Shown here piece after piece: positions 1 to 64,000 of a DNA stretch of 64,000 bases. The notes below the pieces were generated by a model that was not told where the DNA came from, did not search any database, and saw only the letters and a program-made list of their open reading frames with translations. Origin of the DNA: Calditrichia bacterium (lineage in GTDB: Bacteria; Calditrichota; Calditrichia; RBG-13-44-9; J075); the NCBI GenBank assembly GCA_050633245.1, contig JBOEGD010000032.1:1-64000 (forward strand), written 5' to 3'. How positions within the stretch are numbered: the first letter of the stretch is position 1; each line of letters opens with the position of its first letter. Made by a program: the position numbers and the translations under genes.

Positions 1-55
1 AGACTGCTCTTCGTTTATTCTCTCAAGACTATTCTTAGTCTAAAACATTTCTTTC

Positions 56-92
56 AGCGTCCTGTTTACCTTGGTAGACAGGACGCTTTTTT
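56..92 (+). terminator. Rho-independent terminator for an upstream + strand gene outside the window
   Basis: AGCGTCCTGTTTACC-TT-GGTAGACAGGACGCT stem (one G:U pair) followed by a T run. Confidence 0.75.
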
Positions 93-101
93 GTAGTCTA
101 T

Positions 102-141
102 AAAACAAGAAGAGCCGATCATCACAGATGATCGGCTCTTC
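102..141 (-). terminator. Rho-independent terminator downstream of the 216..2042 gene
   Basis: GAAGAGCCGATCATC-ACA-GATGATCGGCTCTTC perfect 15-bp stem, followed by TTGTTTT on the minus strand. Confidence 0.7.
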
Positions 142-215
142 TCTTGGGGATTATCGTACGGCTAAAACGGGATGGGTCGACATCCCGTTAGGGGTTCTCA
201 TACTTTAAAAGCGTC

Positions 216-2042
216 TTAATCATTTCCAGCCTGATTAATCTGCTCCAGCTTACGACGCTCGGCTTTTACCTGAGTTTTTAGCTTATACTTCTCTTTCTGC
301 AAACGCTTTACTTCATCCTGGGTCTTTTGAAGAGCCTTCACATTCTTCAGCTTCTGTGAAGAACGACGCAGTGTCTTCGCTTGTCCCAGCAAACGTTGTG
401 TAATCGCATCATCGGGTGTAATTTGGAGAACACTCTCATAATTACGAATGGCTAAATCGTATCTGCTGGATTCGATTGCGCTGGACGCCTTATCGTTATA
501 GTATTCGATGATTTGGCTTTTTAACTCGATTGCCGGCTGATGATCATCCTGAAGTTCTAAAACCTGACTTAGATAAAGAATCGCATTATCATTTGAAGGC
601 TTAAGGAATTGTTGCTTATCGAATGACTGATGTGCGCTTACCATCAAATCTTCAATCGAATTTCGATCGGAAATATCGTTACCAGAGGAGTTTGGAGTCT
701 CTTCCAATACCGGTTCATCCTCATTCTGAGAGACCGCGATATTGCGCTGGGTTGTTTCCTCTTCTGAAAGAGCGGGAACAACGGGTGGGTTCGTCGCAGT
801 CTGCTGAGTGGAGTTACCATTCAGTTGAGACATTACGGAATCGGACATGGCGCTTATTTTATCAAAAGAAAAATAAACTGCGGCAGCGACAAGTACAGTC
901 GGTATCAGCGTAATAAGTGCCAGTTTTGCAGAAATCGGCAGGCCGGTTCTGCGTGCTTTGGCTTGACTACGACGCTTTTTCGGTCGCTTTACATTTGCGC
1001 GCGAGGGTGACGCATCAGAGATTGCACCGTTCCGCTGCGCCGCACCATTAGGTTGGGGTGCGTGGTGTCCGTTTGACGAAGCAGGTCTATGAATACCGGG
1101 ATCGGTTGCTATCGGTTCAAAATCCTGTGATGCCGGGTCTTGTCCAAAGTCGGATGCCGCCGGAGGATCAAACGAAATGGGTTCATTGTCGAAACCCATA
1201 TCCATAGCTGTGGACTCTTTTGTGCTCTCTTCCAACGGACTCTTGGTAGGCTTACCGGTATTGAGATTTTGCTCAATCAGGTTCTCCAAAGAGCTTGCCG
1301 GTGTATCGTCAAACTCAAAATGCATATTGTTTGCAGAATCTTCCATTTCAAAGAACAGAGTTCCATCATCAGTTGTCTGAGCCTTTGGAGGCTTCGTTTT
1401 TGATGGTTTTGGCGGCTGCGGCTTTGGAGGTGCAGCTGGTCTTGGTGGCGCCGGGGGCTGCATAGGCATTGCCTGGCTAGGCGCAGGTTGTTGTGCTCGC
1501 GGACGTTGTTGCTGCGGTGGTTGCGGTCTTGGTGGCGCAGCTGGCCTTGCCTGAACAGCCGGCCTTGCCGGTGGTGCCGGTGGCCTTGCCTGAACAGCCG
1601 GTCTTGCCGGTGGTGCAATTGGTTGTTGCGGTCTCGGTGGAGCAGCAGGTCTTGCCGGAGCGGTAGCCTGAGGAGCAGGTCTTGCTGGAGCGGCCGGTCT
1701 TGCCGGTGGCTGCGGTCTTGGTGGAGCAGCAGGTCTTGCCGGTGGCTGCGGTCTTGGTGGAGCAGCAGGTCGTGCTTGAACTGGTGGTGCAACAGGTTGT
1801 TGCGGAGCAGGTTGCTCGAAGCCGGTACCACTTGGTAGTGGTTTAGGATTATTTCCACCTGATGTATTCACTGAGCCATTTGTATTGGCGGAACCATAGC
1901 TGCTCGGCTGATTCGCCGAATCCAGCATAATAACAGATTCCATTCCATGTAATGGACATATTTTATAAGGCAGTTTGCGTTTACATCTTGTGCAGTAATA
2001 TTCCTGCTTGTTGATCTTTTTGCCTGATTGGCCATACTGCAT
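216..2042 (-). CDS. Single-pass membrane protein: N-terminal CxxC-x8-CPxH Zn-finger-like motif, Pro/Ala/Gln-rich linker, TM helix, TPR-like helical domain, C-terminal coiled coil
   Basis: 608-aa ORF with AAGGAG RBS. YYCTRCKRKLPYKICPLH motif; PPRPQPPARPAA repeats; TM LALITLIPTVLVAAAVYFSF; TPR-like AIRNYESVLQITPDD. Confidence 0.75.
   Translation of the reverse strand: MQYGQSGKKINKQEYYCTRCKRKLPYKICPLHGMESVIMLDSANQPSSYGSANTNGSVNTSGGNNPKPLPSGTGFEQPAPQQPVAPPVQARPAAPPRPQPPARPAAPPRPQPPARPAAPARPAPQATAPARPAAPPRPQQPIAPPARPAVQARPPAPPARPAVQARPAAPPRPQPPQQQRPRAQQPAPSQAMPMQPPAPPRPAAPPKPQPPKPSKTKPPKAQTTDDGTLFFEMEDSANNMHFEFDDTPASSLENLIEQNLNTGKPTKSPLEESTKESTAMDMGFDNEPISFDPPAASDFGQDPASQDFEPIATDPGIHRPASSNGHHAPQPNGAAQRNGAISDASPSRANVKRPKKRRSQAKARRTGLPISAKLALITLIPTVLVAAAVYFSFDKISAMSDSVMSQLNGNSTQQTATNPPVVPALSEEETTQRNIAVSQNEDEPVLEETPNSSGNDISDRNSIEDLMVSAHQSFDKQQFLKPSNDNAILYLSQVLELQDDHQPAIELKSQIIEYYNDKASSAIESSRYDLAIRNYESVLQITPDDAITQRLLGQAKTLRRSSQKLKNVKALQKTQDEVKRLQKEKYKLKTQVKAERRKLEQINQAGND
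1420..1810 (-). repeat. Intragenic imperfect tandem repeats encoding a Pro-rich linker (about 36-bp unit, PPRPQPPARPAA)
   Basis: Recurring ggtcttgccggtgg and ggtcttggtggagcagcagg units on the + strand. Confidence 0.85.
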
Positions 2043-2402
2043 GTTAAACTCCTTTCTAGAATCCCCTGGAGGTGCTTAAATAAGAACGACTGATTACTCT
2101 TCCTTGAGCTGCCTGCCGGTTATCGACCCCTTCGATATACCTTGCGGCGAATATTCCATTGCCGTCGGAGATTTTTTCTTTACACACGAACAATTGACAG
2201 ATCGACCATTTCCATACTGTCTATTATTCGAGCGGTCCAGCTAATGCTCTAAGAGCCCATCCTGTGCATTTCTTTTACAACTCCGACGATGTTAAATCCT
2301 GCACTGAATGAATAATACTTTTGTGAATCATAGTTAACCGCGTTTTTCTGCGGTTCCGGCCACTAAATAGTTTCAAACTCATGCCAGTTATTACTATGAA
2401 CA

Positions 2403-2418
2403 TGCAATTTGCATTCCG
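2403..2418 (-). promoter_or_regulatory. Weak candidate sigma54 (-24/-12) promoter
   Basis: Minus strand CGGAATGCAAATTGCA has GG-N10-GC spacing and TTGCA at -12; about 360 nt upstream of the ATG at 2042. Confidence 0.3.
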
Positions 2419-2546
2419 TACGATTCGAAATACCATTGACCTAAAATAATTTCGCAATTTATTCGATGGTACTTGGGGACAGGATCACAATTCGATAAAG
2501 AAAAAATATGGAATGATTTTTGTACGGCGTTGGAAAAGAGGAGGAA

Positions 2547-3956
2547 CTACTTTAGGAGTAGTACTTCGAGAGCCTTAAAACGAATGGGTAAGCCGTTAAA
2601 TGTTGCCGGCTGGAATCGATAACGCATAAGAGTTTGCAGGGCATGTTGAGCATATCCAGGGCCGGGTAAACGGGAAATGATCTTTGCTTCCTGAATAAAA
2701 CCATCTGTTCCAACTATGCATTCAGCAATTACGTTGATTGATGACTTCAGACTGAGTTCTTTGGGAAGCTCTGCTTTTGGGCGAACCAAATAATGTTTTT
2801 TCCCTCCGTCAATGACACTCTCCTTGACAATTGGAGCTTTTTGTGAGGCTGGAATAACGGCATAACCCTTCTCAGCCGGCTCGGTTACTTTAGGTGTAAC
2901 CTCTTGTTCTATTGGGGCATTCGCGCTAAAGGATTCAGGTTGCTTTTCCTTTGATTTCAATGGTGCTTCCGCGCGACGTTCAGCAACCTGCTGATTTTGA
3001 ACGAATTTTTTGAGTTCTTCAATACGGCTTTTTACATATCCATCCTGAGGCGATATCTTTAGAATGCTTTTGTAAAGCTCAATGGCATTTTTATAGTCCT
3101 GCTTTCTCAGGGCTTCAGTTACCTGCTCTTGTAAGCCCTCCATAATAGTTCCTTTTAGCTTTAACGCTTCTGAGTAGTTCGGATAGTAATTAAGCACCTG
3201 CCCAAGATAAGCGACGGCACTTTCTTCCTGATCAGACATAACCTGTCCATTTTGAAACGCGAAGCGTGCTTTTTCTAATAAGGAGAATATCCGACCTTCT
3301 GAAGTGCTGAACTCACTTTCGAGCAAGCGAATTCGACCGTCAAGTGAAGCCAGTACCGGGTCTTCACTATAGTTCTCTTTGAATTGCTGATAATATTGCA
3401 GTGCTTCAGAGTAATTGCCATTGTTGTAAAGCGTTTCGGCAGTCGAGAAAAGAGTTGCGCGATCGTCATGCATATATTGATAGAGAAAATATCCTGCAGT
3501 ACTACCTGCAAAAAGAGCGAAGAGCAGGGAAATAAAAATCAGGCTTCTTCGAAGAGCAGCCGGATTTCGGCTTCTATTGTATTCATTGCTGCGATCAACA
3601 ATACGTATTCTTAATGGCGGTGGTTCTGTCGCTTGCTCTTCTTCTTCGTGATAGTAAAAGGCATTACTGTGAAAATTTTGTTCACTTCTGTCTGGTTGAC
3701 TTTTGCTGACAGCAAGGTCTCCAGCTTGATAATCATGTTCTTCCAGCGGTAACTGTCCCTGCGATTCGTTCATTACGTCCTCAACCATGCTCGCCCATGC
3801 GCTGCCATTATGTAGCGGATTTGCCGCAGGAGGAATGTAGGTTGAATCTTCTGCATCAACGACCAGAATGCCCTTTGTAAGGTGGATTGGGCACAATTCA
3901 TTGCTCATGAATTCACGACAATGGTTACAATAATACGAATAGTGCTGCTTTTTCAT
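2547..3956 (-). CDS. Membrane protein: CxxC-x8-CPxH Zn-finger-like motif, linker, TM, TPR repeats, C-terminal TonB_C-like domain
   Basis: ATG at 3956 (MKKQHYSYYCNHC) preferred over TTG at 3995. TPR GNYSEALQYYQQFKENY; C-terminus VIAECIVGTDGFIQEAKI...YRFQPATFNGLPI resembles TonB C-terminal domains. Confidence 0.75.
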   Translation of the reverse strand: MKKQHYSYYCNHCREFMSNELCPIHLTKGILVVDAEDSTYIPPAANPLHNGSAWASMVEDVMNESQGQLPLEEHDYQAGDLAVSKSQPDRSEQNFHSNAFYYHEEEEQATEPPPLRIRIVDRSNEYNRSRNPAALRRSLIFISLLFALFAGSTAGYFLYQYMHDDRATLFSTAETLYNNGNYSEALQYYQQFKENYSEDPVLASLDGRIRLLESEFSTSEGRIFSLLEKARFAFQNGQVMSDQEESAVAYLGQVLNYYPNYSEALKLKGTIMEGLQEQVTEALRKQDYKNAIELYKSILKISPQDGYVKSRIEELKKFVQNQQVAERRAEAPLKSKEKQPESFSANAPIEQEVTPKVTEPAEKGYAVIPASQKAPIVKESVIDGGKKHYLVRPKAELPKELSLKSSINVIAECIVGTDGFIQEAKIISRLPGPGYAQHALQTLMRYRFQPATFNGLPIRFKALEVLLLK

Positions 3957-4067
3957 AGCCCTGTTTATTCCCGTATCTGTTTTAGGTTTTACCAAACAGC
4001 TTTGTTCTTTTCGACAGCTCTGTTTTCAATACACAATTGACAGAGCTTGGCATTTGGCAAGAGAAAA

Positions 4068-4084
4068 AGCAAATACTGTTCCAA
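4068..4084 (-). promoter_or_regulatory. Candidate sigma54 (-24/-12) promoter
   Basis: Minus strand TTGGAACAGTATTTGCT versus consensus YTGGCACGNNNNTTGCW, exact GG-N10-GC spacing, about 110 nt upstream of the ATG at 3956. Confidence 0.6.
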
Positions 4085-4110
4085 TTTTTGAGGGGAGTAA
4101 ATAAGGATAG

Positions 4111-4140
4111 CGCTGCGATGGCCTGGGCGGTATCGCAGCG
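4111..4140 (-). terminator. GC-rich hairpin just after the lamin-tail protein stop, probable terminator
   Basis: CGCTGCGAT...ATCGCAGCG inverted repeat 11 nt past the stop codon; weak U tract. Confidence 0.45.
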
Positions 4141-4151
4141 CAAGAGGATGA

Positions 4152-6935
4152 TTATTTAATTAACGTCATCCGAATCGTTCTAAAGTAGTATCGAGATCGA
4201 AAGACAGCAAAATAAACGCCGCCTGCTACACTAACATTGCCATCAGTGCGCCCATTCCATTCAAGCTCATAAACCTGTGGATCCAGTCTGCCCTGATAAA
4301 GTGTTTTAATATGCTGTCCGATGCTGTTATAAATCGAAATGTTTACATCAAGAGCACTTTCATCTCCCAGGTTTGGGACATCGAAACGCAATCGGGTTGT
4401 CGGATTGAAGGGGTTTGGGTAAGCGTTGTATAGTGCAAATTTTGTTGGGAGAGTTTCATCCGTTCCCACCGGCTCAAGCAGTTGCGGCTTCGCCCGGCGG
4501 ATGCCGTGAGTAGTTCGAATCCCGGTTATGTCTACATCGATGAGTTTATACCAATATTCGGTTCCGTTAATAACTTGACGATCTCCGTAATCGTAATGCG
4601 TTTCTGTATTTGCACTGCCCTCGGCTTCAAGTTCTTTTTGTAGCACATAGTCTCCTTCCCGGTCTGTGCTGCGCCACACTTCAAAGGTAGAAGAATTTAC
4701 CTCAGATTCAGATGTCCAACTAACAATGACAACACCGTCTCCGGAGCCGGTTGTAAAGCTACTCAGCAAGACGGGTAAACCCTGGTCATTGCCAAGTGTT
4801 CCTGGCGAACCATTGTCTCCAGCTGTACCAATTACGTAATTTTCCTCGCGAATTGCCGAAGTACTCCAGTTGCTGCCAACTGAATTGTCTGTTTGAAAAT
4901 CCAGTAAAATCATAGATGCGCCGTTGGGGTCCGGAAAGGTGAGTCCGTTATCATAGGCTACTTCATCTATCGAAACGGTGCCGTCGACGAGGATAACCTC
5001 ATCGCTACCATTGGACAGAAAAAAGTTGGCGTAGTCGTAGTCTATGGGAACAAAGCCATTTCGTGCTAGTGCACTATCCGTTCCTAAAACCAGAAATTCT
5101 CCCGGCTGTATGATAAGCGGTTCACTTAATGGTGAGACAATAGTATGTGAGTCGAAATCATTGTCGCGAAGTATCCAGCCACTCAAATCGATTGCCTGGG
5201 CTGTTGTATTGTATAGCTCCAGCCATTCGCCGAATCCATCGGAGACAGCAGCAGGATTTTGCATTATCTCTGTAATAATAACGTCACCGGGAGAGGCCTG
5301 AGGTTGCCATGTGAAGCTTGCCTGTTCGGTAGACATCGGATTGCCGAGTATATCTTCAACATCGCCGATGGTAATTGTGTAAAGCGTGGATGTTGTTAGA
5401 ACGGGCACCGTCAAATGAACGATACTGGCGTTCGATCCATCGCGCGTGGCTGTTGTTGGGTTGCCGATCGAATTGTTGATTACATAATTCGATACATCCT
5501 GAGCCGTCGGTAAATTGACGTTCTCGTCGAACATAACGTCTATATTGATGGCAGAGGTTGCAGTAATACTTTTAATTGAAGGAGGATCGAGGTCAACAAT
5601 GCCAAAACCCGGTGTGCCCAGCGTGTCCGGGCCCAATCGCCAGTTAATTCCCAATTCATTGTCGAAGGTTACGTCAAGCAGCTCAATGGCAAATAGGCCC
5701 AAAAAATCGGGCATTACAGGCCAGTTGTTATTGCCGTTCTCATAAAACAGACTGTCGGATATTTGTGCATTCACGTCTTTCAATACAACAACGTCTGACT
5801 CCGAATCAAAATCGAAGAAGTAGTCGCCTACCACATTTCCAACACTTGGATAGTTGTATTGAAAATCACTCAGGTTATTGGTGATAACCATGAAGTCGTT
5901 GTTTTCAATAATTGTTCCATCAGGAATGCGAAAGCTACTGGTGCTGTCACATAATATCCATTGGCTCAGATCGACATCTTCTCCGGTGCCATTATATATC
6001 TCAACCCATTCGGCGGACTCTATTTCGTCATAAAAAATTTCATTGATTACAAGCTGCGGGACGTCTCCGGAATTATTTACCTGATAGGTATAGTACGTGC
6101 CGTTTGAGGTGTCTGGAGAAATATCGTTAAATCCTGTGCCATCTGCTGCATACACATAGTATTTAACGATTGTTCCATCGGGTTGCGGTGGAATCTCTGC
6201 GCTGTAGATATCGCCACTGGTATTAGACATCGTAGTAAATGTAAAACCGCTACCGACATTATAGAATACGCGTGCCGTATCAATGCTGGTATCGTCCGTA
6301 AGTGTTGCAGTAATTTGCACGGCATCTGAGGAAGTAGGTATGAGCGGGCTTTGCGATACATTGTTAACTTCCGGCGCCTCATTGGGGTCAAATACCGAAT
6401 TCTGGCTTCCCGGCGTTCCACCGATCGCTCCGACTCCGGTTGATGCGAGCCAGTTGTTGCCATCAATGTTGTCGTACGTTGGATTGATTAATTCCAGGCT
6501 TGGACCAAACCCATCAGGACTGCCGCTACCATTCGGCCATGGTGCAATATCATCGTATCGCACGAAATCCAGGGTGTTAAATGACGTGTCGAAAAGCCAA
6601 ACGTTTTCACCATTATTGTTCAGGTTGCCAAAGTCCCACTGCAGGTCGGCGTCAAAACCATAGAAATTACGAAAAGCGGCACTGTCAACGCAAATAACGA
6701 AGTAGTCACTTGCAGCGATAGTTGTACCAGCAGGAAATGTAATATTGACGCCGGAGGTTGAGTAACCTCCTATATTCACATCGGCTGATGACCTATTGTA
6801 AAACTCAATAAACTCGGTGGTATCTATACCGGCTTCGAGCGGATTGTAGTTAATTTCATTTATAACAATTTGGGCGGAAAGGGATGTTGCAAAAAGTAAC
6901 GTACATAGCGATACAAAAACGTAGCGTTTCCACAT
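4152..6935 (-). CDS. Secreted lamin-tail-domain (LTD x3) and Ig-like protein with C-terminal YPNPFNP/FlgD-Ig sorting domain
   Basis: ATG at 6935 after GAGGAG; signal peptide MWKRYVF...SLSA. Three LTD starts (IVINEINYNP, LVINEIFYD, VIITEIMQNP), each ending in GTPG/GSPG; LPVLLSSFT motif; NAYPNPFNPTT. Confidence 0.85.
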   Translation of the reverse strand: MWKRYVFVSLCTLLFATSLSAQIVINEINYNPLEAGIDTTEFIEFYNRSSADVNIGGYSTSGVNITFPAGTTIAASDYFVICVDSAAFRNFYGFDADLQWDFGNLNNNGENVWLFDTSFNTLDFVRYDDIAPWPNGSGSPDGFGPSLELINPTYDNIDGNNWLASTGVGAIGGTPGSQNSVFDPNEAPEVNNVSQSPLIPTSSDAVQITATLTDDTSIDTARVFYNVGSGFTFTTMSNTSGDIYSAEIPPQPDGTIVKYYVYAADGTGFNDISPDTSNGTYYTYQVNNSGDVPQLVINEIFYDEIESAEWVEIYNGTGEDVDLSQWILCDSTSSFRIPDGTIIENNDFMVITNNLSDFQYNYPSVGNVVGDYFFDFDSESDVVVLKDVNAQISDSLFYENGNNNWPVMPDFLGLFAIELLDVTFDNELGINWRLGPDTLGTPGFGIVDLDPPSIKSITATSAINIDVMFDENVNLPTAQDVSNYVINNSIGNPTTATRDGSNASIVHLTVPVLTTSTLYTITIGDVEDILGNPMSTEQASFTWQPQASPGDVIITEIMQNPAAVSDGFGEWLELYNTTAQAIDLSGWILRDNDFDSHTIVSPLSEPLIIQPGEFLVLGTDSALARNGFVPIDYDYANFFLSNGSDEVILVDGTVSIDEVAYDNGLTFPDPNGASMILLDFQTDNSVGSNWSTSAIREENYVIGTAGDNGSPGTLGNDQGLPVLLSSFTTGSGDGVVIVSWTSESEVNSSTFEVWRSTDREGDYVLQKELEAEGSANTETHYDYGDRQVINGTEYWYKLIDVDITGIRTTHGIRRAKPQLLEPVGTDETLPTKFALYNAYPNPFNPTTRLRFDVPNLGDESALDVNISIYNSIGQHIKTLYQGRLDPQVYELEWNGRTDGNVSVAGGVYFAVFRSRYYFRTIRMTLIK

Positions 6936-7094
6936 AGGCAGCTCCTCGATATTACGGCGATGATGTAAGAACCCAATGACAAATAAGCGTGTCCCTGGCG
7001 TCGGACGATGCAGGGAATAAGTCAATTTCCCGTGTTAACGCTTTATCTGTGTGATGTCTGAAACAAATGGGAAGAGCTGTTTATAAAAAGTGGG

Positions 7095-7562
7095 TTACCA
7101 ATCTTTAAATGGATGTTTAACAAGATTGGCGTTGTAGTAGCGTGGATCGTCGGTGACTTCTTCTCCAACCCATTCAGGAAGTGTGATTTTCTGGTCTTCA
7201 GATTTCAATTCAACTTCAGCGATAATCAGACCGTCATTGTCTCCGTAAAACTCGTCGATCTCCCAGATGAGGTTGTCTATTTTTATTTCGAAACGCGTTT
7301 TATCAATAAGTGGTGTTTTACAAAGCGAATTGAGCATTTCTTCCGCATCCTTGCGAGGAATGCGGTATTCATATTCAAGCCGTGTTGTTGCGTTAACCTT
7401 TGCCTTAATCGTCAAAAACGCTCTTCTTCCTGCTATGCGAACGCGAACAACGCTGGAGGTGTCGTTTTTAATATAGCCCTGTTTGTAGCGCTTGCCTTTT
7501 GCCATTGTGCGCCAATTGTCGTTCTTTAGAAGAAATTTACGTTCAATTTCCAGTGCCATCAT
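7095..7562 (-). CDS. CYTH-domain (triphosphate tunnel) protein
   Basis: N-terminal EIERKFL (ExExK) motif, RVRI...LTIK, EYEY, WEIDEF, IAEVEL. Confidence 0.9.
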   Translation of the reverse strand: MMALEIERKFLLKNDNWRTMAKGKRYKQGYIKNDTSSVVRVRIAGRRAFLTIKAKVNATTRLEYEYRIPRKDAEEMLNSLCKTPLIDKTRFEIKIDNLIWEIDEFYGDNDGLIIAEVELKSEDQKITLPEWVGEEVTDDPRYYNANLVKHPFKDW

Positions 7563-7618
7563 TACTCCACTTTGTTTACCAAATAGATTTGAGTAAGACT
7601 ATCAAAGAGACTTTGGGT

Positions 7619-9775
7619 CTATTGCAATTTTTCAATACACCATACGGCATCTTCGGTCCTGACAAAAAGATTTCTTCCCAGAGGTGCCAGGGAAGCAGTA
7701 ATCTTACCGGGGAGTTGATTTTTGCTCACCAGCTCATAATCGGTTCCTGCCCGGATGATCTGGGTAATACCATTGTTATTTGTAAAGTAGATGTTGCCAT
7801 TTACAGCAATGGGGGATGAATAATAGCGCCCCGGAGCGAGGCGCTCTCTCCAGAAAATGTGTCCATTTTGAGAATCAATGCAGATTGCATGGCCATTATC
7901 TGAAACCATAAAAAGAAGGCTATTGTAAAAAACCGGTGAGGCGGTATTTGGGCCTCTGCTACCCAAATTAACTTCCCAGATTTTGCAGTCCTTATCACCT
8001 CGCATAATACCTGCAAGATCCAAAGCGACTACTCCAGATTTCCACGAAAGATATAAAATGTCTTCTTCAGCGATTACGGTAGTAACAGTTTCACCGGAAT
8101 AGTTAACAGGTGTTGGGTATTGTGCAAGCCTTTTGCCGTCGGCAGGAGAAAAAATATTCAAAACTTTCCTTCCTCCTCCGCTCCAGTCAACGATGATTTC
8201 TCGTCCTTGAAAAGTTGTTATCAAAGGAGTCCTGTGCTCACCATGAGGACTTTTCCATGGAGATAAATCTGTCTTCCAAGTGCTTTCACCTGTTAAACGG
8301 TTAATTGCTGTAATATATGGAGACTCAGACATTCCGCTCAATATGATTATGTGGTCCCCTGCGAACATTGGTGATGCGCCAATGCCGTGAATTCCTTTGA
8401 AAGGAAGGTTGGTGTTTGTCCATAGAATATCTCCAGAATAGCTGTAACAGATTAATCCAGACGTACCAAAATAAGCATAAACTCGTTCCCCGTCAATAAG
8501 GGCTGTCGGAGTTGCAGGTGAATTCAAATGGGTGCGGTTCTCGGGTCGGTCGGTGATCCCACTTTTTTGCCAAATGACTTTACCATTAGACCGATCCAGA
8601 CAAACAACCCCTCTTTTCATACCTGTATCTGTGTTGGCATAGTTGGCCTGAATAAAACTGAGTGCTGCAATAGTTAGAATTGTTGGGGAAAACCATTTGT
8701 TTAGAGGTGAATCTATTGGTTTGGTGCTGTTTTTTATATACAGATATAGCCAAAGCAGAAAGCCTATATTAATGAGGAAAAGATACCAGGGATATGAAAG
8801 GGCCGGATCCAACAAGTGAAAAACCTGATCGGTAAGAGACAAGGATGGATCGATAAGTTGACTATTGCCCTGAGTCAATGCTGCGTAGCTCTGTTTCAAA
8901 AAATTGATAAGAAATATTGAGCCCAGGCCGCTAAGCCCAAATAAAAACATCATTGATTGGGTTAGGTTGCGATGCTTTGCAATTTTGCTTTCCTTGAAGC
9001 GTGTTTTCTGCTTGTTTCCATTTCTTCGATATGGAAACAGCAGCAGTAAACCAGTTAAAGCGATGAGAAGGCATGGAATTATCATGCGAGTTAACGTTAT
9101 AATTCGAATAGGTAGGACAAAGAAATAGTCAGGACTCGGTCGGTTAAACAGTAAAAAACCGGCCCAAAATATGAGAAATAAACCCGCTCCGGTTTTCCAA
9201 TAAGATCTTTTGTCGAGAAAATTAATGATGAGCAGACAGGAAAAAGCAACGACTACTCCAGAATGAAACCAGATATTGAATCGACTAATCAGGCCAGTCC
9301 TTGTAAAGCCTTCAGGAAGCCAATGTGAGAAAAAAAGTGAGTAGAAAAAGATTCCCAGGAAGAACCAAAAAGCATGAGATGTTAACAGGCCCGGGTTATT
9401 TTCCACAAGCTTTGCTGTTTGCTTGCGAGAATAAAATACAGTTGAAAGGAACAATAAGGCTGCTAAAATTGCGACCAGAACAGTAATTATGTTTCCTGTT
9501 GCTGTTTGCTCTGTAGTATTCCAGGCAGCTGTAATAAATACCTTTTCTTTACTGATAACAGGTGATGAATGACCCGCCCCTTGGATAACTGTAGACCAAG
9601 TGATATTTGTAGTGTCTGACCACTCCGTCGGTACATTTTCCGATGAACTTTGTCCTTGATACCGTAATCCGCGCCAACCGCGCCATTCTTCAGTTTGAGC
9701 ATGCAGGGTATTGCTAATTAATAATATGAGTAAGCTAAACTTGATTATTTGATAAAAAAGCTTAATAGGAGTCAT
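7619..9775 (-). CDS. PQQ-like beta-propeller repeat protein with a large multi-TM insertion
   Basis: ATG at 9775 after GAGGGG; signal peptide; WRGWRG...GHSSPVI start; blade motifs CLDRSNGKVIW, AINRLTGESTW, CIDSQNGHIFW; about 300-aa hydrophobic insert. Confidence 0.8.
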   Translation of the reverse strand: MTPIKLFYQIIKFSLLILLISNTLHAQTEEWRGWRGLRYQGQSSSENVPTEWSDTTNITWSTVIQGAGHSSPVISKEKVFITAAWNTTEQTATGNIITVLVAILAALLFLSTVFYSRKQTAKLVENNPGLLTSHAFWFFLGIFFYSLFFSHWLPEGFTRTGLISRFNIWFHSGVVVAFSCLLIINFLDKRSYWKTGAGLFLIFWAGFLLFNRPSPDYFFVLPIRIITLTRMIIPCLLIALTGLLLLFPYRRNGNKQKTRFKESKIAKHRNLTQSMMFLFGLSGLGSIFLINFLKQSYAALTQGNSQLIDPSLSLTDQVFHLLDPALSYPWYLFLINIGFLLWLYLYIKNSTKPIDSPLNKWFSPTILTIAALSFIQANYANTDTGMKRGVVCLDRSNGKVIWQKSGITDRPENRTHLNSPATPTALIDGERVYAYFGTSGLICYSYSGDILWTNTNLPFKGIHGIGASPMFAGDHIIILSGMSESPYITAINRLTGESTWKTDLSPWKSPHGEHRTPLITTFQGREIIVDWSGGGRKVLNIFSPADGKRLAQYPTPVNYSGETVTTVIAEEDILYLSWKSGVVALDLAGIMRGDKDCKIWEVNLGSRGPNTASPVFYNSLLFMVSDNGHAICIDSQNGHIFWRERLAPGRYYSSPIAVNGNIYFTNNNGITQIIRAGTDYELVSKNQLPGKITASLAPLGRNLFVRTEDAVWCIEKLQ

Positions 9776-9868
9776 GACATATCCCCTCGAGTTTAAGGAT
9801 TCTTCAAGCATGGTTATTTAAATAAATGAGGGGAATAAAGAGTAACGATATGTTTGGTAATATCCAAA

Positions 9869-10915
9869 CTAAACGAAGCAGTAGCTGCCCGTCTTGCGTA
9901 GAGTTGCATATGCTGTTGCGCCGGGCCTAAGTGCTTTTGATGATAAATAATTCGCCAGGAAAAGAGTACCATCTGCTGTTCTAAGCACGACTTCTGTAAA
10001 GCTGCCCTGGAAGCTGGTGCTAATGACTATGCCTTCAGCTGACGGTTTGGAAGATGGTTTATTAACCAGAACCTCAAGTGCATCAGGGCGTAACATGAGT
10101 TTTTGTCCGTGCCCGAAAGCGCTACTACCTTGCGGTAAGATACCAAAAGGTGTGTGGATTTGATGGTTAATTATGTCGACCGAAATGAGGTTTATTTTAC
10201 CAAAGAAACGTGCAACGTACTCATTTGCGGGGCAGTTATAAATCACGTCTGGTGGTGCTATTTGCTCCAGGTTACCGCTTCGGATTACCGCTATTTCATC
10301 GGCAATTGCCAGGGCATCGCGGGTATCGTGAGTTACCAAAATAGCGCTTATACCGGATGATTTCAGGATGTCGTGAATTTCTGCCCGAACGCTGGCCTTT
10401 AAGGCTTCATCCAGATTGCTGAATGGTTCATCCAGAAGCAAGAGTGCCGGATTTGGAGCTATGGAACGCGCTAATGCAACACGCTGCTGTTCGCCGCCGC
10501 TCAATTCAAACGGGTAGCGGGCTCCATAGCCTTCCAATCGTGTTAAACTTAACATTTCCTGGACGCGTTTATGTTTCTGCTTCTTAGCGAATTTCTGTAG
10601 ACCATAGCCAATGTTTTGTGAGACTGTAAGATGTGGAAAAAGAGCATATTCTTGAAAGACCAGTGCAATGCCGCGCTTCTCCGGCGGCATAAATAAATGG
10701 TCGTCGCAAACAAGTTGATCTTTGATGTGAATTGAACCGTGATCAGGAACTTCCAACCCTGCAATCATGCGTAGTAATGTTGTCTTTCCGCTACCGCTAT
10801 CGCCAACCAGCGCAAGAAGTGTTTGGCCATTTAGCGTTAGCGTCAGGTCGTTTACCGCTAGTTCTTTCGCGGATGGATAACGTTTGGACACGGATTGTAT
10901 GCTTAGAATAGACAT
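9869..10915 (-). CDS. fbpC: Fe3+ ABC transporter ATP-binding subunit
   Basis: Walker A GDSGSGKT, LSGGEQQRVALAR, LLLDEPFSNLD; operon context; probable start MSILSIQ. Confidence 0.9.
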   Translation of the reverse strand: MSILSIQSVSKRYPSAKELAVNDLTLTLNGQTLLALVGDSGSGKTTLLRMIAGLEVPDHGSIHIKDQLVCDDHLFMPPEKRGIALVFQEYALFPHLTVSQNIGYGLQKFAKKQKHKRVQEMLSLTRLEGYGARYPFELSGGEQQRVALARSIAPNPALLLLDEPFSNLDEALKASVRAEIHDILKSSGISAILVTHDTRDALAIADEIAVIRSGNLEQIAPPDVIYNCPANEYVARFFGKINLISVDIINHQIHTPFGILPQGSSAFGHGQKLMLRPDALEVLVNKPSSKPSAEGIVISTSFQGSFTEVVLRTADGTLFLANYLSSKALRPGATAYATLRKTGSYCFV

Positions 10916-10958
10916 GGCAAAATATGGGGTTCTTTCTGCAATAAGCAAAAGGGTTTCT

Positions 10959-12605
10959 TTAACGTCTGTTCACCATGCGGTTCATAAACAGCACCGGAAT
11001 TAGGCTGGTTGCAACAATCATTAAAGCAACAGGAGCCGCTTCTCGGACGGCTTCTTCTTTAGCTGCGAGTTCGTAAGCCCTGGTAGCCAGCGTACTAAAA
11101 TTGGGAGGAGAAAGAAACAGCGTTAGCGGTAGCTCTTTTATTACATCGACAAAGACAAGTGTGGCTGCGGCCAGCAAGGCGCTTTTCAAAAGTGGAATGT
11201 TTATTTTGATGAGCGTATTCATCGGTGAATGACCAAGTATACGCGAGGCTTCATCCAGGTTGCGGCAGTTTTTTTCGAACGCAGCATCAATGGGATTATA
11301 GGCGAGCGCCAGAAAGCGGACTACCAGTCCGAAGGCAACTGCTGCAATAGTACCGCTGAAGATTAGACCGGTTTGAACATCCAGTACTTTCATTGTGTTA
11401 TGAATGCGATGATCCAGCCATAAAAAAGGAGTCATTACGCCGACGGCAATAACCACACCGGGAACGGAATAGCCAAGCATTGATGCTTTAGATATCCATT
11501 TGGTAAGGCGCGATCTGGATAGCTGCGCGGCATATAGAATGATGGTTGAGAAGAGTAGAATAGCGATTGCACAGATGAGCGCGAGCGATAAGCTGTTCCA
11601 TATTAAGGTAAGAATGTTAAATGATGCTGCAGTCCAGTTGGTCTTTATACTCCACAGCAGTAACTGGAAAGCGGGGATAATAAATCCAAATAGCAGTGGA
11701 AGTGCGCAAAAAGCTGTGGCAAATACCATCTTTAACCCAGTGAGCTGAATGCGGCTAATGGGACGAAACGTGTCTTTTGCGCTGACGTATCGACTTTTGC
11801 CACGCTGAACATATTCCAGGGTTATCACGAACCCTACAAAAAGCATTAGTAATGATGACAGGCGAATCGCGGCATCAACATCATCCATTCCAAACCATGC
11901 TTTGAAGATGCCAGTCGTAAAAGTGTCTACACCATAATATGCCGAAACGCCATAGTCGTTTAATGTCTCCATTATTACCAACATTAGTCCACCGGCAATT
12001 GCCGGACGGGCCAGCGGCAGTGCTATTTGCCAAAATACTGTGAGTGGAGCTTTGCCAAATGTACGAGCTACTTCCAGATAGCTGGATGACTGTTGTAAGA
12101 ACGATGCTCTGGCAGAAAGGTAAACGTATGGATAAAGCGTGAGCGTTAATATAAAGCTGGCTCCGCCAGGCGTAGAAATGCCATCACGCAGAAAAAAGGA
12201 TACACCCAGAGCCGTTGCCGTTTGTTGAACCGGCCCAAAATAATCCAGCATTCCGGCGTAGGTGAAAGCAGATATGTAGGCTGGCATTGCCAGCGGCATC
12301 ATGAGCGCCCATTCCAGAAACGTTTGGCCGGGAAAGCGATAGCGCACCACCAGCCAGGCTGTTGATACGCCAATTAACAATGTAAATACGCCAACGATGG
12401 TGGTTAAAAGCAACGTATTGATAATGTATGAAGTTAGAAGGGTATTTACGATGTGTTGCCAAGCTGCGCCGGTGGGCTTTAATAAGCCACCGACGATGAC
12501 GAGTGTTGGTAACGATAGTAGCGCTACCAATACAGCAGAGACAATTACCCAACTATTCAGAGTTCGCACTCTAAACAATTTAAGCAGTGCAGGAGGAAAG
12601 AGCAT
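10959..12605 (-). CDS. fbpB: Fe3+ ABC transporter permease (two-lobed)
   Basis: Multi-TM protein with two EAA-like loops (YLEVARTFG, LDEASRILG) and KELPLTL. Confidence 0.9.
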   Translation of the reverse strand: MLFPPALLKLFRVRTLNSWVIVSAVLVALLSLPTLVIVGGLLKPTGAAWQHIVNTLLTSYIINTLLLTTIVGVFTLLIGVSTAWLVVRYRFPGQTFLEWALMMPLAMPAYISAFTYAGMLDYFGPVQQTATALGVSFFLRDGISTPGGASFILTLTLYPYVYLSARASFLQQSSSYLEVARTFGKAPLTVFWQIALPLARPAIAGGLMLVIMETLNDYGVSAYYGVDTFTTGIFKAWFGMDDVDAAIRLSSLLMLFVGFVITLEYVQRGKSRYVSAKDTFRPISRIQLTGLKMVFATAFCALPLLFGFIIPAFQLLLWSIKTNWTAASFNILTLIWNSLSLALICAIAILLFSTIILYAAQLSRSRLTKWISKASMLGYSVPGVVIAVGVMTPFLWLDHRIHNTMKVLDVQTGLIFSGTIAAVAFGLVVRFLALAYNPIDAAFEKNCRNLDEASRILGHSPMNTLIKINIPLLKSALLAAATLVFVDVIKELPLTLFLSPPNFSTLATRAYELAAKEEAVREAAPVALMIVATSLIPVLFMNRMVNRR

Positions 12606-13618
12606 TAACGCCAGCCAACCTCATCAAAAATACGGACAGCTGCCGGATTCAATTCCCCAAGACGGTTAATAGACTGATTGTCCGGCTTGAAGCTTCCCCA
12701 TGAGTTAAGCAGATCGGAAGGAGGAATGCCGGGCTTAGCTGGATATTCGTAGTTTCCACTGCCAAATAACTTTTGAGCTTCGTCAGCGACCAAAAACTCA
12801 AGCAGCTTTACAGCATTGTCCTTATTCTTGGAATGTTTCGTAACCGCTGCACCACTAACGTTTATATGTGTGCCGCGGTCTGTTTGATTCGGGAAGAATA
12901 TTTTCACCTTCTCGGCTACTGCACGCTCTTCTTCATTTTTCGAATTGGCCAGCTTTCCGAGATAATAGGTGTTTACAATGGCAATATCGCCAATGCCTGC
13001 TGCAACAGCTTTCATTTGGTCGCGGTCATTGCCGCTCGGGGTACGAGCCATGTTGGCTACAATCCCGGCAGCCCAGGATTTAGCTGTGCTATCTCCATGG
13101 GCTGCAATCATGGAAGCCAGCAAGCTTTGATTGTAAATGTTTTGCGAAGAACGGATAAGAATGCGGCCTTTCCATGCTTCATCGGTAAGGGCCTCATAAG
13201 TCGACAGGTCTTCCGGGTTTACTCGCTCTGGTGAATACGCAATTACCCTTGCGCGTCTTGTCAGGCCAAACCAGGAGTTCTCAGCATCTCTCAGGTGGGA
13301 CGGAATAGCAGTCTCTAGAACAGCGGAACGTACTGTCTGGAGCAAGCCTTTTCCCTTGGCGCGCTGTAAACGTCCGGCATCTACAGTAATCAGAAGGTCT
13401 GCCGGTGATAACTCCCCTTCATCTTCCAAGCGCTTAATCAGCTCATCTGCTGAGGCAGTAACAACATCAACCTTAATGCCGGTCTGCTCTTCGAAGGACT
13501 TATAAATCGTTTTGTCGGCTTCGTAGTGACGATGTGTATAAACCGTAACGCTCTCTTCTTTTTTGGTACAACCGAAAAGCAGCGCTATTGCTATGGTCAG
13601 AAGAATTACTTTATGCAT
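12605..13618 (-). CDS. fbpA: Fe3+ ABC transporter substrate-binding lipoprotein (FbpA/FutA family)
   Basis: ATG at 13618 after GAGG; lipobox LFGC; YTHRHY, TVDAGRL, NTYY iron-ligand tyrosines. Confidence 0.92.
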   Translation of the reverse strand: MHKVILLTIAIALLFGCTKKEESVTVYTHRHYEADKTIYKSFEEQTGIKVDVVTASADELIKRLEDEGELSPADLLITVDAGRLQRAKGKGLLQTVRSAVLETAIPSHLRDAENSWFGLTRRARVIAYSPERVNPEDLSTYEALTDEAWKGRILIRSSQNIYNQSLLASMIAAHGDSTAKSWAAGIVANMARTPSGNDRDQMKAVAAGIGDIAIVNTYYLGKLANSKNEEERAVAEKVKIFFPNQTDRGTHINVSGAAVTKHSKNKDNAVKLLEFLVADEAQKLFGSGNYEYPAKPGIPPSDLLNSWGSFKPDNQSINRLGELNPAAVRIFDEVGWR

Positions 13619-13632
13619 TTTTGCCTCATATA

Positions 13633-13706
13633 AGTTCAAAGTTCAAAGTTCAAAGTTCAGAGTTCAAAGTTCAGAGTTCAGAGTTCAAAGTTCAAAGTTC
13701 AGAGTT
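13633..13706. repeat. Heptamer tandem array (AGTTCAR) x10
   Basis: Ten full AGTTCAA/AGTTCAG units plus AGTT, between ftsX and fbpA. Confidence 0.95.
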
Positions 13707-13771
13707 GTAAAAGGGAAGGGTAGTTAGGCAATCAGTCTCCTTGTCTCTCGCTCTGTGTTCCGTGTTCTGCC

Positions 13772-14626
13772 TTAATATTTCAAATACTTCCCAACGGATA
13801 TATAACTGCCAAGTAGGCCCAGGCTAATCCCGATAAGAATGAGCAGCGCATAAAACTCCAAAGGGACATTTACAACAGTCGCAAAGAGTGTTTGTACCGC
13901 ATCGCTGATTAGCCAAAGAATTCCACAGGCAAGAAGGCTACCAATTAATCCCTGAAGAACACCTTCAACTATAAATGGCCCTTTTATAAAAAAACGATTG
14001 GCTCCAACAAGGCGCATAATTTCAATAACAGTATGCCGTGAATGAATTGTTAAGCGAATCGTATTGTAAATGAGCATGGTTGTAATAAAGAAGATGGCCG
14101 CTCCCAGAAAAGACGCCGTTAGCAAGCCAATCCAAAAGTAGTCGTTCATCAATTTCACAAAGTTTTGTTGATAATCTACCTCATCTACTTCAACAAACGA
14201 CTCCAGCTCCTGCTTCATTCGCTCAACCTGTTCGGTGCCGGAATAGGTCGGCTTTAACGCGACACGGAATGAAGGGGGCAGCGGATTATCGCCTAAAACC
14301 TTCATTAAATCCTGTCCAAAATCCTTTTCAAATGCTTGTAATGCCATTTCCTGAGTTACGTACTGGGTAGAGCGAACAGCTGGAAAGTTTTCTATGCGCC
14401 GCTGTAGTGCTTTCACATCGCCTTCCGAAAGTGACGGATCGATAAACACTTCCAAAAATATCTTGTTGTATACCCGATAGAAATTGTCCGAGAGTTGCTG
14501 GGCAACCAGGCCGAAAATTCCAATCAACAAGAGCGAAAGCATAACGGTAACAATCGTAATTGTTGCCGACAGCCGTGCGCGCTTAAAACCTGCGAGCCCT
14601 TCTCTAATCATAAAAAATATGTTCAT
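13772..14626 (-). CDS. ftsX: Cell division permease FtsX
   Basis: DNPLPPSFRV, IYNTIRLTI, EIMRLVGANRFFIKGPFIVEG; follows ftsE. Confidence 0.93.
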   Translation of the reverse strand: MNIFFMIREGLAGFKRARLSATITIVTVMLSLLLIGIFGLVAQQLSDNFYRVYNKIFLEVFIDPSLSEGDVKALQRRIENFPAVRSTQYVTQEMALQAFEKDFGQDLMKVLGDNPLPPSFRVALKPTYSGTEQVERMKQELESFVEVDEVDYQQNFVKLMNDYFWIGLLTASFLGAAIFFITTMLIYNTIRLTIHSRHTVIEIMRLVGANRFFIKGPFIVEGVLQGLIGSLLACGILWLISDAVQTLFATVVNVPLEFYALLILIGISLGLLGSYISVGKYLKY

Positions 14627-14749
14627 AAATATTTCTCGTCTTCCCGGCGGGAAGTGCTTACAAACGTTTTGTTGCGCAATTAATATAGAACGCAGAAAGA
14701 AGAATCGGATTGTAATTAATAATCAAAAAAACTTATTGATCAGGAATGG

Positions 14750-15436
14750 TTATTGATTCTGATGCTCAATCTGATCAACGGTAATTTCTTTATAGAATCG
14801 ACCATTTTCCATAACCAGCGTATGATGTGGGAATTGCCGAATTAATTCATAGTTATGGGTTGCCATTAGAACGGCAGTGCCGCTGCGATTAATGCCTGCG
14901 AGCAACTGCATTATTTCTCCGGCAACCTGCGGGTCAAGATTCCCCGTCGGCTCATCTGCAAGTAGAATGTAGGGTTCATTTACCAATGCTCGGGCAATTG
15001 CAACGCGTTGTTTTTCGCCACCAGAAAGATTCCCCGGCATTACATAGCGTTTATGATGCAAACCAACTCGTGATAGTACCGCCAGCACCTTCGGTTTAAT
15101 ATCTCGACCTGGTGTGCCAATCACGCGCAGAGCAAAAGCGACGTTTTCGAATACGTTACGATCTTCCAGTAGCTTAAAGTCTTGAAAAATGACGCCGACT
15201 TTTCGACGCAGTAGCGGGATTTGTTTTTGGCGAATACGCGACGAGTTGAATTGAGCAACAACGACATTGCCCTTGTCGGGAATAACATCCATATAGATAA
15301 GTCTGAGGAGGGTTGTTTTACCGGCTCCAGTCTTGCCGATTAGATATAGAAAGTCGCCTTTCTTGATCTTCAGATTAACGTCCTCAAGTACGGGGCGTTT
15401 ACTGAGAGATACGGACACATTATAAATTTCAACCAT
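14750..15436 (-). CDS. ftsE: Cell division ATP-binding protein FtsE
   Basis: Probable start MVEIYNV; GKTGAGKT, GVIFQDFKLL, LSGGEKQR, ADEPTGNLD. Confidence 0.92.
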   Translation of the reverse strand: MVEIYNVSVSLSKRPVLEDVNLKIKKGDFLYLIGKTGAGKTTLLRLIYMDVIPDKGNVVVAQFNSSRIRQKQIPLLRRKVGVIFQDFKLLEDRNVFENVAFALRVIGTPGRDIKPKVLAVLSRVGLHHKRYVMPGNLSGGEKQRVAIARALVNEPYILLADEPTGNLDPQVAGEIMQLLAGINRSGTAVLMATHNYELIRQFPHHTLVMENGRFYKEITVDQIEHQNQ

Positions 15437-15462
15437 ACTGCTGATCCCGGATCCGAAGTTCC

Positions 15463-16233
15463 CTACAGATTCTTTTTCAAAATGAAATGGGCACGTCCGC
15501 TTTTCTTGCCAGCCGGGTCGAAAGAAAAATCTTCGAAGCAACCGGCGAGTTCAAAAGCGGTATGTGTTTTAATAAAACGTTTTATTTGCTCAAATTGAAA
15601 TATTTTTTGCACATGAGTTTCCTGGAAAATTCCTTCAGGGCCAAATACGCGAATCGTATTGTACTGCAAGCCTTTATCTTCATCAAAGTGGCTTTCGCGA
15701 TAGTAGGAATAATCTTCATCTACCACTTCACTGTCTACGTAGTTCTGAAAGTAGTGTTGGCAATGAGCCGGACTGACAACATCGAAGATAAAAATACCGG
15801 GGGCTACCAGAATCTCGTAGACGCGCTTGAAAGTGTCGATGAAGCCCTGCTCGTCCTCCAGATAGTTCATAGTATCGTATAGGCAGGTTGCAATGTGAAA
15901 CGTGTCTTCCGGAATGTTTTCCAAGGTGGGTAAACCAGAATGAAAAAGGGAAGAGTCCGGCAGGCGATTTTTGGCAAGAGCAAGCATATCAGCAGCTGGT
16001 TCACAGCCGGCAGCTTTGATATCCAACTTTTGAAGTTCTTCAATAAAGCGACCGGTTCCACAGCCGATATCCAGAACCCCATCAACATTCTCAAAATTCT
16101 CCTTTTGCAGAACGCGCTTTACGTAGGCAGCCCAGCGTGTATAGCCAACATGCGACATCATTTTATCATATATCGGTGCGATAGCGCTATAGGGAGGTCG
16201 CGGTAGTGGGGTGTCTGCCGTAGATTTTTGCAT
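15463..16233 (-). CDS. Class I SAM-dependent methyltransferase
   Basis: VLDIGCGTG motif I; CLYDTMNYL; PGIFIFD. Confidence 0.88.
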   Translation of the reverse strand: MQKSTADTPLPRPPYSAIAPIYDKMMSHVGYTRWAAYVKRVLQKENFENVDGVLDIGCGTGRFIEELQKLDIKAAGCEPAADMLALAKNRLPDSSLFHSGLPTLENIPEDTFHIATCLYDTMNYLEDEQGFIDTFKRVYEILVAPGIFIFDVVSPAHCQHYFQNYVDSEVVDEDYSYYRESHFDEDKGLQYNTIRVFGPEGIFQETHVQKIFQFEQIKRFIKTHTAFELAGCFEDFSFDPAGKKSGRAHFILKKNL

Positions 16234-16277
16234 AAAATGTCCTGCAGCCCGAAGGCCAGGTAAATCAGTGAGGTACT

Positions 16278-16547
16278 TTAGGAATCAGAATCTTTTTTAG
16301 TCGTCGGCTTGCTTTTCTTCTCAACAGGCTTCGACTCGCTCTTCTTTGTACTCGTACTACCACTTTTATTTGTGTAATCGGTAATGTAGAAGCCCGATCC
16401 TTTAAAAATCAGCCCGGTACCACCACTAATAAGTCGCTCTACTTTGCCTTTGCAAACCGGACATTTAGTTAGCGCCTTTGCAGAGATGCTCTGAAACTCG
16501 TCGAACTTATGCCCACAGTCTTTGCAGAGGTATTCATATGTCGGCAT
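16278..16547 (-). CDS. FmdB-family zinc-ribbon protein
   Basis: MPTYEYLCKDCGH...CPVC...FKGSGFYITDY with a Lys/Ser tail; AAGGAG RBS. Confidence 0.92.
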   Translation of the reverse strand: MPTYEYLCKDCGHKFDEFQSISAKALTKCPVCKGKVERLISGGTGLIFKGSGFYITDYTNKSGSTSTKKSESKPVEKKSKPTTKKDSDS

Positions 16548-16879
16548 TGTGTCTCCTTAGTAAATAATAACAATATAGCCAATATAGCGCGCTGACCCTA
16601 AATGTTACTTGACAGCTTTGCTATTTGGATAGCTTTGAAATTTAACAGTTTTTTGAGCTGTTGCAATCGCTTTTTGTAATGGTAAACGATTGCTCGATAA
16701 CGCTGTATACGGCAAAAGTGTTAACTTTGTTAGCGTTTTTACGCTGGTTTACAGGTGAAAAGGATTCCATTTCTTAGCACTATAAAATTCTTTTTGCGTT
16801 GTTTAAGTCCTTTGTTAATAAAGCCTTGTGGCTTTTGTTCTCTTTCTCGCCTTACAGTTGTTGGCACAGTTTGGCTGTG

Positions 16880-16896
16880 CAGGCACCACAGTTGCA
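16880..16896 (+). promoter_or_regulatory. Candidate sigma54 promoter
   Basis: CAGGCACCACAGTTGCA: GG-N10-GC with GGCAC and TTGCA, about 105 nt before the ATG at 17003. Confidence 0.5.
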
Positions 16897-17002
16897 TTTG
16901 TTGACAGTAGCTAAGCGCAATGCACTATTGTAAATGCGATAAGCACTTAAACTGTAAAAAACTGCCTGGCAAAGTGCCGGCTTGAATAAAAAGGAGTACA
17001 TC

Positions 17003-18175
17003 ATGAAACAGAAGAGTAACTGGCTGCTGAGAGCATTGTTGATCGCCGGAATTATCTGTGGATTAACGACAATCGGCTTTGCTCAGGCAGAGCGTTCTGA
17101 TAGCAAGCGCAAAACGGAAACCGTAAAGCGTAATAGTGATAAAAAGAAAAAGACGTCCGAAAAGCGCGTTGTAAAGCGCAAGAAGACAGAAGTAACCAAA
17201 CGCAATAATGGTAAGAAGAAAGTTACTGTTGAAAAGCGCGTTGTGCGTCGAGGTAACAGTGATGATAAGCGTGAAAATGCTGAAAAACGCGCGCAAAAGA
17301 AGCGTTATGAAGAGAAAAAACGCGATGATAAAAATCGCACGGTTATCCGCGGTCGTAACGGGAACCGAAATGGGGACCGTGGTAACGTGAACAGACGCGA
17401 CAATCGCAATGGTAATCGCAACGGTAATCGCGGCAACGTTGATAGGCGTAATAATCGTGAAGGTGGATCCGTAAGCGTTGCACCGCAACGGAATAACAAT
17501 CGGAATCAGACGCGGATAAAACGCCGTCGCTTTACGCATCGTAACCATCACAACGTGAATCGACACCATCGCAGCGGCGTAGATGCTTATATTCACATTG
17601 GAAATAATCGTCGCTGGAATAATCACTCTTACTGGAGAAAATACAAGCGTCCGCGTAAAAAGTATTACGCGAAGTATGGTTGGTCTCCGTTCTTTCATCT
17701 GGATCTGTCGCCAAGTATTCGCTTCGGTACCTATACGCGTCCATTAATCTGGAGAAAAACGAACATCGTCTTTACAAAAGAGTATGACCTGTTCGACTAT
17801 CGCCCGGGCGATGCTATTGGCTACTCGGTTCACATAGACTTTAATGGACGTGTGAAAGTATATGATCGCTATTATGATGAAGACCCGATTTTGGCTGAAA
17901 CGTTTTACATTGGAAATAGAAAGCTACGTAAGCTGAACCGAATCCTGAAAAACGGGCGTTATTATCGCGACGGCCACTGTATGCTTGACAACTATGGCGA
18001 TGATGATCATCGCGGGTATGCAACTATCGCCTACCGCAGCTCACGTCACCACCGTCTGCGCAGCGTATCTTTAAACCTGGCTGCCCCGGAAGAGTACTAT
18101 CCGCAATACATGTCTCGCTTCATGGATGAGATTGAAGAAATTTTGTTTGAGAATGACGAAGAATATTGGGACTAA
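17003..18175 (+). CDS. Exported hypothetical protein with a long basic Lys/Arg/Asn/His-rich low-complexity region and a C-terminal globular domain
   Basis: ATG at 17003 after AAGGAG; signal peptide ending GFA; GNRNG repeats; followed by a terminator. Confidence 0.75.
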   Translation: MKQKSNWLLRALLIAGIICGLTTIGFAQAERSDSKRKTETVKRNSDKKKKTSEKRVVKRKKTEVTKRNNGKKKVTVEKRVVRRGNSDDKRENAEKRAQKKRYEEKKRDDKNRTVIRGRNGNRNGDRGNVNRRDNRNGNRNGNRGNVDRRNNREGGSVSVAPQRNNNRNQTRIKRRRFTHRNHHNVNRHHRSGVDAYIHIGNNRRWNNHSYWRKYKRPRKKYYAKYGWSPFFHLDLSPSIRFGTYTRPLIWRKTNIVFTKEYDLFDYRPGDAIGYSVHIDFNGRVKVYDRYYDEDPILAETFYIGNRKLRKLNRILKNGRYYRDGHCMLDNYGDDDHRGYATIAYRSSRHHRLRSVSLNLAAPEEYYPQYMSRFMDEIEEILFENDEEYWD

Positions 18176-18186
18176 ACATCCGAAGT

Positions 18187-18227
18187 AAAAAAGCCCGCTC
18201 CGAATTATCGGAGCGGGCTTTTTTTTT
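18187..18227. terminator. Bidirectional Rho-independent terminator
   Basis: AAAAAAGCCCGCTCCGA-ATTA-TCGGAGCGGGCTTTTTTTTT between convergent genes. Confidence 0.92.
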
Positions 18228-18245
18228 CAAAATTAGTGGAGAAGG

Positions 18246-18734
18246 TTAGTCTTTTTTCAGCTTGGCCTTAATTCGTTTTTCCACTTCCGGCGGTACGAAG
18301 TGCGAAATGTCTCCGTCCAAACTGGCCAGTTCCCGAACAATCGATGAATTCAGGTAGGTATAGCGCTCATGCGGCATCAGAAAAACAGTCGTAATTCCGC
18401 TGAGTTTGCGGTTTACCAAGGCCATTTGCATCTCGTATTCGAAGTCTGAAATAGCGCGTAAACCACGAATTATGGCTCTGGCGTTCTCCTGGGTGGCAAA
18501 GTCGACAATCAACCCCTCAAACGTCTTTATTACCAGTTCAGCTTCGGATTTAAAGTCCTTGGTCACTTCCTTAATCAAATCAATTCGCTCTTCAGCAGAA
18601 AAGAGTGGCGTTTTGCTAGAGTTCTTCGCCACTGTAATCACAATGCGATCAAACAAGCGAGACGCGCGGTCCAGCACGTCGAGATGACCATAAGTGATGG
18701 GATCGAATGTTCCTGGATAAAGGGCAATTTTCAT
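18246..18734 (-). CDS. coaD: Phosphopantetheine adenylyltransferase
   Basis: YPGTFDPITYGH, RGLRAISDFEYE, SSIVREL. Confidence 0.97.
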   Translation of the reverse strand: MKIALYPGTFDPITYGHLDVLDRASRLFDRIVITVAKNSSKTPLFSAEERIDLIKEVTKDFKSEAELVIKTFEGLIVDFATQENARAIIRGLRAISDFEYEMQMALVNRKLSGITTVFLMPHERYTYLNSSIVRELASLDGDISHFVPPEVEKRIKAKLKKD

Positions 18735-18737
18735 GAT

Positions 18738-19280
18738 TTACTTCCTCCGGGCAAATACAATAATACTGCGGTCATACTGCTTTTCGCGAAGTATCTCGCA
18801 GGGAATCGTGCTCCAGTCTATCTGATGAGAACGTTCGTATTCCAACACAAAGATACCGTCATCTGTAAGGTTATTTTTAGCAAACACCAGCGGCAGAAAT
18901 TCATCAAATTTACTCCACTTAAATGGAGGGTCGGCAAAAATCAGCTCGTACGGTGTCGGGTTCTTCTTTAGAAATGGGATAACATCTTTTTGCAGCGTTT
19001 GGTATGGCTCTTCGATGCCTATGCGTTCCAGATTGTTGCGTAATACTTTTAGAGAGCTGTGGGCAAGATCTACAAATGTAATGCTGCCCGCACCACGACT
19101 AAGTGCTTCAATGCCGAGACCACCTGAACCACTAAACATGTCCAGAGTCCGGGCATCGACTGGAAAGTCATCTAGTATTTGAAAAATATATTCTTTGATT
19201 TTAGAAGTCGTCGGACGAATTGAACGATCGCGGGAGGACTGGATTTGCCTTCCGCGATACTTGCCGGCAATGATTCTCAT
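18738..19280 (-). CDS. rsmD: 16S rRNA m2G966 methyltransferase
   Basis: MRIIAGKYRGR, RPT, LDMFSGSGGLGIEALSRGA, IFADPPF; adjacent to coaD. Confidence 0.95.
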   Translation of the reverse strand: MRIIAGKYRGRQIQSSRDRSIRPTTSKIKEYIFQILDDFPVDARTLDMFSGSGGLGIEALSRGAGSITFVDLAHSSLKVLRNNLERIGIEEPYQTLQKDVIPFLKKNPTPYELIFADPPFKWSKFDEFLPLVFAKNNLTDDGIFVLEYERSHQIDWSTIPCEILREKQYDRSIIVFARRK

Positions 19281-19290
19281 AGGAGTATGC

Positions 19291-20481
19291 CTAGTTCGGA
19301 GCCGAAAAGGTCAGGTCGATGCGAGTCTTGATTTTTCCACGTCCCATTCTACCTGTTCCGGTAGAGGGATAGAATCCGGCCTTCGAGATGCTAATCGCCG
19401 GATAATTTTGCCCAAGATCTTCAAGGTAACTAAGCGTATTGCTTTGACTGCCGTGCAGCGTTGCATAGTATGTTCTGGTGCGAAAACCAGAGTTGCTTAT
19501 ATCAGCACCACGAACAAGAAGCTTATTGTAGAGAATATCTACATTATGAGTTTCGGCAAGAGATTTGATTGCGCTTTCGACGTTGGCTGCTTTAATCACT
19601 TCATTGGCAGACGTAGCAGCATTTCGGCGTGGTCTCTCTTTAATTGGAGAAGAGAAGTCGATCATTAGCTGCTGCCCGCTGTCTGTAATGCGATCTTCTT
19701 CTGCCTCAGCGGTTAACAGAACCGAAGGGTAGCTTTTTTTGACGCTCTGGCGAAATTCTGCAATGTCATCACGCGTGTCACCGAGAACGCTCATAAATAG
19801 ATAATTCGGGGTTACAACCAGCAGGCGATAGTTTGCCTGTGCGAGCCCTGCCTTCAGGAAGTTGCCGGCATAGTTTACATTGAAAACATTGTTTGTTGCG
19901 TTCTCAGCATACTTGTCCGCAACATAATCCGGAATGAGGCTGGCAGCGGTTTCATCCGGAATGTTGTCGGGATTCGGGTCAACGACCGGCGTATTGTCAA
20001 CAATGTTGTCAACCGGATCAGGAGCTCCCGGGCCGCTCCACATGGTATAACCCCACCATAACAGGCCGAGCAGTGCGAAAACAGCAGCAGCAATTCCAAC
20101 ATATTTCAGCCAGTTACTGGAGGCATAGCTTTCTTCAAAGTTTCCATGACTCTCGTCATCCTGAAAAACATGTGAATGTTCACGCGTTGGGGATTGTGGC
20201 TGATTAAATGGATTGGGAATAGCCTGAGAAGGATCGCGATCATCGCGATCGTAAACATAGCGTCCACGAGGGTCATTGGCTGAAGGTCGTGGTGGTGCTA
20301 CCGGCGGATCGGACTGCGGGCCCAAATCCAGTGACGGTTCAGCAACTGGAACCTCTTCTTCTTGCTGGAAAAAAGAGAAATCCAGTTCACTTTTAGATAA
20401 ATCCGGAGTTTCTTCAACAGCTTCCGGAGTCGTGACTGCTGTTTGTTGACCTGGAAGATCCAGCAGATTCAGTTTAACCAT
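19291..20481 (-). CDS. Bitopic membrane protein, possible PilN-PilO-like fusion
   Basis: N-terminal KLNLL (cf. the PilN INLL motif), acidic/Pro linker, one TM, two periplasmic alpha/beta segments. Confidence 0.5.
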   Translation of the reverse strand: MVKLNLLDLPGQQTAVTTPEAVEETPDLSKSELDFSFFQQEEEVPVAEPSLDLGPQSDPPVAPPRPSANDPRGRYVYDRDDRDPSQAIPNPFNQPQSPTREHSHVFQDDESHGNFEESYASSNWLKYVGIAAAVFALLGLLWWGYTMWSGPGAPDPVDNIVDNTPVVDPNPDNIPDETAASLIPDYVADKYAENATNNVFNVNYAGNFLKAGLAQANYRLLVVTPNYLFMSVLGDTRDDIAEFRQSVKKSYPSVLLTAEAEEDRITDSGQQLMIDFSSPIKERPRRNAATSANEVIKAANVESAIKSLAETHNVDILYNKLLVRGADISNSGFRTRTYYATLHGSQSNTLSYLEDLGQNYPAISISKAGFYPSTGTGRMGRGKIKTRIDLTFSAPN

Positions 20482-20511
20482 GATTATACGCCTTCAGAAT
20501 ATAAAATAGAC

Positions 20512-21453
20512 TTAGAATATGTGTGATAACGGTTCTACGTATCGATACGCATTTGGTGAATCAAAAGCCGGATCATTCGAAATGATCTGCCATTCTGTTG
20601 TTTCTGCCGGATTCAGGATGCGCAGCGGTACATTTGTTTGGCCCTGCAGGGTTTCCATCAACTCGTCGCGAAATGCGCTGCCAAACAGATAGGCCTGTGC
20701 CGGAGAATAGATCGGCATGCCATTAGGACCAGGTTGTTGAAGCTCTTGAAGGAGCTCGGTAAACGATCCTGCTATATCCTGTGCAGAAATTTGATCGATG
20801 CTTTGAAGGGACTTTAAATACGGTCTGAAAAAATAATCCAGAAATGTCTCTTCATCCGAGATAATGACTTCAAAGCCGTTCTCTGCGAAATTAATCAGCA
20901 AGGATTGACCAATCAGGTTCGGAAAGAAGCGTCGATAAAGTTCATCGATTGTGAAGCAATTCAATCCAATATGAGACAGGCCGAAATTATTTGCTTTTCC
21001 GGCTTGCTGCATATAGACGAGCACTTCCTTGCGAATTGAAACGGTTAACAATTCACGTAGTGATTGTTTTCTGCGCGCATAGTCCGGTTGATAGACGTGA
21101 TATTCCTCGAGTGGACTGGTAAACACGCTATCCAATTCGGTATTGACCATCTCAGCATACATTTCCTGAGGCAGGTAATGATCGACAAGTACTTTACGTA
21201 CCAAGCCTAAGCGAGCCGGCAAGAGGAAACGAACCTCTTGACTACCCAAGTCATTCCTGTCGATTAGTGAGTTGAGATGATTGGCAATACGAACTGCGGT
21301 GGTAGGCTTTTGAACATTGTCGTAATTAATAACGAAGGGAAGTGGACTCTCCACAACCCTTTGTATCGTTACGCTTTGCCCTGAGTTGAGTTCAGCTTGA
21401 ACCCAACACAGGTTGTTCTGCTGAAAGCTGATACTGTTTACGATTTCTCCCAT
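20512..21453 (-). CDS. Cytoplasmic protein, possible divergent PilM/actin-fold protein
   Basis: 313 aa, no TM. Pattern SISFQQNNLCWVQ...LLINFAENGFEVIIS...AYLFG...ILNP resembles the PilM layout; GGAG RBS. Confidence 0.5.
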   Translation of the reverse strand: MGEIVNSISFQQNNLCWVQAELNSGQSVTIQRVVESPLPFVINYDNVQKPTTAVRIANHLNSLIDRNDLGSQEVRFLLPARLGLVRKVLVDHYLPQEMYAEMVNTELDSVFTSPLEEYHVYQPDYARRKQSLRELLTVSIRKEVLVYMQQAGKANNFGLSHIGLNCFTIDELYRRFFPNLIGQSLLINFAENGFEVIISDEETFLDYFFRPYLKSLQSIDQISAQDIAGSFTELLQELQQPGPNGMPIYSPAQAYLFGSAFRDELMETLQGQTNVPLRILNPAETTEWQIISNDPAFDSPNAYRYVEPLSHIF

Positions 21454-21461
21454 AGCTCCCG

Positions 21462-23210
21462 CTATTCAGAATCTTTTGTTTTGTCTTCTTCCCAGCTTCG
21501 CACGTAGTTATTCACGTACCCGTGATTCTCATGCTTGCGGTTGAAAACGCCATAAACCCGTTGCTTGTGACCGTTAAGAACAGTTAGAAGAGCGTTGTTA
21601 ATCTGTGGCCCTGCAGCTGTTAACTTCTCTGCATCACCAGCTTTAAAAGACGACTTCACTTCATCCAACACAGTAAAAACGGTATTAAACTGATCCTGAA
21701 GACTCGGGATCTTTTCTTTAGTACGGTCCGGAAGCTGGCGACTCGGCACGGCGGCGATCAGTGAATCGATTTCGCCAAACTGCCCGCTAAAGTATTGCAT
21801 CCGCTTTTCAATGTCGCGAATATCGCGATTGTTGATGCGGGTTGCCAACGTATCCATCGGATTTAAAATTTCTTCAATAGAAGGTTTCAATACCGACAGT
21901 TGTTTGCTGGTCATTGCGGTCTTAACAAAGTCCTGCATTTGGCTCATGTAGCGAAAGCCTAATACATTGTCAAGATCCTTTATCTCAGCGCCAACTTCCT
22001 TCATCTTCAGGATGACACCACTAAACTTATTCAATTTGAAATCGGTCTTTGTTGTATTCATCACATTAATCGTGCTGTCTAAATTAGCCAGCAACAAATT
22101 AGTGGATGGATAGAAGGCTAAATTCTCGAGCGGCTTGACAATGGATTTGATCTCGGAAGAGAAGTCATCCATCAGATTTGGAGACTCTACCGTAACGTTT
22201 GCATTGCCGTCTGCATAGGAGACGAGGTAGCGTTGCTCGCCGTCGGTATCGTCTGGATCGAAGAAGTTCTCGCGGGTCAGTTTAACCAGAATAGAGTCGG
22301 TTTCACTGAGGCTTAACAGGGCACGATTTTGAGTAACAAGAAAATTGTCCTGATTGATAAAATTATCGCGAATTTTACTCAATGCCTGAAAATGAGTGCC
22401 GAGTAATCTTTGATCGTTACCGGAATTGGCACCGTTAAAAGCTGTTACCGCATTGCCGATACGATCGATAAACTTTCCTAATCTATCTGCAACAGTCGTT
22501 TTGGTCAGGAGTGCCTCGTTGCTTTTGATATCTCTGATAAAGGTTGCAATCTTACCGCTCTGGGTTGTCCAGAAGTTGCTCATCGCCTGCTTCTCGGTCG
22601 AAGCCATATAGACTTTAAGTGAGTCGGTATAGCGCTGAGCTCGTAGAGAGGTTGTCTGAAGATCATAGTCTTCTATTCGGTCACGCAGTTCGAACAGGCT
22701 GTCCAAATACGTTTTTGCGAGAACAAAATTCGGGAAGTCTGCACTGTCCTCAAAGCGACGCATACTTGTTGCAATATCTTCCTGCTGTTTCTTCAGATTC
22801 TCATCGGTCTTAAAGTAGCGGGCATTAAACTTCAGATCGCTGTTAATCTCGGAGATCGACTGAGAAATAGGAAGCATTGCTGCCAATGTTGGTACGGATA
22901 ACACGTTGGAGATCTGATCGAAGAGGCTGTTGGTCAAGTTGCCAACCGTCTTGCGAACGCTCAATATGCTGTCTGAGGCGATAAAGCTCAACAGGTTTTC
23001 TAAAGAGTCGGTCGGTACAAACCTGTTGGTTTGCTTGTGATGAAAACGCTGTGCTTCGTGAATCGATACCATGTTCTGCTGGCTTTGTTCCCGCCACTCA
23101 TCTTCCTGGCTCCAGATCGTGGACGGAATAGTGATTGCTGCCCACAAGCCCAATGCTGCGATAACAATGAGTGCTTTTAGAACAAGGGATCCTTTTTCTT
23201 GAGACGCCAT
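21462..23210 (-). CDS. Large helical exported or membrane-anchored protein with a prepilin-like N-terminus
   Basis: ATG at 23210 after GGAGGAGG; MASQEKG|SLVLKALIVIAALGLWAAITIP followed by a long amphipathic-helical body. Confidence 0.6.
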   Translation of the reverse strand: MASQEKGSLVLKALIVIAALGLWAAITIPSTIWSQEDEWREQSQQNMVSIHEAQRFHHKQTNRFVPTDSLENLLSFIASDSILSVRKTVGNLTNSLFDQISNVLSVPTLAAMLPISQSISEINSDLKFNARYFKTDENLKKQQEDIATSMRRFEDSADFPNFVLAKTYLDSLFELRDRIEDYDLQTTSLRAQRYTDSLKVYMASTEKQAMSNFWTTQSGKIATFIRDIKSNEALLTKTTVADRLGKFIDRIGNAVTAFNGANSGNDQRLLGTHFQALSKIRDNFINQDNFLVTQNRALLSLSETDSILVKLTRENFFDPDDTDGEQRYLVSYADGNANVTVESPNLMDDFSSEIKSIVKPLENLAFYPSTNLLLANLDSTINVMNTTKTDFKLNKFSGVILKMKEVGAEIKDLDNVLGFRYMSQMQDFVKTAMTSKQLSVLKPSIEEILNPMDTLATRINNRDIRDIEKRMQYFSGQFGEIDSLIAAVPSRQLPDRTKEKIPSLQDQFNTVFTVLDEVKSSFKAGDAEKLTAAGPQINNALLTVLNGHKQRVYGVFNRKHENHGYVNNYVRSWEEDKTKDSE

Positions 23211-23493
23211 GCCTCCTCCGATGCTTGATAATGAAAAAGTAACTTCGTTGTCTGTTTTCTTCTGTTTGGTCCGGGGAATTCTACGGTAGAGACGCCCGGA
23301 ACTAGAGATGTTAACAAAATAAGGAGAAAATGTCAATTTTTTTTGAAATATTAGCCGGATGTCACAAACATTTTTATGCCTTTGTTAATTTGTTACTTAC
23401 GCAGGCGTTCAACTTGTAGCCGTACAGTTTTTTTTCACAACTATTGGTCGATTTTCGCGTGGTGTGAAAACGTGACGTGTAAGTGAGGGGGGA

Positions 23494-24267
23494 TCATGCT
23501 CCAAGGTCGTGTAAAAAGGCTTCGCATTCCGCGAAAATCTGTGCGCGATCTACATCTACGCTAATAACGTGGTAGGAATCATCCAGCACTAGCAAGCGCT
23601 GCTTGGAAGAGCGGATAGCAGATGCAATATAATGCACGTTCTCGACCGTAATAGTGTGGTCGCGATTGCTGTGGACAAGCAGGGCAGGACAGGTGATGTT
23701 TGGCAGCTCTTTTTTGACTGAAGCGATAAGAATCAAAAACTCTTCAAGGCTGTTTAGCGGATATTTGGGATATGAAACACTGTCTGCTTTAGCCTGTTTG
23801 TCCCGGATATCCGGGCCTTTCGACTTATGTTGAAATGTAATCAAACGCTTGGCTACAGGTAGAAAACGCAGTCTCCAATCTTTTAAGAAAATTGCCGCAG
23901 CCATGGTAATAACGCCATCTACCGGGAAATTGGCAGCGATATGTAGTGCAAGTGCTCCGCCCATCGATTGGCCGCAAACGATAATGCGCTTATAGCGTTT
24001 TGCCATTTCTTTATACGCTTTTGCGGCTGCATCAAGCCAGAGCGTGTGTGTAACATCGAACAGGTCTTCCGGCTTTGTGCCGTGCCCCGGCAGAAGCGGC
24101 ACTGATACACCATAGCCAAGTTTGCAGAAGTGCTCGGCGAAACGACTGCCCTCGTAGGGCGAGCCGGTATAGCCATGAAAAAACAACAGGCCTGTTTCTC
24201 CCTGCTCACAGGAAATGGGCTCGGCACCCTTCAAAATAGTGGGTTTGTCTTCACTTGATGAGTTCAC
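23494..24267 (-). CDS. Carboxylesterase/lipase (alpha/beta hydrolase)
   Basis: HGYTG oxyanion motif, LPGHG, GQSMGG nucleophile, catalytic D (RDH) and H (SYHV). Confidence 0.9.
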   Translation of the reverse strand: MNSSSEDKPTILKGAEPISCEQGETGLLFFHGYTGSPYEGSRFAEHFCKLGYGVSVPLLPGHGTKPEDLFDVTHTLWLDAAAKAYKEMAKRYKRIIVCGQSMGGALALHIAANFPVDGVITMAAAIFLKDWRLRFLPVAKRLITFQHKSKGPDIRDKQAKADSVSYPKYPLNSLEEFLILIASVKKELPNITCPALLVHSNRDHTITVENVHYIASAIRSSKQRLLVLDDSYHVISVDVDRAQIFAECEAFLHDLGA

Positions 24268-25313
24268 TGGCGAGATTCCATAGTTGTGCTTATCTGTTGT
24301 CCATCTGTGTTAGAGGCAACCAGTTTATGTTTAACCATCGCCTCCGCAATTTGTACGGTATTGGTCGCAGCTCCCTTACGCAGGTTGTCGCTTACCACCC
24401 ACATATTCAAGCCACTCGCGAGTGAAGCATCCCGCCTGAGACGTCCGACAAAGACCGCATCGCTATCGGCAGCCTCTATTGGCATGGGATAGCGATTGTC
24501 TGCCGGGCTGTCGACAACCACAATGCCGGGGGCATTTTCCAGGGCGCTGTGAATATCTGCCATCTGAAAGGGCTTATCGAACTCGATGTTGATAGACTCT
24601 GAATGCCCGCCGGTAACCGGAATACGCGCACATGTTGGACTGATGAGCAGTTGCGGCAAGTCCATAATTTTTCGCGTTTCATCAATCATTTTATGCTCTT
24701 CACGTGTGTAGTCATCGTCAAAAAAACGATCGATATGTGGAAGGCAATTGTTGGCAATAGGATGCGGATAAGCCGGGTCGGCGGCGCTTTCGCCGCTTCG
24801 TTCCAACCGAAGTTGTTCAACAGCTTTTTTTCCGCTTCCCGTTACCCCCTGATAAGTTGAAACGACAATTCTGCGTAATCCAAATTTGCGCAGAGGTTGA
24901 AGCGCTACAACCATTTGGATGGTTGAACAGTTTGGATTTGCAACAATGCCACTGTGTTTTTGCAAGGCTTGTGCGTTTACCTCTGGCACAACCAGGGGCA
25001 CATTTTTATCCATTCGCCATGCACTCGAGTTATCGATCACGATTGCGTCTTCAGCGGCCGCAACCGGGGCAAATGATGTGCTGATATCACCACCTGCCGA
25101 GAAAAGTGCAAAGTGAATACCCGCAAAGCTTTCGCGAGTCAGCTCTTCAACCATCACTTCACTCTCACCGAAAAATAGCGTTTTTCCGGCAGATGCGGCA
25201 GATGCCAATGGAAGCAAACGGTCGACTGGAAAGTCGCGTTCTTGAAGGATTTGCAGCATCTTTCGCCCAACCAGTCCGGTTGCTCCTACGACTGCTACAT
25301 TGTATTTTTTCAT
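24264..25313 (-). CDS. asd: Aspartate-semialdehyde dehydrogenase
   Basis: VGATGLVG, IDNSSAWRM, ANPNCST, DNLRKGAATN. Confidence 0.97.
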   Translation of the reverse strand: MKKYNVAVVGATGLVGRKMLQILQERDFPVDRLLPLASAASAGKTLFFGESEVMVEELTRESFAGIHFALFSAGGDISTSFAPVAAAEDAIVIDNSSAWRMDKNVPLVVPEVNAQALQKHSGIVANPNCSTIQMVVALQPLRKFGLRRIVVSTYQGVTGSGKKAVEQLRLERSGESAADPAYPHPIANNCLPHIDRFFDDDYTREEHKMIDETRKIMDLPQLLISPTCARIPVTGGHSESINIEFDKPFQMADIHSALENAPGIVVVDSPADNRYPMPIEAADSDAVFVGRLRRDASLASGLNMWVVSDNLRKGAATNTVQIAEAMVKHKLVASNTDGQQISTTMESRQ

Positions 25314-25598
25314 CGGAGATCCTTTGCCGTCTTTCTACAGCTCATCGCAATGTAACACCATCTTCTTTCCTAAAAAACCAGCAATTTTTGAAATAGTTCA
25401 AAAATAGAGGGGAGTCACAGCTATAGAAGTTGGTTCTGATACTTTGTTCCAGAGAGCAGGCGTCAGGGGTATTACCGAGTGCCGACTGCCGGTTCAACTG
25501 AGAAAAATATTTAGTCTGGAGAACCAGAAAGAACAAAACGTATAAAAGTTGGTTCACAAATAGAAAATACGTACCTTTTATATTGTGTCGTAAGTAGC

Positions 25599-28500
25599 GT
25601 GGGTAAAATGGTGAAAAAACAAAGAAGCTGGCATTTTTATTTCAGCATCATAATACTGACTCTTGTTTTGGGAGGATATGTGTTATGGACATTCACGCCC
25701 GTTAAGGATGAAGTGAAAGCTCTCATCATTACCAAGCTACAGCCATACCTTGGTGAATCCTTCCTGATCAATGACTTTGATATGGGGCTAAGCTATATCG
25801 AATTCTCCCGAGTGCACGCCTCCAATGAAAGCCAATCCTTTGCTATTGAACTCGATCGCATCCTGATTGGCTACAGTATGCGTAAGCTGATTACCAGTGG
25901 TTTCGACCCTGCACAGGCCATTACAACGGTAAAATTTAAGCGGCCACAACTAAGTCTGCTTTATTCTGATGAAATGAAGGTGCGCCAGAATCGCGATTTT
26001 TCACTCGAAAAATTATTGGAAGAAGTTTTAGTCGGACTTCAAAAGGCGCCGCAAATTGATCATATTTCCGTCGTTGATGCCGAGTGGTTTCTGGACTTGC
26101 CGGGCGGTGGCAAACTGCCCATTTTAGATCACCTTGATGGTCGGCTAGACTATCGCCCCAATAAAAAAGTTGTATTTATCAATCTGCGCGGAAAGTTTAT
26201 CGGCGTGGAAAAATCTTCAATTGACCTGGTCGGTAACGTCAATTTTGAAGATAAGACCCTTACTGCAGACCTGGTTCTTGATGAATGCCTGATTACGTCC
26301 GACTGGCCTTTTTGGAAGATCAACTTTTTTAAAATTCGCAATGCATGGCTACAGGGAAAGATACAGCTGAATAGCAATACACTTCAGCAGGATAGCTTGA
26401 TTCTGGGAGGTGAAATTCAGGTGCGCGAGTTCGCCGCTGATGTGTTCAATCAACATACCAAGGCCGACAGCTTTACAATGAAACTGGTGAATCGCAAAGT
26501 GGAAGTACAGCCTTTTGATTGCACTGTAGAAGATGCCAGCGGAAAATTTCACGGTATTTTTACCGATATTTTCAGTCCCGAGGTAGATTGGTGGCTGGAC
26601 TTTGAGAAATACTCTCTGAAGCATTTGGTTCAGGCGCATAATGTTTTTCAATACGTTTATGATGGAAAGCTTGCCGGTCGCGTTCACTTTACCGGCCCCA
26701 TAAAAAAGATGCGCATTGATGCCGATGTAACGTCCCCCGACATTCTATACGGTGTGGTGCCGTTCAATTCCACCAAGGTGCGCCTGGAGTACGATCATTC
26801 AACAAAGCGCCTGAATCTTCCCTACCTGAGAGCAGATTACTTTAAGTGGCGCACTGAAGGGACTGGAACGATGGAGTTCCACGAATATACCACCCAGATG
26901 GATTTAAATAGTTACATCGATGTCCCTGATGGGTACTTTTCGCTGCTGAATGGACTGAATGACGGACGAGTTGGATTAAAATGGGATCTAAAGGGCGACT
27001 TTAATCGCAAGCTGTTTACCGGGAACGGACGCTACACTGTCCAGAGAGGCGACTCGGTGCTGGCACGCGGCCGCGGTCCGCTACGTCTGGATTACAATAA
27101 GCTCGACTTTCGCTTAAACCCTGAAAACCTGGCAAATGATTATGGCCTTTCGGGAACGATAGAAAATCTATGGGATGTGCCTAACGTAAAAATTATGGAA
27201 GCGCGAAATTTCCCCGTTAAGGAGTTTACCGTCAATCCACTCCTTGCCAAAATGGTTGAAGGAAAAGCGGTCGATTTCTATTTTGCCGGTCCTTATAACA
27301 TGCTTTCTACGAAAATGAAGGTGATGTCGAAAGATCGCGCAACAAACCACATTGTGCTAAATGGCAGTATCAAGGATATCTTTTACGATAATCAGGCGTA
27401 TGAAGGCCGGTTTACAGCCTATAGTGCGCCGAAAAAGATTGACGGTAAGTACAAAGTCCGCTTTTCTGAAAAAGGCATCGATACCCGTATTTTTTCCTCC
27501 AATCTATTTGACGGTTCGATTTACTTTGGCTACAAACCATCTTCACCGTTTCGCGGCAATGTAAAGATTCATCACTTTTCTGTAGCTGAATACCTGCAGA
27601 ATATCTCCACCTTTTCTCAACTCTTTCAAGAAGGATCACTTGCCGGAGAGCTAACGATCGACGGGACAGTTGGTGATCCCCAACTGCGCTTCGATCTTGC
27701 TGCCACCGAGTTTATTGTGAATAACGTGGGCTACTACGATACCCGCTTTTCCGGTAAGCTTGAAAAGCAGGTGCTAAAATTTGATAACTCGTGGGTGCGG
27801 TTAAACGGTGAACGTGTTTTTAATGCGGATATTACATACGATACGGCACGTGATTCACTGGAAATGCTCATCCGCGCCGAGGATGTTGAGAGCAACTTTC
27901 TTGCAGAGACTATCTTTAAAGACCGCGATCTTATTCGCGGAAGTTTCACCTATGCCTTAAAGGCGCTGGGTAATCTTGCTTCGCCGTCCGTTCAGGGAGA
28001 TGTGCAGGTGCGCAATGGCGAAGTTAAGGGCACTCCATTCGACTTGATCACCGTTACGTTTGAAGATTCTCTCGTAGCGAATGCCGAGACCTTTTGGGAT
28101 GCCGCCAACCACTTTGTCAAACTGCGACGTTTTACCTATATGAACAGCGGTGCCTATTCAATTGAAGGTTCCGGCTACATGAGCATCGACCAGCATGGTC
28201 CTCTCGACATTCAGATTGATGTCGAAGGTAATGTGTTAGCCGAGCTACCGCGCATCGAACCCTACTTTGTAAAGCCGCGCACCGATGGCAGTCTATACGC
28301 GCATGTTCAGGGCAGTCGGGTAAATCCATATTTTAAAGAAGTTGATCTGGTTATTCGCAATGGCTCAATTGAGTTTGATGGCCTTATTCCACCCGTTACC
28401 GGACTAAAAGCAGAAGTAAAGCTGACCGATGAAGACAATTTTGTCGAAATCCGCACTCTCGAGGGGGCAGCATTAGGACGCATGTTTCGGATGTATAATG

Positions 28501-29807
28501 AGAAACAGGTGTTTGTTGAAGATTCTCTGGAGCTCGATCCTCTCTATTTTAACGATATGGGATTGAATTTTGGTACGCTGGTGCTCGATACCGACCCACT
28601 GGGTTTTCCGCTGTCGGTATATGGAATGATGGAAGAGGGAGACATCGGCTACTTTGCAACGCGGGGCAATGACTCCGACGAAAAGTTTTATTTCAGTGGT
28701 CCCGTAGAAGACCCCTATCTTCGTGGAACGGCCTTAATGTATGATTGTCGCGTTACATTTCCGTTCATTGGAATGGTCGAAGACGGCGGCGAGTATGCCT
28801 ATCCCGAAGATGACAAAGTCATCGATTTTTTGATGAATCTGCGCACAGATTTTTCGCTGCTTACCGGCAATAATAATCGGTACTTTGTAAATGTTCCTGG
28901 TTATGTAGGTGAAGTATTTATGGATTTGAAGCTGGACAACGATTCGCCCGGCCTTACGTTTAAGGGACGTTTTGTCGATGAGTCCTGGCGAATATTAGGT
29001 GGAGTACAGTCGTCACGGGGCCGTGTAGAATATCTGGATGTGAAGTTCCGCGTCGATCGCTTTGGCGCAGATTTTACAAATTATGAGATCCTGCCGGAGG
29101 TGTATGGGCGAGCCTATACCACCGTACGCGATACGACGGATTTTCCACGAGACATCTTGTTGCAGCTGTACGTGATTGACCCCGTTACCAAACAGGAAGT
29201 AAATAAGGGGCGCTGGGAAGATTTTCGCTTTAAGCTGGTATCGCGTGAACGCCCCAGTGATCCGCTGATAGAGGAGACGCAGGAAAACCTGCTGTCCTAT
29301 TTGGGCTACAGTTTTGACAATCTATCGAACAAAGCAGGCGAGGTCGGGTTAACGATGACCGAGAATTTCCTTATTCGCCCGCTCTACCGTCCGCTGGAGC
29401 GACAGCTGGAAAAACAGCTTAATCTGGATTATGTTCGCGTGCGTTCCAGTTTTACCACAAACCTCTTTTATTTGGGATTTCAGCAGCGCGCAAAAATCTC
29501 TGCACAGCCGTGGTTCTTTACGCCCACCCTCAACAATAGCCTCAACCCGGCGTTATTACTTTTGCAAAGTTCGGAACTTACTCTCGGTAAATACATATTA
29601 AGGGATGTCTACCTTACGTATTCCGGGCAATTGGTTTCCGGAGTAGACGATTCTAAGCTGGGAGTGAATCATAGTTTTGGACTTGAATATCGATTATTGA
29701 ATAATTTGTTGCTCGAAGTTGAATACGATCGGTATCAGTTCAATCCGTTTTATGAAAATCTACCGAGCGACTTTTTAATCCGCTTCCGGCATTCGTTTAA
29801 TTTTTGA
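25599..29807 (+). CDS. Large TamB/AsmA-like envelope protein
   Basis: 1402 aa; N-terminal TM anchor, beta-rich body, C-terminal LTLGKYI...LEYRL...FRHSFNF; directly upstream of bamA. Confidence 0.7.
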   Translation: MGKMVKKQRSWHFYFSIIILTLVLGGYVLWTFTPVKDEVKALIITKLQPYLGESFLINDFDMGLSYIEFSRVHASNESQSFAIELDRILIGYSMRKLITSGFDPAQAITTVKFKRPQLSLLYSDEMKVRQNRDFSLEKLLEEVLVGLQKAPQIDHISVVDAEWFLDLPGGGKLPILDHLDGRLDYRPNKKVVFINLRGKFIGVEKSSIDLVGNVNFEDKTLTADLVLDECLITSDWPFWKINFFKIRNAWLQGKIQLNSNTLQQDSLILGGEIQVREFAADVFNQHTKADSFTMKLVNRKVEVQPFDCTVEDASGKFHGIFTDIFSPEVDWWLDFEKYSLKHLVQAHNVFQYVYDGKLAGRVHFTGPIKKMRIDADVTSPDILYGVVPFNSTKVRLEYDHSTKRLNLPYLRADYFKWRTEGTGTMEFHEYTTQMDLNSYIDVPDGYFSLLNGLNDGRVGLKWDLKGDFNRKLFTGNGRYTVQRGDSVLARGRGPLRLDYNKLDFRLNPENLANDYGLSGTIENLWDVPNVKIMEARNFPVKEFTVNPLLAKMVEGKAVDFYFAGPYNMLSTKMKVMSKDRATNHIVLNGSIKDIFYDNQAYEGRFTAYSAPKKIDGKYKVRFSEKGIDTRIFSSNLFDGSIYFGYKPSSPFRGNVKIHHFSVAEYLQNISTFSQLFQEGSLAGELTIDGTVGDPQLRFDLAATEFIVNNVGYYDTRFSGKLEKQVLKFDNSWVRLNGERVFNADITYDTARDSLEMLIRAEDVESNFLAETIFKDRDLIRGSFTYALKALGNLASPSVQGDVQVRNGEVKGTPFDLITVTFEDSLVANAETFWDAANHFVKLRRFTYMNSGAYSIEGSGYMSIDQHGPLDIQIDVEGNVLAELPRIEPYFVKPRTDGSLYAHVQGSRVNPYFKEVDLVIRNGSIEFDGLIPPVTGLKAEVKLTDEDNFVEIRTLEGAALGRMFRMYNEKQVFVEDSLELDPLYFNDMGLNFGTLVLDTDPLGFPLSVYGMMEEGDIGYFATRGNDSDEKFYFSGPVEDPYLRGTALMYDCRVTFPFIGMVEDGGEYAYPEDDKVIDFLMNLRTDFSLLTGNNNRYFVNVPGYVGEVFMDLKLDNDSPGLTFKGRFVDESWRILGGVQSSRGRVEYLDVKFRVDRFGADFTNYEILPEVYGRAYTTVRDTTDFPRDILLQLYVIDPVTKQEVNKGRWEDFRFKLVSRERPSDPLIEETQENLLSYLGYSFDNLSNKAGEVGLTMTENFLIRPLYRPLERQLEKQLNLDYVRVRSSFTTNLFYLGFQQRAKISAQPWFFTPTLNNSLNPALLLLQSSELTLGKYILRDVYLTYSGQLVSGVDDSKLGVNHSFGLEYRLLNNLLLEVEYDRYQFNPFYENLPSDFLIRFRHSFNF

Positions 29808-29885
29808 TTTGCATAACGTGGGTAGAAGAATTATTTTCATAGGCTTAAGTGTCATTTAAGACCCAATCAAGGGGATTGCAGTAAA

Positions 29886-32219
29886 ATGAAGCAACAAACA
29901 TCGTTTTTTTCGGGTATCATCGCGCTTTTTCTGCTGGGATTGCTGCTGGTACCCTCTCATACAAACGCCCAGCCTAAAAGCTACCAGATCAATGATCTCA
30001 CTATTGAAGGTAATTCCACGGTAGACAGTTCGCTTATCCTTGTTAATCTCGGGGTAGTGCGTGGTTCCTTTCTTACAGCAGAAAACATTCAAAAAGCGAT
30101 TCGTAACCTTTGGGCGCTAAACCTTTTTTCAGATGTAAAAGTGCTGGCAAGCAATCAAATTGGCGGCAAGCTGGATCTTACGATTAAGGTCGTTGAATGG
30201 CCAAGACTGGATAGTTGGACAGTCGAAGGCAATGATAAGCTCAGCAAAAAAGATATCGATCGCGAAGCTGATATGTTCCGTGGAATGGTTTTTACTCCAT
30301 TCGTTAAATATAAAGCCAGGCGCAATCTGCTTCGTAAGTATCAGGATGAAGGTTATCTGCTCGCTGATGTAGAAGTCGATATTGAGAATGCCGATTCTAC
30401 CATGGAACGAAATGTTGTTCGCGCGAACCTGAAGTTCAACGAAGGGAAAAAAGTTCAGGTTAAGCGTATTCAGGTGCTTGGAGCGGAAACGCTCAAGCCG
30501 AAAGATCTGAAGAAATCCTTTAAGGAAATCAAGGAAAATCGCTGGTGGCGTGGTGCAGACTTCAACGAGAAGAAGTATGAAGGTGATAAAGAAAATCTAC
30601 TTCGCTACTGCCGCACCAAAGGTTTCCGAGATGCCGAGATAATAAAGGACTCATTATATTATAGCGAAGATAAACGTGATTTATTTATCGATGTGACCGT
30701 TGAAGAAGGCACCCGCTATCACTTCGGTGACGTTGAGTTTGAAGGCAATACCGTTTTTACTGAAGAAATCCTAAAATCGCAGTTACTTTTTGTTAAAGGC
30801 GATATTTATAATCAGGAAGATTTCGAAAAGAGTATTCGCGAGAACATTCAGAACCTGTATTATAATCAGGGATATCTGTTCGCCAATATTCAGCCGCTGG
30901 AAAATCCTACCGGTGAAGATACCGTCGATATTGCAATTCGTATCAATGAAGGTCATGTTGTAAGAATTAAAGAAATCGCGATTACCGGTAATACCAAAAC
31001 CAATGAAAAGGTGGTTCGGCGTGAATTTCGCCTCTATCCAGGCGATACCTTCAACCGCGCAATTTTGGAGCGTAGTGTTCGTGACGTATGGATTTTGAAC
31101 TATTTTGCTAACGTTGTTCCGGATGTGAAGTTAATTCCGGATGATGATAAGCACGTAAATCTCGAAGTCAATATTGAAGAGCGCTCAACCGATACGGCGA
31201 ACATGAGTGCTGGTTATAGTGAGCGCGATGGATTTATTGGAAGCATCGGTTTTGCACTGAACAACTTTTCGCTTAAGCATCCGCTTACCGGCGGTGACGG
31301 ACAGCGCCTGAGCTTTCAGTGGGACTTTGGCCGCTTCTATCGCAATCTGTCCCTGAATTTTACCGAGCCATGGGCATTTGGTACGCCTACACTGGTCGGA
31401 TTCTCTATCTTTGATACCCGCTATAATGGTAATTTTCGTCCCTGGGATGGAAAAGAGCAGGGTGGAAGTTTGCAGCTTGGTCGCCGCTTTCGCTGGCCAG
31501 ACAACTATTTTCGTGGTGACTGGATCTTTCGTGTTTCAGAGAACGAAATTTTCAACATTCGCACGAACCAGTTGAATAATCGCTTTATTTTTGCTAATAA
31601 CTCGACGCAGATCAGCTTAACGCAGATTATTCGTCGCGACAGCCGGAACCGTCCGGAATTCCCGACATTTGGTTCGGTTTACAATTTACAAACAAAGTTT
31701 GCGGGTGGCCCGCTTCAGGGTGACGAAGACTTTGTGAAGAACGTTTTCAATCTGCAGTGGTTTGTTCCTGTTAAATACGGCCTTGTTATGATGGTCGAAA
31801 ATAAACTTGGTGCTATCGCAGGTTTGAATGACGGGTTTTACATCAACCCGAACGAACTCTTTTTTATGGGAGGTTCCGGACTGGGCTTCTCAGAGTCTCT
31901 TCGTGGATATGATGATGGAACTGCCGGCCCCAGGCAGGGTGGACGAGCTCTTGCACGATTTACTGCCGAGCTGCGTGTTCCTATTGCGCCAAACCCAACG
32001 CTTTTCGGACTGGTCTTTGCCGAAGCCGGACGCGTTTGGCCAACCTTCAGACAGTTTAACTTAAATGAAATGCAGCGATCTGTCGGATTCGGTGCGCGAC
32101 TCTTTATGCCGCTACTTGGTATTATCGGTGTCGACTTTGCCTATGGATTCGATTATTTCGATGCTTTAGAAAATAGAGATGGTGACTGGAAAGTTCACTT
32201 TAAATTCGGTCAATTTTAA
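29886..32219 (+). CDS. bamA: Outer membrane protein assembly factor BamA
   Basis: Signal peptide, POTRA repeats (ITGNTKTNEKVVRRE), LRGY motif, terminal F. Confidence 0.95.
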   Translation: MKQQTSFFSGIIALFLLGLLLVPSHTNAQPKSYQINDLTIEGNSTVDSSLILVNLGVVRGSFLTAENIQKAIRNLWALNLFSDVKVLASNQIGGKLDLTIKVVEWPRLDSWTVEGNDKLSKKDIDREADMFRGMVFTPFVKYKARRNLLRKYQDEGYLLADVEVDIENADSTMERNVVRANLKFNEGKKVQVKRIQVLGAETLKPKDLKKSFKEIKENRWWRGADFNEKKYEGDKENLLRYCRTKGFRDAEIIKDSLYYSEDKRDLFIDVTVEEGTRYHFGDVEFEGNTVFTEEILKSQLLFVKGDIYNQEDFEKSIRENIQNLYYNQGYLFANIQPLENPTGEDTVDIAIRINEGHVVRIKEIAITGNTKTNEKVVRREFRLYPGDTFNRAILERSVRDVWILNYFANVVPDVKLIPDDDKHVNLEVNIEERSTDTANMSAGYSERDGFIGSIGFALNNFSLKHPLTGGDGQRLSFQWDFGRFYRNLSLNFTEPWAFGTPTLVGFSIFDTRYNGNFRPWDGKEQGGSLQLGRRFRWPDNYFRGDWIFRVSENEIFNIRTNQLNNRFIFANNSTQISLTQIIRRDSRNRPEFPTFGSVYNLQTKFAGGPLQGDEDFVKNVFNLQWFVPVKYGLVMMVENKLGAIAGLNDGFYINPNELFFMGGSGLGFSESLRGYDDGTAGPRQGGRALARFTAELRVPIAPNPTLFGLVFAEAGRVWPTFRQFNLNEMQRSVGFGARLFMPLLGIIGVDFAYGFDYFDALENRDGDWKVHFKFGQF

Positions 32220-32270
32220 CAACGACAAAATCGGTACGTATAAGTATCTTAGTTATCCAGGAGGAATATT

Positions 32271-32798
32271 GTGAAAAAGGGTGTATATATTTTAACCTCT
32301 GTACTGGCATTTTTGCTGCTTATCAGCTCAACTGCTCAGGCACAAATGAAAATTCGCTACATCAATACTCAGCGCGTTTTAGTAGAATATCCGGAAGCTC
32401 AGGAATTGCAAAAGCAGCTTGATGATCTCAAAAAAACCTACGAAGCTGAATTTCAGGCCAAGCAGGTAAATGCCCAGAAGCTGGTAGAAGAAATTCAGAA
32501 GCAAAGTCTGCTGCTCAGCCCGGAAAAGAAAGCAGAAAAAGAAGCTCAGCTGGCGCAAACTCAGCAGGAGCTCGAAACCTATTATTATGCAAAGCTTGGT
32601 CCGCAAGGCGAGTATTTTCAGAAGAATCAGCAGCTTCAGGAGCCGTTAATGAACAAGATTAACGAAACCATCAAGCTTGTTGGTGAAGAAGAAGGCTGTG
32701 ATTACATCCTCGATCTGGTTGCTGGCTCGGTGCTTTATAGCAAGCCGGAACACGATTTGACAGATAAGGTGCTTGCTGCGCTTGGAAAAGCCAAGTAA
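32271..32798 (+). CDS. skp: Skp/OmpH periplasmic chaperone
   Basis: Signal peptide, KIRYIN, coiled coil, DYILD...DLTDKVL; lies between bamA and lpxD. Confidence 0.93.
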   Translation: MKKGVYILTSVLAFLLLISSTAQAQMKIRYINTQRVLVEYPEAQELQKQLDDLKKTYEAEFQAKQVNAQKLVEEIQKQSLLLSPEKKAEKEAQLAQTQQELETYYYAKLGPQGEYFQKNQQLQEPLMNKINETIKLVGEEEGCDYILDLVAGSVLYSKPEHDLTDKVLAALGKAK

Positions 32799-32821
32799 GT
32801 AGTTTACTAGAGATTGAATTG

Positions 32822-32859
32822 AAAAAGCTGGAGTTCGTGTAAACGAATTTCAGCTTTTT
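32822..32859 (+). terminator. Rho-independent terminator after skp
   Basis: AAAAAGCTGGAGTTCGT-GTAA-ACGAATTTCAGCTTTTT. Confidence 0.75.
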
Positions 32860-33002
32860 CTTGTTTATTGGCCCATCATAAGCGATTTTCTTTCCATATT
32901 ATTTTCGAGGATGCAAAATTTACTCCTTATATTGCAATCCTGCTCCTCAGGATTTAGATTGCCGCGGACTATATGAAAAATCAGACAATTAAGGAACGCC
33001 CA

Positions 33003-34058
33003 ATGGCTGCCTTAAATTTAGATTCACTTGCGTCAAAAATTGGCGGAACCGTACACGGAGACGGCTCTGTTGAAGTCACTGGCGTGGCTGAGATTGCCAA
33101 AGCTCAAGCGACGGAAATAACCTTCCTGGCCAATCCTAAATACAAGCATTTACTGAATTCATGTGATGCTGGTGCCGTTATCATTGACGGAAATGCCGAT
33201 CTGGTTCCCGATATCCCATATATTGAAGTGCCAAACGCATACTTTGGTTTTTTACAGGCCTTTTTGCTTTTTAATCCGCAGAAGGAACAGTTAAAGCCGG
33301 GGATTCATTCCACTGCCGTTATCGAAGAAACAGCTATACTGGGTGAAAACGTAACCATTGGTGCAAACGTTTATATCGGTGATGGCGTTACAATTGGCGA
33401 TAATACCCGCATTCTTCCCAATTGCGTTATCCTAAATAACAGCTCTATCGGCAAGGGATGCCTCTTTTACCCGTCTGTTGGTGTAAGAGAAGGCTGTAGC
33501 ATTGGAGACCGGGTAATTGTTCACAACGGTGCGGTTATTGGCAGTGATGGATTCGGATTTGCGCCTTATGGTGGCCAGTTTCATAAAATTCCGCAGGTTG
33601 GTACCGTTATTATTGAAAATGATGTCGAGATTGGCGCCAATGTAACAATTGACCGCGCCACGCTGGGTGAAACAATTATCCGATCGGGCGTAAAGCTGGA
33701 TAATTTGGTTCATATTGCCCACAATGTAATTGTGAATGAACACACGGTAATGGCGGCACAAGCCGGCATTTCGGGTAGTACAAAAATTGGTAAAAATGTT
33801 ATGATCGGCGGTCAGGTAGGTACCGTGGGTCATATTACAATCGGAGACGGTGCACAAATTGCAGCGAAATCGGGCATTGCAAAAAGTGTTGAACCGGGTG
33901 AACAGATGTTTGGCGCTCCGGCACATCCGATAATGAAAGCAAAACGCATAGAAGCGGTTATTAAGAATCTCCCGAATTTAGCGAAGCGTGTTCGACAGCT
34001 CGAGAAGGCACTGGAAAAGTTGTCTGAAACATCCGGTGAAGAAGAACAAGACGCTTAA
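33003..34058 (+). CDS. lpxD: UDP-3-O-acyl-glucosamine N-acyltransferase
   Basis: ITFLANPKY, hexapeptide repeats, IGSDGFGFA, KLDNLVHIAHN; start at 33003 or 32973. Confidence 0.96.
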   Translation: MAALNLDSLASKIGGTVHGDGSVEVTGVAEIAKAQATEITFLANPKYKHLLNSCDAGAVIIDGNADLVPDIPYIEVPNAYFGFLQAFLLFNPQKEQLKPGIHSTAVIEETAILGENVTIGANVYIGDGVTIGDNTRILPNCVILNNSSIGKGCLFYPSVGVREGCSIGDRVIVHNGAVIGSDGFGFAPYGGQFHKIPQVGTVIIENDVEIGANVTIDRATLGETIIRSGVKLDNLVHIAHNVIVNEHTVMAAQAGISGSTKIGKNVMIGGQVGTVGHITIGDGAQIAAKSGIAKSVEPGEQMFGAPAHPIMKAKRIEAVIKNLPNLAKRVRQLEKALEKLSETSGEEEQDA

Positions 34059-34101
34059 TAAAGCTGAATTCGATTTAACAAATTGAGACTGAGGTAGATT
34101 T

Positions 34102-35517
34102 ATGTACGAGGCAAAAAAACAGAGAACCATTAAGACCACTGCCACTTTAACCGGTGTTGGTCTGCATACTGGTGATCGCTCTACTATTACATTTAAGCCG
34201 GCTCCTGAGAACTATGGAATCGTTTGGAGCCGCACTGATATTGAAGGCGGTGTAGAGATCCCTGCGCTGGTAGATTTTGTGCTGCAGGATGATTCTATCG
34301 ACAGCGTTCGCGGAACAAATCTTACCAAGGATGGCAAGGTTATTTATACTATTGAACACGTTATGGCTGCTGCTGCCGGTCTTGAGATAGACAATCTGCG
34401 CATCGAAATCAGCGCCTCCGAACCCCCGGTTGGCGATGGTAGTGCCATGCCGTATGTGAAAGTGCTTATGGAGGCCGGTGTGATAGAGCAGGAAGCACCT
34501 AAAAACTATCTCGTTATTGAAGACACCCTGCAATATCAAAACGATAAAATCGGTGTGGATATGGTTGCGCTGCCGCTTGATGATTTTCGCGCTACGGTAA
34601 TGATTGATTATCAAAACCCGGCGTTGGGTAGTCAACATTCGGGATTGTTCTCGATTGAGAATGAGTTTGTCTCAGACTTCGCTCCAGCTCGTACCTTCTG
34701 CTTCCTCCATGAAGTAGAAATGCTTATTAAACAAGGGCTTATCAAGGGCGGTCGACTGGATAATGCCGTTGTTATTTGCGATAAAGGTCTGGAAGAGCTC
34801 AACGAAAAAGACATCAAAGAAACGCTACAAATCGACGGCGATGTATTTGTCGGAGAAAACGGAATCCTGAATAACCGCGAGTTGCGCTTCAAAAATGAAC
34901 CAGCTCGTCATAAGGTTCTCGACCTTCTAGGCGATCTCTATCTCGTTGGCGTTCCGATTAAAGGACAAGTGCTGGCTGCCAGACCGGGACATCAAAGCAA
35001 TATTGAATTTGCCCGTAAACTGCGCGACTACTACAAGAATCAGCAGCTTACCCGAAAGTATCAGGACGTCGCCAGCAAAGGTGTCGTGTTCGACTTCAAT
35101 GCGATTCAAAAAATATTGCCGCATCGTTATCCTTTTCTCTTCGTAGACCGTATTGTAGAGTTTGAAGCCGGGAAGCGAATTGTCGGTATGAAGAATGTAA
35201 CGGGTAATGAAGAGTTCTTTCAGGGACACTTTCCAGGACATCCGATTATGCCGGGTGTATTAATTGTAGAAGCCTTGGCCCAGTGCGGTGGAATTATGCT
35301 CCTGAATAATATCGATAGCCCGGAAGATAAGCTGGTTTACTTTATGTCTATGGATAATGTGAAATTCCGCAAGCCGGTATTCCCCGGAATGCAGCTTATT
35401 TTCGAGCTGGATCTGTTACGTCAACGTTCCTCAACTGCCAAGATGCACGGTAAGGCTTTGGTAAATGGTGAAGTAATGGTCGAGGCTGATCTAATGGCTG
35501 CTATCACAACTCGTTAG
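34102..35517 (+). CDS. lpxC-fabZ: Bifunctional LpxC/FabZ
   Basis: LpxC motifs GVGLHTG, TIEH, HKVLD; FabZ motifs LPHRYPFL, GHFP, MPGVLIVEALAQ. Confidence 0.96.
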   Translation: MYEAKKQRTIKTTATLTGVGLHTGDRSTITFKPAPENYGIVWSRTDIEGGVEIPALVDFVLQDDSIDSVRGTNLTKDGKVIYTIEHVMAAAAGLEIDNLRIEISASEPPVGDGSAMPYVKVLMEAGVIEQEAPKNYLVIEDTLQYQNDKIGVDMVALPLDDFRATVMIDYQNPALGSQHSGLFSIENEFVSDFAPARTFCFLHEVEMLIKQGLIKGGRLDNAVVICDKGLEELNEKDIKETLQIDGDVFVGENGILNNRELRFKNEPARHKVLDLLGDLYLVGVPIKGQVLAARPGHQSNIEFARKLRDYYKNQQLTRKYQDVASKGVVFDFNAIQKILPHRYPFLFVDRIVEFEAGKRIVGMKNVTGNEEFFQGHFPGHPIMPGVLIVEALAQCGGIMLLNNIDSPEDKLVYFMSMDNVKFRKPVFPGMQLIFELDLLRQRSSTAKMHGKALVNGEVMVEADLMAAITTR

Positions 35518-35566
35518 TGGAAGAGTAAATGGAACGGAATATATCAGTGCGAGACTGGAGGAAGTA

Positions 35567-36343
35567 GTGGCAACAATTCACCCCACAGCGATCGTTTCTG
35601 CCAAGGCTGAACTGGGAGAGAATGTAAGCGTTGGGCCGTATGCGATTATTGAGGATGATGTGATCATCGGAAATAACTGCGTCATAAATGCCCGTGCCTA
35701 TATCGCGAATGGTGCGCGACTGGCCAAAAACGTTTTGGTTGGAATAGGAGCGGTCTTGTCTAACCCACCGCAGGATTTGAAATACAAAGATGAAAAAACA
35801 ACTCTTGAAGTCGGTGAGAATACGGTTATTCGTGAATATGCGACATTGAATCGCGGAACAGATTATAATTGGAAAACGATTGTCGGTCGCGATTGCTTTT
35901 TAATGTCTTATGTGCATGTTGCCCACGACTGTATCATCGGAAATAATGTGATTATTTCCAATGCGGTAAACATGGCCGGACACGTGGAAATTGACGATTA
36001 TGTTGGAATTGGCGGAATGTCTGCTGTACATCAGTTTGTACGAATCGGCAGACATAGCTTCGTCGGCGGTGGGCTACGAGTAAATAAAGACGTTCCGCCC
36101 TATATCCTTGCCCAGGGCGATCCGATACAGTATGGCGGCATTAATTCTGTCGGTATGTCTCGCAAGGGGTTTGCCGATGAAGATATTGCCGATGTAAAGC
36201 GAGCCTATCGCGTGCTGTATAAATCCGACCTTATTCGCAAAGAAGCACTGGATAAAATCCGCGGCGACTTTAAGATGACAAAGAGTATTGAGTCCATTGT
36301 CAATTTTGTCGAAAATAGTACACGTGGTATTATTCGCGGTTGA
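35567..36343 (+). CDS. lpxA: UDP-N-acetylglucosamine O-acyltransferase
   Basis: IHPTAIV, PQDLKY, HVAHDC, VHQF, KDVPPY. Confidence 0.97.
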   Translation: MATIHPTAIVSAKAELGENVSVGPYAIIEDDVIIGNNCVINARAYIANGARLAKNVLVGIGAVLSNPPQDLKYKDEKTTLEVGENTVIREYATLNRGTDYNWKTIVGRDCFLMSYVHVAHDCIIGNNVIISNAVNMAGHVEIDDYVGIGGMSAVHQFVRIGRHSFVGGGLRVNKDVPPYILAQGDPIQYGGINSVGMSRKGFADEDIADVKRAYRVLYKSDLIRKEALDKIRGDFKMTKSIESIVNFVENSTRGIIRG

Positions 36344-36449
36344 GAATAAACCGCATGCAGACAATTTCTTGTTCACATAACAATTTTGTCGACATCAATT
36401 AGAAGTAGATTGAAATTATACTCTGAATCAAGATTCAGAAGGATGATAT

Positions 36450-37787
36450 ATGTTTGAAAATATTTTTGTAAACATCTTTGCCCTCATACCCATGTTGGGG
36501 ATTCTGGTGTTTGTACACGAACTGGGGCATTTCGTTGCCGCTAAGCTTTTTGGGGTGCGCGTAGAACGTTTCTCGATTGGCTTTCCACCACGTCTTTTTG
36601 GTACTCAGGTTGGAGAGACCGACTACTGTATCTCGGCGATTCCACTGGGCGGATACGTGAAGTTAAGCGGAATGATTGACGAAAGCCTGGATGCGGAAAG
36701 CATGGAAAAAGATCCAGAACCTTATGAGTTTCGCTCGAAGCCAATGTATCAAAAGGCGATTATTATTACTGCCGGCGTTCTTATGAACTTCATCCTCGCA
36801 GTAATGATTCTCGGCGGAATCGTCTATTTTCAGGGCGAGCGAATCATCACTTCGACGAAGATCGGTGCTGTGCCACAGGGAAGTCTTGCTGCTGATATTG
36901 GTTTACAGGCAAATGACAGAATATTGACCATCGGTGGTAAAGAGGTGGAGTCTTATAATGACATCACCCGACATTTTCTGGAATTTCTTGGGGAGGATGT
37001 TGTCTTCTCAGTCGAACGTGGTGGTGAGCCAGTCGATTTGGTCATGAAGTGGGCCGATTTCGATTTGTCTAATGAACGCGGCCTGGAGATTGAACCTTAT
37101 GCTGAAGCGCGGATTGGTGCTCTTCAGCCAGATTATCCTGCCGAACAGGCGGGTATGCAGGTTGGAGATCAAATTCTTCTAATCGACAGCGTCGCTGTTT
37201 CCAGCTGGGGGCAGATGCGAAATACGATTACCTCGCGTGCCGGCGAAACCCTCTCTTTGGTGATTCAACGCGGAGATGAAGAAATTAGCCTTTCGCTTAC
37301 ACCAAAGGAAATAACGTATCGCGATATTACTGATACCGAGCAAAAGCGCGGTGTAATTGGCATTGCGCCTGATTATGAGATGGAATTTGTTACTTATCCT
37401 CTGATGACATCTATCGGTAAAGGCTTTTCCAAATCGGTTTCAATGGGAGCACTTCAGCTAAAGGGGTTTGGTTGGATATTTTCCGGAAAGGAATCTGCGT
37501 CGGAATCGCTTACCGGTCCAGTCGGTATTGCAAAGATGGCAGGGCAATTCGCTCGTCAGGGGCTCTTGTCCTGGCTAAACTTGGTCGCCATGCTAAGCGT
37601 TGTTCTGGCAATTGTGAATATACTTCCAATACCCGCTTTAGATGGTGGACATTTACTGATCATTATTGCCGAAGGTGTTTTAGGAAGGCCAATCTCGGTG
37701 AAGGCCAAGGTTGCAGCACAGCAAATTGGTATGCTGGTTCTTTTGATGCTCTTGCTTTTTGCCACATTTAATGATGTAACGAGATAG
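36450..37787 (+). CDS. rseP: RIP metalloprotease RseP
   Basis: HELGH, FSIGF, PLGGYVK, two PDZ-like regions, NILPIPALDGGH. Confidence 0.96.
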   Translation: MFENIFVNIFALIPMLGILVFVHELGHFVAAKLFGVRVERFSIGFPPRLFGTQVGETDYCISAIPLGGYVKLSGMIDESLDAESMEKDPEPYEFRSKPMYQKAIIITAGVLMNFILAVMILGGIVYFQGERIITSTKIGAVPQGSLAADIGLQANDRILTIGGKEVESYNDITRHFLEFLGEDVVFSVERGGEPVDLVMKWADFDLSNERGLEIEPYAEARIGALQPDYPAEQAGMQVGDQILLIDSVAVSSWGQMRNTITSRAGETLSLVIQRGDEEISLSLTPKEITYRDITDTEQKRGVIGIAPDYEMEFVTYPLMTSIGKGFSKSVSMGALQLKGFGWIFSGKESASESLTGPVGIAKMAGQFARQGLLSWLNLVAMLSVVLAIVNILPIPALDGGHLLIIIAEGVLGRPISVKAKVAAQQIGMLVLLMLLLFATFNDVTR

Positions 37788-37913
37788 CGGCTAAAAATTC
37801 CTAAAAGAAATCAAAATTGATCTACCCGACATTTTCGACGATAAAAAGGGACTATCTTCCTGCGATAGAAAACCTACCATACTTACTGAGACTGTGTTTG
37901 AAGGAGTGCGATT

Positions 37914-38735
37914 GTGGAAGACTTGTTTAAAGCTATTATTTTGGGACTAGTGCAGGGGCTGTCAGAATTTTTACCGATCAGTAGTTCCGGCCATCTTGTT
38001 TTATTTGGCGAACTTTTGAATTATCAGGAAGCCGGTATCGCGCTGGAAGTGTTCGTTCACTTTGGAACGCTGATCTCCGTGTTTATCTGTTTTCGCAAAG
38101 ATATTTGGGAAATGGTGCGCTGGTTACCGAAGGTGCCGGAATTTATACTAAACGGGATGCACGTTCGTAGCGAAGAAGATAAATATAAGGCGATGAGTGC
38201 CTATATTGTTATTGGCTCCGTGCCTGCCGCTATTGCCGGACTTCTTTTAAAAGATCATATTGAATCAATTTTTACTCCTGTAGTTGTTCTCTTTACGCTT
38301 TCAATAACGGCGCTGATTTTATTTAGCTCACGCTATACAGAGGAAAGTCAACCTTTTCTTACCTGGAAGCATGCTATCCTGATTGGCTGCGTTCAGGCCT
38401 TTGCTATTCTCCCCGGGATTTCCCGTTCCGGCGCTACCATTATTATGGCGCTTTGGTTAGGCGTTCAGCGTGAAACTGCCGCAAAGTTTTCATTTCTGCT
38501 ATCCATTCCGGTTATTCTTGGTGCCTCGATCCTGCAGTTTGCGGATATGCTGTCTGCACCACCATCTGGTTCCGAACTTATCTCGTTGTTTGCTGCAACG
38601 GTTGCAGCAGCTGTTTCCGGTTACTTTGCAATTGTTTGGCTCATGGAGGTTGTAAAAAAGCAGCAGCTTGAATGGTTTGCCTTATACTGCGCAATTGTAA
38701 GCGTTGTTGGCGGCGCAATTTATTTTATGCAGTAG
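37914..38735 (+). CDS. uppP: Undecaprenyl-diphosphatase
   Basis: QGLSEFLPISSSGH, PGISRSGAT, FSFLLSIP. Confidence 0.96.
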   Translation: MEDLFKAIILGLVQGLSEFLPISSSGHLVLFGELLNYQEAGIALEVFVHFGTLISVFICFRKDIWEMVRWLPKVPEFILNGMHVRSEEDKYKAMSAYIVIGSVPAAIAGLLLKDHIESIFTPVVVLFTLSITALILFSSRYTEESQPFLTWKHAILIGCVQAFAILPGISRSGATIIMALWLGVQRETAAKFSFLLSIPVILGASILQFADMLSAPPSGSELISLFAATVAAAVSGYFAIVWLMEVVKKQQLEWFALYCAIVSVVGGAIYFMQ

Positions 38736-38866
38736 ATCTCCCGGTTTTATTTTGCTCTTTCGGTTTAGCCTGCAATTGGTTAAAATGAGCAATTGTGCCA
38801 GTTTCCACATTGGAAGCATTAAATAGGTAACGGTACATTGCTTTGTATTTAACCAATGAGAACAGT

Positions 38867-40357
38867 ATGGCAAAAATTGAACAATTTTCCAGCCGATGGG
38901 CACTCCTTCTGGCAACACTGGGAATGGCTATCGGTGCCGGAAATATTTGGCGCTTCCCTCGCCTTGCCGGAGAATACGGCGGGGTTTTTCTCATCCCATG
39001 GGCATTCTTTCTAATCCTCTGGTCTGTGCCACTTATCATGGTTGAATTTGCGCTTGGTAAGAAAACGCGCAAGGGACCGATCGGTGCATTTGCAGATTTC
39101 CTCGGCAAAAAATACACTTGGATGGGTGGATTCGTTACGCTCTGCACCATGGGTATTATGTTTTACTATTCAGTTGTTACCGGCTGGGCTCTAAAATATT
39201 TTCTATCGGCTGCATCAGGTGCGCTCAATGGCGTAGACCATAGTGTTTATTGGAATACGTTCACGAGTAGTGGCATTCAGCCCGTGATGTTTCATCTGGT
39301 CTCCATTACACTTGCATCGGTTATCATTTATCAGGGAATTCTGAATGGCATTGAACGAGCCAATCGGATTCTCCTGCCATCGCTGTTGTTGTTACTTATT
39401 GTCGGTGCTGTTCGCTCTTTGACTCTCGACGGTTCCTCCGCTGGCTTGGAATATTTCTTCGGCTTTAAGACGGAAGCATTGTATAACTACAAAATGTGGC
39501 TGGAAACGCTATCGCAATCAGCCTGGTCTACGGGCGCGGGCTGGGGATTGGTACTAACCTATTCTGTTTACATGCGTGAAAAAGAAGATATTACGCTGAA
39601 TTCATTCCTCACCGGATTTGGCAATAACTCTGCCTCACTCCTCGCGGGATTGGTTATTGTTCCTGCCGTCTTTGCATTGGCTGGAACAATTGGTGCCGTC
39701 GGTGGAGATCTGGGGGCAGAAAAGTTTGCCGCTGCGGAGGCAGCATTAAGGGCAGGCAATGAAGGGCTGGGATTCATCGTAATCCCTCAGCTTTTTTCTA
39801 AGCTACCGGCCTCGACATTGTTAACCAGCTTCTTTTTTCTGGCTCTCTTTTTCGCAGCGCTTAGCTCACTAATTGCAATGATGGAATTGTCAACGCGCAT
39901 GTTAATGGATTTTGGTTTTGAACGTCGCAAGGCCTTGCCGATTATCGCGGTACTTTGCGCAGTGTTGGGAATTCCTTCGGCGTACAGCATGACGTTCTTT
40001 AAAAATCAGGATTGGGTGTGGGGCCTCGGGCTTATTATCAGTGGATCCTTTTTTGCTTTTGCCGCAATTAAGACCGGCGTGAATACCTTTAGAGAAACCT
40101 ATTTGAATCGTCCTGAAAATAATGTTCATGTAGGTCGATGGTTTAATGTAGTGATGGGGGTTTTCATACCGGTAGAAGCGGCGATTCTAATGCTGGGCTG
40201 GTTCTATCGTGAATGGGATGTTGTTGCTTGGTGGGATCCAACCCGTCCTTTTAGCCTGGCCACCTGTCTGCTACAGTGGGGAACTCTTATCTTGATGTTG
40301 CTCATTTTTAACTCCTGGATCTATGATCGGGTTTCGGGAAAGGAGAGTAAGGCATGA
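38867..40357 (+). CDS. Sodium-dependent amino-acid transporter (NSS/SNF family)
   Basis: GMAIGAGNIWRFP TM1 signature, multi-TM; probable start MAKIEQF. Confidence 0.92.
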   Translation: MAKIEQFSSRWALLLATLGMAIGAGNIWRFPRLAGEYGGVFLIPWAFFLILWSVPLIMVEFALGKKTRKGPIGAFADFLGKKYTWMGGFVTLCTMGIMFYYSVVTGWALKYFLSAASGALNGVDHSVYWNTFTSSGIQPVMFHLVSITLASVIIYQGILNGIERANRILLPSLLLLLIVGAVRSLTLDGSSAGLEYFFGFKTEALYNYKMWLETLSQSAWSTGAGWGLVLTYSVYMREKEDITLNSFLTGFGNNSASLLAGLVIVPAVFALAGTIGAVGGDLGAEKFAAAEAALRAGNEGLGFIVIPQLFSKLPASTLLTSFFFLALFFAALSSLIAMMELSTRMLMDFGFERRKALPIIAVLCAVLGIPSAYSMTFFKNQDWVWGLGLIISGSFFAFAAIKTGVNTFRETYLNRPENNVHVGRWFNVVMGVFIPVEAAILMLGWFYREWDVVAWWDPTRPFSLATCLLQWGTLILMLLIFNSWIYDRVSGKESKA

Positions 40358-40467
40358 TTCAATTTTCAACGCTGATAATAATGGTTCTGATTTTGGGATT
40401 TATGTGGGGTGGCCTGGCCTACTGCCTGCGTCTCGCCTGGAAAAGCGAACAGAATGATAATTTATAA
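40354..40467 (+). CDS. MetS-like NSS transporter small subunit (37 aa, absent from the ORF track)
   Basis: MIQFSTLIIMVLILGFMWGGLAYCLRLAWKSEQNDNL; ATGA overlap with the transporter stop, AAGGAG RBS, single TM with WGG motif. Confidence 0.8.
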   Translation: MIQFSTLIIMVLILGFMWGGLAYCLRLAWKSEQNDNL

Positions 40468-40490
40468 TTGTCAATTGTCAATTGTCAATT
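40466..40490. repeat. Heptamer tandem array (AATTGTC) x3.5
   Basis: aattgtc aattgtc aattgtc aatt, beginning inside the stop codon of the small ORF. Confidence 0.8.
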
Positions 40491-40525
40491 AAGGACTCAG
40501 TGCGCTAAACCTTGAACGTATTTAA

Positions 40526-41530
40526 ATGCAAAAACTAAACTACAATTCAGCGCTAGCTGCCGTAAAAAAAGGGCCACTTCAACCAGTTTATTTCATCTAT
40601 GGTGATGAAAACTTTTTGATTGATGCGCTGGTGCAGAAAATAACTGCTGCTTTTATCGGAACACCCGATAAGGAAATCAATTATTTCCTTCGGTATGCTC
40701 CTGAAGCTGCAATGGAAGATGTGCTTTCATTAACGGCTGGGGCGAGTCTCTTTTCCGAGAAAAAAGTTGTTGTGTACCGCGATTTCCAGCAGCTGCGCAA
40801 TCCACCCATGGATAAGCTGCTTTCGTATCTGAAGCGCACCGACCCTGATATATGCCTTGTAATTACGGCTCGTATCGATTCGGTAAATCAGGCTAAATAT
40901 CAAAAGATCGCCGGGTTAGCTTCAATGGTGCACGTGACCTCTTTACGTGAGGGGGATTTAAATCGCTTCATTCAGGACGAGTTTAAGCGTTATAATAAAA
41001 CAATTGATACGGAAGCGCTGCAAACGCTGATGTATCTGGTTGGTGAGAAGATTCATGACCTGAAGACAGAAATTGCTCAGGTTGTCAATTTTTATCGCGA
41101 TAGAGGAGCTATTACCTCGGCAGATATCGAGGCGGTGGTTGGCGTTCATGCCGTGCAAAATGTTTTTGAGCTTACCAGACAAATTGCGCGTAAGAATCTG
41201 GATGAAGCAGTCTTTACCACTCGTAACCTGCTGGAAAAAGGGGAAAGCGCACATGCTATTCTAGCATTGCTTACCCGACATATGATTATACTTTGGAAAA
41301 TTCGCGGGTTTTATAACAGCGGACAAAAGAACGAAAAAACAATTATGCAGCGTCTCAGACTCTATCCCAAACAGTTCCGTGCCTATGTTAGCGAACTGAC
41401 GCACTGGAGTCTGCCGCAGCTAAAAAAATCTCTCTCCCTTCTGGAAGAATGTGATCGACTATTGAAATCGGGACAGTCCACCGAACATGTAATTATGGAC
41501 ATGCTGATTTTTAAGTTGAATCGTCTATAA
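40526..41530 (+). CDS. holA: DNA polymerase III delta subunit
   Basis: PVYFIYGDE, SLFSEKKVVV, NVFEL, DRLLKSG. Confidence 0.9.
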   Translation: MQKLNYNSALAAVKKGPLQPVYFIYGDENFLIDALVQKITAAFIGTPDKEINYFLRYAPEAAMEDVLSLTAGASLFSEKKVVVYRDFQQLRNPPMDKLLSYLKRTDPDICLVITARIDSVNQAKYQKIAGLASMVHVTSLREGDLNRFIQDEFKRYNKTIDTEALQTLMYLVGEKIHDLKTEIAQVVNFYRDRGAITSADIEAVVGVHAVQNVFELTRQIARKNLDEAVFTTRNLLEKGESAHAILALLTRHMIILWKIRGFYNSGQKNEKTIMQRLRLYPKQFRAYVSELTHWSLPQLKKSLSLLEECDRLLKSGQSTEHVIMDMLIFKLNRL

Positions 41531-41545
41531 TATTCTGATTTTTTG

Positions 41546-41572
41546 GGAACTTTGATGAAAACACACTGTTGA
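41546..41572 (+). promoter_or_regulatory. Candidate ECF (autoregulatory) promoter
   Basis: GGAAC(TT)-N17-GTT immediately upstream of the ECF sigma gene. Confidence 0.5.
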
Positions 41573-41585
41573 AGAATAGGTTCGA

Positions 41586-42197
41586 ATGACAAAAAAGGAC
41601 ATACTGGAAAAACCAAGGATAACTGACGAGAAGCTGATTGCTCAATTTCAGCAAGGTGACGTTCAGGCGTTTGATGTGCTGGTGCGGCGTTACAAAGATC
41701 AATTGCTGAATTATGTATTTCGCTTTGTCGGCAGTAGAACGGAAGCAGAAGACCTTGTGCAGGAAACATTTCTGCGCGTGTATAAGAACAAGCACTACTA
41801 CAAGGAAATCGCAAAGTTCTCTACCTGGGTTTATACGATTGCCGGTAACCTGGCAAAAACCGAGCTACGCAGGCGAAAGCGCCGCAAGATCTTTAGCGTT
41901 AGCAATTTTGTTAATGACGATCGCGATTATGATATACCGGACGCTGACCACAATCCGGAACGCGACGTCGATAGTGCAATGAAAGATGAAATTATTCAAA
42001 ATGCTATTGAGAAATTGCCTGCTAAGTTCAAAGAAGTCATTCTGCTGCGAGATGTTCAGGGCTTTGCCTATGAGGAAATTGGCGACATTCTGGAAATCCC
42101 ACTCGGAACCGTGAAGTCGCGGGTAAACCGAGGCCGACTAAAGCTACAGGAAGATTTGAAATTTCTGTATGATGGTAAAAGCGGAGAAAGTAAGTAA
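41586..42197 (+). CDS. ECF RNA polymerase sigma factor (RpoE/SigW-like)
   Basis: AEDLVQETFLR, FSTWVYTIA, YEEIGDILEIPLGTVKSRVNRGR. Confidence 0.95.
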   Translation: MTKKDILEKPRITDEKLIAQFQQGDVQAFDVLVRRYKDQLLNYVFRFVGSRTEAEDLVQETFLRVYKNKHYYKEIAKFSTWVYTIAGNLAKTELRRRKRRKIFSVSNFVNDDRDYDIPDADHNPERDVDSAMKDEIIQNAIEKLPAKFKEVILLRDVQGFAYEEIGDILEIPLGTVKSRVNRGRLKLQEDLKFLYDGKSGESK

Positions 42198-42238
42198 CAC
42201 CAATAGATATATTTATAACGTTCAAATTCTGTGAGGGA

Positions 42239-42793
42239 ATGCCTATGCGCGAACGTGACCATTTAGAAGAGAAGTACTCTCGCTATATCGAGGGCGAGTT
42301 GAGTAGAGATCTCGATAAACGTATGGAAGAAGAATTGCTTGCACTTGGGTCTGATGGAGAAACCATCCTGCAACTCCGTAAAAACAGAGAGTTGCTGCAA
42401 AACCTGGCCACCGTCTCTACTTCAGTCGGTTTTGAACAACGGCTACATGCCAGAGTTCGCGAAGAGGGAAATAGCGCGCGCTCAAGATCATTGCCGTCCA
42501 GCTTTACCGATTGGCGTGGAATAGCTGCAGCTGCCTGTGTTGCCTTATTGATGGTTTTTGGTGGATATTTTCTGACCCGTGGAGCTGTCGAGCCAGACGT
42601 TCCGGCAATTCAACAGTCCGGTGTTGAGCCACTGCTGCAAACTCCTCAACGAGTTGTTCAGCCGAGTGTTGTTGATGATGAAGGCAAAGACGAGGTTAAG
42701 AAAGATTCGATTTCTACTTTTCAGCAGGAGTTTAATGGTAAACGCAATTCCGATGTGCAGTTTATCAACGAACAGAATGTTAAAGGTAATTAG
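42239..42793 (+). CDS. Putative membrane anti-sigma factor
   Basis: Directly follows the ECF sigma; YIEGEL helical N-terminus, one TM; lacks the HxxxCxxC zinc motif. Confidence 0.75.
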   Translation: MPMRERDHLEEKYSRYIEGELSRDLDKRMEEELLALGSDGETILQLRKNRELLQNLATVSTSVGFEQRLHARVREEGNSARSRSLPSSFTDWRGIAAAACVALLMVFGGYFLTRGAVEPDVPAIQQSGVEPLLQTPQRVVQPSVVDDEGKDEVKKDSISTFQQEFNGKRNSDVQFINEQNVKGN

Positions 42794-42896
42794 AAAACGA
42801 TAGGCAATTGACTAATCGCTTTTGTATATTTCAAGTCTAAATGCGCCCGTATTTCGATAGCTCATAAACGCGAATCGTAACGCACGGAAATTAGAC

Positions 42897-44618
42897 TTGA
42901 AATTATCGCAGCCACTTCTCATTTTTGTCATTGGCTATTTGCTTCTGGCTCTCCTAATCAGTTTTCTACCAAATAGTGCAGGCTTTATTTTTGTAAAGCT
43001 TGCACTGATCGTTGTACTTAGCGGCGGAGCATGGTATTTCCTGCGTCAACTGCTCGGAGAAGAAGCGTTTGAGCAGGATGATAGCGAAGCCAATCTGGTG
43101 AACTCCACCGATATTCCTATGTCTTCCGATTCACCTGATGTGCAGACAGAACGCTCAATTGATGAAAACTTCCAGCAATTTATCGAAACATTATTTCCTC
43201 TGATAAAGCAAATTCTTGTTGCCAATACTGTCGTTCTGCTGCTGGTAAATGCGCAAAAGAAGAAGTTCTTCCTTAGAGCAAAGCTCAGTGACTTCGATAA
43301 TGTGTTTACCAATGAACGCTTTTTTGATCTCAATATCGGTTTGCCGTCGCTGGTGTTCAAACATCGCAAAACCCTTCTCGAAAATCACCTGCCAGAGAGC
43401 GAACAAATTTTACCATTTTACAATGAAGATATGCCTGCAAAGTCTTTTCTGGGTGTTCCGTTGCTTTTTGATGGGCGACCAGTAGGTGTTCTCAGTGTAG
43501 ACTCCAGCGTTCAGGCATGTTTCAGCGATGAGGATCAGGCAATTTTAATGCTGTTCAGCAAGCTGCTTGCGTTGCACCTGGAAAGCAGTAATAAGCTGTT
43601 TGAATACGAATCTGAAAACTGGACAACAAAACTAATGTTCGACTTTAGTCGCGATATTTTAACCTTTCAGGATCGCGATGTGTTGTGGAATTATCTTGCG
43701 CAAAATTTAAAGAGAGCGTTCTCTGTCGATCGAGTGATGGTTGCTGAATCTGGTACAGCCAATACCGGACGACTCGTTCACCTTGATGGTGAAAGTAGTG
43801 GCGTTGAAACAGGTAAATCCTTCCCGGTAAATGAAGGCTTGGTTGGCTGGGTGATCAGAAAAAATGAAGCCATTGTCGTCGATGATTTTTCCACAAAAGA
43901 AAATTATGTTCCCAGATTTACTCTGAATGAATCTCCTGAAGATATTTTCCAGTCATTAATGGCCGTCCCCGTGGCAATAAGCGGAAGCGTAAAGGCTGTA
44001 ATCTCTGTTGAGAGTACCCGCCGAAGTCACTTTGCAGATCAGCAGAAGCAGCTCCTCGAAACCATGGCTAATCAAATTGCCGCATGGCTACAGAAAAATG
44101 AAATTATGGAGCAGCTCAATACTCAAAGTCATGTTGATACCAGCAGTGGACTTGCCAATCGCAAGGCCATGCTTTCAGACGTAAAACGTGAAATTTCGCG
44201 ATGCGGACAAACACAACGAAACTTTTGTCTCCAACTTATTGCTCTTCCTGAATCACTCCCCGAAAAAACTGCCGAACTATACGATACTATGTTGGAAGAA
44301 GTGTTAGAGTTCGCTGTCTCACGCGTCCATCCACCAGCGACTATTTATCTTGCCGCAGAAAGTCAGCTTGCGATTCTCTGGCCGGAAGAAGCTCGTGAAA
44401 CCGCTCGAGAAAAAGCGCTCAATCTTCATCAGGCAATTCTGAATCGTCGGCCATGGGCAAATGGACTTGTTGAAAAAATTGGTTTGAATTCAGCTCTGGT
44501 AGATTATCCGGCTGATGCAGATAATGCTGCTGACCTGTTTAAGCTGGTTATTGCAAACGTCAAACACGCTCGTAACAATGGAGCGGAAGCTATTATTTTG
44601 GGTGATGAAAACGACTGA
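42897..44618 (+). CDS. 2TM-GAF-GAF protein with a degenerate GGDEF-like C-terminal domain
   Basis: GAF motifs SFLGVPL...GVLSVDS...FSDED and GLVGWV...SLMAVPV; DTSSGLANRK marks a GGDEF start but no GG(D/E)EF follows. Confidence 0.8.
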   Translation: MKLSQPLLIFVIGYLLLALLISFLPNSAGFIFVKLALIVVLSGGAWYFLRQLLGEEAFEQDDSEANLVNSTDIPMSSDSPDVQTERSIDENFQQFIETLFPLIKQILVANTVVLLLVNAQKKKFFLRAKLSDFDNVFTNERFFDLNIGLPSLVFKHRKTLLENHLPESEQILPFYNEDMPAKSFLGVPLLFDGRPVGVLSVDSSVQACFSDEDQAILMLFSKLLALHLESSNKLFEYESENWTTKLMFDFSRDILTFQDRDVLWNYLAQNLKRAFSVDRVMVAESGTANTGRLVHLDGESSGVETGKSFPVNEGLVGWVIRKNEAIVVDDFSTKENYVPRFTLNESPEDIFQSLMAVPVAISGSVKAVISVESTRRSHFADQQKQLLETMANQIAAWLQKNEIMEQLNTQSHVDTSSGLANRKAMLSDVKREISRCGQTQRNFCLQLIALPESLPEKTAELYDTMLEEVLEFAVSRVHPPATIYLAAESQLAILWPEEARETAREKALNLHQAILNRRPWANGLVEKIGLNSALVDYPADADNAADLFKLVIANVKHARNNGAEAIILGDEND

Positions 44619-44680
44619 CCATTGGCTATTGATCATTGTTCATTGTTCAATGGAAAACGTTAATGGCAAATGATCTAACT

Positions 44681-44735
44681 TCAGAACTCAGAACTCAGAA
44701 CTCAGAACTCAGAACTCAGAACTCAGAACTCAGAA
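44681..44735. repeat. Heptamer tandem array (TCAGAAC) x7.9, flanked by CATTGTT-type (44620-44652) and TTGCTAC-type (44754-44771) short arrays
   Basis: Seven perfect units plus TCAGAA, in the intergenic region upstream of murE. Confidence 0.95.
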
Positions 44736-44845
44736 TACTAATCGGTTCCCGTCTTGCTACTTGCTACTTGCGTTTTGAAGATCCTTGCCCGTTGCCGTTA
44801 TTTAATTACTTTCATAAATCGCGTCTTTAAAGAAGGAACTATCTA

Positions 44846-46333
44846 ATGCTCCTATCCAGCCTTTTGAATCAGCTTTCCAAAAAATCTGTTCAGCAATTTC
44901 AGGATGTTTCAATCACTGGCATTCAGTACGACCCGCTGCGTATAAAACCGGGGAATCTGTTTATTGCAGTAAATATTTACACGCAGTTGGATAAAGTGGA
45001 ATTACCGGATGGACACGAGTTTGTTGAGATGGCAATTGCCAATGGAGCCGCTGCTATTATGGTCGATAAAGATGTGCCGCTTCCCCACGGCATAACTGTC
45101 GTGAGGGTGCCGGACAGTCGTAAAGCGCTCAGCCTGCTCGCTGCGCATCAAGCCGGTTATCCCGATAGAAAGTTGAAGCTACTGGGCGTTACCGGTACGA
45201 ATGGGAAAACCACTACAACGCATATTCTGGAAAGCATATTTTCCGTGAGGCACAATTTCAGCCTTACCGGAACGCTTTACTACAAGATTAATGGTGAAAT
45301 TCGCCACTCAAAAGACACTACCCCCGAGCCAACGGATCTACAGATAATGCTTCAGCAAATGGTTGATGCCGGAACGGATTACTGCGCCATGGAAGTGTCG
45401 TCTCACGGAATTGATTTTCATCGTGTTTATGGGCTGGAATATGAGGTGGGAATCTTTACGAATTTAAGCCCCGATCATTTGGACTATCACCTCACCATGG
45501 AAAACTATCGCGATACCAAGCTGCGCTTTTTTGAAACGTTGCAGGCAAGCAACCAGTGGGGTATTGTGAATGCAGATGATCCGCTTGCAGATATGTTTGC
45601 CGATGCTGCAGGAGCCAATGTATTGCGCTTTGGACTGAACTCTGGTGCCGATGTGGTTGCTGAAAATATCGACATGTCCATCAATGCTACTCGTTTTGAT
45701 GTGCAAACGCCTTCAGGACGTCTCCAGATCACGTCTAAGCTGATTGGTGAATACAATGTCTATAATATGCTCGGTGCGATTGCCACGGCGATTACCCAGG
45801 GCGTTCCGCTGGATGATATTAAGGCAGGTTGCGAGCGATCTATTGTGGTGCCGGGGCGATTTGAGTTTATTGACGAAGGACAGAACTATGGGGTTGTCGT
45901 TGACTTTGCTCATACGCCCGACAGCATGGAAAATGTGCTAAAGCTTGCGCGAAAGTTAACCAAAGGGCGTCTCATTACGGTGTTTGGCTGCGGTGGGGAT
46001 CGAGATCCTATAAAACGCCCGCAAATGGGACGAGCAGCTGAACACTATTCTGACATTGTCGTTGCTACCGCAGACAACCCACGCTTCGAGAGCTTGGAGC
46101 GAATTTTTGGTCATATGCAGCAAGGATTATTGGGAACAACGCCATACCATGAGGTCGCAGATAGGGGAGAGGCGATTCATTTTGCTATTTCCCAGGCCAA
46201 AAAAGATGATCTGGTCTTATTGCTTGGCAAAGGACATGAAACAACTCAAATCATAAACGATGAGTCAATTCCATTCAACGATGAAGAACAGGCGAGAGCG
46301 GCGTTGAAGATGAACGTGAATCGGCAGTCGTGA
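44846..46333 (+). CDS. murE: UDP-MurNAc-tripeptide synthetase (meso-DAP type)
   Basis: GVTGTNGKTT, TTPE, MEVSSH, DHLDYH, DFAHTPD, GCGGDRD, DNPR, GKGHE. Confidence 0.93.
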   Translation: MLLSSLLNQLSKKSVQQFQDVSITGIQYDPLRIKPGNLFIAVNIYTQLDKVELPDGHEFVEMAIANGAAAIMVDKDVPLPHGITVVRVPDSRKALSLLAAHQAGYPDRKLKLLGVTGTNGKTTTTHILESIFSVRHNFSLTGTLYYKINGEIRHSKDTTPEPTDLQIMLQQMVDAGTDYCAMEVSSHGIDFHRVYGLEYEVGIFTNLSPDHLDYHLTMENYRDTKLRFFETLQASNQWGIVNADDPLADMFADAAGANVLRFGLNSGADVVAENIDMSINATRFDVQTPSGRLQITSKLIGEYNVYNMLGAIATAITQGVPLDDIKAGCERSIVVPGRFEFIDEGQNYGVVVDFAHTPDSMENVLKLARKLTKGRLITVFGCGGDRDPIKRPQMGRAAEHYSDIVVATADNPRFESLERIFGHMQQGLLGTTPYHEVADRGEAIHFAISQAKKDDLVLLLGKGHETTQIINDESIPFNDEEQARAALKMNVNRQS

Positions 46334-46340
46334 ATCGTAA

Positions 46341-46488
46341 GAGGCAAGAGGCAAGACGTAAACCCGCGCCAGGCTGAGCGGAGTCGAAGCCAGAGCAGAA
46401 CAACTTGCGGGAGGCAAGAGGCGAGACGTAAACCCGCGCCAGGCTGAGCGGAGTCGAAGCCAGAGCGAGCATGCTTGCCTCTCGCCTC
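46341..46488. repeat. Two 56-bp direct repeats (70-bp period) containing a REP-like core, bounded by inverted heptamer arms
   Basis: 46341-46396 and 46411-46466 differ at one base; core CGCCAGGCTGAGCGGAGTCGAAGCC; CTTGCCTCTCGCCTC at 46474-46488 is the near inverse of GAGGCAAGAGGCAAG. Confidence 0.9.
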
Positions 46489-46503
46489 CGACTTCTGGCT
46501 GAC

Positions 46504-46911
46504 CTACTTCCGTTTCGACCGCATCGCCTTGACACGTTCCACCGAAGTTTTTTGTAAATTCGCATATTCATCGCTGTCTGCTGAAAAAAGAGCAACTTTT
46601 CCTTTAGCATTACTGTGAATTCCCCAGCCATAGCGTTTTGCCAATGGTGACGTACGCAAACAAGCCTGTCCTTTCGAAAAGAACTGCTCACGTGCAGCAT
46701 CCCGCTCAGCCATAGGAATCTTATTACGCTCTGCGTGTATATCAAAAATCACTTCATCGGATGTAAACTGATAGGGATGCTCGAACAGCATCTCAAACTG
46801 ATAGTTCGCAACTGACTTCTTCTCGCCACGTAATGGCGGAACAACGCCTGATATTGTTGGACAATCTTCCGCGATTTCAATAAGTGTATTAAAATAATTT
46901 GTTGTCTTCAT
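46504..46911 (-). CDS. DUF6157-like hypothetical protein
   Basis: MKTTNYFNTLIEIAEDCP...FFSKGQACLRTSPLAKRYGWGIH...KAMRSKR, family recognised from memory. Confidence 0.75.
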   Translation of the reverse strand: MKTTNYFNTLIEIAEDCPTISGVVPPLRGEKKSVANYQFEMLFEHPYQFTSDEVIFDIHAERNKIPMAERDAAREQFFSKGQACLRTSPLAKRYGWGIHSNAKGKVALFSADSDEYANLQKTSVERVKAMRSKRK

Positions 46912-46953
46912 GTTTACCCCATGACTATCGTTGCTTTGCATAGCTTTTCAATT

Positions 46954-47283
46954 TTAGTCTTTTTTGGCCGGTCTACTTATGGCAGATGTGTCAGGCAGTC
47001 TATTATCATTCTCAAAGAAGTTTGAAAGAGAGGTCTTGAAGTAGTAACTAGTATAAGTAATAACCGACCAAATTAACCACGATGGTATTATGACTAATGC
47101 TAAACCATAAATTGGGCTTATCTTGCCGACCATTAAGGAAATTATTGCACTTGGGAAAAGGACGCCTAGAATGACCAATAAATAACCACTCATTGATACC
47201 GGAACAAACACTAGAAATATTATTAAAGTAATTTGTATTGCCATTACGATAAGCGATATCTTCCAAAAGGTTCTGTTGAACAT
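46954..47283 (-). CDS. Small hypothetical membrane protein (about 3 TM)
   Basis: 109 aa, hydrophobic, AAGGAG RBS, co-oriented with its neighbours. Confidence 0.65.
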   Translation of the reverse strand: MFNRTFWKISLIVMAIQITLIIFLVFVPVSMSGYLLVILGVLFPSAIISLMVGKISPIYGLALVIIPSWLIWSVITYTSYYFKTSLSNFFENDNRLPDTSAISRPAKKD

Positions 47284-47352
47284 CTTCGCTCCTTTGCGAC
47301 GCTTCTAAAGTTGAATTAAGCGGGCTACGTTACGCTAACCCAAGCTACGATG

Positions 47353-47374
47353 TTCTGCCTTCTGCCTTCTGCCT
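47353..47374. repeat. Heptamer tandem array (TTCTGCC) x3
   Basis: Abuts the stop codon of the 47373..47960 gene. Confidence 0.8.
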
Positions 47375-47960
47375 ATTCTAAATCTTCTCTACAGTACAAA
47401 TTATCACCACGCTTGTTCTTCTTGATTTTCCAGTAATGAATAGCATCCTGCATAGATTTATCCGGATTGCCTGCCAGAAAGTCCCGGATATAGCGGTTGT
47501 ACTGAAGATGCGGTAGGATTTCCTTCGGTTTCGTTCTGGATTTCTGTTCCGCTTCTATCTGTAGCCAGGCTTCGGCTGCATCGGCAAGTGTTTTGCCATA
47601 GTTCATCTTTATCCAGTCCATGAAAATGATATTGAAACGAAACCGTTTACCGATATATTCTGCAAAAAAACCTCGTACGTTTTGATTGTTTTTATAGCTG
47701 TCGGTCAGAACAGTGTCTGCTGTCAGTTTTTCCTTACGCCAATCAAAATTGGAAGTCGGTTCGCTGCTTTTCGCGCGGACGGTTTTTTTAAGTTCGCCAC
47801 TTTGCAGGAAGCTGCTAATACGTTCCTCAAGTGTTGTCTTATTACCGGTGGGATTGATTCCAACCGAGCGACAAAAAGCAACCAGCTCTTCTTTTAGCCA
47901 GTAAAAGTCTTTAAAGTCTTGCTCAGAAATGGTTGGATCTAGTTCTGGTCTTGTGTCCAT
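47373..47960 (-). CDS. SAP-like plus DUF6434-like domain protein
   Basis: RPEL...FKDFYWLKEELVAFCR...GNKTTLEERI; YKNNQNVRGFF...FRFNIIFMDW; QYNRYIRDF. Confidence 0.75.
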   Translation of the reverse strand: MDTRPELDPTISEQDFKDFYWLKEELVAFCRSVGINPTGNKTTLEERISSFLQSGELKKTVRAKSSEPTSNFDWRKEKLTADTVLTDSYKNNQNVRGFFAEYIGKRFRFNIIFMDWIKMNYGKTLADAAEAWLQIEAEQKSRTKPKEILPHLQYNRYIRDFLAGNPDKSMQDAIHYWKIKKNKRGDNLYCREDLE

Positions 47961-47984
47961 GGAAATTTTATTCAGCTTTGACGA

Positions 47985-48848
47985 TTAGGTTAGAAATTTT
48001 TTGATTACGTCTTCTACCTGCTTGGTTCCATCCGGGTCCGCCTGTGTTTTAAAGCGACAGAATTCTTCTGCCCAGCCGGATGTGCGAACACGTAATGGTG
48101 GATTCGACTTTTGCGATACGTCAAACACAACCTTCGCGACCTGCTCTGCTGTCTGATAAACCTGGCTTTCACCAGATGCGGCACGTTCGCGTATCCCGGT
48201 CATGTATTTTTCTAAAATGGACTGATAGGGCTCAATCGTCAACTCTCCATTGGTCACGGTTTTTTGCATTGCCGAGGTCATGAAGTCAGAAACGATGCCA
48301 CCGGGTTCGACGATTGAAAATTGGATACCGAATTTACTGGTCAGATAGGTTGCAAGACCCTCTGTGTAGCCTTCGACGGCAAATTTGGCTGCACAGTAGA
48401 GTTCATTAAACGGCTGTCCTACCAATCCACCAACCGAAGATATGTTGATAACATGTCCGGATTGTTGCTTGCGCATATGCATGAGAACGGCCTTGGTGCA
48501 GCGCACGACGCCAAAGTAATTTACATCGGTGACCCACTGTATTTCTTCTTCCGTTGCATGTTCGGTTGTCTTTGCGAAACCGGCACCGGCATTATTAACC
48601 AAAATATCTATTCGTCCGGCCTGTTCAATAACTTGGTCGATGCAGTTCTGGATCGATGCAGTATCCGTTACGTCCAGCTGTAGTATATCTACATTAACGC
48701 CGACCTCTTTAGCCTTTTCCAGTAGTGTGACGCTTTTTTCAAGATTACGCATTGTTGCAAAAACGCGATGGTTATTTTTTGCGTAGAGAAGCGCAGCTTC
48801 TAAACCCAGACCGGAAGACGTTCCGGTAATCAGAACAACTTTTTTCAT
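47985..48848 (-). CDS. Short-chain dehydrogenase/reductase (SDR)
   Basis: TGTSSGLG, NNAG, catalytic YCAAK. Confidence 0.93.
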   Translation of the reverse strand: MKKVVLITGTSSGLGLEAALLYAKNNHRVFATMRNLEKSVTLLEKAKEVGVNVDILQLDVTDTASIQNCIDQVIEQAGRIDILVNNAGAGFAKTTEHATEEEIQWVTDVNYFGVVRCTKAVLMHMRKQQSGHVINISSVGGLVGQPFNELYCAAKFAVEGYTEGLATYLTSKFGIQFSIVEPGGIVSDFMTSAMQKTVTNGELTIEPYQSILEKYMTGIRERAASGESQVYQTAEQVAKVVFDVSQKSNPPLRVRTSGWAEEFCRFKTQADPDGTKQVEDVIKKFLT

Positions 48849-49074
48849 GGATGGTACCTTTGTGTTGAGCCAGCATTTTCATGGGAAAGTTAATGAGGCA
48901 ATGCTTTGCACCTCTAACTTTACCATTTTCAGGATGATTTTTAATATAACGGCATTTTTTGTGTAAGGCATATTGATTTCGAATACTATGATTATAACAG
49001 CCTCGTATTGTTGATGCCAATCTTTTAATGGTGAACCGAGCCGATTATGGCAATGGAAATTTTTTCCGCGCTCC

Positions 49075-49106
49075 CCGTAGAGACGCGATACATAGCGTCT
49101 CTACGG
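49075..49106. repeat. GTAG-type REP-like palindrome
   Basis: CCGTAGAGACGC-GATACATA-GCGTCTCTACGG perfect 12-bp inverted repeat in a divergent intergenic region. Confidence 0.8.
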
Positions 49107-49190
49107 AAATATATTTTGCATTCCTTCCCCAAAATCTACTGATAATTCATAATAGATTATAGTAGCGTCCTAATGCGATTATGACAAACG

Positions 49191-50195
49191 ATGGGATTTT
49201 TGAAGATGAAGTCAGTCAATACAGGTATCCGTACCGTTCGATTAGGCAGTAAGTATTGTGGCTTTTGCGTGTTGCGCAATCAATCTGTTCGCCTAACGCG
49301 GCATGGTAAATCCTATCTTCTGTTTGAGGTTGGCGATGCTTCCGGTCGTTCGTACATCAGATTTTGGAAATACGGTGAACGGGAGCGGCAGATAGAGGTT
49401 GGAGCAATTATTAAGGTTTGCGGTACTGTTGAACAAATAAACAATCGACATGAGCTCCAGTTAAGTGAGTGGCGGCCAGCAACGTCTAAAGAGGTTGTTA
49501 CGGAAAAAACAACGCTGCTGCCGGCATCTAAATACTCAAAAGATGAGCTTAGAATTGATTTGCAAAATCATCAGGATTTGATCAAAAACCGCTGGCTGCG
49601 GATGTTGTTGAGGCAGCTTTTTGCTGCATCAGATGAAACGGAAGCATTTTTCGGCGTGCCTGCGGGGAAACTCTGGCATCATGCATATCAGGGTGGTTTA
49701 CTGGAGCATGTTGTAACCATGTTGGATATGGCAACAGCTTTGGCGCGATATAATGAAGCGGTCGATATAGATTTGTTAAAGACAGGAGTTATGTGTCATG
49801 ATGTGGCAAGAGCAATCTGTATATCAGACAATGGATTTTACACATATAATGATAGTGGAAAGCTGTTGGGAGCGCGTGTACTGTCTTATCAAAGAGTTGA
49901 TGCGGAGTGCAAAAAGATCGCTGGTTTTCCGGCTGAGTTACGGGTAAAGCTGCTTCACTTGATTCTTGCATGCAGCTGCCCGGGGGAAAGTGAGGAAGCG
50001 TTTCCGAAGGCCCAGATGGTTGAGGCAATTATCCTCAACCATCTGATCCAAACAAGTGCCTACAGTAATGCTGTGTGTCGTATCGTTACCGAAGGACGCC
50101 TTCCTGGCGATAAATGGACACGTTATGTGAACCTTTTGAAACGTCCTTTGTTCTTCGGTATCGAACCCCCCGATAGCGGGTGTGAGCAAGTTTAG
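49191..50195 (+). CDS. YhaM-like OB-fold plus HD-domain protein with degenerate metal ligands
   Basis: GKSYLLFEVGDASG OB fold; PAGKLWHHAYQGGLLEH; CHD; the downstream H, HH and D ligands are substituted. Confidence 0.78.
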   Translation: MGFLKMKSVNTGIRTVRLGSKYCGFCVLRNQSVRLTRHGKSYLLFEVGDASGRSYIRFWKYGERERQIEVGAIIKVCGTVEQINNRHELQLSEWRPATSKEVVTEKTTLLPASKYSKDELRIDLQNHQDLIKNRWLRMLLRQLFAASDETEAFFGVPAGKLWHHAYQGGLLEHVVTMLDMATALARYNEAVDIDLLKTGVMCHDVARAICISDNGFYTYNDSGKLLGARVLSYQRVDAECKKIAGFPAELRVKLLHLILACSCPGESEEAFPKAQMVEAIILNHLIQTSAYSNAVCRIVTEGRLPGDKWTRYVNLLKRPLFFGIEPPDSGCEQV

Positions 50196-50196
50196 C

Positions 50197-50577
50197 CTAG
50201 TTTACGTACAGGCTGCGGAAGTTAATCCAACGCTCAACAATGTGGCGAAAATTTTTGATCTTGAACGGCTCAACCAGGTGGTCGACGTTCTGATAGCGCT
50301 TCACTTTGCTGGAAAGCTCAGTGGAAACAAAGTTGGAGATAAAGATTACCGGAATCTTGGCGTATCGCGGATCTTTCTTGATCTTGTCCAGAATACCAAT
50401 GCCAAAGTCAGGGCGAACGTTTGCGTTTACAATAATTAATGAAGGCTGATGATAACGCACGTCTGTCATAACCTGATCACCATGATAGTTTATATGAATC
50501 TTGTAGCGATAGTCAAGAAGCAGGTCATTGATAAGCTTTGCACGGTCTTTGCTGGTTTCGAATACGAGTACTTTCAT
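50197..50577 (-). CDS. Stand-alone pseudo-receiver (CheY-like) protein
   Basis: ATG at 50577 after AAGGAG; receiver pattern KVLVFE...PSLIIVN...IPVIFIS...LVEPF with Asp to Asn and Lys to Glu changes. Confidence 0.8.
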   Translation of the reverse strand: MKVLVFETSKDRAKLINDLLLDYRYKIHINYHGDQVMTDVRYHQPSLIIVNANVRPDFGIGILDKIKKDPRYAKIPVIFISNFVSTELSSKVKRYQNVDHLVEPFKIKNFRHIVERWINFRSLYVN

Positions 50578-50602
50578 GGTAGTTCTCCTTAGCTGATGGG
50601 GG

Positions 50603-50845
50603 TTAGGCACTTTCTATTAACACTTGTGATTGAATAACTGTCGATAATATGTTTGGCAGTTCAGCCAAAAGAGCTTCGAGGCTGATGTCGGAAACATTGA
50701 AGCTTGTCTCAGGATCCGTGCCGATGGAAAGTTCATAGTAGCAGTTGCCTTCAGAGGTAAAGAGGCGATTCAGCTTCACGCTGGTATTCAGGAGATTACT
50801 TGCTTCCTGAAGTGCGCTTCCTGATTTTGTCTTTACTGCTTCCAT
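50603..50845 (-). CDS. Small hypothetical protein (80 aa)
   Basis: Globular-looking composition; stop is 25 nt from the next start; lies downstream of a candidate sigma54 promoter. Confidence 0.6.
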   Translation of the reverse strand: MEAVKTKSGSALQEASNLLNTSVKLNRLFTSEGNCYYELSIGTDPETSFNVSDISLEALLAELPNILSTVIQSQVLIESA

Positions 50846-50892
50846 CGTGTCTTCCGTTTGTGTTTTTTACAATGCTCTTTGCCCATCCTTTA

Positions 50893-50909
50893 TTCAACTA
50901 CCGTACCAA
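50893..50909 (-). promoter_or_regulatory. Candidate sigma54 (-24/-12) promoter
   Basis: Minus strand TTGGTACGGTAGTTGAA versus YTGGCACGNNNNTTGCW (A instead of C at -12), 48 nt before the ATG at 50845. Confidence 0.6.
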
Positions 50910-51035
50910 AAAACTAAAATCTTTAATTTTGGATATAAGCTCATTAAAAACAGTAGCTTGTGATTCTCTTTGTGGTTAAGTCTTTTAAAAACAGTCTCTT
51001 GTGTTGTTTTTGGTGCTTTGCGAGTGAGTTTTTCG

Positions 51036-51091
51036 TTGTAAAAAGTGCAATTTACTGTTTTGAGCCGTCTTTCGAGTTGCACTTTTTACAA
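51036..51091. promoter_or_regulatory. Inverted pair of 15-bp TTGYA-N5-TRCAA boxes (putative bEBP enhancer)
   Basis: TTGTAAAAAGTGCAA (51036-51050) and its exact reverse complement TTGCACTTTTTACAA (51077-51091). Confidence 0.7.
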
Positions 51092-51277
51092 TAAATTTGC
51101 TGTTTTCGGAACTTAGCGTGTACGCAATAGCGGAAAAAAAGATTAAAAAAAGTGAAAAGAAGGTAAAAAAATGCGGTTTTCTGCTTTTGGAGAACGAAAT
51201 ATACGTATTTTTTGCAATTATTCTGACTGCGGCGTATTAAAGGATTGTAAGTTGTTACCCCCAACGGGGGGAATTAG

Positions 51278-51308
51278 TCTGCTGATTGTAAAAAGTGCAA
51301 TCAGCAGA
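51278..51308. promoter_or_regulatory. Third identical box, embedded in an extended palindrome
   Basis: TCTGCTGA-TTGTAAAAAGTGCAA-TCAGCAGA; could also act as an RNA hairpin downstream of the bEBP gene. Confidence 0.6.
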
Positions 51309-51392
51309 TAACGAGTATATTCAGAATAGTGGATGCTTATTTAGGGAGAGTTTGAATAATTGAACAAGTGGAATGACGCTTAGTGTGCAGAT

Positions 51393-52736
51393 CTAACCAA
51401 TCTTGCCCATTAACGTGCGGTAATTAATGTCCAGGACTTTACATGCTTCTTTTTTGCTGCCCTTCTTTAAATCCAATACCATCTTGACATAGATTTTTGA
51501 TACCTCTTCGAGGCTTAGCTCGTTTGCCAGTGCCTGATCGAGAAAATTATTTGTATTCTCCAGGATATCAGGTGGTACATTCTCGATATCAATTTGCTGC
51601 TGATTGGTAAGAATCAAGCGCTTAACCGTATTCTCCAGTTCGCGAGCATTACCTTCCCATGTCAGGTGAGACATAAAAGCAATGAAGCGATTGGTAAACT
51701 TTGGTGGCGCAAGCTGATTTTCGCGGCAGAATTGCTCAGTAAAATAATCAATCATTGCAGGAATGTCATCCGGCCGTTCTCGCAGCGGTGGGATGTGAAT
51801 CGGAATAACGTTTAGGCGATAATACAAATCTTCGCGAAACTTATTCTCTTTTATCATTTCGGCCAGCGGCTTATTTGTAGCGGCAATAAGGCGGAAGTTC
51901 ACCGAGATCTCCTGCTCTCCACCGAGACGGTAAAAGCGCTTGGTTTCGAGAATGCGCAAAAGTTTAACCTGTAGCTCCAACGGCATATCCCCAATTTCAT
52001 CCAGGAACAGTGTGCCATTGTGTGCGAGCTCGAATTTGCCCCGCGTCATTTTAGTTGCTCCGGTAAACGCGCCCTTCTCGTACCCAAATAGCTCACTCTC
52101 GAGCAGATTGGGTGGCAATGCGCCGCAATTGATTGCTACAAACTGGTCTTTCAGGCGTACACCCTGCTTATAGATGTGTTTGGCAATAACTTCTTTACCA
52201 ACACCTGATTCACCCGTAACCAGTACTGTTTCACTGCTTTGCTTCAGATTGTTCAAGGTCGAGAGAATTTGCTGCATTTGCTTACTGACGGCAACGATGT
52301 CTTCAAATCGTATATTTTCTTTGAGCTTTGAGCGCAGCTCTTTGTTCTCTCGCTCCAGCAATTGCATTCGCAAGGCCTGCTTTACCAGCTGCGGAAGTTC
52401 TTCTTCCAGGTTTTCATCGCTCTTGGAAAAATAGCTATAGGCACCACGCTTTTGCGCCTCCAAGGCATACTGATGTTCTTTGTAAGACGTTACGACAATT
52501 ATTTCATAGTCTTGCCCACGCTTAATCAGATCATCCAACAGACCGAGGCCATCGGTAATCTGTGGCAGACCAAGATCCAGTATGATTAAATCGGGCTCAA
52601 ACGATTCTGACACCAATAACGCCTCATCCTTGTCCCCGGCCAGCTTAATGCTATACTGATCGCCAATCCATTGCTGGAAGCTGTCGCTCCATAAATCATT
52701 GTCTTCAATAATCAATACTTTATTATTACTTGTCAC
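51393..52736 (-). CDS. Sigma54-dependent response regulator (NtrC family, PrsR-like)
   Basis: Receiver IIEDN...LDLGLP; GESGVGKE; [15 protein letters not shown]; LFLDEIG; [10 protein letters not shown]; C-terminal HTH. Confidence 0.95.
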
Positions 52737-52754
52737 GAAAAATACTCCCGTAAG

Positions 52755-54782
52755 TTATACGGCTTGATATGGTAGACGAATTTGTACCGTTGTTCCGTGG
52801 TTGCGTTTACTGTCGATCGTTACATAACCGGAGTGCATGCGAATAATTTGTTGAACTATGGACAGGCCAAGTCCGGTGCCACCTTCGCGTTTAAAGGTGG
52901 TAAAGAAAGGATCAAAGATCCGATTCAAATGCTGTTCATCGATTCCGTCTCCGGCGTCTTCAATATCAATTGATATCCAAAGATCGCTGCTAACTTTTGA
53001 GGTTGGGTGAAGCGGGCGCGTTGAAATTCGCATTGTCTTGCCTTCACTGTCTCTCATCGCCCGGGTGCCGTTCTCTATAATATTGCTGAACACGCGTCGC
53101 ATCTGATGCATATCCAGTGGAATTTTAGGCAGCTCGTCCGCATAGTTTTTCTCTATTCGAATGTCCTCTGGAATCGTTAACAGATCTAGGCTCATATCAA
53201 CAAGCTGATTAATGTCTACCGGCTTTTTTTGTAGCGGTTGGGGACGCGTATAGTTGAGAAGATCCTTAACCAGCTTTTCTACATGTAAGGCATTTCTAGC
53301 CAAGCGCTCGTTGTCGCTATCCCGCGTATGCAGCTTAACCAGACTTACAAAGGAGCGAAAGTCATGAGCGATTTGCGACGAGAGCATACCGATACCAGCC
53401 ATCTTTTCAGACTGCAGTGCTTGTTGAATAGACTGTAGGTTTGCTATTGCAATGGCAAGCTGAGCACTAAGAAGGCGTAGAATATGTAGATAGCGCTGCG
53501 GAATGGGAATAAAGCGTCGCTCACCACCAAGAAAAATAAGCCCAATAAGGTTATCCTGCTTTATTAAAGGAATACCGAGATAGATGCCGGCATTGTCTAG
53601 CTGTGTAAATAAGACACTGTCATTCTCATAATCGAACTTGTTAAGAATTTTTTGTTCAACCTCCAATTGCTCCAGGAGTTTGGAGTTTGGCGTGTTAACC
53701 AGAGCTTCGATCGCTTGGCTTTGAAATCCAGCCAAATAGGCGATTTGATAAGGGGAGACATCGTATTGAGTTGTAAGAATAGCAACTCGTGGCGTCTTAA
53801 AGGTGTCTCGGCAAAAGTTTGCAACATATTCCAACAGTGCTTCAAGATCAATAAAGCGAATGAGCTGACGGGAAAAATCTTCCAGCTTGCGATCGAGCAG
53901 CTCATTATAACCCAGCAGCGTATTTTCAGATGCCTTAATAAAGAATACTAAAAGGCTGTGGCCAATCCAAACTGCGGAAATAAATATAGGAATGCTCCAG
54001 AGGATAACTTTGAGCCCCGGGGTTTCAGGAGACAAAAAGAAAAAGAGCAAAAATAGTGAGATCAACAAAATAATCGGTAGTAGGTAACGCGTGTCTTCTT
54101 CAATTTCGAGAATTTGAAATCGTCTTGCGCTAAAATACAGGGTAACAGAGATAATTACGTATCCTGCCAGAAAAAGCGGATTGAAGCCCCAAAAATATGG
54201 AAACACATATAATACAATAAGAGTAGCGATGCCAAGCGGGTAGATGACGCGATATAAGGGGGCGATTAATAAGCTTTCGCTGGACGTTCTCACGCGTCTG
54301 CTTTTGTAGTGCAGCTCCATAAACAATAATCCTGAAACGCAGCAAAAGAGAGTAATAAAAACCCAAAAATATTTCGAGTACTCTGCAGTATGTCCGTATC
54401 CGCTATTTTTTAAGCCAACAATTATTGTGTTATCCAAAACGAGCACGACCGGAATAAGTGCTGCCAGAAAAACGGCGGCTTTTCCAACGGTTAAACCAGA
54501 TAGTGTACGCGAGTAGGTAAAGCTATTGGAGAAATAATACAAAATTGCAAGAATAAAGCACTGTAGAATTAAGCGCGATTTCTCTATTAAGAGGTTACCA
54601 TCCACATAGGTGGAATTGCTGACGTAAAGAGCACCGAGGCCTTCCAACGTTAAAAGAAATACGATGTATGAATACAGCGCGATAATAGGAAGCTTGGGTT
54701 TTTGGCGTACCAGTTGAATGATCAACATCGTATTTACGCCAATTGAAAAAACCATCAAAAAATTTACAACAGGGGAGGTCAT
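52755..54782 (-). CDS. Multi-TM sensor histidine kinase with GAF domain (PrsK-like architecture)
   Basis: Hydrophobic N-terminal third, GAF (LGIPLIKQDNLIGLIFLG), H-box IAHDFRS, N-box NIIENG, DAGDGI, FDPFFTT, GTGLGL. Confidence 0.92.
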   Translation of the reverse strand: MTSPVVNFLMVFSIGVNTMLIIQLVRQKPKLPIIALYSYIVFLLTLEGLGALYVSNSTYVDGNLLIEKSRLILQCFILAILYYFSNSFTYSRTLSGLTVGKAAVFLAALIPVVLVLDNTIIVGLKNSGYGHTAEYSKYFWVFITLFCCVSGLLFMELHYKSRRVRTSSESLLIAPLYRVIYPLGIATLIVLYVFPYFWGFNPLFLAGYVIISVTLYFSARRFQILEIEEDTRYLLPIILLISLFLLFFFLSPETPGLKVILWSIPIFISAVWIGHSLLVFFIKASENTLLGYNELLDRKLEDFSRQLIRFIDLEALLEYVANFCRDTFKTPRVAILTTQYDVSPYQIAYLAGFQSQAIEALVNTPNSKLLEQLEVEQKILNKFDYENDSVLFTQLDNAGIYLGIPLIKQDNLIGLIFLGGERRFIPIPQRYLHILRLLSAQLAIAIANLQSIQQALQSEKMAGIGMLSSQIAHDFRSFVSLVKLHTRDSDNERLARNALHVEKLVKDLLNYTRPQPLQKKPVDINQLVDMSLDLLTIPEDIRIEKNYADELPKIPLDMHQMRRVFSNIIENGTRAMRDSEGKTMRISTRPLHPTSKVSSDLWISIDIEDAGDGIDEQHLNRIFDPFFTTFKREGGTGLGLSIVQQIIRMHSGYVTIDSKRNHGTTVQIRLPYQAV

Positions 54783-54784
54783 TG

Positions 54785-55552
54785 TTATTTTTGGCCTCGT
54801 TCTTGATCTTTTGCCTCATCCCAAAGGGCATCCAGCTCCTCCAGGGACTTTCCGTTCATTTGCTCACCCTTTTCAGCCAGCTTCTTTTCGATATATTGGA
54901 ATCGACTGGTAAACTTTTTGTTCGTTTTGCGTAGTGCATCTTCAGCATTGATCTTACGAAACCGACAATAATTGACCAGTGTGAAGAGCAGGTCGCCCAT
55001 TTCTTCTTCCAGCTCCGTTGCATTCTGGGATGCAGCAATTTCGTCCAGCTCCTCCTGAACCTTCTCTAAAACATCTTCCGGGTATTCCCAATCGAAGCCA
55101 GACTGCGACGCTTTATCCTGTAGGCGCTGTGCACGCAGCAGGGCTGACAGGTGACGCGGAATTCCCTGTAACAGCGACTTTCGTTTCTCCGACTTAAACT
55201 TTATTTGCTCCCAATTGTCACGAACATCGTCGGAGTCGTTTACTTGTACATCTCCAAAAACATGCGGATGGCGCTCGATGAGCTTGTTGTTAATGTTCGC
55301 GATAACGTCTTCCAGCTTAAAACGGTCTGTCTCAGCAGCAATCTCTGCCTGAAAGACTACTTGCAACAGTAGGTCGCCGAGCTCTTTCTTAAGCTCAGGC
55401 CAATTTTCATCGTCAATCGTTTCAACGGTTTCGTACGCTTCCTCAAGAATATATTGACGCAGGGTTTGTGGCGTTTGCTCACGATCCCAGGGACATTCTT
55501 TGCGGAGGCGATGCATAATACGAACGAGTTTTTCGAACTCTTCAAGATACAT
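54785..55552 (-). CDS. mazG: Nucleoside triphosphate pyrophosphohydrolase MazG
   Basis: LRKECPWDREQT, EEAYE, ELGDLLLQVVF, RHPHVF, EEEMGDLLF; probable start MYLEEF. Confidence 0.96.
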   Translation of the reverse strand: MYLEEFEKLVRIMHRLRKECPWDREQTPQTLRQYILEEAYETVETIDDENWPELKKELGDLLLQVVFQAEIAAETDRFKLEDVIANINNKLIERHPHVFGDVQVNDSDDVRDNWEQIKFKSEKRKSLLQGIPRHLSALLRAQRLQDKASQSGFDWEYPEDVLEKVQEELDEIAASQNATELEEEMGDLLFTLVNYCRFRKINAEDALRKTNKKFTSRFQYIEKKLAEKGEQMNGKSLEELDALWDEAKDQERGQK

Positions 55553-55575
55553 CGTTAGATCCTGCACTATTGTGG

Positions 55576-55658
55576 TTGTATTTTTTACAAGAGGGCTAAA
55601 CTTAGTAAATACCTGCCTCTGAAGCAATGGAAAGATGTGCGGATTGTATTTTTTGCAA
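55576..55658 (-). promoter_or_regulatory. Two TTGYA-N5-TRCAA boxes bracketing a sigma70-like promoter for the mazG-kinase-regulator operon
   Basis: TTGTATTTTTTACAA (55576-55590) and TTGTATTTTTTGCAA (55644-55658); minus-strand TTGCTT-N17-TAAGTT at 55627..55599. Confidence 0.6.
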
Positions 55659-55672
55659 TAATTTAAGTACCG

Positions 55673-55787
55673 GAACTCAGAACTCAGAACTCAGAACTCA
55701 GAACAGAGAAATGAATGAGTGGCGGATGGGGAGATGGGGTGAATGGGAGGTTTTCGAAGTCCTGCTCACTACTCACTGCTCACTCAG
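55673..55787. repeat. Heptamer/octamer arrays between rlmB and mazG
   Basis: (GAACTCA)x4.5 at 55673-55704, GATGGG-type units at about 55720-55750, (RCTCACT)x3 overlapping the rlmB stop. Confidence 0.85.
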
Positions 55788-56520
55788 TTTCCTGCGTTCG
55801 TTGACGCGCTACTTCACCAAGAATGATTCCTGCGGCTACGGAAGCATTTAAACTCTGTGTCTTACCCGTTTGCGGAATATAGAAAAGCGTATCACAATTT
55901 TTTTCCAGGCCTTCGCGAATTCCTTTGAACTCACTGCCGATAACGATTGCGCAATCGCCTGAAAAATCGGTTTCCCAAAGTGGTGTGGCTTCATCCTTAA
56001 GCATTGCACCTAAAACGCGGAAGCCATGATCCTGCAGTTGACGAACAGCGCGAGATAGATTGTCTGATTGATATATGGAGAGGTTAAAAACGGCTCCCGA
56101 TGATGCCTTCATTACGGTGTCGGTTATCGGTACGCTATCGCGCTGCGAAATAACAATACCCTGTGCACCAAGAACCTCAGCGCTGCGAATGATTGCTCCC
56201 AAATTATGCGGATCCTGAATGCGATCGGCCAGGAGCAGACATTGTGGACCCTCAACATCAGTGTTCTCGAGATACTTTTCTAGCGGAACAAGCTCCACCG
56301 GAGAAATAAGTGCAACAACTCCCTGATGTGTAACCCCGCCTACCATTTGGCTTAACTTCTTGATGTCGGCCGTTACAATAGAAATGTTTTTTTGGCGAGC
56401 CAGTGTATAGATCTTTTGAACCCGCTCATTTTTACTGCCAAACTGGACGTAAATCTTTTGAACCGGCTGTCCGTGTTCCAGCGCTTCAGTAACGGGGTTT
56501 CGACCATAAATGTAGGGCAT
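55780..56520 (-). CDS. rlmB: 23S rRNA Gm2251 methyltransferase
   Basis: IYGRNPVTEAL, HQGVVA, DPHNLGAIIRSA, IGSE, SLNASVAAG. Confidence 0.95.
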   Translation of the reverse strand: MPYIYGRNPVTEALEHGQPVQKIYVQFGSKNERVQKIYTLARQKNISIVTADIKKLSQMVGGVTHQGVVALISPVELVPLEKYLENTDVEGPQCLLLADRIQDPHNLGAIIRSAEVLGAQGIVISQRDSVPITDTVMKASSGAVFNLSIYQSDNLSRAVRQLQDHGFRVLGAMLKDEATPLWETDFSGDCAIVIGSEFKGIREGLEKNCDTLFYIPQTGKTQSLNASVAAGIILGEVARQRTQETE

Positions 56521-56807
56521 TTTTTCTCCTTGAACAGCTTAAGGGCTATCTGAGTGACCACCGCTTTTCATCATAGACTCTCAGAAGGTTGTTGTATTCT
56601 TTTGCACGTACTCGCGCGCAAGTTAATCAGACAATTGTCTAAGAGAAAGCAGAAAGCAAATTGCGGTGTCGGGCAAGTGAAAAAAGCAGGAAAGTAGTAT
56701 TCTCAAGACAAATCTATGCTTATTTTCAGAAGTTTTCCTTTATCAGGTGAACCTATTTAAAAAAAGATCGTTTATGACTGCAGAACAAAAAATGTCTGCA
56801 TCGGGGT

Positions 56808-59411
56808 TTGGCGTTGAAAACGTATAGCTTGTTCCTACTCTTTTTGTTGTTTACACCGGCACTTGCTCAGCTGCAGGATGAAGCGGTACGTTCAGATAGC
56901 AGTAGTATCGTGCAGCGTCCTGATAGCAGCAATAGTCTGGTGCAAGACTCCATGCAGACGTTGCAAGCTCCTCCCGGTAGCGGCATTGATGGGCCAATCC
57001 GCTATTCCGCCGACCTTATTACCTTCCACGTTGCTGAAAAAACTACCGAGATGGAAGGTAACGTTAAAATTGTATATGGTGAGTTGACTCTTGATGCTGC
57101 GAAGGTGCAGATAAACTGGACCGAAAATCGTATGATTGCCGAAGCAGTTGCTGATTCTGTCGACTCACTGGGAAACCCGGTGTTGCGTGGGCGTCCGACT
57201 TTATTGGAAGAAGGTGAACCGCCCATTGTCGGCCTAAAGCTGGAGTATGATTTTAAGTCGCAACGCGGAAAGGTGCTCGAAGGAAGGACGAATATGGATC
57301 CCGGCTATTATCGTGGAAGCGACATCCGAAAAGTTGGCGATGAAACGCTGCTGATTCAGGATGCCTATTTTACTTCCTGCGATCATGACCATCCTCATTT
57401 CTACTTCCGAAGTCAAAAGCTGCGCATGCGCGTTCGAAAAACAGCCGTGGCTAAACCCGTCGTCCTCTACATTGCCGATGTACCTATTCTTGCCGCTCCC
57501 TTTGCTTTTTTTTCACTCAAGCGAGGCAGACGTTCTGGCATAATTTTACCTACATATGGCGAAAACAGTCGAGCTGGTCGCAGCCTGCAGCGGTTCGGTT
57601 TTTACTGGGCTGCCTCAGATTATTGGGACGCTACGCTGTTGGCCAATTTCTACGAGAAAACAGGTGTGGCGTATACCGGATCGGTGCAGTATAAAACTCG
57701 CTATGCACTTAATGGTTCAATTAATGCCGATTATGCCCCAAAGGATGTGCTTACCGGAGCAAAGCGCGAACGCTGGGCCATGCGCTTTAGTCATAATCAA
57801 ACGCTGGGCGAAAATACCACGATTAACGGCAGCGGAAGTTTTGTAAGTGATAAAGACTTTACGCGTGATCTTTCGGAAGACATTAATGCTCGGCTCGAAC
57901 AACAGCTTCGAACCAATGTGACACTTCGGCGTAAGTTACCGGGGCAGCGGCAACTGTCGGTAAATGCTTCGCGTGATGAAAACCTTCAGACGGGTCAGGT
58001 TGGCTATACATTGCCAGACGTCATATATTCGCAAACAAGTCGCAGCATTATTCCATCAAGCGGGCTTGAGAAATCCTGGTATAATAATATTCAGTACGGC
58101 TATGGCTCGAAGATTCGCTCGCGCTTTGATAAAACGCCGGATCAAATCAATGATAGCACGGATGTGACTGAAACGTTCCTCGAAACGACTTCGGCAGGGT
58201 GGGAGCATAACGCCACGCTAAGCTTTACCGGTTTAAAGGTGTTAAAGCACTTTAGAATCAACCCGAGCGTAAGGGCTGTTGAACTTTGGGTGCCGCGTAG
58301 TCTGGAGTATTCTCTGGACGACTCTACACAAACGCTCATTTCCAAAGAAGTTGATGGTTTTCGGGCTCGCCATACGTATTCTGCTTCGGCAACCATGAAC
58401 ACCACTTTATATGGCCTTTGGGAGATTCCCTTCTCTCCAATGAAGGTGATTCGTCATAAAATTGATCCCAGTATCGGATTCTCGTACACGCCGGATTTTG
58501 GCGATGAGAGCTATGATTATTTTCAATCATTTACTACCTCAAGCGGTGATGTGCTGTATGGTGATCGCTTTGGGCGCGATATTAATCCGTTTTCTACCGT
58601 TGGTCGAGGCGAAAGCCGATCGCTGACTATGTCGGTAAACAACCTTTTTCAGGGCAAAATACTGCGTGGTGAAGAAGAAAAGAAAATTGACCTTATTCGG
58701 GTTAATATGAATACTGCTTATAACTTCGCTGCAGACAGTATACGCCTGAACAATTTGTCTACTTCTGTTACAGCAAAGCCGGTGCAGAACTTTAATTTTA
58801 GCTTCAACTCAACACACTCCTTTTATCGAACGCGCTCTGGTACAACTTCAAGAATTGATGAGTTTGTTTGGGATGATGGTTTTAAGCTGCCCACTCTTTT
58901 AAATTGGCGGGTGTCTGCAAATACCAACTTTAGTTTGCGGCCGCCGGCACCGGATGCCGAGCAGGAACAAATTGCCGATTCGCTCGATCAGCAGTTACCC
59001 GGTGTTACCACGAACCAGCCTGGTCGACAGGGAATTGGAAATTTTGGTAATGACTTTGGTGAATACCGTGATTTAAATATCCCCTGGAGCCTGAACGCGG
59101 CGCTTAACTTTAGCTATAACAAGGACGTTATCAACGATAATACAACGTGGAATTTTGATACCTTTCTTAACGGACGAATTCAGTTGACCAAGAAATGGCA
59201 GATTAACTATACTGCACAGGTCGATTTGCGAGAGCAAGCGATTGATCGTCAGGAATTCCGAATCTCGCGTGATCTGCACTGTTGGACCATGAACTTTCGT
59301 TGGGCGCCTAATCCGAGCTTTAGTTCGTATCGACTTGAAATTCGCGTGAATGCTTCCGCGCTCCAGGATCTGAAGGTGACCAAAACATCAAGTGGCAGCA
59401 GACCCTTTTAA
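56808..59411 (+). CDS. lptD: LPS-assembly protein LptD-like
   Basis: Signal peptide, OstA-like N-terminus (IRYSAD...GNVKIVYG), FTSCD, RRSGIILP, RDLHCW near the C-terminus. Confidence 0.88.
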   Translation: MALKTYSLFLLFLLFTPALAQLQDEAVRSDSSSIVQRPDSSNSLVQDSMQTLQAPPGSGIDGPIRYSADLITFHVAEKTTEMEGNVKIVYGELTLDAAKVQINWTENRMIAEAVADSVDSLGNPVLRGRPTLLEEGEPPIVGLKLEYDFKSQRGKVLEGRTNMDPGYYRGSDIRKVGDETLLIQDAYFTSCDHDHPHFYFRSQKLRMRVRKTAVAKPVVLYIADVPILAAPFAFFSLKRGRRSGIILPTYGENSRAGRSLQRFGFYWAASDYWDATLLANFYEKTGVAYTGSVQYKTRYALNGSINADYAPKDVLTGAKRERWAMRFSHNQTLGENTTINGSGSFVSDKDFTRDLSEDINARLEQQLRTNVTLRRKLPGQRQLSVNASRDENLQTGQVGYTLPDVIYSQTSRSIIPSSGLEKSWYNNIQYGYGSKIRSRFDKTPDQINDSTDVTETFLETTSAGWEHNATLSFTGLKVLKHFRINPSVRAVELWVPRSLEYSLDDSTQTLISKEVDGFRARHTYSASATMNTTLYGLWEIPFSPMKVIRHKIDPSIGFSYTPDFGDESYDYFQSFTTSSGDVLYGDRFGRDINPFSTVGRGESRSLTMSVNNLFQGKILRGEEEKKIDLIRVNMNTAYNFAADSIRLNNLSTSVTAKPVQNFNFSFNSTHSFYRTRSGTTSRIDEFVWDDGFKLPTLLNWRVSANTNFSLRPPAPDAEQEQIADSLDQQLPGVTTNQPGRQGIGNFGNDFGEYRDLNIPWSLNAALNFSYNKDVINDNTTWNFDTFLNGRIQLTKKWQINYTAQVDLREQAIDRQEFRISRDLHCWTMNFRWAPNPSFSSYRLEIRVNASALQDLKVTKTSSGSRPF

Positions 59412-59441
59412 TTGATGAACGATGCTTGATGAATTAACCTG

Positions 59442-59535
59442 AGAACACAGAACACAGAACACAGACGGTAGACTAAGGACGGCGGAGAATAAATAGCCTA
59501 ATTGCCTAATTGTCTTTTCACCTTTCACCTTTCAC
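59442..59535. repeat. Short heptamer/octamer arrays after lptD
   Basis: (AGAACAC)x3, (GCCTAATT)x2, (TTTCACC)x2.7. Confidence 0.75.
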
Positions 59536-59552
59536 TCTTTGAACCTGTTAAT

Positions 59553-60230
59553 ATGAAAAATGCCCTCATCATGTTTATGAAAGCGCCTCGTCTTGGAACC
59601 GTAAAAACCCGGATGCAGCCGCAGTTGACGCAGAAACAATCGCAGCAACTTTATATGGCAATGGGAAATGATCTCTTTGCGCAGCACAGTTCTTGTCCGG
59701 ATTATGATCTACTCGTTTCTTTTTGGCCTCCTGACGGACTTCCGGATATGCAGCACTGGATGGGCTCGGATGCCTCGTATTTCCCACAACATAGCGGTGA
59801 TCTTGGCCTAAAGATGGAGCGGGCGTTCCAGGAAACACTGGCACGCGGTTATGAAAAAGTTTGCATTATTGGTAGCGACCTACCAACAATCGATTCTAAG
59901 CTTGTCGATCGGGCCTTTGAAAAATTGTCTAATGCCGACGCCGTATTTGGGCCGACTGTTGATGGTGGCTATTATCTAATCGCGATGAAAGAAAGTAATC
60001 CACCATTATTTGCTGATGTTGTCTGGAGTACCGAAACAGTGCTGCCAAAAACTATGGAAAACGCCACATCTGCAAATCTTAAGGTTGAGCTGCTGGAGCA
60101 GCTGCGCGATATCGATTCATTCGATGAAGTACAGGCATTATGGAATATGGTCAACTTTGCAAATAGCCCCGTTGCGAAGCAGATTCCTGCAACCACAAAC
60201 GCTCTTCGCACTATTTTTAGCGATAAATAA
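59553..60230 (+). CDS. DUF2064/TIGR04282-type nucleotide-diphospho-sugar transferase-fold protein
   Basis: KAPRLGTVKTR, GDLGLKM, IIGSDLP, GPTVDGGYYLI, WST, LRDIDSFDE. Confidence 0.88.
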   Translation: MKNALIMFMKAPRLGTVKTRMQPQLTQKQSQQLYMAMGNDLFAQHSSCPDYDLLVSFWPPDGLPDMQHWMGSDASYFPQHSGDLGLKMERAFQETLARGYEKVCIIGSDLPTIDSKLVDRAFEKLSNADAVFGPTVDGGYYLIAMKESNPPLFADVVWSTETVLPKTMENATSANLKVELLEQLRDIDSFDEVQALWNMVNFANSPVAKQIPATTNALRTIFSDK

Positions 60231-60291
60231 CGTTACCCTCGAAAAAAACTGACAGTTTGGTCGAACTTTTGCCCTTTTTTCTAATTTTTTA

Positions 60292-60318
60292 GAAACATTC
60301 CACTTAATTTCCCGTCTG
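60292..60318 (+). promoter_or_regulatory. Candidate ECF promoter
   Basis: GAAAC-N16-CGTC(TG), about 70 nt upstream of the ATG at 60387. Confidence 0.5.
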
Positions 60319-60386
60319 AACAAAGGCGACAAAAAGTCGCTTGGCTACGCATAAGCTGAAACATTGAAACATCTGGGGAATAACCT

Positions 60387-62117
60387 ATGCGTCTGAACAT
60401 GGAAACATATCGAACGAACGTGGCATTTATTTGCGTCTTGTTGCTAGGCTTGGTCGCTACAACATTGGCTCAAACGTTCACGGTTGAAATTAGCGATATT
60501 GAGCCGGACGAAATAGAATATGCCGGTTTTCGATTAGATCGCACAAGCGATGTAACTATAGATATCGTAAGTGGGCACTTGCGTGGAAAAAGCTCTTATC
60601 TGGCAACCGCGTGGATTCTAAATGCAGAGAATCGCGACGTTGTCTGGGAACTTACCGATTCAAATTCCAAATGGATGAGTCGAAAGCTACGCAACTATAA
60701 AGATACGGTCGAGTTGCCTGCCGGTAATTATGAAATATATTTCTCGGTTTTTCCGGGCTATTATTATAACAATAGCGGCTGGAGCGGTTTGAAGAACTGG
60801 ATTATGGGAAGCTCTGATCGCGACAATGATGATTCGTATGAAGAGTATTCTCTCAGTATTACCGGTAGCGGTTCAGCGCTTGAAAAACGATCGATTCGCG
60901 ACAAGCGTGAATCGATTCAAAAAAAGGCCGTTGTTGCGATCTTTGCTTCGAGAGATGACTTGTTTAAGAAGCAGGGCTTTAAGATTAAGCAGGACACCGA
61001 GCTTATGATCTATGCCTTGGGTGAAGCACGGGACGATGGTTCCTTCGACTATGGCTGGATTATCAATACAGATACACGTGAGCGTGTCTGGCAAATGGAT
61101 TATCGCAATACCGATGAAGCTGGTGGTTCTAAAAAGAATCGTATGTATAAACGTACAATTGCTTTTCCCAAAGGTAACTACGCTCTCTATTTTGTAAGCG
61201 ATGACTCTCATTCCCCTCTCGAGTGGAATGCGTCGCCGCCTTATGATCCGGAATTTTGGGGTGTGTCGCTGTATGCCGATAATTCAAGTGCAAAGGCAGC
61301 AGTAGAGCTGTTTGACTATGAAGAAGCTGAGATGAAAAATCTCATTCTCGACTTTAGTCGTCTTGGTGATGATGAATTTCGTACCGAAGGTTTCACTCTG
61401 ACGCGGGATATGGATGTTCGTATCTATGCGGTAGGTGAAGGACGGCATGGCGAAATGTTCGACTACGCATGGATAACGCGCGATAACACGCGAGAACGCG
61501 TATGGGAAATGGATTACGATGATACCGAGCATGCTGGTGGTGCCTCAAAGAACCGTTTGTTCGATGGCGTTGTTCGTCTGAAAAAGGGTAACTATGTGGC
61601 CAACTTTGTAACGGATGATTCTCACTCCTATCGCGATTGGAACTCGGCGCGGCCTTTTGACCCCGAGCGCTGGGGAATGACGATTATGAGCGTTGAGAAG
61701 GGCTTTAACAGCAAGAAAGATGTGAAGACGTATGATGAAGATGCCGGTAAGGATATTCTGGCCCGTCTTGCTCGCGTCGGTGACGATAAAAAGCTGCGAA
61801 AATCATTTACCGTATCTAAAGATGCCAGCGTGCGTGTTTACGCTATAGGTGAAGGGCGCGGTGGTGATATGTATGACTTCGCATGGATCGAAGATAAGAA
61901 TGGGCGCGTTGTCTGGGAAATGACCTATCGCATGACGTCTCATGCTGGTGGATCGAAGAAGAACCGGGTGTTTGATGGCAATGTCTATTTGAAGTCCGGC
62001 GACTATACCGTCGTATTCGAATCAGACGATTCGCATTCGTTTAAAAGTTGGAATGCTGCTGCTCCGCACGATCCGCGAGATTGGGGAGTAACGGTCTATA
62101 AAGTGAGTGGTCAATAG
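60387..62117 (+). CDS. Secreted protein with three conserved and one degenerate copies of an uncharacterised beta-rich domain
   Basis: Signal peptide ending TLA; repeat YAxGE...D(Y/F)xWI...VWxM...AGGxxKNR...GxY...(S/T)DDSHS...WN...PxDPxxWG. Confidence 0.85.
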   Translation: MRLNMETYRTNVAFICVLLLGLVATTLAQTFTVEISDIEPDEIEYAGFRLDRTSDVTIDIVSGHLRGKSSYLATAWILNAENRDVVWELTDSNSKWMSRKLRNYKDTVELPAGNYEIYFSVFPGYYYNNSGWSGLKNWIMGSSDRDNDDSYEEYSLSITGSGSALEKRSIRDKRESIQKKAVVAIFASRDDLFKKQGFKIKQDTELMIYALGEARDDGSFDYGWIINTDTRERVWQMDYRNTDEAGGSKKNRMYKRTIAFPKGNYALYFVSDDSHSPLEWNASPPYDPEFWGVSLYADNSSAKAAVELFDYEEAEMKNLILDFSRLGDDEFRTEGFTLTRDMDVRIYAVGEGRHGEMFDYAWITRDNTRERVWEMDYDDTEHAGGASKNRLFDGVVRLKKGNYVANFVTDDSHSYRDWNSARPFDPERWGMTIMSVEKGFNSKKDVKTYDEDAGKDILARLARVGDDKKLRKSFTVSKDASVRVYAIGEGRGGDMYDFAWIEDKNGRVVWEMTYRMTSHAGGSKKNRVFDGNVYLKSGDYTVVFESDDSHSFKSWNAAAPHDPRDWGVTVYKVSGQ

Positions 62118-62135
62118 AATTCACGCAATAAGTTT

Positions 62136-62173
62136 ACAAGGGCTCCGATAGCATTTGCTGTCGGAGCCCTTGT
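62136..62173 (+). terminator. Terminator-like hairpin
   Basis: ACAAGGGCTCCGATAGC-ATTT-GCTGTCGGAGCCCTTGT just after the stop. Confidence 0.7.
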
Positions 62174-62268
62174 CGTTTAGGCTTAGAATACTTCGATAGT
62201 TGCAACGCCTGTTAAAACGTCCTATATTTCCGGCCAATTTTATTTTGGGAAGCAATAGAAGGTTTATC

Positions 62269-63675
62269 ATGTCTGTAGATCATACACGTTCCTGGCGACA
62301 TCAAATTCCGCCGACTGTTGAAAAACGCCTCCAACGTCCGGAACTTCTGGATCGGCTGAAGGAGGGAGTTGCTCTTCCGGTAACCATTCTTTCTGCGCCG
62401 GCAGGCTATGGAAAAACAACGTTGCTTAGTCAATGGGCGGCCGATGCACCGAAAAAGATCGGCTGGTTAACCCTCGACCGTTTTGACAACGACCCGGCAG
62501 TTTTTCTTGAACATTTTGTTCATACCATGCAGCAGATTCAGCCATCCATCGGTAATGCTGTGTTCAAAATGCTTCAGGCTGAAAAAAAGCCCAAAATGGA
62601 AGATGTCTTGAAACGCATGTTGGATGATGTTGCATTGGTTATGTCCGATTTTGTAATTGTTCTCGATGACTATCACGTTATCTACAGCCCGCCAATTCAT
62701 GCGATGATGACCTTTATTCTTACTTATCTGCCGCCGCAGATGCACGTTGTAGTTGCCGCGCAAACCGATCCGCCGTTTGGCGATCTTGCTCGTCACCGTT
62801 CCTACGAGCGTCTGATGGAAATTCGCACGCCTTATTTTGGTTTCTCTGTGGATGAATGCGAAAAGTTATTAAAGCAGCAATTTCAAATAATGCTCCCCTA
62901 CGGGCCGATCTCAGCTATTGTGGAGACGGCAACGTCCCGTCCGATAGCGATAAACTATGTGGCACTCCTCTTGGAAGGAGACGACAAGCCAGTAACATTT
63001 GTCGATCAATATGAGAAATCTGATGGTGACTCGTTGGTGATGCCATTCGATGCTCTGCTGGAAAAAGTGGATGCTGAGCTACAGGATTTTCTGCGAGATA
63101 TTTCAATACTCGATGTGTTTAATGCCGATGTTGCCGCTGCTGTATCGGGTTGTTCTGATGCAGCTGAAAAGCTGGTAATGCTTGCGGGAAAAGGCCATGT
63201 TGTTGAATACGTTGATAGCGATAAAAAGTGGTTCCGATTGCACTCATTGGCAAGGGAGCAATTAAACCTGCGTTTGCATCGCACAGGGCTTGAACACCTT
63301 GCTGAAATTCATGCTCGCGCCGGAAAGGTCTTTGCTGTTTTGGAAATGCCGTTTCCCGCATTCTTTCACTTTTCCGAAGCGGGTGAATTTGATTTCGCCG
63401 CGGTGTTGGTTGAACAATACAGCGCATCCTGGTTACAAAAAGGACGCATGTTGAGCATCTTGAATTGGCTGAAAGTTATTCCGGAAACAACGTTGGAAAA
63501 ACGACCACAACTTGCTATTACGTCGGCATGGGTTGCTCTGGTTGGCGGGGATGTCGAAAAAGTAGCTAAGTATTTAGAACTGGCAGACGCTGCAAAGGGG
63601 GAAGGCGAAGCGGCTTCAAAGATTGCCGAAAATATTGATGCGATACAGCATTTTATATCGCAGCGTCAACAATAA
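62269..63675 (+). CDS. MalT-family STAND NTPase lacking the C-terminal LuxR HTH
   Basis: RPELLDRL, APAGYGKTTLLSQW, WLTLDRFDNDP, VLDDYH, WFRLHSL; ends after a short TPR-like stretch; probable start MSVDH. Confidence 0.85.
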   Translation: MSVDHTRSWRHQIPPTVEKRLQRPELLDRLKEGVALPVTILSAPAGYGKTTLLSQWAADAPKKIGWLTLDRFDNDPAVFLEHFVHTMQQIQPSIGNAVFKMLQAEKKPKMEDVLKRMLDDVALVMSDFVIVLDDYHVIYSPPIHAMMTFILTYLPPQMHVVVAAQTDPPFGDLARHRSYERLMEIRTPYFGFSVDECEKLLKQQFQIMLPYGPISAIVETATSRPIAINYVALLLEGDDKPVTFVDQYEKSDGDSLVMPFDALLEKVDAELQDFLRDISILDVFNADVAAAVSGCSDAAEKLVMLAGKGHVVEYVDSDKKWFRLHSLAREQLNLRLHRTGLEHLAEIHARAGKVFAVLEMPFPAFFHFSEAGEFDFAAVLVEQYSASWLQKGRMLSILNWLKVIPETTLEKRPQLAITSAWVALVGGDVEKVAKYLELADAAKGEGEAASKIAENIDAIQHFISQRQQ

Positions 63676-63677
63676 CG

Positions 63678-64000
63678 TTACTCTCGCGTTGCACCGATTA
63701 CGCGATGCAGAGTTTCCAGCAGGCGTTCCGCAGTATATGGTTTTTGCAGAAACCCATCGACACTGCGTCCCAATAGCTCCGAAATCTTACTGTCTTCCAT
63801 ATAACCACTTGATGCGATTATCTTTACGTGCGGATTGATTTTTCGAAGTGCACGAATGGTTGCGGCCCCATCCATTACCGGCATCATCATATCTGTAATA
63901 ACAATCGGTATTGCTTCCTGATGTTGCGCATAGAGCGCCACGGCCTCGGCGCCATCGTGTGCTAGCATTACGGAATAGCCATAGGTCTCAAGAGTCTCAC
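63678..64000 (-). CDS. C-terminal receiver domain of a gene starting beyond the window (probably a hybrid histidine kinase)
   Basis: Frame is open to the window edge: ETLETYGYSVMLAHDG...VITDMMMPVMDG...IIASSG...QKPY. Confidence 0.85.
   Translation of the reverse strand, partial: ETLETYGYSVMLAHDGAEAVALYAQHQEAIPIVITDMMMPVMDGAATIRALRKINPHVKIIASSGYMEDSKISELLGRSVDGFLQKPYTAERLLETLHRVIGATRE

What the first reader, a model, noticed from the sequence alone, without database searches (positions are those of the whole stretch)
216..3956. Tandem paralogues with a shared Zn-finger-linker-TM-TPR plan, one ending in a TonB_C-like domain
Seen: both proteins begin with identically spaced YYC-x2-C-x8-CP-x-H (YYCTRCKRKLPYKICPLH and YYCNHCREFMSNELCPIH), then a low-complexity linker and one TM. 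Their periplasmic helical blocks align (NAILYLSQVLELQDDHQPAIELK / SAVAYLGQVLNYYPNYSEALKLK; AIRNYESVLQITPDD / AIELYKSILKISPQD). They differ at the C-terminus: coiled coil versus TonB_C-like. Established: Myxococcus GltJ/AgmX has an N-terminal Zn ribbon, a long linker, a TM and TonB_C, and links cytoplasmic regulators to the gliding machinery. Inference: this is an uncharacterised trans-envelope scaffold pair (motility, polarity or signalling) rather than an ordinary TonB.
Basis: partly seen in the sequence, partly recalled or inferred. Interest (0 to 1): 0.7.

Follow-up and report, generated by a model that had tools for sequence, protein, structure and literature searches.

The report
Zinc-ribbon membrane adaptors ending in TonB
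Two neighbouring genes belong to an undescribed, expanded family of single-pass membrane proteins in one family of Calditrichota bacteria; they likely link an outer-membrane partner (through a TonB-type tip, which one of the two has lost) to an unknown cytoplasmic partner (through a predicted zinc-binding head), and a role in gliding is untested.

Summary
Observation confirmed. Both genes encode CxxC-x8-CPxH head, linker, one TM (N-in) and a shared TPR-like block. The C-terminus of 2547-3956 is a TonB_C fold (Pfam over cut-off; AlphaFold/Foldseek top hit E. coli TonB). The pair is not a recent duplicate. Gene 216-2042 is the orthologue of a gene found in 15 of 15 family relatives that carries coiled coil AND TonB_C; here TonB_C is lost. 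Gene 2547-3956 is a rarer paralogue, not adjacent in the other two genomes holding both. The head is confined to one Calditrichia family (16 of 16 genomes; 1 weak hit in 70 others), which has many paralogues with swappable tips (TonB_C, YfiR-like, none). Ten of 15 other TonB_C-bearing paralogues sit directly before a porin or TonB-dependent receptor gene. Best reading: a trans-envelope adaptor or receptor, not an energiser. It fails GltJ membership (no GYF, different zinc motif, outside the glt cluster). MglA and a GltG-like gene are near-universal in the phylum (84 and 85 of 86), so co-occurrence is uninformative. The scan had no earlier look-alike finding. New variant of the ZitP/GltJ plan; interest 0.4.

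The parts
216..2042 (-). Gene P0001, 608 aa: type A member without TonB_C and without the first TPR hairpin
   Evidence: same truncation in P0007; 29 of the 31 listed differences at 258-720 in a related strain are third-codon positions
1917..2000 (-). Zinc-ribbon head CxxC-x8-CPxH (residues 15-42), basic type A variant
   Evidence: three short strands predicted in the orthologue model; 94% identical to P0007
1383..1856 (-). Pro/Ala-rich repetitive cytoplasmic linker (residues 63-220)
   Evidence: 39% Pro; DNA repeats D1/D2
1263..1289 (-). Short conserved linker motif LxxLIExxL, predicted helix
   Evidence: 10 of 20 type A sequences; helix 191-231 in the orthologue model
867..923 (-). Single transmembrane helix of P0001 (374-392), predicted N-in
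375..656 (-). Periplasmic TPR-like block with LxPxxDNA motif (463-556)
228..374 (-). Type A-specific coiled coil (557-605)
   Evidence: scores 55-128 against 15 type A proteins, at most 43 against all other rows with a score; 92% identical to P0007
107..143 (-). Intrinsic-terminator-like hairpin (17 pairs) after the P0001 stop
   Evidence: no TonB_C in any of three frames downstream
2547..3956 (-). Gene P0002, 469 aa: type B member, zinc head-linker-TM-TPR-block-TonB_C
3852..3935 (-). Zinc-ribbon head CxxC-x8-CPxH-x-TKGIL (8-35), type B variant
   Evidence: 95-97% identical to P0003/P0004 over residues 1-40
3486..3542 (-). Single transmembrane helix of P0002 (139-157), predicted N-in, no His
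3312..3464 (-). BamD/YbgF-like TPR hairpin
   Evidence: PF13174 34.9 bits over cut-off; TIGR02795 E 3e-6, below cut-off
3009..3290 (-). Periplasmic TPR-like block (223-316)
2550..2843 (-). TonB_C domain with family-specific VxExxIDGG extension and no YP motif
   Evidence: 88-89% identical to P0003/P0004

Best explanation
Both genes encode single-pass inner-membrane proteins of a family expanded in one Calditrichia lineage, which likely act as trans-envelope adaptors or receptors: the TonB-fold tip is predicted to dock on an outer-membrane barrel or its periplasmic partner, and the zinc-ribbon head likely binds an unknown cytoplasmic protein. The TPR/helical part would be a rigid spacer. P0002 is a complete adaptor. 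P0001 is the family's core member that has lost its tip but kept the head, TM and coiled coil under selection, so it would serve as a membrane tether or co-subunit for the cytoplasmic partner. Shown: architecture, fold of the tip, orthology, distribution, gene neighbours. Inferred: zinc binding, topology, all binding partners, and signalling rather than energising.
For: Ends conserved, middle not: head 94-97% and TonB_C 88-89% identical to close homologues, against 30-35% for the periplasmic linker and 45-52% for the block of P0002. 54 of 61 family members pulled carry an N-terminal Cys/His ribbon, 32 of 61 a TonB_C; tips are swappable: YfiR/HmsC-like PF13689 in L098, an unassigned domain in L084/L089/L090, or none. 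Of 15 TonB_C-bearing members outside types A/B (14 plus L076, whose block scored under my 55-bit filter), 10 have an outer-membrane barrel gene next on the same strand: 3 TonB-dependent receptors, 7 porin-like genes each followed by a small PstS-like gene. In G000 two homologues of that small gene sit between a similar porin-like gene and a sensor-like gene (read by eye), and no same-strand sensor follows in the 7 loci. The same block follows the TM of Ser/Thr kinases P0044/P0046, and Atlas rows show TPR+TonB_C behind kinase, BlaR1 and receiver domains (leads only). All 5 non-flagellar ExbB/TolQ genes of G000 have their own TonB/TolA/GltG-like neighbour.
Against: The barrel adjacency belongs to other paralogues: 0 of 18 TonB_C-bearing type A/B genes has a recognised barrel gene next (2 have no next gene in the locus), and serA follows 6 of 15 type A genes. 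The 10 loci come from related genomes and are not independent. Porin calls are weak (Pfam E 1e-3 to 1e-7 for 4 of 7; the rest by homology; one is split in two ORFs). Adjacency to TonB-dependent receptors fits an energiser equally well. G000's own FCB-type TonBs also lack the TM His, so that feature is weak. No binding, localisation or expression data. The family tree is poorly resolved (9 of 58 branches starred, quick tree only).
Confidence: 0.5

Rival explanations
1. Accessory TonB energiser: the TonB_C pulls on TonB boxes of receptors using an ExbBD motor encoded elsewhere; the zinc head only regulates or positions it.
For: True TonB_C fold, best matches are receptor-bound TonB structures; 3 members lie directly before TonB-dependent receptor genes; NCBI names one homologue 'energy transducer TonB' (P0039, automatic name).
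Against: 31 of 32 lack the YP motif present in G000's ordinary TonBs (its role in TonB-box binding is recalled); 0 of 61 TMs with His; 29 of 61 members have no TonB_C, and type A lost or eroded it in P0001/P0007 and, with a different remnant, in P0011/P0019/P0020; every ExbB/TolQ gene in G000 has its own partner; TonBs generally lack a cytoplasmic domain (PMC8262864, passage).
Confidence: 0.2
2. GltJ-like coupler: the head or linker binds MglA/MglB and the TonB_C binds the GltD-like TPR protein of the Agl-Glt core cluster, giving this family surface motility or a polar machine.
For: Same order of domains as GltJ (PMC11135422, PMC11761067, passages); G000 has MglA/MglB and a gltD/E-like, aglR/Q/S-like, gltG-like cluster whose GltG-like protein has only about 40 residues before its TM; GYF_2 and TIGR02098 were not found in G000, so the slot may be open; a short linker motif is conserved in 10 of 20 type A proteins.
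Against: MglA in 84 of 86 and NF033768 over cut-off in 85 of 86 phylum genomes, against the zinc head in 16 plus one weak hit; no NF033761/NF033768 hit for either protein at E<=1; no GYF; none of 19 orthologue loci in a glt or mgl cluster; other NF033768 proteins exist in G000 that could fill the TonB-like sites; the core complex is not sufficient for gliding (PMC3169522, passage).
Confidence: 0.15
3. Polar landmark or envelope scaffold like ZitP or FimV: the head binds a cytoplasmic polar hub and the TPR/coiled coil recruits pilus, flagellar or division proteins; TonB_C is secondary.
For: ZitP precedent (PMC5182063, passages); TonB_C dispensable in P0001 and in types D/E, which recur at fixed positions (before rpoZ; divergent from guaB); G000 has PilT-family and flagellar genes; members lie near ftsE/ftsX in 4 genomes.
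Against: Different zinc spacing and no DUF3426; no pilus or flagellar gene next to any member listed; does not explain the porin and receptor operons.
Confidence: 0.15

Closest known systems
GltJ/AgmX of Myxococcus xanthus (NF033761)
   Same: Cytoplasmic N-terminal zinc finger, long disordered linker, one TM, periplasmic TonB-CTD-like C-terminus (PMC11135422, PMC11761067, passages).
   Different: No GYF domain; three Cys plus His with 8-residue spacing; folded TPR block and coiled coil in the periplasm, where GltJ is disordered; TonB_C is not of the NF033768 type; not in a glt cluster; many paralogues; P0001 has no TonB_C.
ZitP of Caulobacter crescentus
   Same: Bitopic protein with an N-terminal cytoplasmic zinc finger and a separable periplasmic module (PMC5182063, passages).
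   Different: ZitP has CXXC-X19-CXXC (PF13719) and DUF3426; here CxxC-x8-CxxH and TPR block plus TonB_C.
TonB / TolA energy transducers (PF03544)
   Same: One TM and a C-terminal TonB_C fold (1u07, 6i97, 2gsk, 2k9k).
   Different: 130-370 cytoplasmic residues with a zinc head; helical rather than Pro-rich periplasmic spacer; no YP motif, no TM His; not beside exbBD; tip often absent or swapped.
Receptor-type Ser/Thr kinases and BlaR1/receiver fusions with periplasmic TPR block, some with TonB_C (unnamed clusters)
   Same: Same LxxPxxxNA helical block after a TM (P0044, P0046, P0052, P0062); similar TPR+TonB_C periplasmic part in Atlas rows.
   Different: The cytoplasmic side here has no enzyme, only a zinc ribbon and a linker.

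Membership tests
GltJ/AgmX | Match to NF033761 or to the AgmX/PglI C-terminal domain NF033768 | tested here: not met
   No hit for P0001 or P0002 at E<=1; positive control: the GltG-like protein of G000 scores 96 bits on NF033768.
GltJ/AgmX | Cytoplasmic GYF domain after the linker | tested here: not met
   No GYF family in the Pfam scan at E<=1; the orthologue model has no confident beta domain between head and TM. The genome-wide PF14237 search was blank but so were its controls.
GltJ/AgmX | N-terminal zinc finger of the ZitP/AgmX type | tested here: not met
   Motif is CxxC-x8-CxxH; TIGR02098 finds 0 in G000 while ringing in 2 controls; no zinc_ribbon_4/5 hit among 17 members.
GltJ/AgmX | One TM and a periplasmic TonB-CTD-like C-terminus | tested here: met
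   Met by P0002; P0001 has the TM but no TonB_C.
GltJ/AgmX | Encoded in the glt gene cluster | tested here: not met
   The glt-like cluster is on contig C2, the pair on C32; none of 19 orthologue loci holds glt/agl genes.
GltJ/AgmX | Zinc finger binds MglB, linker binds MglA-GTP | not testable with these tools
   Needs a binding assay.
TonB energy transducer | C-terminal TonB_C fold | tested here: met
   P0002 only: PF03544 over cut-off, Foldseek 1u07, VIA Z 9.5, rmsd 2.2, 86 aligned, profile hits to TonB chains E 1.5e-4.
TonB energy transducer | N-terminal signal anchor, no cytoplasmic domain (PMC8262864, passage) | tested here: not met
   TM starts at residue 139 and 374.
TonB energy transducer | YP motif before the first strand, and His in the TM (both recalled) | tested here: not met
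   YP absent in 31 of 32; His in 0 of 61 TMs. Two ordinary TonBs of G000 also lack the His, so that half is weak.
TonB energy transducer | Energised by ExbBD, binds TonB boxes | not testable with these tools
   Not beside exbBD; function needs experiment.
ZitP | Bitopic with N-terminal cytoplasmic zinc finger | tested here: met
   (zinc binding itself is inferred)
ZitP | CXXC-X19-CXXC and periplasmic DUF3426 | tested here: not met
Zinc-binding anti-sigma (ZAS) | Hx3Cx2C motif (recalled) and an adjacent ECF sigma gene | tested here: not met
   Ligand order is C, C, C, H; no sigma gene next to the pair.

The most novel reading that the evidence does not exclude
This family is an undescribed class of one-chain trans-envelope receptors: a TonB-fold or YfiR-like tip reads the state of a porin or TonB-dependent receptor, and a zinc ribbon replaces the kinase or chemoreceptor output, handing the signal to a cytoplasmic switch such as the phylum's MglA/MglB GTPase. 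Tipless members such as P0001 would be co-receptors or decoys that tune it.
Probability: 0.2. Interest if true: 0.75.

Novelty: new variant of a known kind. Interest (0 to 1): 0.4.

Why it matters
If right, it shows that the zinc finger-linker-TM-periplasmic tip plan of GltJ and ZitP arose again from other parts and was multiplied in one Calditrichota family, and that TonB_C is reused there as a docking tip. It gives small, testable domains (a 30-residue head, a 97-residue tip) and named candidate partners.

Tried and rejected
Complex prediction of the zinc head (alignment A1) with two MglB copies and Zn: no answer, score 0.01 against a mark of 0.32, controls not folded; it is not evidence either way. 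No RNA holder listed for 200-4200. Rfam: 0 matches in window 1-20000. Frameshifted TonB_C after P0001: rejected. Recent tandem duplication: rejected on zinc-head and coiled-coil scores; the tree was too weak to decide and no AU test was run. Co-occurrence with MglA and GltG-like genes: run, but non-discriminating. Fold of the zinc head: no PDB sequence hit under E 0.19, only sub-threshold Pfam/NCBIfam hits (RpoE'' E 0.001-0.01, Nop10, HMPTM ribbon), Atlas scores about 0.8 (lead only); it was not folded alone, and Foldseek on the 690-residue model listed only TPR and TonB chains. Four of the 26 hits of the whole-library head search (P0024, P0027-P0029) were unrelated repeat proteins and were dropped. 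Promoter scan: at chance level. Literature searches that found no description of the family. No supplements were read; those of PMC11135422 (figs S3, S4, on zinc-ribbon architectures) could bear on novelty.
Full report
Observation. The two ORFs are real: 216-2042 (P0001, 608 aa) and 2547-3956 (P0002, 469 aa), both on the minus strand. They share the CxxC-x8-CPxH head (E 6e-6) and a 101-residue helical block (28%, E 2e-10). Each has one hydrophobic helix with the basic side before it, so the head and linker are predicted cytoplasmic. P0002 ends in PF03544 above the cut-off. An AF2 model of its periplasmic part (mean pLDDT 85.6, pTM 0.47, 18 sequences) has TPR-type helices, a disordered linker and a TonB_C fold whose best matches are TonB C-terminal domains. 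P0001 ends after a coiled coil, followed by a 17-pair hairpin; no TonB_C follows in any frame, a homologue ends at the same place (P0007), and 29 of the 31 listed differences in its 3' part in a related strain are at third codon positions (only the 40 best-supported of 219 differences were shown).

Lineage and distribution. A relative's contig is titled Calditrichia. A profile of the head (17 sequences) hits 16 of 16 genomes of the window's family and 1 of the other 70 genomes of the phylum, weakly (E 6e-4); the profile was built from this family, which favours that result. In 1.84 billion cluster representatives it gave 26 hits. Of the 20 whose sequences I read, 16 are family members or fragments and 4 are unrelated repeats; P0004 and P0007 were read separately and the other four carry the block. 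The head is therefore lineage-restricted as far as these searches reach.

What the pair is. In 15 of 15 relatives one gene of 595-706 aa carries head, Pro-rich linker, TM, TPR, block, coiled coil and TonB_C in one chain (type A); 9 of the 15 have an extra CxxC-x10-CxxC ribbon in front. P0001 is its orthologue: head identity 13-19 of 28 to type A against at most 10 to others, coiled-coil score 55-128 against at most 43. It has lost TonB_C and the first TPR. P0002 shares its head variant (TKGIL/TAGIL) and its lack of coiled coil with genes in G003 and G011 (type B). In those two genomes types A and B are not neighbours (different contigs; 515 kb apart). The adjacency holds in a related strain (one contig spans 1744-4500), and type A (G007, G009) and type B (G003) each lie near ftsE/ftsX, as the pair does here, so an old tandem is possible. 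A working pair is not shown.

The wider family. Family genomes give 3 to 12 matches each to the periplasmic profile, some of them to TonB_C-only proteins. I fetched part of them: 61 members passed the block filter; 54 have an N-terminal Cys/His ribbon, 32 a TonB_C, none a His in the TM. G000 has five. Tipless types recur before rpoZ and divergent from guaB. Tips vary: TonB_C, YfiR/HmsC-like, an unassigned domain, or none; P0011, P0019 and P0020 show a second erosion of TonB_C in type A. Among 15 TonB_C-bearing members outside types A/B, 10 are followed on the same strand by an outer-membrane barrel gene: 3 TonB-dependent receptors and 7 porin-like genes with a small PstS-like gene behind. None of the 18 TonB_C-bearing type A/B genes and none of the 29 TonB_C-less members has a recognised barrel next; several of those neighbours have no Pfam family and 5 members have no next gene in the locus. 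In G000 the small PstS-like genes lie between a porin-like gene and a sensor-like gene (read by eye). The block itself is not private: it follows the TM of Ser/Thr kinases and occurs in other proteins, and Atlas rows show TPR plus TonB_C behind kinase, BlaR1 and receiver domains (leads).

Mechanism. Conservation sits at the two ends: head 94-97%, TonB_C 88-89%, periplasmic linker 30-35%. With the swappable tip and the barrel neighbours, this points to an adaptor or receptor that joins an outer-membrane partner to a cytoplasmic one (0.5). This is inference; no partner is shown, and the barrel evidence comes from paralogues, not from the two genes here. An accessory energiser is the main rival (0.2): the fold and three receptor neighbours fit, but YP is missing in 31 of 32, the tip is dispensable, and all 5 non-flagellar ExbB/TolQ genes of G000 have their own partner. 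The two motifs used here (YP, TM His) are recalled, and two ordinary TonBs of G000 lack the His too.

The gliding link. G000 has MglA/MglB and an Agl-Glt core-like cluster, PilT-family and flagellar genes. But MglA is in 84 of 86 and NF033768 over cut-off in 85 of 86 phylum genomes, so the co-occurrence says nothing about a family present in 16. Luciano et al. (PMC3169522, passages) state that the core complex alone is unlikely to drive motility. GltJ (PMC11135422, PMC11761067, passages) has a zinc finger, linker, GYF, TM and TonB-CTD-like domain; these proteins fail on GYF, zinc-finger type, family models and gene position. They may still work like GltJ (0.15) or like ZitP (PMC5182063, passages; 0.15).

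Novelty. No Pfam or NCBIfam family covers the architecture or the head. Six literature searches found no description; the library lacks most subscription papers. The Caldithrix abyssi genome paper (PMC5317091, passages) mentions flagella, type IV pili and TonB systems only. PMC8262864 was read in passages; PMC5182065 was seen as a listing only. The scan holds no look-alike finding. The plan is known and the parts are common; the family, its expansion and its operons are new. Verdict: new variant of a known kind, interest 0.4.

Noticed in passing
G000:C2:149766-160400 (L056, L059): Agl-Glt core-like cluster (866-aa and 1597-aa TPR proteins, a 124-aa secreted protein, AglR-like, two ExbD-like, GltG-like with NF033760 E 2e-27) directly after the atp operon. 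NF033768 is over cut-off in 85 of 86 Calditrichota genomes; no paper linking this phylum to Agl-Glt or MglA was found.
   Followed up: partly
G000:C7:40892-44052 and C20:139656-141356 (L048, L049); L063-L065: Exported beta-helix + TonB_C proteins; two of the three in G000 carry the same ExxLDGG extension as this family's tip, and all three keep YP. Similar ~490-aa proteins match widely in the phylum and may be the source of the tip.
   Followed up: partly
G000:C1:420267-421268 and C16:75096-76859: Two further NF033768 (AgmX/PglI tail) proteins outside the glt cluster: one with a TM and linker, one behind a repeat region that looks like a beta-propeller.
   Followed up: no
G000:C34:17526-26135 and C4:14315-17819: Porin-like gene(s) + small PstS-like gene + sensor-like gene, the arrangement whose sensor is missing in the type C loci.
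   Followed up: partly
L098:126-1880 and L098:2016-3023; L084, L089, L090: A second tandem of family members in G005, the first ending in a YfiR/HmsC-like domain; three other members end in an unassigned ~100-aa domain.
   Followed up: partly
window 3753-3877 (runs X1, X2): A related strain carries a second 125-bp stretch like the 5' part of P0002 about 5.4 kb upstream; it is absent from G000.
   Followed up: partly
window 4152-16233: Upstream neighbours on the same strand: secreted protein with three lamin-tail domains and FlgD-like tail, CYTH protein, multi-TM PQQ-like propeller, an ABC transporter, ftsX/ftsE-like genes and a methyltransferase-like gene.
   Followed up: no
window 19294-23384: Three same-strand genes (400, 317, 640 aa) with no Pfam family at E 1e-4.
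   Followed up: no
window 9-92: 84 bases nearly identical to the start of contig C8, and the first 22 bases match the end of C21: a collapsed repeat at the contig break.
   Followed up: no
L074:6671-7769: The porin-like gene behind a type C member in G004 is split into two overlapping ORFs.
   Followed up: no
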